NCBI GenBank assembly: GCA_023150835.1
Contig: JAKLKB010000047.1
Coordinates: forward strand, 1-43,436
Length of the DNA: 43,436 bases
Reading direction: 5' to 3'
Origin: Myxococcota bacterium
GTDB taxonomy: Bacteria; Myxococcota_C; UBA6777
Notes under the pieces: model-generated
Databases searched by the model: none
Seen by the model: the letters and a program-made list of their open reading frames with translations, nothing else
Told to the model about the DNA's origin: nothing
Translations under genes and position numbers: made by a program
Shown: positions 1 to 43,436 of the stretch, piece after piece
Numbering within the stretch: position 1 is the first letter of the stretch
Layout: each line of letters begins with the position of its first letter

Positions 1-254
1 GATATCGTATAATACGAGATCCGCCCGTTGTGTGATCGTAAGGACGTAGGGGCAGACCCCTGTGTCTGCCCAATCATAGGGCGTCTACGTGTTCTCGTTT
101 GCGGTGTACGGCACTCGGATATCGTATAATACGAGATCCGCCCGTTGTGTGATCGTAAGGACGTAGGGGCAGACACAGGGGTCTGCCCAATCATAGGGCG
201 TCTACGTGTTCTCGTTTGCGGTGTACGGCACTCGGATATCGTATAAGTCCTATC
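1..254. repeat. 117-bp tandem repeat (2 full copies plus start of a third) of a REP/MITE-like element with a GTAG-GGGCAGAC-N6-GTCTGCCC hairpin; may continue left of the window
   Basis: Units start at 1, 118 and 235 and are identical apart from the hairpin loop. The array ends in GATATCGTATAAGTCCTATC. A diverged copy lies at 38738-38849. Confidence 0.9.
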
Positions 255-284
255 CGAGAAAGAGAGGGCAAAAAAGATATCGAA

Positions 285-3200
285 TCAAAGGGGATTTGGG
301 GTGTTGGGGGAGGTGGGTTGGGGCGGATGGGGAGCAAAGCGAAAGAGGATCTTGGGGGGTGTGTAGAGGGTGGCACCGGCTTGTTTGAGGGGGGGTCTGT
401 AGACGAGGCGGATGCGGGACATGGGGGCTTTGTAGTAGCGAAAGATCTGTCCGATGGAATGGAGGCGAAGCTGCGCGAGGCGTTTGGGATCGCGGGCGTA
501 GCTGGGGGTGTAAGAGTAAGCGGGTCTTCCATAGCGGGCATAGCGTCCGTAGCGTCCGTAGTAGCGGCTGTGGGAAGAGGGGTTGTGGGGTGTGTGTGCG
601 GGGATGACGGGAGTGATCTCGACGGTGAGGTTGCCAAGGGAAGGGGCAGCGCGCAGCAAAGCGGTGAGTTGCCCGAGGATATCGCGATGGTTGTAAGGGA
701 CGTGGTAGCTGTAGCCTGTAAAGAGGAAAGGGCGGAGCATTTGAAGGGTGCCGTCGGGTTGGATCTTGTTGAAGGAGAGGGTGGATTGTCCGGAGGGTGG
801 GCAGCCGTTGTCGGAGGGAGCGGCTGCGGTGGAGGTTCGAGCAGCATAAAGGCGGGTGGTTCGGGAGTGAGAAACAGGGAGAGCGGGTCGGTAGCTGGTG
901 CCTGCTTTGTGTTGGAGGGGGCAAAGGTCAAGGATATCGGGGATCTGATCGTCGTCGGCGTCGCGGGAGAGGAACTGGGGGTAGTTGGGGATCTCTTGTC
1001 CGAGGGCAGCTTGTCGTTGGAAGGCGGCGCAGGAGATACCGTGTTGTTTGATCAGGCGGTCGTCGGTGCGGCAAAGGGCTTGGGAGGAGAGGGGGGAGAT
1101 CTCGATCTGTTCGGGTTTGACGCCGAGTTGGAGCAGGTTGTGTTGGAGGGTGTGGAGGCGTTGTTGGGTGAGGAAAGAGGCGTCGGGTTCGTTGGGTTCG
1201 GAGCCAGCGCGCAGGGAGATCTTTTGTTGGGGGGATTGTTTGAGGGAGTCGGCGATCTGGTTGAGGATGCGTTGTTGGGTGGTGTGGGTGATCATCCAGT
1301 GGCAGCGGGGGAAAGAGAAGAGTGGTCCGGTGTAGGGGACGTTGGTTTGCCAGAGTTGTGCGGGGAGAGGAGAGTGTAGGAAGTTCGGGTGAGGAGTGGG
1401 ATGCAAGCAGCGGTCGGCATGATCGGAGAGCAGGAGCCAATATCCCCATGCTTGGAGGTGTTTTTGGTTTTTGAGCAGAGCGGCGATGCGTTCGCGTAGA
1501 GCGTCGGGTTCAAAGGCGGGTTGTGTTTGGTAGGCGCGGGCATAGGAGATGGCGGCGAGTGGAGGGTTGGATTTTTGGGTATATTGGGCGGCTTGTTGGA
1601 GGAAGAAGGCTTCGCGTTTGGGGGGGTCGAGAGTGGAGAGGCTTTGGAGCCAATGGTGGTGAGCGGATTTGTGTTGTCCTTGGGCATCGTAGAGGGAGGC
1701 GATGCGTTGGTGGAGAGCGGGATCGCGGGGGGAGGCTTGTTGGAGGCGGAGGTAGAGTGGTAGAGCAGCTTGGTGGAAGCCTTTTTTTTGAGCGAGATCA
1801 GCGAGTTGTTGGAGGGTTTGTGGGGGGAGGTTGGGTGTGTTGGCGATGTACCGGATAAGGGTTTGTTGGTGGGAGGGTTCGAGTTGTGGGAGGAGGCGTT
1901 GGAAAGGGGACCAGACGGCGTCCAGTCCGTTGGTGGCGATAGAGAGGTGGAGGATGCGTCGAGCGAAAGCGCGGTCGTTGGTATCGACGCAGCAGCGTTT
2001 GGAGAGTTGTTCGAGATAAGCGGGGGTGCGTTTGTGGGGTTGCTGTTGGAGATAGCGCATCCAGAGGGTTTCGGCGCGGTCAGGGTGTCCCAGATGTTCG
2101 AGCAGGAGGGCGGTTTTGTGAAGGAGGGGTGTTTGTTCGGGTCGTTGGAGCAGCATGAGTTCAAGGATGCGCAGGAGGAGGTCGGTTTGGTTGTATTTTT
2201 CGGAGAGATAGGCAAAGAGGCGGAGGGTTTCGTAGTTTTTGGGGGATTGGAGGATCTTTTGGAGGAGTTGATGGCGGTGGGCAGGAGCGAGGGCGCTGTA
2301 GATCTGTTCGAGCCAAGGGAGATCTTCCCATTGGAAGGGTTGGGAGAAGAGTTCGGGTGCGATTTTTTGGAGGGAGAGGCGGTAAGCGTAGATGCCGATG
2401 GCTTGGGAGATAAGGGTGCGATAGATGGAGGGGAAGCGTTTTGAGGCTTGGAGGAGTTGGGAGAAGAGGAGATCGCGTTCTTTGTGAAAGGATTGGAGTT
2501 GGTAGAGCATCTGGTGGAGGGAAGTGCGCCAGAGGGGGAGGTCGGCGGGTTCGATCTCGCGCAGGGCGAGGGATTGGATGACGGCTTTGGTCCAGACTTT
2601 GGAGAGTGCTTCGCGGATGGTTTGGATATCGCGATAAGGGATGAGGCCGGAGTATTGGAGGGCGAAGAGATTTTTTTGTGTGGCGAGGAAGTATTGGACG
2701 GGGAGGTCGTCGTGGTGGTGGAGTTGGATCTTGGTGAGCCAAGCGGCGCGTTCTTTGGGGAAGAGTTGGTAAGAGGAGGTGCGTTCGATGATGTGGAGAA
2801 GTGGGGTGATGGGTTTGGGAGGATGTTGGACCAAAGAGTCGATGGCATCGGCGGTATGTGTACAATGAGCGCGTTGTTGGCAGAGCATCAAGAGGGCATC
2901 GGCGCGGGCTTGTTGATGGGCCTCGGTGTGTTCGCCAGAAAAGGCGGAGAAGAGGGCGTCTGTGGCTTGTTTGGCCCAAGGGCTTTGGAGGAGAGGTCGA
3001 AACATCTCGATCATCTCGCGGGGGTTTTCGGCGAGTTTACGGCGTTGGAGATAGGTGCGCAGTGGCTGATCAAGGCGGGAACGGACGTAAGTTTCGAGGA
3101 GTTTTTGAGAGCCGTCGCTTTCAAGGAGTAGGGCATCTTCGGCGCGTTGGAGATGTTCGCGGGTGGTTTGGTTGCGTTCGCCGCAATGCCAGCGCAGGGC

Positions 3201-5063
3201 GTAGATCTGGAGGCGCAAGACAGGGCGAAGAGAGTCGACGAGTCCGCGCATCTTGGCGGTTTTGTCGAGTTGAAGGATGCGTTTGATCGAGGGGCAGATC
3301 TGGCGTTGCCATTGTTTTTGCGGGTTGGGTTGGGCGTAGCGGGTGATCTTTTGGTAAGAGCCGCGCAGTTCGTCCCAAGGGCGGAGCGCCCAAGCAGAGG
3401 CAAGGATGGCTTGTTTGGGGGCGAGAGGTGGAGAGAGGGCGCGTTTGGCGAGAGAGGCGATCTTTTCTTCGTGTTGGGTTTGGAGGAAGAGGATGTGCAT
3501 TTGCTTGAGTTGGATGGGATCGGCCTCTGTGGCGCGTTCGAGTGCGCGGCGGGCTTTGGTGGAAAGAGTGGAAGCGCCCATCTGATCGGCGGATTGCTCG
3601 ATCTTGAATAAGGTATCCCAATCTTTGGGGTAGCGTTGGAGAGTTTGTTCGAGGAGTTTTTTGGCTTGGTTGTAGTCTTTGCGGGCTTGTTGTGTGGCAT
3701 AGCGCGCCCACATCGTCCATTCTTGGCGGCGTTGGGCGTCCCATTGGAGGACGCTGTTTCGGACGGAGAGGGCGGACCAGACGTCGGTTGTTGGGGGGGG
3801 CGGTTGGGTGTAGCGTCTGCGATAATACAGGTGTCTTCGATAGGCGGCGTAACTAGAGGAGGAAGATTGGAAGAGATGGATGGGGGTCCAGCGGCCTTTG
3901 AGGGGACGGCCAGAGCTTCGGAGGAAGCTATCGGCGAGTTGGAGCATGTGCGAAGGGCGGGCGTGTCCGTATTTGACGAGGGCTTGGATGTGTTCGTTGG
4001 CGGCGGGAAAGTCTTGTTCTTTGGAGAAGTGTTCGACGAGCCAGAGGCGGGGTTCACGCAGAGAGGGTTTGAGGCGAAGGACGCGCTTGGCGATCTGGAT
4101 GGCTTCGGCCTCTTGTTTGTTTTCGCGGTAGAGTCGGGCAAGAAACAAGAGTTCGCGGGGATCTTTGGAGCGTTTCCATGTTTTGGCGAGGCGTTCGGTG
4201 AGGGTGGGGAGATCTTTTTGATGGCGGAAGATCTCGGTTTCGCGTTCGAGGAGTTCCCAGCGCATCCAGTCGTGGAGCGTGCCGATTTTACGGGCATCTT
4301 GGATGAGTTGAAGGGCTTGGGTGTAGCGTTGTTGGTTCATCTCGATGCGGCTGAGGCGAAGGGCGAGGCGCAGACGTTCGGCGGATCTGGATTTTTCGTA
4401 GAGTGGGCGGAGGATCGCGCTTGCATCGGCCCAATACTGGTGCTGTTCGTAAAGCTGGGCGAGTCCGTGTTGTTGAGAGGAGGACCAAGTGATCTTAGAG
4501 ATCTGGGGTTGTATCCATGCCAAAGCGGCGGCATCACGGGCTTGGAGAGAGACTTCTAAGATACGCAACAGCAGTTTGGGTCGGTTGCTTTCGGGGACGA
4601 GGGGGAGGAGTTGTTGGAAGGTGGTCATGGCCTCGCGGGGGCGTTTTTGAGAGAGATGGATGGAGGCGATACGGAGCAGGGGCGGTTGTTTTTGGGTGGA
4701 GCGGTTGGCGATGTCGGTCCAAAGGCGCAAGGCTTCGGCGTGTTGTGCTTGGCGTTCGAGGGCGCGAGCGTAGACGATGGTGGCAGAGAGGTTTTGGGGA
4801 GAGCGTTGGTAGTGAGCCTTCCATTGGGCATAGAGGGCGCGGCGGGCGGGGGCCTGTTTGTGGAGGCGTAAGAGTTCGTGAAAGGCTTTTTGGGAGTAGG
4901 GTTCGTTTTGGAGGATCTCTGCCCAGCGTTTGATCAGGACAGAGGAGCGATCACCGCGCTTGAGCTGCCAGTCGTCTTCGGCATCTGCAAGGGGAAGAGA
5001 CCCCCCGTAAAAGAGGAAAAAAGCAAAAAGATTCAGCCAAGAAAAGCGCAGTATGTTTCGCAA
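285..5063 (-). CDS. Large exported TPR-repeat protein with a C-terminal TSP3-like Asp motif and two degenerate OmpA-C-like domains
   Basis: 1592-aa ORF with a TTG start and a signal-like N-terminus (..GSLPLADA). Many helical TPR-like segments, a DADDDQIPDILDLCP...DNGCP motif, and two segments resembling the OmpA-C pattern. Confidence 0.8.
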   Translation of the reverse strand: MRNILRFSWLNLFAFFLFYGGSLPLADAEDDWQLKRGDRSSVLIKRWAEILQNEPYSQKAFHELLRLHKQAPARRALYAQWKAHYQRSPQNLSATIVYARALERQAQHAEALRLWTDIANRSTQKQPPLLRIASIHLSQKRPREAMTTFQQLLPLVPESNRPKLLLRILEVSLQARDAAALAWIQPQISKITWSSSQQHGLAQLYEQHQYWADASAILRPLYEKSRSAERLRLALRLSRIEMNQQRYTQALQLIQDARKIGTLHDWMRWELLERETEIFRHQKDLPTLTERLAKTWKRSKDPRELLFLARLYRENKQEAEAIQIAKRVLRLKPSLREPRLWLVEHFSKEQDFPAANEHIQALVKYGHARPSHMLQLADSFLRSSGRPLKGRWTPIHLFQSSSSSYAAYRRHLYYRRRYTQPPPPTTDVWSALSVRNSVLQWDAQRRQEWTMWARYATQQARKDYNQAKKLLEQTLQRYPKDWDTLFKIEQSADQMGASTLSTKARRALERATEADPIQLKQMHILFLQTQHEEKIASLAKRALSPPLAPKQAILASAWALRPWDELRGSYQKITRYAQPNPQKQWQRQICPSIKRILQLDKTAKMRGLVDSLRPVLRLQIYALRWHCGERNQTTREHLQRAEDALLLESDGSQKLLETYVRSRLDQPLRTYLQRRKLAENPREMIEMFRPLLQSPWAKQATDALFSAFSGEHTEAHQQARADALLMLCQQRAHCTHTADAIDSLVQHPPKPITPLLHIIERTSSYQLFPKERAAWLTKIQLHHHDDLPVQYFLATQKNLFALQYSGLIPYRDIQTIREALSKVWTKAVIQSLALREIEPADLPLWRTSLHQMLYQLQSFHKERDLLFSQLLQASKRFPSIYRTLISQAIGIYAYRLSLQKIAPELFSQPFQWEDLPWLEQIYSALAPAHRHQLLQKILQSPKNYETLRLFAYLSEKYNQTDLLLRILELMLLQRPEQTPLLHKTALLLEHLGHPDRAETLWMRYLQQQPHKRTPAYLEQLSKRCCVDTNDRAFARRILHLSIATNGLDAVWSPFQRLLPQLEPSHQQTLIRYIANTPNLPPQTLQQLADLAQKKGFHQAALPLYLRLQQASPRDPALHQRIASLYDAQGQHKSAHHHWLQSLSTLDPPKREAFFLQQAAQYTQKSNPPLAAISYARAYQTQPAFEPDALRERIAALLKNQKHLQAWGYWLLLSDHADRCLHPTPHPNFLHSPLPAQLWQTNVPYTGPLFSFPRCHWMITHTTQQRILNQIADSLKQSPQQKISLRAGSEPNEPDASFLTQQRLHTLQHNLLQLGVKPEQIEISPLSSQALCRTDDRLIKQHGISCAAFQRQAALGQEIPNYPQFLSRDADDDQIPDILDLCPLQHKAGTSYRPALPVSHSRTTRLYAARTSTAAAPSDNGCPPSGQSTLSFNKIQPDGTLQMLRPFLFTGYSYHVPYNHRDILGQLTALLRAAPSLGNLTVEITPVIPAHTPHNPSSHSRYYGRYGRYARYGRPAYSYTPSYARDPKRLAQLRLHSIGQIFRYYKAPMSRIRLVYRPPLKQAGATLYTPPKILFRFAPHPPQPTSPNTPNPL

Positions 5064-5149
5064 GGTCGGGCCCTTTATTCACAAACGGGTGAGTTTGGTG
5101 CGCACAGTTCGCGCCCCATCCGACAGTTGGACTGCATCGCTGCGGTGCA

Positions 5150-8100
5150 TCAGGGCCAAACGCATCGGAAGCCGAGATCCAAGCGACGCGAAGAAGCAGA
5201 AAAGGCCCATCTTCGGGCGGCGAGGAGTTCAGCGGGCTGAGAGGACCAGCTACCACCACGGGCTTCGCGGTGGTAACAAACCTGATCAGCGGTGGTCTCG
5301 GAGGCGCAATCGCGAGTCCATTCGCGAACGTTGCCCGCGAGATCGAATACCCCAAAAGGACTGCGATCCGAGGTTTTAGAGCCGACAGATGCCGTTTTGG
5401 GTGGACGGGGGCATATTCGCTTACGTCGTTTGGGGCTGCCAAAGACAGCACGTGTGCAATCTGGAGACGTACCTGAGAAGGGAAAGATCTGTCCTTCAAA
5501 GCCACGCGCAGCTTTTTCCCATTCGAGAGAGGAAGGTAGACGCTTGTTGCGAAAGCGGCAATATGTGGCGGCTTCTTCCCATGTGACGGAGACAACGGGC
5601 TGTGTGGGTGCTGAAAAGCCCGTCTTTTGGGAGGCTGCGAGGGTCTGGCAAGCGCCTGCGTTGACGCAGATGGCATAATCGCGCCATGTCACTTCGTAGC
5701 GATCGATCCAAAAGGTCGGAAGACGCCGCCATTGGATCGGAACAGGGCTACCAAGGCCACCGTAGGGAAACCAGCCTTTGGGGACACGGCGCATGGCCTT
5801 GAGATCGGGGGGAAGGCGCAAGGGCTGCGAAGGCGGGACAAGAGCTTGTGTGGGCGGCGATGGGCGGGGCGAAACAGCAGAGCGAGACAGCGTGTGTGGG
5901 CGGCGCGTGTGAGGGCGAGATCTTCGTCGGGGTGAAGGGCGACGGCGAGGTGCAGCGGTGCGTTTTGAAGGTTGTTTGGAGCGAGGGAGAGGCGAAGTGG
6001 TGGAAAGCGAAGATCTCGGTGGTTCCGGCGAGATCCAGCGTTCGATCAGGCGTTGTGTGTGGCCGTTGTAAGAAGCCCATCCAAGGGCCGAAGCGACGGT
6101 GAGCAACAGCAGTACCCAGCCCCACCGCCATTTGCTGGCAGAGGGTGAAGCCTCGATCGCAAAAGCAACGTCTTCGTGAAAGAGAGAGGGATCGACGGAA
6201 GAGGAGGATGGACCGAAAGCAGCGAGTTCTTGGGAAGACGCGAGAGCGCGTGCGGGGTACGAGCCTGAGAGGATATCGGCACGAAATCGAGCGACGTGTT
6301 CGTCATCGTCGGGGAGCGTGGGGAAGTCGTTGAGGGCTTGGGCCAGATCAGCTACAGAGGAAGGGGGCGGGTGGTGGGCTTTCGCGGTTTTGAGCAGCGT
6401 TGGGTTAGAAGAAGGTGTTGAAAGGCTCGGTGGGATGGGCGTTGATGCGGTGAGAGGTGTGTTTGTGGGGGATGCGGTGTTTGTGGGGGATGCGTTGTTT
6501 GTGGGGGATGCGTTGTTTGTGGAGGATACGTTGTTTGTGGAAGGAGCGGAGGGATAGTCGTTTGTGGAAGGAGCGGAGGGATGGTCGTTTGTGGAGGGAG
6601 CGGGTGTGGATGGTGTGAGGAGCGAAGGTTGCGGAGCGGGGGAGGCTTGGAGGATGGCTTGTTGGTAGGAGAGGTAGGCATCGCGATCAAAGTCGGAGGT
6701 TCCTTGGTGGGGTGCGGGAGGGGCTGAGCGTGGGATGTGAGGACGAAGTAAGCCGAGGGGAGTGCTTGTTGGGGCGTGTTGGTGTGGGGCGGTTGCGGGG
6801 AGGTGGGCGGCCCCTGCAAAGACGGCTTCGGATGGGAGACTTGAGGAGGAGCCGTCAACGGCGGAAGCTGGAGCAAGCGAAGCGGCTTGGTGGATCTCTT
6901 GTTTGAGTGCATCGCGATCAAAGTCGGCAGTCCCTTGAGATGCGGGACGTTTGACCTGTGCGATTGGCGCAAGCAGGGGATCCATGAGGCTTTGTGGAGC
7001 AGGAGCTTTTGAGGGAGAGAGAAAGCCCGATGGCTCGAGAAAGAGGGAAGAGTCGGAAAGACGCGATGGATCGGGAAAGAGGGAAGAGTCGGAAAGACGC
7101 GATGGATCGGGAAAGAGGGAAGAGTCGGAAAGACGCGATGGATCGGGAGAAGTCGATGGATCGGGAGAAGCCGATGGATCGGGAGGGTGAGAGGAGCGAG
7201 ACGGAGCGGAACGTTCGAGCGACGATGACGGGCGATGGATCAAAGACAGCAAGGCGTCGCGTGCTTGTTGGGCGTCAGGGAAGCGGTCTTTTGGGTCTTT
7301 GGCGAGGAGGGTTTGGTGCCAAGGATCAAAGCCCGAGGGGAGGCGATCAAGGAGTCCTCGGTCGAGCGGGGGGCGAGGATCACGGAGGATCTGTTGGAGG
7401 ATGTGAAGGTGAGCGATCCCGTCGATCATGCGCTCGCCAACAAGGGTTTCGTAAGCGATCACCCCAAGCGCATACAGATCACTGCGGGCGTCAACGGCGC
7501 TGAGATCTTCGATCTGTTCGGGGGCCAAGTACTGGACAGCGACAGCTTCGCCGGCGTGCTGCCCCAACGTTGAAGAAAGCTGCGCAAAGCGTATCCGTGA
7601 GACACCAAAACCGCTGATTTTGCACGTCAAGATCGGGTCGTGGGCTTTATGTTGTCGGGTTTCGACCAAAAACAGATTGCTAGGCTTGAGATCGCGGTGG
7701 ATGACGCCCTGTCGATGGGCATGATCCAAGGCTTCAAGGATATCCAATAACAAAGACAGCGTGATATCAGGAGCCAGCGGGCCTTCCAAGAGTTTGGCTT
7801 GGAGAGTCGGTCCATGCAAAAGCTCCATCACAAGGGCCAATCGGCCCTCTTCTTCCACAAAGCCGTCAAACCGCACGATCGATGGATGCACCAATTGAGC
7901 GAGGAGCTCTCCTTCACGTCGAAGCAACCGCCTTGCAGCGATATCGCCCTCTCGCAAAGGCGGCAACATCTTGATCGCGAATTCTTGTTGATCCGAGTGC
8001 CGCTTTGCACGATAAACCCGCCCCATCTCCCCTTCGCCCAACAGCTCGACCAGTGTGTAGCCTCCCCACGAATCCCCAAGACCGCTGCGCAGCCCTTTTT

Positions 8101-8224
8101 GTGATGTGCTTGACGGCGCACTTTCGGGCGCAGGGGTCAACCAACTCGCGTCCGACAATCGGCCACATTGAACGCAAAAGCGGCTTTGTTTGGGATTTTC
8201 ATGACCACAAGCTTCACAACGCAT
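5150..8224 (-). CDS. Zinc-ribbon + Ser/Thr kinase-like domain + Pro/Ser linker + TM + FGE-sulfatase (SUMF1-like) domain protein
   Basis: CEACG..CVQCG; GEGEMG, AIK, HRDLKPSN, YLAPE, DLYALG; TM WGWVLLLLTVASALGW; FWIDRYEVT, RLPSSLEWEKAARG, DLAGNVREW, RGGSW, LGFRC. Confidence 0.93.
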   Translation of the reverse strand: MRCEACGHENPKQSRFCVQCGRLSDASWLTPAPESAPSSTSQKGLRSGLGDSWGGYTLVELLGEGEMGRVYRAKRHSDQQEFAIKMLPPLREGDIAARRLLRREGELLAQLVHPSIVRFDGFVEEEGRLALVMELLHGPTLQAKLLEGPLAPDITLSLLLDILEALDHAHRQGVIHRDLKPSNLFLVETRQHKAHDPILTCKISGFGVSRIRFAQLSSTLGQHAGEAVAVQYLAPEQIEDLSAVDARSDLYALGVIAYETLVGERMIDGIAHLHILQQILRDPRPPLDRGLLDRLPSGFDPWHQTLLAKDPKDRFPDAQQARDALLSLIHRPSSSLERSAPSRSSHPPDPSASPDPSTSPDPSRLSDSSLFPDPSRLSDSSLFPDPSRLSDSSLFLEPSGFLSPSKAPAPQSLMDPLLAPIAQVKRPASQGTADFDRDALKQEIHQAASLAPASAVDGSSSSLPSEAVFAGAAHLPATAPHQHAPTSTPLGLLRPHIPRSAPPAPHQGTSDFDRDAYLSYQQAILQASPAPQPSLLTPSTPAPSTNDHPSAPSTNDYPSAPSTNNVSSTNNASPTNNASPTNTASPTNTPLTASTPIPPSLSTPSSNPTLLKTAKAHHPPPSSVADLAQALNDFPTLPDDDEHVARFRADILSGSYPARALASSQELAAFGPSSSSVDPSLFHEDVAFAIEASPSASKWRWGWVLLLLTVASALGWASYNGHTQRLIERWISPEPPRSSLSTTSPLPRSKQPSKRTAAPRRRPSPRRRSRPHTRRPHTLSRSAVSPRPSPPTQALVPPSQPLRLPPDLKAMRRVPKGWFPYGGLGSPVPIQWRRLPTFWIDRYEVTWRDYAICVNAGACQTLAASQKTGFSAPTQPVVSVTWEEAATYCRFRNKRLPSSLEWEKAARGFEGQIFPFSGTSPDCTRAVFGSPKRRKRICPRPPKTASVGSKTSDRSPFGVFDLAGNVREWTRDCASETTADQVCYHREARGGSWSSQPAELLAARRWAFSASSRRLDLGFRCVWP
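7043..7181. repeat. In-frame 36-bp x3 plus 18-bp tandem repeats (PDPSRLSDSSLF) in the kinase linker
   Basis: GAGGGAAGAGTCGGAAAGACGCGATGGATCGGGA unit repeated three times. Confidence 0.9.
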
Positions 8225-8400
8225 TCGATTTCCAGCGGTTTTCTATCGGTTTGATCGTTACGCAGCTCCCCTCAGACGGCAAGAGGCTTTGGAAGATTCC
8301 CACGCCCTGCGCCTTTGTCCAAGAGCGGGGCGATTGATTTTTTGCTAGATTTCGAAAATGATTGAAGATTCTTTGATGAGCGCGTTTGGAAAATTTTTTC

Positions 8401-8429
8401 TTGACAACCCTTGAGGCGGTCTTATCTCT
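8401..8429 (+). promoter_or_regulatory. Candidate sigma70-type promoter for groES-groEL
   Basis: Perfect TTGACA at 8401 after an A/T tract. The -10 (TATCTC) is weak. Confidence 0.4.
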
Positions 8430-8614
8430 TTGCCCAACAAAGACAGACCCCCCCCAAGGGGACGGCCCTGTCTCTCCACGCCAAGCGCCAAAAACTCTCC
8501 GCTCGACGAGATATTTTGGCGCGTCTTTCTCCTTTCATTCATTCTTGAACAGACGCTCGTTACCGACGATCCTTTCGGATACACGGCGTCCTTGTGATTT
8601 GGAGATCTACTTCG

Positions 8615-8905
8615 ATGAAGATGAAGCCGCTGCATGACCGTATCCTTGTCACCCGTATTGAAGAAGAACACAAAACCGCTGGTGGGATCATTATCCCCGA
8701 TACAGCCAAAGAAAAACCCCTCCAAGGGAAAGTAGTGGCTGTGGGCGCTGGCAAGATCCTCGAAGATGGTTCGCGCCGTAGCCTCGATGTCAAAGAAGGA
8801 CACCGCATCCTGTTTGGCAAATACTCTGGTACAGAGATCAAGATCGATGGCAAAGAACACCTGATCCTGCGCGAAGACGATATCCTCGGAATCCTCGAAG
8901 ATTAA
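8615..8905 (+). CDS. groES: Co-chaperonin GroES
   Basis: [48 protein letters not shown] at 8601 favours ATG 8615 over the ORF-track start. Confidence 0.98.
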
Positions 8906-8950
8906 TACCCCCACGCACATCCCCTCTCGCCCACCCAAGTCCTTCTTTGA

Positions 8951-10741
<1,791 letters not shown>

Positions 10742-10780
10742 TCCCCCGATCTATCCGACAAATCGCTCTTCTTCTGCTTT

Positions 10781-10820
10781 GAAAAACCCTCGTGATCGAA
10801 TCACGGGGGTTTTTTCGTTT
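10781..10820 (+). terminator. Intrinsic terminator of groESL
   Basis: GAAAAACCCTCGTGAT-CGA-ATCACGGGGGTTTTTTC hairpin with a T tract, 40 bp after the groEL stop. Confidence 0.88.
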
Positions 10821-10882
10821 GGGCGTGTGCGTGTGTGCGATCTTGTTCGGTGGATCGGCGTGTTGGAACTCTTGATGAGGGG

Positions 10883-10994
10883 GGAGTGCTTGGGTGTAAG
10901 TGGGGTGGAGTGCTTGGGTGTAAGTGGGGTGAAGGCTTTCGCGCACCGCAACGGAGCGAGGGGTTTTTGTGGAGTGCTTGGGTGTAAGTGGGGT
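10883..10994. repeat. Intergenic 24-bp direct repeat x3
   Basis: GGAGTGCTTGGGTGTAAGTGGGGT at 10883, 10907 and 10971. Confidence 0.9.
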
Positions 10995-11205
10995 GAAGGG
11001 CTTGGGGGGTCGGTGAGATCAAACGCGGGTGAGAAAGGTCTTGGGCTGAAACGCGGAAGGTTCGTCTATACCGCTGTCGCGTGTCTTGTGGTGAGCGAAG
11101 AAGAACAACCTCGCAAGAAAGAAACGGCTGTAGTACAAAGAGCAGGGATGTGTTTGTGCTTGAGTGAGACCGCTTTCGGTATGTACGAGTCTTGAGGAGT
11201 AAGGA

Positions 11206-11769
11206 TTGCAAGGTCACGATGAAAAGACGCTGCTTGCGAAGGCAAAGTCCGGTGATGAGCAAGCGTTTATGGCCCTCTATCAGAAGTATTATTCGACGGT
11301 CTATCGTTTTTGTCAGACCTTTGGTGGGATCGATCGAGACATCGCGAAGGATATCTTGCAAGAGTCCTTTGTTCGGGCGTTTCGTCACCTCGGCAAGTTG
11401 CGCGAAGGGCAAAAGTTTCTTTCGTGGCTATTGACGATCACACGCAACCGTTGCCTGAGCCACCTCAGCAAAGAGGAAAACTTTGGCAAAAAACATTCGG
11501 CGTGGAGTCTCGAAACGGAACTTTTTTCCGTACCCGATAACTTGGAGCAGATCGAGACAGAGCGTCAGATCGCTTTGGTTCACCAGATCATCGACGATCT
11601 GCCGAGCGGTGGAATGAAAGACTGTGTACGAGCCTTTTATATAGAAGGATTGAGCACCTCAGATATCGCGCAACGCCTCGATATCCCCAAAAGCACCGTG
11701 ACCACGCGCCTTGATCGCTTTCGCAACCGCATACGCAAGCGCCTATTGGCCCGTCTGATGGAGCTTTAA
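11206..11769 (+). CDS. ECF-type RNA polymerase sigma factor
   Basis: 187 aa. Region 2 (AFMALYQKY..DILQESFVRAF..FLSWLLTITRNRCL) and region 4 HTH (EGLSTSDIAQRLDIPKSTVTTRL). TTG start preceded by GAGGAG/AAGGA. Confidence 0.95.
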   Translation: MQGHDEKTLLAKAKSGDEQAFMALYQKYYSTVYRFCQTFGGIDRDIAKDILQESFVRAFRHLGKLREGQKFLSWLLTITRNRCLSHLSKEENFGKKHSAWSLETELFSVPDNLEQIETERQIALVHQIIDDLPSGGMKDCVRAFYIEGLSTSDIAQRLDIPKSTVTTRLDRFRNRIRKRLLARLMEL

Positions 11770-11915
11770 GATCTCCTCACTTCCGAATCAACTGCGCCAC
11801 TCCTCTCTCAAAAAGCGTTGTGCCTTCTGCTGTTTTGGTATGTTTTTGAAAGAAATCCTGCGCAAGCAGACAACACATCGAGAGAACACAAAACACTCGA
11901 CTTGAGCGAAAAAAC

Positions 11916-12977
11916 ATGAAGACCACACCCTTCGCGACCCATACCCTCGATGCCGAGATGATCGCGCAGATCTATCGCGGCGAGATATCCCACCAACACG
12001 CGCCTGATCTGTATGCGGCCTTGCACACAGAAGATGACGCTTTCGATCCTTTCCAAGCCTTTCACGCCCCCAACGAACCTCTCGAACTCGACGCTCAAGA
12101 AAGCGAAGCGATCCTTCGCTCGATCTTGCAACAGACTTCGCTTGTTTCTTCGCACTCCACTTCCGCCGCAGATGCGCCTTTTTCTGCCACAGACGCACTT
12201 CGCTCTGCCGCACCTTTGGCCGAAACGCGCCGAAATCAACATACGCGAACGTCTGATCCCTCGAAACCATCGCTGCTGCGCGATCTTTGGCAAAATTTTC
12301 GTCGCGCTTGGTTGGCTCCCCTTGCTGTGGGCATGGCTGCCGTGCTGATCTTCCCCGTTATCTCGACCATTTCGCCATCTTCGCCATCTTCGCCATCTTC
12401 GCCATCTTCGCCATCTTCGCCATCTTCGCCATCTTCGCCATCTTCAAAGACCCCGATCGCTGTTCCCAACCAGCCCTTGCCGCGTGTGATCTCGCCGACA
12501 ACACCGCGCTTGGCTGTTCCCGATATCCTGCACAAGGGAGATCGCGATCGCCTCGCTTTTTTTGCCGTCGATCTTTACCCTGCTGCTGTGCGCGCCCAAG
12601 ATCCCAAAAAAGCCCATCCCTTCCGCAACAACGCAACCCTTCATCCCGAAGATGCTCTGCTCTTTCACTTCGTCAACCTTCGGCGCGGGTATCTGTACCT
12701 TTTGCGCGAAGACGCGCTGGGTCGTTTTGAAACGCTCTATCCCTTCGATCCAAAACACGCAATCCCCCAATCTCCCGGCAAGATCACCCTTAAACAAGCC
12801 GAACAACCCATGGTCTACGTCCTTGAACCCAAGATGATCGGACGCCAACGCTTTTGGCTGCTTCATTCGCCCACCCCCCAAACCTTCCCCCAAGAACGCA
12901 ATGCCCTCTCTCCCGCCTTGCGTAAGCTTTTCCTATATGCCGATCACATCACGTTGTTTGTGCGCCAACGCGAATAG
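11916..12977 (+). CDS. Putative membrane anti-sigma factor with a C-terminal DUF4384-like domain
   Basis: Directly downstream of the ECF gene. Single TM (WLAPLAVGMAAVLIF), an SPS linker, then TLHPEDALLFHF..GYLYLL..G..ETLYP, a DUF4384-like pattern. Confidence 0.7.
   Translation: MKTTPFATHTLDAEMIAQIYRGEISHQHAPDLYAALHTEDDAFDPFQAFHAPNEPLELDAQESEAILRSILQQTSLVSSHSTSAADAPFSATDALRSAAPLAETRRNQHTRTSDPSKPSLLRDLWQNFRRAWLAPLAVGMAAVLIFPVISTISPSSPSSPSSPSSPSSPSSPSSPSSKTPIAVPNQPLPRVISPTTPRLAVPDILHKGDRDRLAFFAVDLYPAAVRAQDPKKAHPFRNNATLHPEDALLFHFVNLRRGYLYLLREDALGRFETLYPFDPKHAIPQSPGKITLKQAEQPMVYVLEPKMIGRQRFWLLHSPTPQTFPQERNALSPALRKLFLYADHITLFVRQRE
12372..12445. repeat. 9-bp microsatellite (TCGCCATCT)x8 encoding an SPS linker
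   Basis: Perfect in-frame tandem repeat just after the TM segment. Confidence 0.95.
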
Positions 12978-13177
12978 TTCGCTGCCTTTTGCGCTCCACT
13001 TCCCCTTGTCTCCCCCTCCCTCTCCAAACAAAACGAATTGCGCAACGTTTTATAGATCTTGAAGATCATCCTTCGTGTGTGTACTATCCAAGGCTGTGTG
13101 CTGTAATGTGTTGCGCAAAGATTTGTTGTGTGTTTGTTTTTTGATACGTTGTGGAGTTTGCCGTGTATCCGCCACAG

Positions 13178-14839
13178 ATGACCTTTTTGGCCTTCTGGGG
13201 GAAGCCGATGGCGCTGTTGTCAGCGCTGTTGTTGGCTGGTTGTGCATCTTCACGCGCTGTCTCGACGGAAAAGGGCTTTCGCCCACTCGCCTCTCTCCAA
13301 ACTGCCGCTGTTTTGCCCAAAAAAGGAAAAAAGATCGCCCTCTTGATCGGCGTGAATCGCTATCAAGATCGCGCATGGCATCCGTTGCGTTTTGCCGCCA
13401 AAGATGCTGCGGATCTCGCCGAAGTGCTCCGCAACCCCAAAACAGGGGGCTTTGATCAAGTCCTGCTACTCGCTGATCCCACCGCCACCACAAGAAAAGG
13501 CATCTTGCGCGCCTTTGAACGTCTGCGCCAACTGAACACCCATCCGCACGATACGCTCTTTGTGTACATCTCGGGGCATGGCACGCTTGCACGCGATCCC
13601 CAACACTCCTTGCGCCGCTACCTCGTCACGTATGACACCCAACAGCGCGATATCCACAAAAGCGCCCTCTCCATCGCACGCCTCCGCCATCACTTTGCCC
13701 AACTCAAAAGCGAGCGAAAAGTGATGTTGCTCGCCACCTGCCACTCTGGAACAGGAAAAAGCCGCCTCAATCAAACCATGCTTGCAGAACTCAAAACCAT
13801 CAAAGGCGCTTTTTTTACCCAACCGATCGAGGATTCCTCACGCGCAACCATCTTCCTCGCCGTCTGCGCTTTTGGTGAAACAGCCCGTGAATCCGCTGAA
13901 CTTCAAAACGATATCTATACTCACTACTTCATCAAAGCCCTCAAACACCGCTATGATGCCAACGGGGACGGAGCCGTCACCGTCTCCGAAGCCCACGATT
14001 ATGCCCGTGAGATGACCTACTTTCACACCAAAGGCGCACAACGCGCCTACGCAGAGTCCGATATCCTTGGCACCGATCCGATCGTCTTGTCCGGTCAAAA
14101 AAAACGCAACGGAAAGCCCGTTCTATACGCTTATGACAACCACTTCCAAGGCGTCGAAGTCCAGATTAACGGCATCCCACGCGGCTCCTTCCCAAAAGGC
14201 ATCCCTGTTCAAATGGGCCGACAACAGATCACCCTCAAAACAGGCGAACACAAACTGTTCGAAGGGATGGTCGTGTTCCAAGACGGCGAACGCATGGACG
14301 CCAAAGAGCTTTTTGAGCGCCGTGATTATCGCTTTGCCATCGCACTCAAGGCGGGTTATCAGTTCTTTCTCCAAGGCTCCTCCGCCGATATCCTCTCGCG
14401 TGAACTTCCGCTGTTTGGCGTTGAACTCAAACTACAACGCCCTTGGTCTGATCTCCCCATCGATTTCCGCTTTGAATTCGCCTTCTCCCGCAACAGTCAC
14501 AAACTTCTCGAACAGGACAACCGACCGCAAACCGTCACCGAATTCAACGTGGCCATCGCTGCGACCTATGTGTGGAAGATCCAATGGTTTTCGCTGTTTG
14601 TGGGGCCGCGTTTGAGTGCGATCTACCTTGAACGCCAATCCGATATCCACAAACAGATCAATGACTTCTTTTTCTCTTTTCAGCCCGGCTTGGTGCTTGG
14701 GGCAGAAGCGCTGCTTTTAGAAAGATGGAGTCTTTTCGCCGAGGGGCGGGTCAACTACACGTACGTGGCGACAGAGTCCGGCCCCGCACGACACCAAGGC
14801 TCTTATGAGTTCTTGGGCGGCGTTTTTGTGCATTTCTGA
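13178..14839 (+). CDS. Caspase-family (peptidase C14) lipoprotein with a PEGA-like domain and a C-terminal outer-membrane beta-barrel; start uncertain (13151/13178/13208)
   Basis: Lipobox LLAGC; KIALLIGVNRY, LRFAAKDA, YISGHG (His) and LATCHSG (Cys); DANGDGAVTVSE; PEGA-like VEVQING..RG..P; amphipathic strands ending GGVFVHF. Confidence 0.9.
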   Translation: MTFLAFWGKPMALLSALLLAGCASSRAVSTEKGFRPLASLQTAAVLPKKGKKIALLIGVNRYQDRAWHPLRFAAKDAADLAEVLRNPKTGGFDQVLLLADPTATTRKGILRAFERLRQLNTHPHDTLFVYISGHGTLARDPQHSLRRYLVTYDTQQRDIHKSALSIARLRHHFAQLKSERKVMLLATCHSGTGKSRLNQTMLAELKTIKGAFFTQPIEDSSRATIFLAVCAFGETARESAELQNDIYTHYFIKALKHRYDANGDGAVTVSEAHDYAREMTYFHTKGAQRAYAESDILGTDPIVLSGQKKRNGKPVLYAYDNHFQGVEVQINGIPRGSFPKGIPVQMGRQQITLKTGEHKLFEGMVVFQDGERMDAKELFERRDYRFAIALKAGYQFFLQGSSADILSRELPLFGVELKLQRPWSDLPIDFRFEFAFSRNSHKLLEQDNRPQTVTEFNVAIAATYVWKIQWFSLFVGPRLSAIYLERQSDIHKQINDFFFSFQPGLVLGAEALLLERWSLFAEGRVNYTYVATESGPARHQGSYEFLGGVFVHF

Positions 14840-14938
14840 TCCCTTTGCACTCGGCTGTTCTGTTGCTGTTTGGCTGCTGCGCTGCCCGTGTCGCGTGAGC
14901 GAAAAGCCCCATTGACCGAAGCCAACGAAGGAAGAAGT

Positions 14939-17848
14939 ATGCACCGTCATCTTCGCCGACACAGACGCCCTTCGTTCCGCACTGGAACACTGATCTTTTT
15001 TGCGCTTGTCCTGTCTTTTCTGGGTGCTTGCGGTACGATCTCCAACGATCGCTTTTTTGCGGGCCTTGGTCACTTGCGTGGGACGTTGCTCTTGCCAAGC
15101 GGTGAGCCCGCCCGATTCGCTCACATCGAAGTCGTCAATCTCCCTCAACTTACCGCCCAAACCGATGCCCAAGGCGACTTTCTGTTGTCCTCCGTCCCTG
15201 CGGGAAAACGCGATATCCTGTTTCGCCTAGGCGAAGAATTCGGCCTTCGCCTTCAACTCTGGATCGTTCGCGATCACACCCTTTCGCTTGAAACTCCGCA
15301 GCGCACGTTGCTGCCTTCTGCGATCCTCGAAGGCTCCGTCCAAGCGGCCCCTCGCTTCGGCGCAAAAAACATCCAGATCGCCCTCAAAGGTACTTCTCTC
15401 TCCACCCTCACCCTCGATCCACAAGGAACCTTTCGGATGCGTGGCATCCCTCCCTTGCTTCCGAACAATACAACGGCTTGCCACTCTTTCTCTATCCAAA
15501 CCGCCGCCTTTCATCCCTCTCGTCTCGATGATATCTGCCCACAGCCCGGACAGATCATCCGCCTTGAGCAACCCGTCCGACTCCAACCCCAACGCGCTTG
15601 TTTGGCCCAATCTTGCGCCCAAGACGAGATCTGCGAAGCTGGATTCTGTGTCCCTGACAACGGCGGCTCTCTCAAGATCCTCACGCCTTCCCTCCAATTT
15701 CCCACCCTCGCCTACGCTGGCGAACAACGCCAAGAACGCGAACTCCTTCAAAATACCGGCCTCGGCCCCTTGTTGATCGAATCGATCTCCCTCCACGATC
15801 CCGAACACACCTTCTCTTTGGAAGGACTTCCCTCGTTGCCTTTTCGCCTTGCTCCACAAGAAAGTCTGCGAGCCACCGTGCGCTTCTCTGTGGACTCAAA
15901 GATCCCGATGTTTGGGCTTTATCAAGCAAAGATCAGCATCTCTGCCCGTCATGAAGGCCAAGGCAAGCTGTTTTCGATCCCGCTCTCGGGCATGGTGATC
16001 GGCCAAAATGCGCCGCTTTCGCAGTGCATCCAAACCAAGATCACCGAACCCACTACCCCACCACCCCAACCCGGCACGCCTTCGGGGCTGTACGACGTCG
16101 ATCTCACCAACACATGCGACCAAGAAGTGATCCTCTCTGATATCACGGGAACTTCGCCTGTCCAAGCCTTGCTCGCCGCCGATCAACCCCAACGCTGGTT
16201 GACTTCTCTTCAACATCTCCCTTTGCGCCTTGCATCGGGCGCGACCGCTCGCGTTCAATTTCAATGGATGCCCGGCCATTACGGAACCTTCCAAGGCGAA
16301 GCCTTGCTTCGCTTTCAAAAATCCGATCAATCCGATACTTTTGTGGCCAAGTTTGCTCTTCAAGCCGAACTGCGGCCCCCCAGCGTTATCCTCCCCCACG
16401 ATATCATCTCGCTCGGACATCTTGGGCCGGGTGATACCCGTTACGCTTTTTTGCCGATCACTCTCTCCGAAGCCAAACGCTCCCTCACCTACGCACAAGT
16501 CGATATCCTCACGGCTTTTGGAGGCCGCGCAACCCAGTTTCGCACTGAGCCTTTTGTCCCTCGGCTTGAGCAACAAAGCCACCAACATATCCTGACCTTC
16601 GTCTATACTGCCCCTTCACTCCAAGGGCGCGATGAAGCGTGGCTGCTTTTGCGTGGTCTCTCCGACCTCGGCGGATATCCTTACGCCGTCCAAATACAGG
16701 CCCAGATCACCCAACAACCTCTCCCACAGATCGCCCCCCGCCAACACATCGCCGCGACGTATGCTTGTGCTTCTCCTGAAACGCCCCTCTTGCTTTCCAA
16801 TCCCTCCGATACACCGCTCACCCTTCGCCAGATCTCCTTGCCGAACGCACCCACCAATGACTTCGTTTTGCGCTTGCCCACACTTCCCCTGACTCTTCCA
16901 CCCAAAGAGTCGCGCACCGTGGCGTGGGTGCGCTTTACTCCCCCTTCCCTCGGCAATCTTCAAGCCTTCCGCAGTTTCGCCACCCTTCAACTTGATGGCT
17001 TCGATGCACAACGATCGCCGTTTTCTTTGCGCTCTACCCTCCAAGCCTCTTCAGGGTTCCCCGCGCTGCGCACCTACCCGATGCGAAAGCTCCAAGATGC
17101 CCATGTGGTGGTCTATATCGACCCCTCGATCGAGACGCTCACAGCCTCTTTCGATCTCAAACAACGCCTGCTTGAACTCTTTTCTCAACTCAAACAAGAA
17201 GGCGTCACCTTGCGCTTTTATCGCGCTTCGCTCCAAGCGCCCCAAGCACTCGCCAGTTATGAACAGCTTTGGCTCATCGATCGCGATATCCGTTCCCAAG
17301 GACTGGCCGCCCTTTCCAAAACCCTGTCCTCTTTGCGCGATGCCGATATCCAAACCTATGGTGCCGCGAGACCAGCCCTCGCACTCGTTGTATCGGCCCG
17401 AGACGATGCCTCTGCTTTCTCCATTCAACGCTATCTCCCCCCCGCTCAAGAGGATCCCTCGTGGCTGCTGTTTTCGGCGATCCCCTCCCAAACCTGTTCC
17501 TCTCAACTTTCCGCTTCAACGCGCTATCTCGAAAGTACATACGCAGGAAGCGGCCTTGCCTTCGACCTTTGTGCGATGCTTCAACCGCGTGGCTTGCTCA
17601 TCCTCAATTCTTGGATCGCAGAGATCAAAGCGGCTTTTCTTGGCCAGCGCACTCGCTTTCATCTCCACCAAACACCCGACCTCAGCACGCTCTCTCTCAA
17701 ATACGCCGAGGCTCTTCTTACGCAAAACCTCCAATGGTCCTTCGATCCCACCCTTGCCCAGATATCCCTGTCTTCTGTTCTTCCTCTCCACCCCGAACAT
17801 CCATCCCTTGAAGCCTCCTTTTTTACGCCCTGCGCCCCCTTGCCCTAA
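14939..17848 (+). CDS. Large lipoprotein with carboxypeptidase-regulatory-like and Ig-like (choice-of-anchor D/ASH-like) domains and a degenerate vWA-like C-terminus
   Basis: Basic N-region plus LGAC lipobox; TDAQGDFLLSSVPAG; Cys-rich CLAQSCAQDEICEAGFC; repeated LxNxxxxPLxI..LPxxLAP..VxF motifs; VVVYIDPS..LALVVS..TRYL..DLC. Confidence 0.75.
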   Translation: MHRHLRRHRRPSFRTGTLIFFALVLSFLGACGTISNDRFFAGLGHLRGTLLLPSGEPARFAHIEVVNLPQLTAQTDAQGDFLLSSVPAGKRDILFRLGEEFGLRLQLWIVRDHTLSLETPQRTLLPSAILEGSVQAAPRFGAKNIQIALKGTSLSTLTLDPQGTFRMRGIPPLLPNNTTACHSFSIQTAAFHPSRLDDICPQPGQIIRLEQPVRLQPQRACLAQSCAQDEICEAGFCVPDNGGSLKILTPSLQFPTLAYAGEQRQERELLQNTGLGPLLIESISLHDPEHTFSLEGLPSLPFRLAPQESLRATVRFSVDSKIPMFGLYQAKISISARHEGQGKLFSIPLSGMVIGQNAPLSQCIQTKITEPTTPPPQPGTPSGLYDVDLTNTCDQEVILSDITGTSPVQALLAADQPQRWLTSLQHLPLRLASGATARVQFQWMPGHYGTFQGEALLRFQKSDQSDTFVAKFALQAELRPPSVILPHDIISLGHLGPGDTRYAFLPITLSEAKRSLTYAQVDILTAFGGRATQFRTEPFVPRLEQQSHQHILTFVYTAPSLQGRDEAWLLLRGLSDLGGYPYAVQIQAQITQQPLPQIAPRQHIAATYACASPETPLLLSNPSDTPLTLRQISLPNAPTNDFVLRLPTLPLTLPPKESRTVAWVRFTPPSLGNLQAFRSFATLQLDGFDAQRSPFSLRSTLQASSGFPALRTYPMRKLQDAHVVVYIDPSIETLTASFDLKQRLLELFSQLKQEGVTLRFYRASLQAPQALASYEQLWLIDRDIRSQGLAALSKTLSSLRDADIQTYGAARPALALVVSARDDASAFSIQRYLPPAQEDPSWLLFSAIPSQTCSSQLSASTRYLESTYAGSGLAFDLCAMLQPRGLLILNSWIAEIKAAFLGQRTRFHLHQTPDLSTLSLKYAEALLTQNLQWSFDPTLAQISLSSVLPLHPEHPSLEASFFTPCAPLP

Positions 17849-17920
17849 ACCCGCCTTCCAGATATATCAGACCGCACAAATCGCTCGTTTCTCTCGATCT
17901 CCTGCCGCGACGAGGTTGAT

Positions 17921-18838
17921 ATGCCCAAGCACTTTCGCAAAGTTACGGACCTGACGATCCCCGCCCTCCATGAACTCTTTGACCTCACCCGCGAAGTCAA
18001 GCGCCATCCCGAGCGCTTTGTGCGCGCTCTTGAAGGGCGCACGCTGGCGATGATCTTTGAAAAGCCATCGTTGCGTACTCGCGTAACTTTTCAAACAGGC
18101 ATCTTTCAAATGGGCGGACAAGCGATCTACCTCGGCCCAACAGATATCCAACTCGGAAAACGCGAAAGCCTCTATGATATCGCCTCCAACTTGTCGCGAT
18201 GGGTGGATGCTGTGATGATCCGCACCTTCGGCCACCATCTGATCGACGGGATGGCCGAAGCCAGCAGCGTCCCCGTGATCAACGGACTGAGTGATCGCTT
18301 TCATCCTTGCCAAGCTATCGCAGACTTCTTCACCCTCCAAGAGCGACTCGGCCCGCTCCAAGGCAAGACGCTTGCGTGGGTCGGAGATGGCAACAATGTT
18401 CTTCACTCGCTTGCGTTATGCGCCGCGATGCTTGGGGTTCATCTGCGTTATGCCACACCTCCTGCCCACACACCCGAGGCGGAGGTGATCGACGAAGCAC
18501 GCCAAATCGCCCAACAGACGGGCGCTTCGATCCATGCCTGCTTTGATCCCGCCGAAGCTGTCCAAGGCGCAGATGCTGTATACACCGATGTCTGGGCCAG
18601 TATGGGACAAGAAGCCGAAGCCGCACAGCGCAAGATTACTTTCGCTCATTACCAAGTCAACACCGAACTCATGCAAAAAGCCCGTCCTGACGCCTTTTTT
18701 ATGCACTGCCTTCCTGCACATCGCGGCGAAGAAGTCACCGATCAAGTGGTCGATGCCCCTTCCTCGATCGTCTTCGATCAGGCCGAAAATCGGCTGCATG
18801 CACAAAAAGCGTTGATGCTTACGTTGATGCGCCGCTAA
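17921..18838 (+). CDS. argF: Ornithine carbamoyltransferase
   Basis: FEKPSLRTR, HPCQ, GDGNNV, TDVWASMG, HCLPAHRGEE, DQAENRLH. Confidence 0.95.
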   Translation: MPKHFRKVTDLTIPALHELFDLTREVKRHPERFVRALEGRTLAMIFEKPSLRTRVTFQTGIFQMGGQAIYLGPTDIQLGKRESLYDIASNLSRWVDAVMIRTFGHHLIDGMAEASSVPVINGLSDRFHPCQAIADFFTLQERLGPLQGKTLAWVGDGNNVLHSLALCAAMLGVHLRYATPPAHTPEAEVIDEARQIAQQTGASIHACFDPAEAVQGADAVYTDVWASMGQEAEAAQRKITFAHYQVNTELMQKARPDAFFMHCLPAHRGEEVTDQVVDAPSSIVFDQAENRLHAQKALMLTLMRR

Positions 18839-18851
18839 GAAAGTTTCTTGG

Positions 18852-20498
18852 ATGACCCAACATACCGATACACCGGCCTTTTCTTCGAGCATCCCGCTTT
18901 CCATCCGTGACCCTCTCCACAAAAGCATCGAGCTGTCCGAGTCCGAGATGGCGATGCTGCGCGATCCTGCATACCAACGCCTTCGCGGTATCAAACAGAT
19001 CGGCTTCGCGGAGATCCCATACCCGGGCGCGACCCACACGCGCTACCTCCACAGCATCGGCGTGGGCGCAGTCGCAACGCGGATGTGGCGCTCTTTGCAA
19101 CGCTATCTCCCTCTCGATCCACAAGACGCTGCGCAGTTTTTGCGGATCGTCCGAGCGGCAGCGATGCTCCATGACGTCGGCCACGCTCCTCTCAGCCACA
19201 CCACCGAGTCCTTGATGCCCCCCCAAAAAGATCTCGCCCTTCCTTCGTGGCTTTCCGACCAAAGCCCCGAACGACAGGCCCATCACGAAGACTATTCACT
19301 CAAGATCATCCTCGATTCCCCGATCTCCCGCCACCTCGAAGCCATGGATGTTTCCCCGCTGTCCGTCTCCCAATTGATTAGCGGCATCCGCCTCAAAGAG
19401 GACACCACCTTTCATCGCCAAGGTATCGATTTTTTCCCGATGATGCGCCAGATCATTAGCTCCGAGATCGATGCCGATCGCATGGATTACCTTTTGCGGG
19501 ATGCCTTCTATTGTGGCGTAGCCTACGGACAATTTGATCTCGATTGGCTGCTACAACACCTTACGCCCATCCTTCACAACCAAACAGCCTATCTTGGGCT
19601 GCGTTCGCGGGCGCTCTTCACTTTTGAAGACTTTCTGCTTTCTCGCTACCACATGTTCTTTTCGGTGTATTACCACCACGCCTCGATCTGCTACCAAGAG
19701 ATGCTCCAACGCTTCTTTCAAGAAGAACCCGACGCCTTCCCGCTCCCCGCAGATCTCGACGCCTACCTACGCACCGATGATGCCGAACTGATCACCGCCC
19801 TCCGGCGTTCGCACAACCCTTGGGCGCAGCGCATTACACAACATCGCCCGTATATCCGCTTGTTTGAGATCCTTTTGCCCTCAGAAAACCCATCCCTCGA
19901 TCCAAACGATCCCGATGGCCCGACCGATCCGAATCGTTCCCTTTCCTCTCTCTCCCTCCCCGATGCTCCTTACACCGCTGCTCTTGCCCTTTCCAACTCA
20001 CCACCGCACACAACGCCTGCTGCTCCCTCCGATGTCCCGCGCACGACGCCTGCTGCTCCCTCCGATGTCCCGCGCACGACGCCTGCTGCTCCCTCCGATG
20101 TCCCACACTCAGACGCCCATCATTCGGCTTTTTCCGCTTCTCCCGAACGCCCTCCCAGTCACATCCCCTCGATCCAGCTTTATTCCACCTTTCCAAAAGC
20201 CGATCCGCACACGCTTCTCCAAACCGTTGCTCTCGCTCTCCAAGAAGCGCAGATCCCCATCATGCAAGCCACTTCGCGTTGGGTACTTTCTCGCTATTTC
20301 CGCCAACCTCACAACTCCGAACCCCCGATCTACGTCCTTGATGACTCGCTTCAAGCCGCTCAACCCATCCAACAATACAGCCACCTTTATCGGCGCTACG
20401 CTCAAGCCCAGTCCTTGCGCCGTATCTACTGTCATCCCCGTCACTTCGAACAAGCGCAACGTATTCTCCAACACATCACCTCCGCGCCACGCCCCTAG
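18852..20498 (+). CDS. HD-superfamily phosphohydrolase (dNTPase/SAMHD1-like)
   Basis: RDPLH, QRLRGIKQIG..YPGATHTRYLHSIG, LHDVGHAPLSH, IDADRMDYLLRD, RYHMFFSVYYH. Confidence 0.92.
   Translation: MTQHTDTPAFSSSIPLSIRDPLHKSIELSESEMAMLRDPAYQRLRGIKQIGFAEIPYPGATHTRYLHSIGVGAVATRMWRSLQRYLPLDPQDAAQFLRIVRAAAMLHDVGHAPLSHTTESLMPPQKDLALPSWLSDQSPERQAHHEDYSLKIILDSPISRHLEAMDVSPLSVSQLISGIRLKEDTTFHRQGIDFFPMMRQIISSEIDADRMDYLLRDAFYCGVAYGQFDLDWLLQHLTPILHNQTAYLGLRSRALFTFEDFLLSRYHMFFSVYYHHASICYQEMLQRFFQEEPDAFPLPADLDAYLRTDDAELITALRRSHNPWAQRITQHRPYIRLFEILLPSENPSLDPNDPDGPTDPNRSLSSLSLPDAPYTAALALSNSPPHTTPAAPSDVPRTTPAAPSDVPRTTPAAPSDVPHSDAHHSAFSASPERPPSHIPSIQLYSTFPKADPHTLLQTVALALQEAQIPIMQATSRWVLSRYFRQPHNSEPPIYVLDDSLQAAQPIQQYSHLYRRYAQAQSLRRIYCHPRHFEQAQRILQHITSAPRP
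20009..20103. repeat. In-frame 36-bp repeat x~3 (TTPAAPSDVPR) in the HD protein
   Basis: ACGCCTGCTGCTCCCTCCGATGTCCC occurs three times. Confidence 0.9.
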
Positions 20499-20575
20499 CC
20501 AGCGCCTCTGTTCTTCCGCTATAACAAAACGGATTTTGCTGAGGACTTCCGCCGATCATCTGAGGGAGAGCATCG

Positions 20576-22510
20576 ATGGAGAGTGTCGTTTGTGCTTATT
20601 GCAAACACGAGGTTCTGCGTGCGACGGTTTGCAGTCATTGTGGCGCACCGCTGGCGCAAAGCCAACGCGCTCTCCTTGGTGAGATCATCCACTCCTACTA
20701 CCTCGAAGAATACCTCGCCGAAGGCGCGACAGGGCGAATATTTCGGGCGCGTCATCTTGCCACCGGCCAACAAGTCGCCCTCAAGCTGCTCCAACCCGAA
20801 CTCGCCACACAACCCCAAGCCATCCGCCGTTTTCGTCGAGAAGCTGAGGCCGGTCTGCGGCTCCAACATCCCCGCGCTGTCAAACTTTACGAGTTTGGTA
20901 TCGCCCCCGGATACGGTATCTTCCTTGTCATGGAACTGATCGAAGGGCAGACGCTTCGTCAACTGCTTTCCACCCAAGGCCCCCTCACGCCAAAGATCGC
21001 CTTGCAGATCGCCTTGCAGATCTGCGATGCCCTTGAAAAAGCCCATGACTTCGGCATCATCCACCGCGATCTCAAACCCGCCAACGTCATGCTCCAACGC
21101 CATCCCTCCCAAAAGATCATGGTCAAGATCTGCGACTTCGGCACCGCTCGCCTTGAGATGCAACACAACGAGTTTGACACACACTTGACCATCCCCGGGA
21201 TGATCTGCGGAACCCCCGGATATATGGCCCCCGAACAGATATCCCAAAACCAGCCCATCGGACCCCAAACGGATATCTACGCGCTTGGCGTCCTTCTCTT
21301 TGAGATGCTGACAGGCTCTCTGCCTTTTCTTGGCGATTCTCCCCAAGAACTCTTGATGAATCCGCTGTTTCATTCTCCCCGCCCCCTCGTCGCAACCGAA
21401 CCCTCACTCGCCAACTTCCCTCACCACCAACGCCTCGAACAACTGATCTCTAGGTGCCTTTCTCGCGAAGTCAACCAAAGACCCCAATCCATCAGCTTCT
21501 TGCGTGTTGGACTGCTCTCTTCCTTGCCAACGCCTTCTCTTGAACTCAGCCTCAACGCCCTCGAATCCATGGACACCCTCGATGATTCGCGTGCCATCTC
21601 CAACCTCTTGCATCCTTTTTCTGCCGAAGAACCCGAGATCCCCAACCCGCCCTCTGCTTATCCTTGGCATCCGATCCTGTTTGGCGTCGAAGATCTCCAA
21701 ATCATCCGTAATCTCGTTCAACAAGCCCCTCTCCAAACCTTTCAAACCGCCCAACCCCTGCTCTCCGCCCAAGACCACCACCAATCTTTTTTTATGGTCA
21801 AATCCGGCGAGATCCGCCTCGTCTACCACGAAGAAGATCGCCTCGTCGAAGTCGACCGCATCGGTCCTGACGGGATGATCGGTGTCACCAGCTTTTTCTC
21901 CAACGCCCTCTCTTCTCTCACCGCTGAAGCCTCCCGCCACTCCCAAGTCTACCGCGTCGATCAGCCCATCCTCGCCAAGTGGATCAAAGAAGATCCCCGC
22001 GCTTATGAACTCTTTCGCATCTTTCACCGCGAATACATCCTCCAAGAAACCATCCGCTACGCCCCCTTCTTTTCCACCATCCCCCTCGAAGAACGCATCG
22101 CCTTTGTTCAAAAGTTCTCGTTTTATCCGCTCGCAAAAGGTCAAGAGGTAATCGCCCAAGGCGAGACGCTCGATCACTTTTGCCTCGTCGCTTCGGGCCG
22201 CGTCGAAGTCTATCGCCGACCTTCTGGTGCTGGTTCCCCCGAGATCATCCGCTATCTGCGCGCTGGACAGTTTTTGGGTGAGATGGCCTTGCTCTATCGA
22301 GAGCCTGCCTCCGCCTCCGCTCGCGCCGCAAGCAACACCGTCCTGCTACGCATCCAACGCGAAGAACTCCTTCAAGAACTCAAAGCCTATCCCAAAGTCT
22401 TGCGCTTGCTCCATCAGATCGCACAGATGCGCCTCGAAGAAAATCACCGCGCCGATCAACGCTCCCATTGGACCGCCGTCGGTGAAACCCCTTGGTTCCC
22501 TCCCCAATAA
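20576..22510 (+). CDS. Cytoplasmic Ser/Thr kinase with an N-terminal zinc ribbon and two C-terminal cNMP-binding-like domains
   Basis: CAYC..CSHC; VALK, HRDLKPAN, DFG, GTPGYMAPE; FFMVKSGEIRL..GPDGMIG and QGE..FCLVASGRVEV..GQFLGEMALL. GGGAGAG RBS. Confidence 0.93.
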   Translation: MESVVCAYCKHEVLRATVCSHCGAPLAQSQRALLGEIIHSYYLEEYLAEGATGRIFRARHLATGQQVALKLLQPELATQPQAIRRFRREAEAGLRLQHPRAVKLYEFGIAPGYGIFLVMELIEGQTLRQLLSTQGPLTPKIALQIALQICDALEKAHDFGIIHRDLKPANVMLQRHPSQKIMVKICDFGTARLEMQHNEFDTHLTIPGMICGTPGYMAPEQISQNQPIGPQTDIYALGVLLFEMLTGSLPFLGDSPQELLMNPLFHSPRPLVATEPSLANFPHHQRLEQLISRCLSREVNQRPQSISFLRVGLLSSLPTPSLELSLNALESMDTLDDSRAISNLLHPFSAEEPEIPNPPSAYPWHPILFGVEDLQIIRNLVQQAPLQTFQTAQPLLSAQDHHQSFFMVKSGEIRLVYHEEDRLVEVDRIGPDGMIGVTSFFSNALSSLTAEASRHSQVYRVDQPILAKWIKEDPRAYELFRIFHREYILQETIRYAPFFSTIPLEERIAFVQKFSFYPLAKGQEVIAQGETLDHFCLVASGRVEVYRRPSGAGSPEIIRYLRAGQFLGEMALLYREPASASARAASNTVLLRIQREELLQELKAYPKVLRLLHQIAQMRLEENHRADQRSHWTAVGETPWFPPQ

Positions 22511-22596
22511 ATACAACGCCTCAGAGGGTGTCTAAAGCAGCGATATCTGTTGGACTGGTACACAGAAACATCGAAGGAATGGACGTCTTGTGGTTG

Positions 22597-22850
22597 CCCC
22601 TCACCCCCCCGGCCCCGCCCTCTCCCCGTTGTCACGGAGGCGAGGGGGGGGTGAAGAAAGCAGATTTTCCGAAAGGATGGCGAAGAGTTGTGAGCGTTGT
22701 ATTGCATCAAAGACGGATGGAACGAAAGAATCGTAGAGGAAGAAAGTCTTTTCACACATGAAGATACGTATTTTCCGCGTAAATCGTGTCATTCCGTCCC
22801 CCTCTCTACGCAGCGATTCCTAGAGCGACCGCGTGGAGAGGGGGGTGAGG
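22597..22850. repeat. Two oppositely oriented CCCTCACC/CCCTCTC-type palindromic (REP-like) elements between convergent kinase genes
   Basis: 22597-22654 CCCCTCACCCCCCC..CCCTCTCCCC..GAGGGGGGGGTGA and 22798-22850 CCCCCTCTCTACGC..GCGTGGAGAGGGGGGTGAGG. Confidence 0.65.
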
Positions 22851-22917
22851 TCACGCGAATAGAACCACCTTCCCCCCCAAACAAACCTATTTTTAGATAC
22901 CCTCTCACACGATCGGC

Positions 22918-24597
22918 TCAGCGTTTTCGCAAGCGGATCATCATCTCTGTTTCGCCTTCTTTGGCTTTGAGATCGCGTTGCTCGCTTTGGTAGCCGTCCA
23001 AACTGACGATCAAGCGATATTGTAGACCGCTTACCAGCTTGATCACGCGCACATCTCCGCTGTCTTGGACGGGGCTTCCGTTGAGTGTGATGCGGGCTTG
23101 GGGGGGCGTGACGCGCAAGCGCAAACTGGCGGGTTCGACAGGGGCTTCCACGATCGCAGAAGAGGCATCGCTCTGGGAAAATAGTTGAATTCCATCCAAG
23201 AAGTAAAAAGCGGCCCCGCCCCCACCCAACACCAACACCAACAACAGCACGATCCAAATCGCTCCTCCTTTGGACGGTTGCTTGAGCGAACCCCCGTTCG
23301 ACGGTCGCTTGGCTGCCCCTGTTTTGGGCTGTTGTTTTTGGCGAGTAAGCTCTGCCGAAGGTACGCCAAACTGCGTGGCTGCGCTGTTGAGTGAAGAGGG
23401 GGCGGATGGGCGCAAGATCGAATCATCGACCGTTTCGGGTGCGTTGGGCGGGGCATAAGGGGAAAGCAACGCAGCGGATTCTTCGGAGATTTCCGACTCT
23501 TGGAGGTCCGTCGTTTCAAAGTCTGTAAGCTGCGGAGACTGGATCATGCGTGTGCTTTCTTCCCCAGTTGCGGTGCTTTGGGCTGTTTTGGGAGCGAAAG
23601 CTTTGAGTTGTTCTTCGGACATGGCCGTCAAGGCGATCTCTGTCGCAGGTTGGCCGCCCACCTGTACGGATTCTTGGTACAAGACGCCCATAAAATTCCC
23701 GACCACCGTCATGTCTTCGGAAACGCTGCGGTTTGCGAGGTAATGCGAAAGGTCGTGTACGACGTGGTGGGTGTGGTTGTAACGCACGTTTGGATCCCGA
23801 TGCACCATGCGCTGCAAGATCTCTTCGATGGCGGGGTCGGCATCTGTCCGATATTGGCTCAAAGGCGGAACCACGCAGCCTTGCACCAACTGGATCGTTT
23901 CGATATCCGTTTTGCCTTGAAACAGCCGCCGATTGCATAACATCTCCCACAACGTGATCCCCAACGCAAAGATATCGCTTGAAGGAGAGGCCGGCGCACC
24001 CGTTAATTGTTCGGGGGCAAGGTACGAAAACTTTCCTTTGATCACACCTGCGGTCGTTTGATAGAGCTTGTTGGCAGCTTTGGCGATGCCGAAGTCTGTA
24101 AGCTTTACAGCACCGTGATAAGAGATCAGGATATTTTGTGGCGAAACATCGCGGTGGATGATCTGAAGAGGTTGCCCCATCGAGTCGCGTGCCGAATGTG
24201 CGAAGGCAAGGGCTTTTGCAACGTCGTTGATGATGCAAACCGCCGCAGGGATCGGAAAAAAAGAGTTTTTTTCTGCCACGCGGCGGATCACTTGGCCGAG
24301 GTGTTTTCCGTCCACAAACTCCATCGCGATGTAGTAGTCGTTGCCCACCTGCGCCACATCGTAGATCTGCACGATATTTGGATGGTTGAGCGATCCCGCG
24401 ATGCGCGCTTCGTCGAGAAACTGCGTCACAAAATCTTCGTTCGACGACAAATGCGAGAGGATGCGTTTGATCGCGACTTCTTTTGTAAAGTTGTTCGGAC
24501 CCGAAGTCTGCGCACGAAAGATCTCGGCCATGCCGCCTTGCCCGATCTTCTCAAGCAACGAGTAGGGGCCGAACTGAAAAGGAAATCTGTGGTTCAT
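22918..24597 (-). CDS. Membrane Ser/Thr kinase with a C-terminal PEGA-like domain
   Basis: GQGGMAEIF, VAIK, HRDVSPQN, DFG, GKFSYLAPE; TM IWIVLLLVLVLGGGGAAFYF; VTPPQARITLNG..GY. GAGGA precedes ATG 24597. Confidence 0.95.
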   Translation of the reverse strand: MNHRFPFQFGPYSLLEKIGQGGMAEIFRAQTSGPNNFTKEVAIKRILSHLSSNEDFVTQFLDEARIAGSLNHPNIVQIYDVAQVGNDYYIAMEFVDGKHLGQVIRRVAEKNSFFPIPAAVCIINDVAKALAFAHSARDSMGQPLQIIHRDVSPQNILISYHGAVKLTDFGIAKAANKLYQTTAGVIKGKFSYLAPEQLTGAPASPSSDIFALGITLWEMLCNRRLFQGKTDIETIQLVQGCVVPPLSQYRTDADPAIEEILQRMVHRDPNVRYNHTHHVVHDLSHYLANRSVSEDMTVVGNFMGVLYQESVQVGGQPATEIALTAMSEEQLKAFAPKTAQSTATGEESTRMIQSPQLTDFETTDLQESEISEESAALLSPYAPPNAPETVDDSILRPSAPSSLNSAATQFGVPSAELTRQKQQPKTGAAKRPSNGGSLKQPSKGGAIWIVLLLVLVLGGGGAAFYFLDGIQLFSQSDASSAIVEAPVEPASLRLRVTPPQARITLNGSPVQDSGDVRVIKLVSGLQYRLIVSLDGYQSEQRDLKAKEGETEMMIRLRKR

Positions 24598-24723
24598 CGC
24601 GTTATCCTCTGCCCACAATCCGTCGTTTCCGTGGGGTGAAGCGGTGTCTTTTTGTGGGGTTGTCTCTTTCGTGACGTCGCGTCGGCGTCGTCTCTCGATC
24701 TCTTGTGTACCGTTTCTTGATAT

Positions 24724-25686
24724 CTAGAGGCAAGGGTGTGTCTTTGGACGTTTTAGCAGCTTTTGCGCAGGGGCATGGTTTGGGTGGTGTTGAAGAAGCG
24801 CCCGAAGTACGGCCTGCGCTTGTGTACACTGCTGATCTTGAAGCAGCGTCATGGCGAGGAACATATAGCCACGTAGGGTTTTGGGTTCAAGACGGATCAG
24901 TTCTCGGAGAATTTGCTCCCCCTGTTTGTTACGCTTTTTCTTTCGCAAGATCTGCGCTTGTTCAAAGACGCTCGTTTCAAGGACAGGTTGGGCTGCTTGG
25001 CGCAACAAGGGATGCGGGCAGAGAGGATACCACCGCGACAGGCGCTGGTAAAGCTGTTTTGTGTGGGGTGTCATCATGCGCTCGACCGTCGCAAGCCCGA
25101 GCTGGTAACAAGGGTGCTGTGGATCGAGCGCTACCGTCCGCAAGAACGCAACATGAGCATCGGGGATCTTGTTCATGCCAAGCAGCAACACCGCATAACG
25201 GTACGCCATCGGCGCTTTTTGAGGCGCAAGGCGTATCGCTTTTTGATGCGCTTGAAGACTTCGTTCGAGTAGGCGCTTTTGCTGTGAGGGTGGAACCACG
25301 CGGGCTTGCAAACGCAGCGACTCCGCATACAGCGACCAAGCAGGCGCATGGCGCGGATCGCGCCGCAACACCGCTCGCAACAAACGATCCGCTTCCAAGA
25401 GCCGTTGTTGGCTGAGCGCAAGCCGCGCTAGGCCCAACTTCGCATGACTGTATCGTCTGTTTGCACGCAAAGCCCGTTGAAAAAGCTGCTTGGCTTGTTT
25501 GGCCTCTCCCGCTTTTTCGTAAAGCCGACCCAAGATCGTCAACAAACGCGGATCGTTCGGAGATGTTTTCAGCTTCTTTTCGATCTGTTCGATGTATCGG
25601 TGGTAAGGCGTAGGGCTTTGCGCCATAGAAGCCCATCCCATCGAAAAAAACAATCCAACACATACGATCCTGAGGTATCTCGACAT
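24724..25686 (-). CDS. Exported TPR-repeat protein
   Basis: Signal-like MSRYLRIVCVGLFFSMGWASMA followed by canonical TPR units (PNDPRLLTILGRLYEKAG..AKQLFQRAL). The ORF-track extension to 26289 overlaps the opposite-strand gene and is unlikely. Confidence 0.85.
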   Translation of the reverse strand: MSRYLRIVCVGLFFSMGWASMAQSPTPYHRYIEQIEKKLKTSPNDPRLLTILGRLYEKAGEAKQAKQLFQRALRANRRYSHAKLGLARLALSQQRLLEADRLLRAVLRRDPRHAPAWSLYAESLRLQARVVPPSQQKRLLERSLQAHQKAIRLAPQKAPMAYRYAVLLLGMNKIPDAHVAFLRTVALDPQHPCYQLGLATVERMMTPHTKQLYQRLSRWYPLCPHPLLRQAAQPVLETSVFEQAQILRKKKRNKQGEQILRELIRLEPKTLRGYMFLAMTLLQDQQCTQAQAVLRALLQHHPNHAPAQKLLKRPKTHPCL

Positions 25687-25878
25687 CTTGGTTTGTGTTC
25701 CTGTGCTTTCTGGGTACGTTGAGAGGCTTGTCTTGAGCAGCCGGTCGTTGCGCTGGAGGCCTGTTGAGAAGACACGAAACAACGCCGCACAAATCCGTTG
25801 AAAACGACGAATTGGCCTTGACAGGGAGATGGCAGCCTTCTTAACTATGGGATGTTTCGGACAACGGGAGAACATCGC

Positions 25879-28800
25879 ATGCCCAATCATCCTACCCGCC
25901 TTCGCGCCCCCCATTGTGTGCCTCGCCAGACACAGGATCAAGAACTGCCCTCTGTTTTTTCGCTCGCCCTTTCTCAAGGTACTGCTTTGGCGCGTTGTCT
26001 TTTGACTTCTTTTCCGTTCGCTTTTCTTGTTGGACTGAGCCTTTGCTTTTTTCTTGAAGATCGCGCAAGCGCCCAGATCCAATGGACACAACTCCCCAAC
26101 CAGCTCACACGCGGAGAGCGCGTTCGTATCGCTGGACGCGTCGACCTTGCGCGCCTCGCACGACCCAACGCCTCCGTCGTCTTTCGACTCCAACACAACA
26201 CAGGCATCCGTGATCTCGGCGAAGCACACACCAACCCCCAAGGGGACTTCTCCCTCTGGATCGAGATCCCCAAAGATCTCCCCACACAAACCCTTCAGAT
26301 GCTCGTTAGCCTACAAGTCCCTCCGCCCTCACCTTCTCAATCCCCCCCTCGCTCTAGCCCCCCACAACGCCGCAAACAAAACCCGCCTCCCTCTCCACTC
26401 CCACAACGCAAACAAACTCCCCGCAATATGCCCCCACATACAAAAAAAACGCTGAAATCTCAGAATAGCCGACCCGATAGCACAGAGCCGAAGCGGCGGA
26501 CCGATAGCACAGAGCCGAAGCAGCGGCCCGATAGCACAGAACCGAAAAACACCAACAACGCACCAAACAAAGACCCTGCTCTACCAAACCGAGAGGGCAC
26601 TCCATCAAACCGAGAACAAAACAACAACGATGAAAACCCCCGTCCATCGGATGGTTCGTCGGGCAAACCAAGCGCACCGTCAGACAAATCAAGCGCACCG
26701 TCATCGGGAACACCGAATCAAAACGCTCCTTCCTCTTTGCGAAAAAGCACGCCAAATGCTGACCAAGATCACGCCGCTCAACGAGAACAAGCTCAACGAG
26801 AACAAGCTCAACGAGAACAAGCTCAACGAGAACAAGCTCAACGAGAACAAGCTCAACGCGAACAAGTCCGAAAACAGGCTGTTTGGGAGCGCCTAAAGAA
26901 AGGTTGGCGGCCTGAGATGGAAGGGGCCGATGAACCGTCACAAGAACGCTCTCGTTCTCCCCAAGTTTTTCGTCTTCCTGAGATATCTTCAAACCCTGAC
27001 GCCTCGAAACGAGTCCCTCCGTCATCTCCGAAAAGGCCAATGTCCTCGCCATATCCGAAAGGCTCGATGCCATCGCCGCCTGTAGAACCTTCCTCCCCTT
27101 CCAACCCACCCTCCGCGCCCTTTCCTTCGCCATCACAAGAACACCGCTCGCCATCACAAGAACACCGCTCGCCATCACAAGAACACCACCCGCAGGAACA
27201 ACCGACCCCGCCGTCGCAAGAAACTTCTCCGCTTCCGTCTTCTCCACAAGAGACCTCGCCGACACCTTCCGTCCCAAAAGAAACCGTTCCTCCACAAAAC
27301 GCCTCTCCTCAAACCAAAGACGACTGGAGATCCCGAGCCGCCAAGTGGTTGAAACAACAAGAAGAACGAAAAAAGCAGGGGCAGCCCTACGACTGGCGAA
27401 AAGAACAACAAGAACGTGCGATGCAAGTGGAGCAGATGCGCCGTCGCCTCGAACAACTTCGCGAACGCTTGCGAGAGCAAGCGCGCCGTGAACAATCGCC
27501 TTATGGAGAACCCCAAGATCCCGGTCGATTCAGAGGATTTGGGCCACAAGGAAACCCATCCGACGACTCGGGCGGCGGAAGTGGCGGAAGTGGCGGAAGC
27601 AAGCCTCGGATGGACGGTGGAAGCCCACGCGAAGGAAGTCGTGGATTTCTTGATGACGCGCCTCAAAATCCTCGTCCGTCGGCTCCTTCGGACGATCTCT
27701 TGCCTCCGTTGATGTTGCCTCGCCTTCAATCAAAGTTTTCATCGCCATCCGAGTCTCGCGGGCCGATGCGCGCCCGTCCCAAGCGCGGCGCACCACAAAA
27801 TGAGGGGCATCAATCCGCACAGCGCGGGCAGTTGTTGAGCCGCAGCAACCAAAACAAGATGGACACGCAAACAACGGGAGGACGGGTGTTTTTGCGTCAA
27901 GTGTTCAAGCCTTACCTGCCTCACCACCAGCGGATTACTGCGTTGGATCAGTGGGATGAAGGCTACCATTTGACCTTGCGCTCCGAACGAAAACGCATCG
28001 TTCCTGCGCAGAGTTCGAGCCGCTTTGGCTACAAAACATTTGTGGGACATCTGCGCGTGTTGTTGTGGCCGGGAAAGTGGACACCGATCCCGAGTGTTTC
28101 GCCCCAAGCAACAGTTCTCTGGGCGAGAACAGTCCCGCACATCCGAGGTTTGCGTTTTGCGAAAGACAGCGCCGAAGTGCTTCATCTCCGCGCTTACACA
28201 AGAAAACCACAAGTCGTCGAACTGCACTTTGCTCTGGAGGCCGATCCGTTGTACTTTGGTGGCCCGATCCCCAAGGGGATCAAACCGTCGCAATATCCGA
28301 TGTCTTTGCGGCCTTCTGCGCGATCACAAAAACGCGAGCATATCCTTGCGCATCTTCACGAATGGGGGCTTTCACCCGAGATGACGCTCGATCAGATCTT
28401 GATGGTGTTTGTGCCGTATCTACGGAGCTTTTCGGCCCGGGCGCTGCGCCCAGAAGAACATCTCGAAGATTCTTATCTGACGTTGATGCGTCGGCGTGTC
28501 GGGGTGTGCCGTCATCGTGCGATGTTGTTTGTGACCACGATGCTTTCGATCGGCTATCCTGCGCGTTTTGTGGCCAACGGAGCGCATGCTTTTGCAGAAG
28601 TCGGTTATCCCGATGGGCGCTGGCGTTTGATCGATCTCGGTGGGGGAGATATCCCCAACTGGCTCGGCAAATGGGACGGGCAACCCTTTCAGCATCCCGA
28701 AGATCCGTTCCCAACGCCCCAAGTCCCCGAAAATGAAACTCGCGAAGAGCAGCGGCAGCAAGCCGCGACGCCACCGATCGATACACGCCCCCAACAACCC

Positions 28801-28998
28801 GATCCTCGCCATCTTGGGATCGGTGGAAAACATATCTTGCGAGATCCCAAAGATGCCTTGCGACGGCGCCTTTCGGCTTCACCAAAGCCGCCCGTCACAC
28901 CCCTGAGACGCAAGATCATCCATCATTCACCGCTGTCCAATCGAACCAACTCCCATAGCCCATTGCAGCGAAGGCTTCAACAACTTCTTCAACGCTAA
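25879..28998 (+). CDS. Transglutaminase-like domain protein with a long disordered/coiled-coil middle region
   Basis: Triad motifs GVCRHRA (Cys 28507), HAFAEV (His 28585) and GRWRLID (Asp 28633). N-terminal hydrophobic segment ending ASAQ. GGAG precedes ATG 25879. Confidence 0.88.
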   Translation: MPNHPTRLRAPHCVPRQTQDQELPSVFSLALSQGTALARCLLTSFPFAFLVGLSLCFFLEDRASAQIQWTQLPNQLTRGERVRIAGRVDLARLARPNASVVFRLQHNTGIRDLGEAHTNPQGDFSLWIEIPKDLPTQTLQMLVSLQVPPPSPSQSPPRSSPPQRRKQNPPPSPLPQRKQTPRNMPPHTKKTLKSQNSRPDSTEPKRRTDSTEPKQRPDSTEPKNTNNAPNKDPALPNREGTPSNREQNNNDENPRPSDGSSGKPSAPSDKSSAPSSGTPNQNAPSSLRKSTPNADQDHAAQREQAQREQAQREQAQREQAQREQAQREQVRKQAVWERLKKGWRPEMEGADEPSQERSRSPQVFRLPEISSNPDASKRVPPSSPKRPMSSPYPKGSMPSPPVEPSSPSNPPSAPFPSPSQEHRSPSQEHRSPSQEHHPQEQPTPPSQETSPLPSSPQETSPTPSVPKETVPPQNASPQTKDDWRSRAAKWLKQQEERKKQGQPYDWRKEQQERAMQVEQMRRRLEQLRERLREQARREQSPYGEPQDPGRFRGFGPQGNPSDDSGGGSGGSGGSKPRMDGGSPREGSRGFLDDAPQNPRPSAPSDDLLPPLMLPRLQSKFSSPSESRGPMRARPKRGAPQNEGHQSAQRGQLLSRSNQNKMDTQTTGGRVFLRQVFKPYLPHHQRITALDQWDEGYHLTLRSERKRIVPAQSSSRFGYKTFVGHLRVLLWPGKWTPIPSVSPQATVLWARTVPHIRGLRFAKDSAEVLHLRAYTRKPQVVELHFALEADPLYFGGPIPKGIKPSQYPMSLRPSARSQKREHILAHLHEWGLSPEMTLDQILMVFVPYLRSFSARALRPEEHLEDSYLTLMRRRVGVCRHRAMLFVTTMLSIGYPARFVANGAHAFAEVGYPDGRWRLIDLGGGDIPNWLGKWDGQPFQHPEDPFPTPQVPENETREEQRQQAATPPIDTRPQQPDPRHLGIGGKHILRDPKDALRRRLSASPKPPVTPLRRKIIHHSPLSNRTNSHSPLQRRLQQLLQR
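26470..27187. repeat. Three separate in-frame tandem repeats: 27-bp x3 (DSTEPK), 15-bp x6 (AQREQ, 26775-26864) and 21-bp x3 (SPSQEHR)
   Basis: Near-perfect DNA duplications visible directly in the sequence. Confidence 0.88.
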
Positions 28999-29006
28999 AC
29001 CACCGT

Positions 29007-31460
29007 TTGTTGCGAGCCATCATGCCAAGGATGCGAATGTTTTTGTGTGCGATAGATCGGGCGATCCTGTCACCTCTCTACCTGCTTTTGTTTTTGCTGT
29101 GCGTTGGAGCCCAAGAGGGCCAAGCGCAACCCTCCAAATCGAACCGCGATCGCGGATGGATCGAGCTTTCTAAACAATCCATCGCCATCCAGATCCAAGC
29201 CGCCACACGTGTCGAGATGCAGGTTCAGCGCAACCCTGCGGGCCGCCCCGAGATCACAGGGCAATTGCTCGATGACCAAGGCAAAGGCATTCCCCGCGCT
29301 CCCCTTGTTCTTCAACTCCCCGACAAACGCGAGATCCCTCTGCAAACCAACGAACAAGGGCGGTTTCGCAAAGAAGTCAAGGACTTTCCGCCCAAAGGTG
29401 TCTTTGCGTTGCGCTTTCCCGGACGATCGGGCTTTCGGAAAAGCCAGATCCGCCGCGATCTGGATCTTGGCCGTGTCGATGCCACCTTTTCGGCGGTGTT
29501 TCCTCCCGAACTCCCCTCAGGAACAAAGCGCTTTGTGATCCTCGCAACGCTGCGATACCAAGACACTCCTTTGCCTGATTACCCTTTGCAGCTTTTTCTC
29601 GGGCGTCTTGAAAAAGAAAAGCCACATACCTCCGAGATCCCGCTGCTTCTGCCCAAAGAGACTCCGCCGCGAACGTGCAAAGACCTTGGTGTTGCGGTTA
29701 TGACGCTGAAAACCGACGCCAAAGGCCGCCTACGCTTTGTCTGGCAAGGCTCCCCCTTGGAAGGCCCCGCAAAGATCCCGCTTTGCCTGATGTTCCAAGG
29801 AGATCGCTATTTTCTTCCGCAAGATCGCCGTCATGCTTTGCAGATCGTCGCCCCACCACCCAAGCCTCCCCAAACACCGTGGCTGTGGGTGAGTGCGTTC
29901 TCTGCCCTTGCATTGGCCTTTGGAGCCGTTGTGTTGTTGCGGCGCAAGTTCAAAAACTCCGCCCCACCCCAAGCCCAACCCTTGGCAGCAGAAGAACTCT
30001 TGCGCTCTCATGACAACGAACAGATCATCGCTCAACGCGGCATCCGCCCTCCCCAAGATCGCGTCTTTGCAGGCCGCCTGATCGACCTTTACGAGCAAAA
30101 GCCTGTCCCCAACGCCAGACTCTTTTTGCAACAAGATGACCACGAAACCGAAGTCGCGCACTCTCGGCCTGACGGCTCTTTTCATTGGCAAGCCCCCGAC
30201 GATCTTGTGGGCCCCGTTGTCTTGTGGATACGCCACTCGGCTTTTCGTGAAAAGTCGATCCATGCGTCTTGTCCACACTATGGCGAAGCGCGCAGCCTCC
30301 AGATCGGCCTGTATTCTTACCGATACCTCTGCCTCGAAGCCTTTCGCCAAGGTGTCGAGTCGTTGAAACGACCCTTCAATCCGCGAAAACAGACTGCAAG
30401 AGAGATCATCGCGCTACTTCCGCAACATACGGCTCATCTTTTACGGCCCCTTGCCATCGGCTTTGAGCACGCTTACTACGCTCCCGCTCATCCCTCCAAA
30501 GAACTCTATCAACACGTTGCGACGGCACTTAAGGGATTGCTTCAACAGGATTCTTCTCTTCTTCCCGCAATTTCGCTCTTTCCCAATCACGCAGAACACG
30601 AACGGCTTGCTGCCCAAATCGATGTCATCCCGCTCAAGCCTCTTTCACCGCCGACCTCGTCTCCACCGCCGGCCTCACCTCCATCCTTGCAAGCGCATAC
30701 GCTTTCTTCCTCCCCGCGCCCGACTCTCCCTCCGCCTGTCTCCCTCGTGGAAAATCCACCCGTCACGGGGTCAAGGGAGCCGCTCTCCCTTGTGGGGGCT
30801 TGGGGGCAAAGCCCCCATCCTACCGCTCCATCCATCTCGTTCTTTTCTACGGCACAAGTCCTCGAAACACCGCAGCCATCGTTGTATGCGATCTCTTCGG
30901 AAGATCCGAAAAAACCAGATCAAGTTTCTGCCCCATTCTCCGAAGCGATCGAGACAACAGCTTCCGCCCCATTATCCGAAGCGATCGAGACAACAGCTTC
31001 TGCCCCATTATCCGACAAGATCGAGACAACAGCTTCTGCCCCATTATCCGACAAGATCGAGACGACAGCTTCTGCCCCATTATCCGACAAGATCGAGACA
31101 ACAGCTTCTGCCCCAAGAGAAAAGCTGGCATCCTCGCATACGATGGATCTCTTAGAAGAAGAGGTGGCGTCAGTGCGTGCGGCTGCTGCGGCATTTGAAG
31201 AGCTTCAACGGCGGGATCGTGCGCATCACACGCTTCAATTGTCGCCCGCAGAACGCGACGCTTTTTTTGCGGCCTTGCTTGCGACATCTCCAGAGAGTGC
31301 GCTTTCGCTCGGAGAGGAAAGTGTGCGTCCGTTTGAACAGCAAAGCGTGCGCTCGGTTGAACAGGAAAGCGTAGATCCATCCGAACAACACGGGCTTTTG
31401 AGCGAAACAAACACCACCGATCCATCTCAAGGATCGCATCACGAGGGGGAAGGGAAATGA
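29007..31460 (+). CDS. Membrane protein with Ig-like/carboxypeptidase-regulatory-like domains, a DUF4129-like segment and a low-complexity tail; start may be ATG 29022
   Basis: Signal-like N-terminus; GQLLDDQGKGI..TNEQGRF; TM WLWVSAFSALALAFGAVVLL; QTAREI..FEHAYY. Stop overlaps the next ATG (ATGA). Confidence 0.75.
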   Translation: MLRAIMPRMRMFLCAIDRAILSPLYLLLFLLCVGAQEGQAQPSKSNRDRGWIELSKQSIAIQIQAATRVEMQVQRNPAGRPEITGQLLDDQGKGIPRAPLVLQLPDKREIPLQTNEQGRFRKEVKDFPPKGVFALRFPGRSGFRKSQIRRDLDLGRVDATFSAVFPPELPSGTKRFVILATLRYQDTPLPDYPLQLFLGRLEKEKPHTSEIPLLLPKETPPRTCKDLGVAVMTLKTDAKGRLRFVWQGSPLEGPAKIPLCLMFQGDRYFLPQDRRHALQIVAPPPKPPQTPWLWVSAFSALALAFGAVVLLRRKFKNSAPPQAQPLAAEELLRSHDNEQIIAQRGIRPPQDRVFAGRLIDLYEQKPVPNARLFLQQDDHETEVAHSRPDGSFHWQAPDDLVGPVVLWIRHSAFREKSIHASCPHYGEARSLQIGLYSYRYLCLEAFRQGVESLKRPFNPRKQTAREIIALLPQHTAHLLRPLAIGFEHAYYAPAHPSKELYQHVATALKGLLQQDSSLLPAISLFPNHAEHERLAAQIDVIPLKPLSPPTSSPPPASPPSLQAHTLSSSPRPTLPPPVSLVENPPVTGSREPLSLVGAWGQSPHPTAPSISFFSTAQVLETPQPSLYAISSEDPKKPDQVSAPFSEAIETTASAPLSEAIETTASAPLSDKIETTASAPLSDKIETTASAPLSDKIETTASAPREKLASSHTMDLLEEEVASVRAAAAAFEELQRRDRAHHTLQLSPAERDAFFAALLATSPESALSLGEESVRPFEQQSVRSVEQESVDPSEQHGLLSETNTTDPSQGSHHEGEGK
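30765..30817. repeat. Double-hairpin REP-like element inside a CDS
   Basis: CAAGGGAG-CCGCT-CTCCCTTG immediately followed by TGGGGGCTT-GGGGGCA-AAGCCCCCA. Confidence 0.7.
30926..31114. repeat. In-frame 39-bp repeat x~5 (SAPLSDKIETTA)
   Basis: ATCGAGACAACAGCTTCTGCCCCATTATCCGA recurs with a 39-bp period. Confidence 0.9.
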
Positions 31461-33055
31461 GGGGGCGTTGGGTTGGGTTGGGTTGGGCTTTGGGAGGGGT
31501 GGTTTGGGCGCTTTGTGTGTTGGCGAAAGAAAGCGCAGCGGAGGATTTTTCACCGAAGTCTTGGGAGTGGAATGGCATCGCACGTTTTGCGCGGGTATTG
31601 CGAGAGCAAGGGACGGTGGTGGAGCAACCGCGCAAGTGGGATTGGAGTAAGGCGCGGCTTCAAGATCCGATCTTGATTCTGGCTCCACAACGGGAAGGCT
31701 TAGAGCTACGGCCTTTATTGATCTTTCTTGCTGCGGGGGGGAGGGTATTCCTTGCGGATGATTTTGGAACCAGCCGCCCTTGGATGTCCTTTTTTGGTCT
31801 GGAGCAACGGCGCGGTGCGTACAATGCGTGGGTATGGCAACAAAAGAGATACATCGATATCCACGTCACGCAGCCCTTGCAGACGCAACAAGCGGATCTG
31901 TTGTTGCGCCAATCGTCTGTGCTTTTTCTCAACCACCCCCAATGGATGCACCCAACGTTTCGGCGTCCTCACGAGGCTTTGTTGTCTTCTCATCCGCATT
32001 ATACGAATGTCCCAGATGGTTTTCGCCCCGGCCTTGTATTGTTTCGCATACCGTTTGGCTACGGGCAGTTGGTGGTGTTTAGCGACCCAAGCGCCCTGAT
32101 CAACGAGATGATCGGCTATGGCGACAACTTGCGTTTTGCGCGAAATGTCGCGCACTACCTCAAAGCCCCAGCGCGCAGCGGGAAACTGGTGTTGTTGGCG
32201 GGAGACTTTTCGTGGTCGGGTGAACCGCCGTTGTCGTCAGCACAGCAGGTCTGGGGATTTTTGCAGATGTTTTGGGATGCCTGCGCAGAAGCCAACAAGG
32301 TCTTTGCTTCGGAAGCCTCGCTTCATGCGGCGTATCCGTCACTTTCGCCTGCGTCGCTTCGGATGACCGTTCGGGATCGCCCAAGGCTGCAAGCATGGTC
32401 ATCTTCACCGCAGCAAGGGGGGTGGTTTCTCTTGCTTGCTTTGGTGTGCGGGGTGATGGGGTGGGGGTGGTCGCGTTTTGCAGCGGGAAGCTTGCCGAAT
32501 CAAGCGTATGATCGTCAGAGAGAAGAAGTCCTTCGCTTGATCCCCGAGCGTTTTTCGGAGCAGTTGGGGAGTTATCGAGAAGGGGCTTTGAGTTATTTGT
32601 GGCCGATGATCATCCTGCGCGAAGAAGTGATCTTGTTTCTTGTGGAGCAATACCATCTCAACGAAAGGCTCGGACAGCGTGAAGCCCGCGAAGCGGTCGG
32701 GCTGGTGTTGGACTTGTTGGAGGAAGACGAGCGGACGGGGAGGCTTGACCCTCCGCTTGGCGCTGTGCTACCGCGTTTGCGGATGCTGCTGGTGCGTTTG
32801 CCGAGCAGGCACCAGTGGAACGAGTGGCTCCATCGCAGCGTCAACGCGCATGAGCTTCGCCTTGCTTATCGGGATGTGCTGCTGTGTTTGCAGCAGGTCG
32901 GCTTGGATCAAAAATTCCGCCAACCTTATCTCAAACGCCCCACGTCACCGAACTTTGCATCCGAAAAGATCCACGACGTGCCTCCCTCTCGATCGCTGTT
33001 GATTCGGTGGTTTGTGTGGCTGTTTGGTTGGCTGCCCTTTGGACGCGCAAAATAG
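31457..33055 (+). CDS. DUF4350-like domain membrane protein
   Basis: DFSPKSWEWNG, FLAAGGRVFLADDFG, GYGQLVVFSDPSALINEM..DNLRFARN, then a TM. Lies directly upstream of moxR. Confidence 0.82.
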   Translation: MRGRWVGLGWALGGVVWALCVLAKESAAEDFSPKSWEWNGIARFARVLREQGTVVEQPRKWDWSKARLQDPILILAPQREGLELRPLLIFLAAGGRVFLADDFGTSRPWMSFFGLEQRRGAYNAWVWQQKRYIDIHVTQPLQTQQADLLLRQSSVLFLNHPQWMHPTFRRPHEALLSSHPHYTNVPDGFRPGLVLFRIPFGYGQLVVFSDPSALINEMIGYGDNLRFARNVAHYLKAPARSGKLVLLAGDFSWSGEPPLSSAQQVWGFLQMFWDACAEANKVFASEASLHAAYPSLSPASLRMTVRDRPRLQAWSSSPQQGGWFLLLALVCGVMGWGWSRFAAGSLPNQAYDRQREEVLRLIPERFSEQLGSYREGALSYLWPMIILREEVILFLVEQYHLNERLGQREAREAVGLVLDLLEEDERTGRLDPPLGAVLPRLRMLLVRLPSRHQWNEWLHRSVNAHELRLAYRDVLLCLQQVGLDQKFRQPYLKRPTSPNFASEKIHDVPPSRSLLIRWFVWLFGWLPFGRAK

Positions 33056-33122
33056 GCCGTTTGTGCGTGTGCCGGGTAGGTATTGGGCCATCTCTCAGGA
33101 TATTTGGAAAGGACGATAGCGA

Positions 33123-34073
33123 TTGAGTACACCAGAACGTATGCGGCAATTCAAAGAGATCAACACCGAGATCAGCAAAGCCTATCTCGGGCGCACCACG
33201 CTCGTGGAGTACATGCTTGCGTCCTTGATTGCGCAGGGGCATCTCTTGCTCGAAGGGGTTCCGGGGGTTGCAAAGACCACCTTGGTCAAGGCCTTTGCGG
33301 CGAGTTTGAACATCCACTTCCAGCGGATTCAATTCACACCCGATCTGCTACCTGCGGATATCACGGGATCGTATCTGTTTAATATGCGCGATCAAGCGTT
33401 TGATCTTCGCAAGGGACCGTTGTTTGCGAACATTGTTCTTGCAGACGAGATCAACCGCGCCCCCGCCAAAACGCAAAGTGCGATGCTCGAAGCGATGGCC
33501 GAACAGCAAGTGACGATCGAGGGAGAACGCCACCCGCTACCTCCGCCGTTTATGGTTCTTGCGACGCAAAACCCGATCGAGCAGGAGGGCGTTTATCCCC
33601 TTCCTGAAGCCCAGTTGGACCGCTTTTTGATGAAGTTTCAGCTTGGCTTTCCGCCGCGTGATATCGAACGGGCGATGCTGCGAACGTATCGCAAAACTCC
33701 CGAATCTCCCGCCCCTGTGGTCGATATACAAACGATCTTGCGTTGGCAGCACGATGTCGAAAGTGTCCATGTCTCCGAAGAGTTGGAAGAGTATCTATTG
33801 GATCTGGTGGCTTACACGCGCAACCACCGCTCGATCTTGTTGGGTGTGTCGCCACGCGGTACGTTGGGGTTATTGCGCGCAGCGCGGGCGCTTGCTTTTG
33901 TGCGTGGCCGCGACTACGTCGTCCCCGACGATATCCGAGCGATGGCGGTGCCTGTGATGGCGCACCGTTTGATTATCCAGCCCGAAGCCGAGATGGAAGG
34001 CTTGCGCGGCGAACAGATCATCCAAGAAGCTCTCCAACGGATCGTTGTCTTGCGCCGCGAAAATCCCGCATAA
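33123..34073 (+). CDS. moxR: MoxR-family AAA+ ATPase
   Basis: HLLLEGVPGVAKT, RIQFTPDLLPADITG, LADEINRAPAKTQSA, ATQNPIEQEG.YPLPEAQLDRF, GVSPRG. Confidence 0.97.
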   Translation: MSTPERMRQFKEINTEISKAYLGRTTLVEYMLASLIAQGHLLLEGVPGVAKTTLVKAFAASLNIHFQRIQFTPDLLPADITGSYLFNMRDQAFDLRKGPLFANIVLADEINRAPAKTQSAMLEAMAEQQVTIEGERHPLPPPFMVLATQNPIEQEGVYPLPEAQLDRFLMKFQLGFPPRDIERAMLRTYRKTPESPAPVVDIQTILRWQHDVESVHVSEELEEYLLDLVAYTRNHRSILLGVSPRGTLGLLRAARALAFVRGRDYVVPDDIRAMAVPVMAHRLIIQPEAEMEGLRGEQIIQEALQRIVVLRRENPA

Positions 34074-34109
34074 AAGACCCCTTGCCTCCCAATCAACGAA
34101 AGCGAACCC

Positions 34110-35804
34110 ATGAGCCACCAACCACCTTACCTCGACCAGCTCTCTCTCAGGATCCCCGAAGGTGCGGGCGTTCCGCTGACATCAGATCTTCGCTTTACAG
34201 CTCGTGGTTTGGGGGGGCTGGTACTTTTTGCGGTGTTGGCTTTTCTGGGGAGCTTACAGCAGTCTTGGTGGTGGATGGGGGCGGGATTGTTCGGATGGAC
34301 AGGGCTTTTCCTTGTGTGGCTACAGTTCCGCATCGATCTGGAAAACAACTTGCATCCTCGCCACCTCCAACTGCGGTGGCGTTTTGCGGATCAGCCCTAT
34401 CGGGCGGGCCACGAGGCGACTCTTTCGATCGATCTGACGCCATCGATGGCACCGCTGTTTTTGCGCCGTGTGACCTTTCGTCATTCGGTGTACCTACAGA
34501 GCTTTTTTCCGCCCCAAACCCCGAAACGGTGGGCGCTTGCAGCGCAGAAAACACATCGGATCGCAATCCAACTGCGTAGCCCGATCCTTGGGGACTTTCC
34601 TCTCTATGGAGTGGAGATCCTGTTGACCGATCGCTTTCGTTTGTTTGAACACCAACGCTATCTGCGGCTTCCTGCAACCTTGCGTGTGATGCCGCAGCTA
34701 CCGATGGCAAATCTCCAAAGAAAAGGCAACCAAACCCGTCCTTTGCGTGCTGTGGCCAACGGAATCCCCCAACGCAGGCCGGGTTCGGGGGCAGAACTTC
34801 ACGATATCCGCGAGTATCGACCGGGAGATTCGCGCCGCTCGATTGTGTGGAAACATTCGCTCCGTTTGCGCAAGATGCTTTGTCGGGACTTTGAAAGCGA
34901 AACCCCGATGACAGTGCATCTCCTGTTGGATATCGGCCAATCGATGCGCGAAGGTACACTCGGACAGCGCAAGATCGATCACGCAACAAGCGTAGCCATC
35001 GCCTTTTCCAAAACAGCCCTCGCCCAACAAGATCGCATCGGCTTGATCACGTTCGATGGTGAAATCCTCGATCATCTCCGTCCTGAGCGTGGTAAAAAGC
35101 AGTTGCATCGGGCGCTCAAGCATCTTCAATCTTTGCACAGCTTGACCGATCCGCGTTTTTCCGATCTGACGCTGCCGGAGATGTTTTCGTTGACGGCGGG
35201 GTTTCTCTACCGCGAAGGCTTTCTTGCGTCTCCTTCGGGGCGGGCTCCTTGTGCAGCGCGTCCGATGCTGCATTACCTGTGGGAGATCATCCGCAATCAT
35301 CCCGATCTCGAATTCCCCGAGTCATGGAAGACGGACGAAGAGCTTGTGATGAAGGTCTTGCGCTCCGTGTCCGGATATATCGGCCTTGAACTCCCTTATC
35401 GGTATCATCAGTGGGCCACACAAAAAGCCGCAGGGCTTGCGACTGCGCTTGAAGAGGCTGTGCGTTCGATGCACGGCGGCCAGATGATCGTTGTGTTGAG
35501 CGATCTAGGCGATGTCCTTCATTGGGATCGCGTGATGCAATCCCTTCGTTTGGCCCGACAACATCGCCACCACGTCATCTTTTTAAGCCCGTTTTCCCCA
35601 TGGTTTGCGATCCCCCAACCCGAACGCGACCCGACGATCGCGATCCTTCAAGAACTCTTGACGCTCGAACAATGGACATGGCGGAGGCGACTTCAGCGGA
35701 TGATCGGGCGTCTTGGCTTCCCTGTCCTCTCGGTTGATCCCAAAGAAGCCCCGCTCTTGTTGGGCGAACGCTTGCAACGCCTCCGACAAAGCGGGCGGAT
35801 CTAA
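34110..35804 (+). CDS. DUF58 / vWA-like protein with two N-terminal TM helices
   Basis: ELHDIREYRPGDSRRSIVWK, LLLDIGQSM, QDRIGLITF, IVVLSDL. Follows moxR. Confidence 0.93.
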   Translation: MSHQPPYLDQLSLRIPEGAGVPLTSDLRFTARGLGGLVLFAVLAFLGSLQQSWWWMGAGLFGWTGLFLVWLQFRIDLENNLHPRHLQLRWRFADQPYRAGHEATLSIDLTPSMAPLFLRRVTFRHSVYLQSFFPPQTPKRWALAAQKTHRIAIQLRSPILGDFPLYGVEILLTDRFRLFEHQRYLRLPATLRVMPQLPMANLQRKGNQTRPLRAVANGIPQRRPGSGAELHDIREYRPGDSRRSIVWKHSLRLRKMLCRDFESETPMTVHLLLDIGQSMREGTLGQRKIDHATSVAIAFSKTALAQQDRIGLITFDGEILDHLRPERGKKQLHRALKHLQSLHSLTDPRFSDLTLPEMFSLTAGFLYREGFLASPSGRAPCAARPMLHYLWEIIRNHPDLEFPESWKTDEELVMKVLRSVSGYIGLELPYRYHQWATQKAAGLATALEEAVRSMHGGQMIVVLSDLGDVLHWDRVMQSLRLARQHRHHVIFLSPFSPWFAIPQPERDPTIAILQELLTLEQWTWRRRLQRMIGRLGFPVLSVDPKEAPLLLGERLQRLRQSGRI

Positions 35805-35946
35805 TACAACATCCGAGTGATGCACACAAAGGATAGTGCGTAGATGCCCGATTCTTGGGCAGCCACTCCTGTCTGCCCCTACGTCTTGACGATCACACAA
35901 CGGGCGGCTCTCGTATGACGGCCCCTCGACTCGAAACGGACACGAT

Positions 35947-36372
35947 ATGCCAAACCAATCCCCTCCACCTTCCCGTCCACCCGCCCTTTCTGCACGTGCT
36001 CCCCGACCAATCCCCCTCGCTCCTTTGTCTTCTTCTTCCACCCCGCAGCAGATCGTCCGGCGATTTGGTTGGACCTTTGCTTGTGCGATGTACGCTGTGG
36101 GCTGCCTTGCTTCCGCCCTTTGGGCTGCGCATGGAGAAAAAACCTTCCACAAGATGAGCTACCTCAGCCTTGCTTTTATGCAGTTCTTGATCGTTTTTTT
36201 CTTTTTCTTTTACCAAATGGCCAGCTTTGTTCGACCTCTGCAACAGGTTCACTTGCGCGAACTACAACACGTGACGTTGCGCCCTTGGTGGCTGGCTTTT
36301 TTGTGGATCGGAGCGGTATTTGGCTGTCTGGGACTTGGCTTTGTTTGGATGTTTCGGGCTGGTTGGCTTTAA
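35947..36372 (+). CDS. Hypothetical membrane protein (about 3 TM)
   Basis: 141-aa ORF with three hydrophobic segments, co-oriented with its neighbours. Confidence 0.6.
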   Translation: MPNQSPPPSRPPALSARAPRPIPLAPLSSSSTPQQIVRRFGWTFACAMYAVGCLASALWAAHGEKTFHKMSYLSLAFMQFLIVFFFFFYQMASFVRPLQQVHLRELQHVTLRPWWLAFLWIGAVFGCLGLGFVWMFRAGWL

Positions 36373-36432
36373 TGCCCTTCCATCCGCTTGGTATCCTCGG
36401 CTTCTTGGGGTCTTTTTGGAGGGATCGTGATC

Positions 36433-36690
36433 ATGCGCTCTTGGCTCGAACGGCTTCGTGATACCTACCCTGTGGTTGGTTTGTTGTTGGTCTTCTCGGG
36501 GCCTTATTTCTTGTACTGCTGCATCACTTTTTTGCGCCGAGTTGATTATGTTGCCGCTGCTTTCGCCCTGATCGCGGGGGCTTCGATGTTGCGTGCGGGA
36601 GTTGATTTGAGTCGTGCTTGGATGGCGACATCTACGCAGCACGAGCGCCAAAAAACAACTTCCCCCAAAGAACCCTCTGACGGATCGTGA
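36433..36690 (+). CDS. Small hypothetical membrane protein (2 TM)
   Basis: ATG 36433 follows GGAGGG. Two hydrophobic segments flank RRVDY. Confidence 0.6.
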   Translation: MRSWLERLRDTYPVVGLLLVFSGPYFLYCCITFLRRVDYVAAAFALIAGASMLRAGVDLSRAWMATSTQHERQKTTSPKEPSDGS

Positions 36691-36706
36691 TCTCGCACAT
36701 CTGTGG

Positions 36707-36734
36707 TTGACAAGCGGCTTTGTCAGGCTATTAT
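36707..36734 (+). promoter_or_regulatory. Candidate sigma70 promoter with an overlapping palindrome
   Basis: TTGACA-16 bp-TATTAT. A TGACAA-N6-TTGTCA inverted repeat at 36708-36725 covers the -35. Confidence 0.6.
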
Positions 36735-36932
36735 TACCCCCCTGCGTTTTGGGGCGCAGGGGTCGACTTTTTCTCTGCGTTCAAAAACCACGATGCGATG
36801 GGGCGGTCAAACGAAAGATCGCAGGATCACCGTAGGCCAATCGCCCTCCGCTCTCTCTTCAACGTTCTGGCATGGCTTGGCTCTCTTGTCCTACGCTAAA
36901 GCCCGCAGCCGCTAACTCGGAGACTTATTTTC

Positions 36933-37838
36933 ATGACCATGGCCTGGGTATTTGTTGGCACCCTTGGATTGCTCGCCGTCGGCCTCTTCTACCAACTCGG
37001 CGTCCTTGGAAAACAACTCGAACAAACCAAAGAACTTCTTGCTCGTAGCCGCGAAAGAACCGAATCTGTTGAACGCGAGATGGAGCAAAAAAACAACCAA
37101 CTCAAAGACGTTCAAAAAAATCAGTCCGAAGGCAAAGGCCAACAAAAGGACTTGCGTAACAAACTCCGCGACGTGCGCGTTGAAAACGACGAACTCAAAG
37201 CACGCCTCAAACAACTTCACGCCGAATCTCCCGAAGCTGAAACCGAACTGGTTGCTCTCCGTGAGCGCTTCCAATCCCTTCAGATCGATCTCGCCAACCT
37301 CCAAAAAGAACGCGAGCAACTCGACGCCGAAACCCAAAAGAAGATCGACGAGATCCGCAACAAAACCAACGCTGAAAAGAAGTCTCTCCAAGACGAAATC
37401 AAAAAAATCACCGAAGAAAAACAATCCCTTGAGCGCATCCAACGCAAGGTTGAACAACAACTCGAAAAAGAGAAAAAGCGCATCGGTTCTGAAAAGTCCG
37501 ATCTTCGCCGCCTTCGTGTCCGCGCAGACAACAATGATTACGCCTACCGCGTCACACAAAACCAGCTCGACCGCGCTTTCCGCGACAACCGCGAGCTTCA
37601 AAAGCTGCTTCAACAAGAACGCGAGCAGATCCTTGCCATCACACAACGCGCCGAAGAACGCTTCGGCACCGAACCCATGCGCGCCATCATCGACGAAGTT
37701 CTCGCCAAAGCCAAAGCCGAGGCCGAAAAAGCTGCGGCTGAGATCCAACCCACCCGCGACGAAGACGCCCCCGAATTCGATCCCGGCGCTCTCCCACAAG
37801 ACGACGAGAGCGACAACTTGAGCGCTTCTGCAAGCTAA
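36933..37838 (+). CDS. N-terminally membrane-anchored coiled-coil protein
   Basis: TM AWVFVGTLGLLAVGLFY, then about 230 aa of E/K/Q/R-rich heptads and an acidic tail. GGAG RBS. Confidence 0.85.
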   Translation: MTMAWVFVGTLGLLAVGLFYQLGVLGKQLEQTKELLARSRERTESVEREMEQKNNQLKDVQKNQSEGKGQQKDLRNKLRDVRVENDELKARLKQLHAESPEAETELVALRERFQSLQIDLANLQKEREQLDAETQKKIDEIRNKTNAEKKSLQDEIKKITEEKQSLERIQRKVEQQLEKEKKRIGSEKSDLRRLRVRADNNDYAYRVTQNQLDRAFRDNRELQKLLQQEREQILAITQRAEERFGTEPMRAIIDEVLAKAKAEAEKAAAEIQPTRDEDAPEFDPGALPQDDESDNLSASAS

Positions 37839-38063
37839 ACTCACCCCTTTGCATCGGTTTTCTCTGCGCCTTGCCTCTCCCTCCCAACTCTTGGCTCTTT
37901 TTGACCTCTTTGTCTCTCCCTGCTTTGCTCGCTCCCGCTCTTTTTGCGCCGAGAAATCCACACTCCCCATTCTCCGTTAAAGAAATTTTCGACCCTGAGA
38001 AAAATCTATGAAAATCAACCTTTAGCGCGTAATTCACTTGCGCAAAAGGTTTCCTCCAAAAAA

Positions 38064-38098
38064 GTTATCCACAATTCCAGTGTCCCATTGTGGATAAC
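38064..38098. promoter_or_regulatory. Pair of perfect, inverted DnaA boxes in an AT-rich intergenic region
   Basis: TTATCCACA at 38065-38073 and TGTGGATAA at 38089-38097, part of a 12-bp perfect inverted repeat. Confidence 0.8.
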
Positions 38099-38172
38099 AA
38101 TAAGAATATCTCTTGAACAAGAAAGAGATTCCTTCTCTAGTTTTGAGAAGGGCATATCGGAAAGGTTTGGCG

Positions 38173-38739
38173 ATGAAAATTTACACCCGAGCAGGAGATC
38201 GTGGAGAAACAGGGTTGCTTGGCAACGTTCGCGTGAGCAAAGCAAGCGAACGTGTCGAAGCCTACGGATGCGTGGATGAATTGGTGAGCTGGTTGGGGCT
38301 TTTGCGTGCGGAGGCGGAAGATTCCGAACTGATCGCACAGATCGCACAGATACAATCGGAGCTTTTTTTTGTCAATAGCGAATTGGCAACACCTGCTGAT
38401 CGACAGCCTATTGGCGAAGTGATCGAAGAAGATGCCGTCAAGCGCTTGGAAGATTGGATCGATACTTGTGACGAAGCTCTGCCCACACTCAAATCTTTCA
38501 TTTTGCCGGGCGGATCGAAGACTTCGGCTCGATTGCACGTCGCAAGAACCGTCTGTCGTCGTGCCGAACGTGCGGTGGTTCGCCTTGCAGAAATAGAGCC
38601 GCTTCGTGAGGTCTTGATCCAGTACCTCAATCGCCTGAGCGATCTATTGTTTTCTTTTGGGCGTCGCGCCAACCTTCGCGAAGGTGTCGCAGAAGTGTTG
38701 GTCACCAACCTACGAAAGTCCAGAATCCCCAACTCTTGA
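38173..38739 (+). CDS. pduO: ATP:cob(I)alamin adenosyltransferase, PduO type
   Basis: MKIYTRAGDRGET..RVSK..RVEAYGCVDEL, FILPGG, ARTVCRRAER, YLNRLSDLLF. Confidence 0.95.
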   Translation: MKIYTRAGDRGETGLLGNVRVSKASERVEAYGCVDELVSWLGLLRAEAEDSELIAQIAQIQSELFFVNSELATPADRQPIGEVIEEDAVKRLEDWIDTCDEALPTLKSFILPGGSKTSARLHVARTVCRRAERAVVRLAEIEPLREVLIQYLNRLSDLLFSFGRRANLREGVAEVLVTNLRKSRIPNS

Positions 38740-38849
38740 TAGGACTTCTACGAAATCCGCCCGTTGCGTTGTCGCAAAACGTAGGGGCATCTGCCCGATA
38801 ATCGAGCGTCTACGTACTCTCCTTTGTGTGTGCATCACTGGGATATCGT
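38738..38849. repeat. Diverged copy of the 117-bp element found at 1-254, with a collapsed hairpin
   Basis: TACGAAATCCGCCCGTTG..ACGTAGGGGCATCTGCCC..GCGTCTACGT..GGATATCGT aligns with the unit. Confidence 0.85.
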
Positions 38850-38900
38850 GTTGCGTGGTTGGGCTTAACTGTTCTCATTGCAAAGGAGTGATGCGAGATC

Positions 38901-39470
38901 ATGGATCACCAGATGTTGCGCCAATCCCTTCAAGAACAAGGCAATTTTCTTTTGCAGCTAAAGCGTTTGCGTGACGCAGGGCAGATCCCAACAGGGATCT
39001 TGGCGCAGTTGGCCTGTGACACGGCCCTTTATGCGCTCCATCAATCTCCTCATCCCCTCGCGCAAACAGCCCCCGCTTGTTTTGCGGCCATTGAACTCCG
39101 CCGCCGATGGTTGGCGGCTCAACGCCTGCCTTCACAACCCACTACGCCTGTTCTTGTTGGAGACGATACCTTTTCGCCCTTTGGCGTGGAGGTGGGGATG
39201 CCCCTCGAACAAGCCCTCCAGCGAGTCGTCGACGCTGCCCGCCGAACCGCACACGAACACGCCGTCCTTCAAACAGGCACCGAATCGACCAATGCTGCAG
39301 CAGATGCTGCCGATCAAGAAGAATATGCTTTGCGTGCGCTGGCGTGGGCGCAAGCGGCGGCTGCTGCTCTCGTTCCCCCCGAACAATCTTCCATCACACG
39401 CGAACAAGAAGCCGAACGCCAACGACAAGCATTCCTCGTGTTGCTTGAAGCACCCGCACAGATCGCCTGA
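38901..39470 (+). CDS. Hypothetical helical protein
   Basis: 189-aa ORF with AAGGAG upstream; converges on the next gene. Confidence 0.65.
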   Translation: MDHQMLRQSLQEQGNFLLQLKRLRDAGQIPTGILAQLACDTALYALHQSPHPLAQTAPACFAAIELRRRWLAAQRLPSQPTTPVLVGDDTFSPFGVEVGMPLEQALQRVVDAARRTAHEHAVLQTGTESTNAAADAADQEEYALRALAWAQAAAAALVPPEQSSITREQEAERQRQAFLVLLEAPAQIA

Positions 39471-39500
39471 AGCATCCGCACAGATCACCGACTCCTCCAA

Positions 39501-40241
39501 TCACTTAAAACAGAGATTGTCTTCAACGTTGGCTTCGATGGTGAATGCGGGTTTGGTTGGGGCTGCCACAAAGTCGATCTCTTTGCAAGCAAAGTAATCG
39601 CCCGGAGTGGTCGCATCGATCGGCTTGTCTTTGCGGCAAAAGCCCGCAACGACCACAAGATGCTTGCCGACAGGGATGTGATCATAGAGCAGCGGAAGAG
39701 AACTCGCAAACGGTGGTTTGATCGGAGTATCAAAAGGGGTCGCGCTCACCCGGTTGGGATAGTAGCGCCCCAACTCCAACGCAAGCAGATCTTGGGGCTT
39801 GGTGTCATTGAGTGTTTTGAGTCGCGCACAATCAATGGCTTTCCCGTTGAGATCGGTCTTGGGGAACACAAACAACCGTAGTGACGTGGTGATCGCTTCT
39901 TCCATCTGTTTGCTTAGGTTGTCGGGAAACTTCACCACAAATTGCCCTTCCGAAAGGGCTGCGCTAGACTTTCCGCACTTGTTGTTTTTTTCTTCGGCTT
40001 GGATCGAACACATCACATAGTTGGGGCCGCTATTGTCGAACGTATGGAGCGCATCGACACAACGCTTGTATTCGTTGGCGTCGGTTTGTGGGCAACTTTT
40101 CTTGACGCAATCCATCTCGGTCTTGCATTCCCCTGTGGGTGTGGGCTGGGGCTTGATCGGATCCACACAACCCACCCACCACCCGAAACACAACAACCAC
40201 CCACAAACGCCCATCATCCGTCTTTTTCTTGCCTTCAACAT
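39501..40241 (-). CDS. Putative Cys-rich lipoprotein
   Basis: GAGGA then MLKARKRRMMGVCGWLLCFGWWVG-C (lipobox-like), followed by CKTEMDC..C..C..C..C and further cysteines. Confidence 0.75.
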   Translation of the reverse strand: MLKARKRRMMGVCGWLLCFGWWVGCVDPIKPQPTPTGECKTEMDCVKKSCPQTDANEYKRCVDALHTFDNSGPNYVMCSIQAEEKNNKCGKSSAALSEGQFVVKFPDNLSKQMEEAITTSLRLFVFPKTDLNGKAIDCARLKTLNDTKPQDLLALELGRYYPNRVSATPFDTPIKPPFASSLPLLYDHIPVGKHLVVVAGFCRKDKPIDATTPGDYFACKEIDFVAAPTKPAFTIEANVEDNLCFK

Positions 40242-40554
40242 ACTTTCCTCGATCTTTTTCCCGATGTTGCTTGCTTTGCACAAAGTGTTTGTTTGCGGCT
40301 GTTGCAAAGGCCCTTGCGTTGGGGCATTCGATAAAACAGGCCACCGACAAACACAGGCGACGCTAGAAGAATTGGCCCCACCTGTCAAGCGCCATCCCCG
40401 CTACTGTCAACGTCATGCTCGATGCGCAAAGGTCTAGGAAACAAGAGAACTTATTGCTTGAGGCGATCGGGTGCGTTATGATGTCCCGCACACTGCACCG
40501 TGCGGTGGTTTGTTGCGTGCGCTTTCCTTACACTACGGAGGCAGAGAGACGCAC

Positions 40555-43436
40555 ATGTCTTTCTGGAAGCCTAAAGAAATCCTTCAGCGTCTTGATGCGC
40601 AGATCCGTCAACCCAACAACGAATCTTCGTTGCTTCGTCTCTGGCGAGACTCTGATCTTTCCCACCGCCTCCTTTCGGTCTTGCAGCGCGCCAACCAAGC
40701 CCTCTCTCGCGCAAATGCCCAATCCCAAATCCGCGAGTGGCTCACCCAAGAAAGCCGCCACCTCCAACTCCACGGGCCTTGGTTTCTTTTGTGGCGCGAA
40801 CTCTTCCCCTTGCTTCAACCCGCCCCCCTTCGCTCCTCCACGTCTATACATCCCGAACATCCGCAATCTTCGCAACAAAGACCAGCTTCTCCTGCTCAAC
40901 AACATTTTGCTTCAGCATCCCAAGAATACACACCCCCCAATCCTGCGATCCTTTCCTTGAATCCCGATCTTCCGTTGCACCCTCAAAGCCGTCGAGGGGA
41001 TTCTTCTGGACAAATCTCGGCTCTCCCTCATCCTCTTTCGCCCAAACACAAGGGGGCGATCTCTTCGGGGGCGATCTCTTCGGGGGCGATCTCTTCGGGG
41101 GCGATCTCTTCGGGGGCGATCTCTTCGGGGGCGATCTCCCAAGGTTCTTTGCCGCGAGCAGAAGCCCCCTCTTTTGCGAGTCCCCACCGAACGTCTCGGA
41201 TAGATGGGGAAGTCGAGGGGTCCCCACGTTCTTTTCAAGGGATCGCACCGAACCAAGTCGTTGCTTCTCTCCCGAGCGACGGAGGTGATCAGCGTCGTCC
41301 CAAAAGCGCCTCTCCTCCATCCGCGTCTCGCCCTGCGCAACCCCCCACAAGAGACTCAAACAAAGTCTCGATCCATTCCTCCCAAGGCTCGATGCCTTCC
41401 CAAAGTTTTCCAAGCGGAAGTTGGGATCAGTGGTCTGCGACAGACTCCGCAACGACCGAACTTGCGGACGCGATCGCCTCCAAAATGTCCACCTTTTTGT
41501 ACGCTTCTCCCATCGCAAAATGGGTGGACCCCGGCAAGTTTGAAAAATACCTGCAAAAACGGATGCCTCAATACATCGCGGACGGTGAATTGGATCTCAA
41601 CCCGATCCGAAAAACACTCTATAAAACCAACAACCATGACCCCGCACAGATCGAACGTTTTATCGCACAGCTCGCCGCACAGTCTTGGCCTATCCCGCTC
41701 AAGATCCTCGACTTATCCTCACCTTCGCCTTCGTCCGCTGCTGCGGCACAGACCACACAGCCGCCCTCTCCACCGCAAGGCGTGACAGTTCGACCGCTTG
41801 CGCGCAGCCTTTCGCAAGGCAGCGCAAGTGCTGTCTCCCAAGGGCCTCGTCACCCCGTCTCGGATGCTTCTCTTCAAGTGACTCCAAAACAGCCTGCTTC
41901 TCCTTCCAGCGCGGCTTTGCGCGTCACACCCAAACAACCCGTCTCGGCTTCTCCTTCCAGCGCGACTTTGCGTGTCACACCCAAACCATCCACCACCCCT
42001 GCTCGTGCCGACATCGGGACACCTCCCAAAAAGGAACCTCGATCTGTGGCTGCCCACTCCGCCGCTGCGCCCAGTCCTTCTCGCACGAATCTCTCCGCCG
42101 CTGCGCCCAGTCCTTCTCGTACGAATCTCTCCGCCGCTGCGCCCAGTCCTTCTCGCACGAACCTCTCCGCCGCTGCGCCCAGTCCTTCTCGTACGAATCT
42201 CTCCGCAGACTCTTCTCGTCCTGCGCCTCGTGAGGCGAATAAGCCGCCTCCCCAAGAATCCTCTCTCCAATCTTCGCGTTATGCTTCTTTTTCAGATATC
42301 GTCCCGGCTTCGGGACCCAACAAGCCTCTCTCTGTCGAACAACCGTCCGCAGCAGCGGGCTATTTCCCAAGCGGAAGTTGGGATCAGCACGACGCATCTC
42401 CTGTCCCCGATCAGATCGAGCAATTGCTTCAACTTCTGATCAACGAACTCTCTTTGACAAGGCTTTCTCGCTTTGTCGATCCGCACAAATTCGAGATCTT
42501 TTTGCGAAAGCGGATCAAAAAGTACATTCAAAATACGCAGGTCGATCTCGAACCCATCCGCGAAACCCTCTTGAAAACCCCCAAGGCGCTCCCCGAAGAC
42601 GTCGACGATTACCTCCGACAAGTCGCTCGAACCGACAGCCTTTTTTGGGTCTTTCGCTTGCCTGTCGGACTTCGGCGCGCAAATACGGCCCCCCCGACAC
42701 CTCTCAAAGGAAATCCTTCAGACGATCCTGAACTGGCCGCACTTCTCGATAAGTCGGGCCTTTTTGATGATATCTTCCCTCCCCATCATCCCCCACAACC
42801 TATCGCGCCCGCTCCTGTTCAAGAAGAACGCGTGAATGAAAACCGCGCTCCAATGGTCTTTCGTGACGCCTCTCTCTCTGGTTCGCGGGGTGATCTTTCG
42901 CAAGTGTCGCAACGACCGCCCATATCGTCAGGCTCGCGGGGTGACCTCTCGCAAGTGCCGCAACGACCGTCCATCTCGTCAGGCTCGCGGGGCGACCTCT
43001 CGCAAGTGCCGCAACGACCGTCCATCTCGTCAGGCTCACGGGGCGACCTTCCCAATTTTTCAACGCACGCATCTCCCGCATCTCCCCATGCGCAAGATCC
43101 TCGGCGGCAAGTGCCGCAACGACCGCACATATCGTCAGGCTCGCGGGGCGACCTCTCGCAGGTGTCGCAACGACCGCCCATATCGTCAGGCTCGCGGGGT
43201 GACCTATCGCAAGTGCCGCAACGACTGCCCATATCGTCAGGCTCGCGGGGCGACCTATCGCAAGTGCCGCAACGACCAACGGCTACCCTCGGATACCCTC
43301 AAAATCAGCAGGCATCGTATCCTCAGCAGGCATCGTATCCTCAGCAGGCATCGTATCCTCAGCAGGCATCGTATCCTCAGCAGGCATCGTATCCTCAGCA
43401 GGCATCGTATCCTCAGCAGGCATCGTATCCTCAGCA
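40555..43436 (+). CDS. Large repeat-rich hypothetical protein, 3'-truncated by the window edge (>960 aa), absent from the ORF track
   Basis: GGAGG then ATG TCT TTC TGG ([14 protein letters not shown]..). Manual translation shows no in-frame stop to 43436, and all internal repeat units are multiples of 3. Confidence 0.88.
41053..41138. repeat. 15-bp repeat x~6 (GAISS)
   Basis: GGGGCGATCTCTTCG in tandem. Confidence 0.93.
42058..42206. repeat. 36-bp repeat x4 ([12 protein letters not shown])
   Basis: TCCGCCGCTGCGCCCAGTCCTTCTCGYACGAAYCTC in tandem. Confidence 0.93.
42877..43277. repeat. 51-bp repeat x~7, interrupted once ([17 protein letters not shown])
   Basis: TCAGGCTCGCGGGGYGACCTMTCGCAAGTGCCGCAACGACCG recurs. 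Confidence 0.92.
43306..43436. repeat. 18-bp perfect repeat x7+ (QQASYP), running off the edge
   Basis: CAGCAGGCATCGTATCCT in tandem. Confidence 0.95.

Follow-up and report, generated by a model that had tools for sequence, protein, structure and literature searches.

A four-gene locus encoding an ECF sigma factor, a membrane anti-sigma factor, an outer-membrane caspase-like protease and a further lipoprotein very probably constitutes an envelope signalling module, both in its anatomy and as a functional unit. It lies in the window, by which we mean the whole stretch of DNA analysed, a Myxococcota contig of 43,436 nucleotides (JAKLKB010000047.1). More tentatively, we propose that the caspase is the site-1 protease of this module and would free the sigma factor by cutting the anti-sigma factor.

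Gene order, linkage and promoter

Positions 11206-14839 of the window hold three co-oriented forward-strand open reading frames, encoding the ECF sigma factor, a single-pass anti-sigma-like protein and a lipoprotein C14 caspase (Table 1), exactly where a first-pass annotation had placed them. That annotation described a three-gene unit, for which linkage is indeed conserved, but it missed a fourth co-conserved lipoprotein gene (14870-17848) that belongs to the set. It also passed over the EF-hand-like loop of the protease, the Lys-Gly motif common to both proteins, the paralogous triads of the host genome and the published DdvA/DdvS precedent. A homologous forward-strand gene was found 3' of the caspase gene in 73 of the 75 loci with at least 1200 bp of downstream DNA, in a survey for which some queries came from the surveyed loci themselves. 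The product of this gene (likely start ATG 14939; lipobox FLGAC at 15017-15031) has a conserved N-terminus, and its Pfam and NCBIfam matches are weak in the window protein and clear in relatives. Intergenic spacing in the window is 146 bp between sigma and anti-sigma genes and 173-200 bp between anti-sigma and caspase genes, whereas the genes are tightly coupled in Myxococcaceae.

When loci were anchored on the caspase, 71 of 80 had a sigma gene 5' of it in the same orientation, and the remaining nine reach a contig end within 700 bp upstream; the arrangement is thus seen in every one of the 71 informative loci, far more than chance would give. When they were anchored on the sigma gene (n = 66), anti-sigma and caspase were both present in 54 and both missing in 12, with no discordant locus. 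These surveys agree with the earlier expectation that similar triads exist elsewhere. The host genome itself encodes about six more triads of sigma factor, transmembrane DUF4384 protein and caspase built to the same design (the sigma match is weak in one, the caspase divergent in another); Pfam detected sigma, DUF4384 and C14 domains in two paralogous triads and C14 with a sub-threshold DUF4384 in a third. All nine Pfam DUF4384 matches in this genome lie within ~2 kb of a Peptidase_C14 match (two share a reading frame with it), and one contig (C203) carries caspase/DUF4384 clusters without a sigma gene. DUF4384 is an accessory domain of cyanobacterial orthocaspases. It is not tied to caspases everywhere: among the control genomes, Thermus, Deinococcus and Thermotoga matched DUF4384, and Peptidase_C14 was matched in Synechococcus only. 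No defence island was found near the module, and PADLOC gave nothing specific there.

A promoter-like motif was found only before the sigma gene, which would allow transcription of all four genes as one unit. This motif is kept across the window clade, with GGCC-N17-GTCT at an identical offset in Myxococcaceae, and is a candidate autoregulated ECF promoter. The pattern G[AG]CC-N15-19-GTC[TA], picked after the alignment had been inspected, occurs in 38 of 70 mutually related upstream regions (-100 to +10 of the sigma start), mostly at -36 to -38, compared with 3 of 70 in a control window and a mean of 2.9 (maximum 8) in shuffles. Contigs from four RNA libraries, all made from one sample, bridge the sigma/anti-sigma and caspase/fourth-gene junctions in 4/4 libraries and the anti-sigma/caspase junction in 1/4, which is a weak hint only, since DNA carry-over is possible.

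Table 1 Features of the module, in window coordinates.
Feature	Position	Strand	Basis
Promoter-like bipartite motif TGAGACC-N15-GAGTCT	11165..11192	+	Just 5' of sigma gene
ECF (group 4) sigma-70 factor, 187 aa, TTG start	11206..11769	+	Pfam, NCBIfam, orthologues
Single-pass anti-sigma-like protein, 353 aa	11916..12977	+	Alignment, AF2 model, hydropathy, Pfam matches in relatives
Transmembrane helix, residues 121-149	12276..12362	+	AF2 helix, hydropathy; Arg-Arg on N-terminal (cytoplasmic) side
(Ser-Pro-Ser)8 repeat, periplasmic linker of anti-sigma	12372..12443	+	Sequence
Lys207-Gly208 of anti-sigma, candidate cleavage site	12534..12539	+	Seven residues before first strand of C-terminal domain
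DUF4384-type beta-sandwich, residues 210-353	12543..12974	+	AF2 pLDDT ~95; Pfam DUF4384 in clade relatives
Lipoprotein C14 caspase-like protease fused to 8-stranded outer-membrane barrel, 562 aa	13151..14839	+	
Lipobox L-L-A-G-C, Cys31 at 13241-13243	13229..13243	+	Direct sequence reading
Lys41-Gly42 in disordered tether between lipid anchor and caspase domain	13271..13276	+	Same K-G motif as anti-sigma
Caspase (C14) domain, residues 61-315	13331..14095	+	Pfam Peptidase_C14 1.7e-14; invariant residues
Invariant residues Asp85; His143 (ISGHG); Cys197 (ATCHSG)	13403-13405; 13577-13579; 13739-13741	+	
EF-hand-like loop D-A-N-G-D-G-A-V-T-V-S-E, residues 269-280	13955..13990	+	Within caspase domain
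Small beta-sandwich, residues 324-383, between protease and barrel	14120..14299	+	AF2 model
Eight-stranded beta-barrel ending in Phe562	14333..14836	+	Eight long AF2 strands, 395-561
Lipoprotein gene, 992 aa	14870..17848	+	CarboxypepD_reg-like N-domain and Ig-like domains

Architecture of the three core proteins

The sigma factor matches Pfam Sigma70_r2 (6.7e-15) and Sigma70_r4_2 (9.5e-7) and scores 84 bits against NCBIfam TIGR02937 (sigma70-ECF; cut-off 42.9), which bears out its assignment as an ECF sigma. The anti-sigma-like protein consists of a cytoplasmic helical N-domain, a transmembrane helix, a disordered periplasmic linker and a C-terminal DUF4384-type beta-sandwich, and has one hydrophobic helix only (hydropathy peak at residue 131). 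At the position of the serine-proline repeat in the linker, paralogues carry other tandem repeats, often rich in Lys/Arg. In the alignment the window protein lacks the Cys motif of its orthologues, H-x4-C-x2-C, which is present in 52 of 64 orthologous ORFs and 103 of 134 representatives; the same-genome paralogues have the canonical H-x3-C-x2-C. Both the topology and the motifs of orthologues and paralogues fit the membrane anti-sigma role that had been proposed.

The C-terminal domain had been described as DUF4384-like, a label that holds by transitive homology only, because relatives match this family but the window protein does not, having no Pfam match at E < 0.1. Three clade relatives match the window protein by phmmer (1.5e-19 to 3.3e-28); against the DUF4384 cut-off of 27 bits, L006 (46.1 bits) and L054 (28.1 bits) pass and L005 reaches 26.1 bits. 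Fold matches of the beta-sandwich in the PDB are weak and Ig-like only.

For the caspase-barrel protein, ATG 13178 is a likelier start than 13151. The lipobox and intact His/Cys dyad were read correctly in the first pass, with His143 at 13577 and Cys197 at 13739; Cys31 is present in ≥90% of 64 relatives and both dyad residues in 64/64, and Asp85 is invariant as well. A PDB sequence search with the caspase returned yeast metacaspase Yca1 as the best match (E = 6.3e-4), with Asp85 aligned to the Asp of its C-I-N-D motif. This Asp lines the S1 pocket of Arg/Lys-specific metacaspases, and the second acidic S1 residue of metacaspases is the Asp two residues before the Cys. The latter position is Ala195 in the orthologue group of the window protein and Asp in paralogues, so that the Lys specificity of the caspase is uncertain. 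The EF-hand-like loop (D269, D273, G274, A275 and E280 invariant in 64 relatives) aligns weakly with a polcalcin EF-hand (E 0.13); of 11 paralogous caspases in the host genome, 8 retain it.

The AF2 model of this protein (pLDDT 84.7) gave the MALT1 caspase-Ig3 arrangement as its top Foldseek match, and metacaspases were also found. A domain previously called PEGA-like does exist as the small beta-sandwich following the protease, but the name is weak, since Pfam PEGA matches in 1 of 64 relatives and not in the window protein. The C-terminal barrel matches the 8-stranded NspA (TMt 0.82, rmsd 2.7) and OmpA by Foldseek, and Pfam OMP_b-brl and OMP_b-brl_2 are found in 7 and 3 of the 64 relatives. 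The last residue of the C-terminal VFVHF, a Phe, does not vary in a 16-sequence alignment, and ≥90% of the 64 relatives have it; strands, structural matches and conserved Phe all agree with the barrel originally described. With export signal, lipobox and barrel all present, the idea of an exported, outer-membrane-anchored caspase also stands, and because lipid anchor and barrel fix the protease to the outer membrane, we infer that its catalytic domain faces the periplasm.

Anti-sigma and protease share a Lys-Gly motif. In the anti-sigma, K is found in 38/38 and G in 36/38 aligned orthologues (119/120 and 120/122 among aligned representatives), and paralogues have K-G or R-G at this position; in the caspase tether, K-G occurs in 63 of 64 relatives, with the consensus G-E-K-G-G-L-V-P. 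Local AF2 pLDDT is low around Lys207-Gly208 and <50 for caspase residues 32-43, and both motifs probably sit in flexible segments. Alternatively, K-G could cap the domain structurally or serve in sorting.

A candidate site-1 protease and its alternatives

In its anatomy, the module very probably has the ECF sigma bound at the inner membrane to the cytoplasmic N-domain of the anti-sigma, which extends into the periplasm with its long disordered linker followed by the DUF4384-type beta-sandwich. The metacaspase-like cysteine protease, with its His143/Cys197 dyad and EF-hand-like loop, is fixed to the outer membrane by lipid anchor and 8-stranded barrel. In the mechanism that we tentatively favour, a cue presumably coming from the envelope, possibly with Ca2+, would lead it to make the site-1 cut where linker and domain meet, in or close to the conserved G-x-Lys207-Gly208, and it may also cut its own tether at the matching Lys41-Gly42. 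An RseP-type site-2 protease would then remove the stub, and the freed sigma would transcribe from the promoter-like motif before its own gene. Linkage, paralogous triads, the DUF4384-caspase association, the shared K-G, the metacaspase type and a host-encoded Peptidase_M50 (216.9 bits) argue for a site-1 role, which we regard as plausible without being probable. Against it, the genes would be expected to stay adjacent just as much if the sigma did no more than switch on the protease gene. If the cut falls at Lys207, ~55 residues are left on the periplasmic side in this species, a long stub by the standards of RseP-type substrates. The missing Cys motif and Pfam DUF4384 match of the window's anti-sigma, the uncertain Lys specificity, the other possible roles of K-G, the presence of DUF4384 in genomes with no C14 match and the loose gene spacing in the window also count against it.

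It is conceivable, if on balance unlikely, that sigma and anti-sigma instead sense an unrelated periplasmic cue through DUF4384, that other proteases degrade the anti-sigma, and that the caspase-barrel protein and fourth lipoprotein are simply genes switched on for envelope remodelling, surface-protein processing or a cell-death programme. ECF sigmas usually adjoin the genes they control, and the single promoter-like motif before the sigma gene and the RNA contigs bridging the junctions fit such an output; the sigma-less clusters on C203 show that such proteases also serve purposes other than releasing a sigma. Left unexplained are an anti-sigma sensor of the very type found fused to caspases at other loci of this genome, a K-G common to anti-sigma and protease tether, and the invariably joint gain or loss of anti-sigma and caspase.

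Less probable still is a non-proteolytic, FecA/FecR-like transducer, in which the outer-membrane protein binds the DUF4384 domain and relays a conformational signal, the site-1 cut falls to another protease, and the caspase serves self-processing or acts on the fourth lipoprotein. The layout of outer-membrane barrel, periplasmic anti-sigma domain and ECF sigma mirrors cell-surface signalling, self-processing agrees with a K-G in the tether of the protease itself, and the fourth lipoprotein is co-conserved; however, the dyad is invariant, K-G is conserved in the anti-sigma too, and the barrel has eight strands only, without a plug or TonB-type part. We consider it doubtful that the anti-sigma DUF4384 domain acts as a pseudo-substrate or chaperone holding the protease inactive, in the manner of securin and separase, so that a cue destroying the anti-sigma would release sigma and protease activity together. 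DUF4384 recurrently adjoins or is fused to caspases, and bound inhibitors regulate relatives of this fold class, with separase-securin as the example in the part of the source available (PMC11506125). Such inhibition would need a separate trigger, and none is encoded in the module.

Comparison with known systems

In the E. coli sigmaE-RseA-DegS-RseP pathway, a single-pass anti-sigma holds an ECF sigma until a periplasmic site-1 cut is followed by an M50 site-2 cut. The module shares the ECF sigma and single-pass anti-sigma, and its host genome likewise encodes an M50 protease. Its site-1 enzyme is DegS, a PDZ-containing serine protease of the inner membrane, whereas the candidate here is an outer-membrane cysteine protease encoded in the same gene set. 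FecA-FecR-FecI signalling likewise has a barrel protein in the outer membrane, encoded along with an ECF sigma and an anti-sigma that spans the periplasm, but FecA is a 22-stranded TonB-dependent transporter without a protease, while the barrel here has 8 strands and serves as an anchor. The caspase shares the C14 fold and SGHG/CHSG-type dyad motifs with metacaspases, orthocaspases and MALT1, and with the MALT1 paracaspase an Ig-like domain after the caspase (caspase-Ig3); to these it adds a lipoprotein signal, an internal EF-hand-like loop and a fused outer-membrane barrel. Our literature search found no paper describing the module and no description of lipoprotein signal, EF-hand-like loop and outer-membrane barrel in one caspase.

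From gene context, control of ECF54 by an adjoining caspase-fold protease has been proposed, which resembles the arrangement here; in the portion of that report available, ECF54 has CHAT, carboxypeptidase and subtilase neighbours and is described without an anti-sigma and with CHAT domains (PMC8999054), whereas the module pairs its C14 protease with a clear membrane anti-sigma. The closest precedents are DdvA/DdvS and the craspase Csx29/Csx30. DdvS/DdvA of Myxococcus xanthus, from the same broad lineage, likewise pairs an ECF sigma with a transmembrane zinc-type anti-sigma and a periplasmic His-Cys protease module of caspase fold, and its authors propose a caspase-like cut followed by RseP. 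According to the sections available, the TPR-CHAT protease-like domain is fused in cis within the DdvA anti-sigma, acts as a dimer and has an incomplete active site (PMC11506125); here, the protease is a separate outer-membrane-anchored C14 enzyme and the anti-sigma carries DUF4384. Type III-E craspase comprises the Csx29 protease, Csx30, Csx31 and RpoE, and there too a sigma-binding protein resembling an anti-sigma has a linker that a caspase-like protease cuts. This analogy, already drawn in the first-pass annotation, proved even closer, because DUF4384 forms one group of Csx30 C-terminal domains, being found at the C-terminus of some of these RpoE-binding substrates of caspase-like proteases (Kato 2022, as far as the available part describes; bioRxiv 10.1101/2022.08.17.504292). 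Craspase is, by the same partial source, cytoplasmic and RNA-guided, with TPR-CHAT bound to Cas7-11 (bioRxiv 10.1101/2022.08.17.504292), whereas the module is without CRISPR and has exported components, among them a protease in which the C14 domain is joined to a membrane barrel.

Gene arrangement and its conservation

The first-pass annotation had described three adjacent, co-oriented genes for an ECF sigma factor, a protein with a single transmembrane (TM) helix and a lipoprotein joining a caspase domain to a barrel. We confirm this arrangement, and its interpretation as a caspase-triggered trans-envelope signalling module is partly supported. A fourth gene on the same strand encodes another lipoprotein. 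The upstream groEL is separately terminated, and the ornithine carbamoyltransferase gene downstream is unrelated to the module.

Features of the module and its surroundings, in window coordinates
Feature	Position	Strand	Length	Remark
TPR-repeat ORF	285-5063	-	1592 aa	
Kinase/sulfatase-type protein	5150-8224	-	1024 aa	Ser/Thr protein kinase domain and C-terminal FGE-sulfatase-type domain
groEL	8972-10741	+		upstream of module
Hairpin and T-run	~10790-10815	+		groEL terminator, 3′ of groEL
Direct repeats	10883-11006			spacer between groEL terminator and sigma gene
Promoter-like motif	11165-11192	+		TGAGACC-N15-GAGTCT, upstream of sigma gene
Gene 1, ECF sigma factor	11206-11769	+	187 aa	
Gene 2, anti-sigma-like protein	11916-12977	+	353 aa	
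Linker repeat in gene 2	12372-12443			SPS repeat
Gene 3, caspase-barrel protease	13151-14839	+	562 aa	
Gene 4, lipoprotein	14870-17848	+	992 aa	
Conserved stretch in gene 4	15017-15090			directly after the lipid-anchored Cys
Ornithine carbamoyltransferase gene	from 17921			downstream of gene 4

The window DNA is ~55% G+C, and a very strong GC skew (+0.46 to +0.49) extends over positions 1-4000, across the TPR-repeat ORF. The spacer repeats are three direct copies of GGAGTGCTTGGGTGTAAGTGGGGTG, 83-100% identical over 36 nt, with start-to-start spacings of 24 and 64.

Linkage of the three genes across genomes was found from both ends, in figures that are counts and not statistics because the loci are mutually related and the family itself supplied the profile. 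Among the best 80 of 170 confirmed caspase-anchored genome stretches, 71 have a sigma gene 5′ of the caspase and co-oriented with it (tblastn), and in the other nine the contig ends less than 700 bp from the caspase. A gene 4 homologue follows 3′ of the caspase in 73 of the 75 loci from this set with at least 1200 bp downstream, although several gene 4 queries were drawn from the loci themselves, so that one locus (L076) is a self-match only. Anchored on the sigma factor, 66 of the best 80 of 172 confirmed stretches extend 2600 bp or more downstream; of these, 54 carry both a DUF4384-type ORF and a caspase, 12 carry neither and none carries one alone. The sigmas of the 12 loci lacking both partners (L118, L128, L130, L137, L141, L147, L153, L155, L156, L164, L166 and L167) are 38-42% identical to the window sigma, and these loci look like a sister sigma subgroup with different partners.

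Similar triads had been expected in other myxobacteria, and Myxococcaceae indeed carry the module, with genes that abut or overlap. The nearest public relatives of the protease come from Myxococcota metagenome-assembled genomes (97% and 82% protein identity), and all six genomes of the same GTDB phylum in the collection searched contain the caspase-barrel gene. The gene 4 product has a lipobox (FLGAC), a carboxypeptidase-regulatory-like N-terminal domain and Ig-like domains, with domain matches that are weak in the window protein and clear in relatives. The stretch after its anchored Cys reads C-G-N-L-E-N-A-P-F-R-V-G-T-V-H-G in Myxococcaceae and C-G-T-I-S-N-D-R-F-F in the window.

Sigma factor and membrane-bound partner

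Gene 1 is assigned by sequence to the ECF (group 4) sigma factors, as had been claimed: its ~190 aa hold only the sigma2 and sigma4 regions (Pfam Sigma70_r2, 55.1 bits, 6.7e-15; Sigma70_r4_2, 28.8 bits, 9.5e-7), and it scores 84 bits against the NCBIfam sigma70-ECF model TIGR02937 (cut-off 42.9). No NCBIfam equivalog model reached its own cut-off for this protein. A bipartite promoter-like motif, whose Myxococcaceae form is GGCC-N17-GTCT, was found in 38 of 70 sigma upstream regions (-100 to +10 from the start), mostly at -36 to -38, with a background of 3/70 in a control window and a mean of 2.9 (maximum 8) in shuffles; the pattern was picked after the alignment had been inspected. The canonical ECF promoter [TG]GAAC...CGT was seen in 0 of the 70 regions and a looser GGAA[CT]... 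form in two. Searching the window's own genome with the form typical of the window's clade, TGAGACC-N14-17-GAGTC, returned three further sites, from which no regulon could be defined: one within an ORF, one without an obvious gene behind it and one ahead of a 339-aa ORF. This last copy (L084, C146:63952-63979) lies 109 nt 5′ of the ORF, which could be another sigma target.

Four metatranscriptomic libraries, all from a single activated-sludge sample, contain contigs that span the sigma/anti-sigma junction in 4/4, the anti-sigma/caspase junction in 1/4 and the caspase/gene 4 junction in 4/4, where DNA carry-over is possible and contig bridging is no proof of a single transcript. The contigs break at the linker repeat of gene 2. 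None covers the groEL-sigma interval at 10757-11013 and three of four start at 11213-11222, observations that carry no inference because contigs cannot reveal transcript ends.

Gene 2 encodes a protein with the predicted topology of a membrane anti-sigma factor, with one TM helix, N-terminus in and C-terminus out. Between sigma and caspase in related loci lie 64 ORFs of 200 aa or more, and 59 of them have a single hydrophobic peak, at residues 82-131; a hydrophobic peak is also present in 131 of 134 database representatives. In the window protein Arg-Arg precedes the TM helix. Modelled by AF2 from 38 aligned sequences (mean pLDDT 71), the window protein begins with three helices and a disordered stretch; a long helix follows at 121-149, then a disordered linker at 153-203 with (Ser-Pro-Ser)8 in it, and a beta-sandwich predicted with confidence occupies 210-353. 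The single TM segment of the first-pass annotation stands. The matches from a fold search with this model were all weak and Ig-like (RhoGDI, PEBP; TM ~0.4), with no close solved relative, and a word-based search for longer or fused forms of the C-terminal domain, a weak method, returned nine orthologues and no fusions.

The same annotation called the extracytoplasmic domain DUF4384-like, which is right by transitive homology but not by direct match. The window protein itself matches no Pfam or NCBIfam family (no Pfam match at E<0.1) and stays under the 27-bit gathering cut-off of DUF4384 (PF14326). Three relatives from its clade, L006, L054 and L005, reach 46.1, 28.1 and 26.1 bits in the C-terminal domain, and phmmer pairs them with the window protein at 1.5e-19 to 3.3e-28. 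A DUF4384 match at E<=0.01 is seen in six of 38 aligned orthologues. Anti-sigma factors of the class I or zinc-binding type (ASD, ZAS) have an N-terminal helical bundle with H-x3-C-x2-C; the window protein has the three predicted N-terminal helices and lacks a His/Cys motif. Near the N-terminus, 52 of 64 orthologue ORFs and 103 of 134 database representatives carry H-x4-C-x2-C, one residue longer than the classical motif, and judging from the alignments this motif has been lost in the window's clade. Pfam zf-HC2 matches one of the 38 aligned anti-sigmas (0.0041).

Predicted outer-membrane protease and a shared Lys-Gly motif

The gene 3 product, modelled by AF2 at pLDDT 84.7, is predicted to consist, in order, of a signal peptide with lipobox, a disordered tether (32-60), a C14 domain, a small beta-sandwich and a barrel. 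It is assigned to Peptidase C14 by its Pfam match (54.5 bits, 1.7e-14, cut-off 21.4; also found in 61 of 64 relatives), its His-Cys dyad and its predicted caspase fold. His143, Cys197 and Asp85 are invariant in 64/64 relatives, and Foldseek aligned the front part of the model with MALT1 caspase-Ig3, Geobacter GSU0716 and metacaspases (E 1e-7 to 3e-11). The NCBIfam model NF047832 (caspase, EACC1-associated type) scored 97.1 bits, under its cut-off of 140, and the PDB yielded no match at E<=0.001 to a profile of the 64 aligned caspases. In PDB sequence comparisons the protease comes closest to yeast metacaspase Yca1 (E 6.3e-4), whose C-I-N-D motif places its Asp opposite Asp85 in the alignment. 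Two positions before Cys197 the orthologue group has Ala and the paralogues Asp; we take this residue and Asp85 to be the acidic S1-pocket positions. Metacaspases have an acidic S1 pocket, cut after Arg or Lys and need Ca2+ for activity, and a basic P1 residue would suit an enzyme of this type, although the second of the two pocket positions is not acidic in this orthologue group. The key positions of residues 269-280 (D-A-N-G-D-G-A-V-T-V-S-E) are invariant among the 64 relatives, and this loop, which aligns weakly with polcalcin EF-hands, is presumably EF-hand-like, going by the EF-hand consensus.

The N-terminus (MTFLAFWGKPMALLSALLLAGC, lipobox LLAGC, AF2 helix 13-29) agrees with the lipobox consensus [LVI][ASTVI][GAS]C and keeps Cys31 in at least 90% of 64 relatives, as predicted for a bacterial lipoprotein. 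The C-terminus is modelled as a barrel of the OmpA/NspA/OmpX class, with eight antiparallel strands at 395-561 and a terminal Phe; Foldseek matched it to NspA (TMt 0.82, rmsd 2.7) and OmpA, and Pfam OMP_b-brl and OMP_b-brl_2 are found in 7/64 and 3/64 relatives and not in the window protein. The lipobox, the His/Cys dyad and the barrel ending in Phe proposed from sequence are all borne out, and only the PEGA-like domain is not: PF08308 matches one of 64 relatives (5.2e-5) and not the window protein, where the fold is the small beta-sandwich. In all even-stranded barrels known to us both ends are periplasmic, and the protease domain should therefore lie in the periplasm beneath the outer membrane, doubly anchored.

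Both gene 2 and gene 3 products carry a conserved Lys-Gly pair. In the anti-sigma-like protein (Lys207-Gly208) it lies seven residues N-terminal of the first sandwich strand in a consensus W-D-G-x-K-G, with K in 38/38 and G in 36/38 orthologues, and K in 119/120 and G in 120/122 aligned representatives. Paralogues have K-G or R-G at the same place, behind repeat-rich, often basic linkers. The caspase tether has K-G in 63/64 relatives (consensus G-E-K-G-G-L-V-P; T-E-K41-G42-F in the window). Both sites fall in low-confidence segments of the models. Complex prediction of caspase 44-392 with anti-sigma 153-353, with alignments for both, scored 0.12 and 0.01 (mark 0.32) and was counted neither way.

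Paralogous triads, possible mechanisms and related systems

Pfam finds nine DUF4384 and 11 Peptidase_C14 matches in the window's own genome, numbers that must be higher in truth since the window's own pair is absent from both searches. Each DUF4384 match lies within ~2 kb of a C14 match, and in two cases one open frame holds both (505 and 581 aa). Further triads of sigma, TM protein with DUF4384-like domain and caspase occur on contigs C225, C75, C234 (two), C113 and C231. All three components are confirmed by Pfam on C225 and C75; on C234, where the sigmas were outside the Pfam check, one triad has C14 and a sub-threshold DUF4384 and the other C14 only. The C113 sigma match is weak (3e-4) and the C231 caspase is divergent. 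The anti-sigma paralogue L089 scores 29.5 bits for DUF4384 (cut-off 27), and three anti-sigma paralogues have the canonical H-x3-C-x2-C. Eleven paralogous caspases retain the Asp85 equivalent and S-G-H in nine cases, the Cys in eight and the EF-hand-like loop in eight, and four of six triad caspases end in Phe. The triad has expanded to ~7 copies in this genome, which suggests a sensory device of general use and not a one-off.

In the anti-sigma paralogues (L088-L092) the periplasmic linker is always built from tandem repeats, which differ in sequence; in four of six paralogues the units are 16-20 aa long and rich in Lys/Arg/Pro. Elsewhere in the genome, L087 (C203:20000-37000) groups four caspase-domain ORFs with two DUF4384-like ORFs of 272-289 aa that have an N-terminal hydrophobic peak. 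Two of its caspase ORFs also match DUF4384 in the same open frame, and no ECF sigma gene was found near this cluster.

The most economical reading, to which we give slightly less than even weight, is that the module is a protease-gated sigma switch. The outer-membrane protease would cut the anti-sigma near Lys207, an M50 protease would complete the cleavage (the genome encodes a candidate site-2 enzyme, 216.9 bits) and the sigma factor would be set free. The main rival, which we hold to be unlikely, is that the protease and lipoprotein are merely target genes of the sigma factor. A non-proteolytic, FecA-like transducer seems more improbable again, and an inhibitor role for DUF4384 is the least probable of these readings.

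Beyond the single switch, we tentatively raise a wider proposal that, taken as a whole, is doubtful: the triads would form a new, widespread class of envelope signalling, of which a single genome could run seven channels side by side. In each, a metacaspase-like protease, Ca2+-responsive and anchored in the outer membrane, would cleave G-x-K-G behind its Lys, starting with the protease's own tether and going on to the DUF4384-tipped anti-sigma, and would free a dedicated ECF sigma factor. DUF4384 would be a general substrate-docking domain for bacterial caspase homologues, here and in craspase Csx30. Against an obligate tie between DUF4384 and caspases, control genomes of Thermus, Deinococcus and Thermotoga have DUF4384 matches and, among the controls, only Synechococcus has C14. 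To our knowledge, bacterial caspase homologues are numerous and a natural substrate is known for almost none. The module gives a precise prediction of substrate (the anti-sigma), site (Lys207-Gly208) and read-out (the sigma's own promoter). If the protease-gated switch is real, the site-1 proteases that gate ECF sigma factors would come to include an outer-membrane cysteine protease, DUF4384 would acquire a function, and the module, craspase and DdvA would represent one theme of caspase-fold proteases freeing sigma factors.

Among the systems described in the available portions of the sources, the closest is DdvA/DdvS of M. xanthus, in which the anti-sigma carries a periplasmic TPR-CHAT domain in cis and is proposed to undergo autoproteolysis and then the action of RseP (PMC11506125). 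The module's anti-sigma has a 145-residue beta-sandwich as its C-terminal domain instead, with the protease encoded by a gene of its own. In craspase, the available account has Csx30, bound to RpoE, cut by Csx29, and one Csx30 group ends in DUF4384 (bioRxiv 10.1101/2022.08.17.504292); the module has no TPR-CHAT on Cas7-11 with a CRISPR array. CHAT is absent from the window protease and matches 8/64 relatives, overlapping the C14 region, and PADLOC returned only its generic caspase model for the window. The account available for ECF54 places CHAT genes in its neighbourhood (PMC8999054). In reclassifying the ECF sigma factors, Casas-Pastor et al. 2021 (PMC7826278) mention no caspase, DUF4384, CHAT or peptidase in the main text, and the supplementary group descriptions may list this gene context. 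The literature searches gave no description of the module. What sets the module apart from DdvA/DdvS, craspase and ECF54, as far as the available portions describe them, is the fusion of a C14 protease to an outer-membrane barrel, placed in trans.
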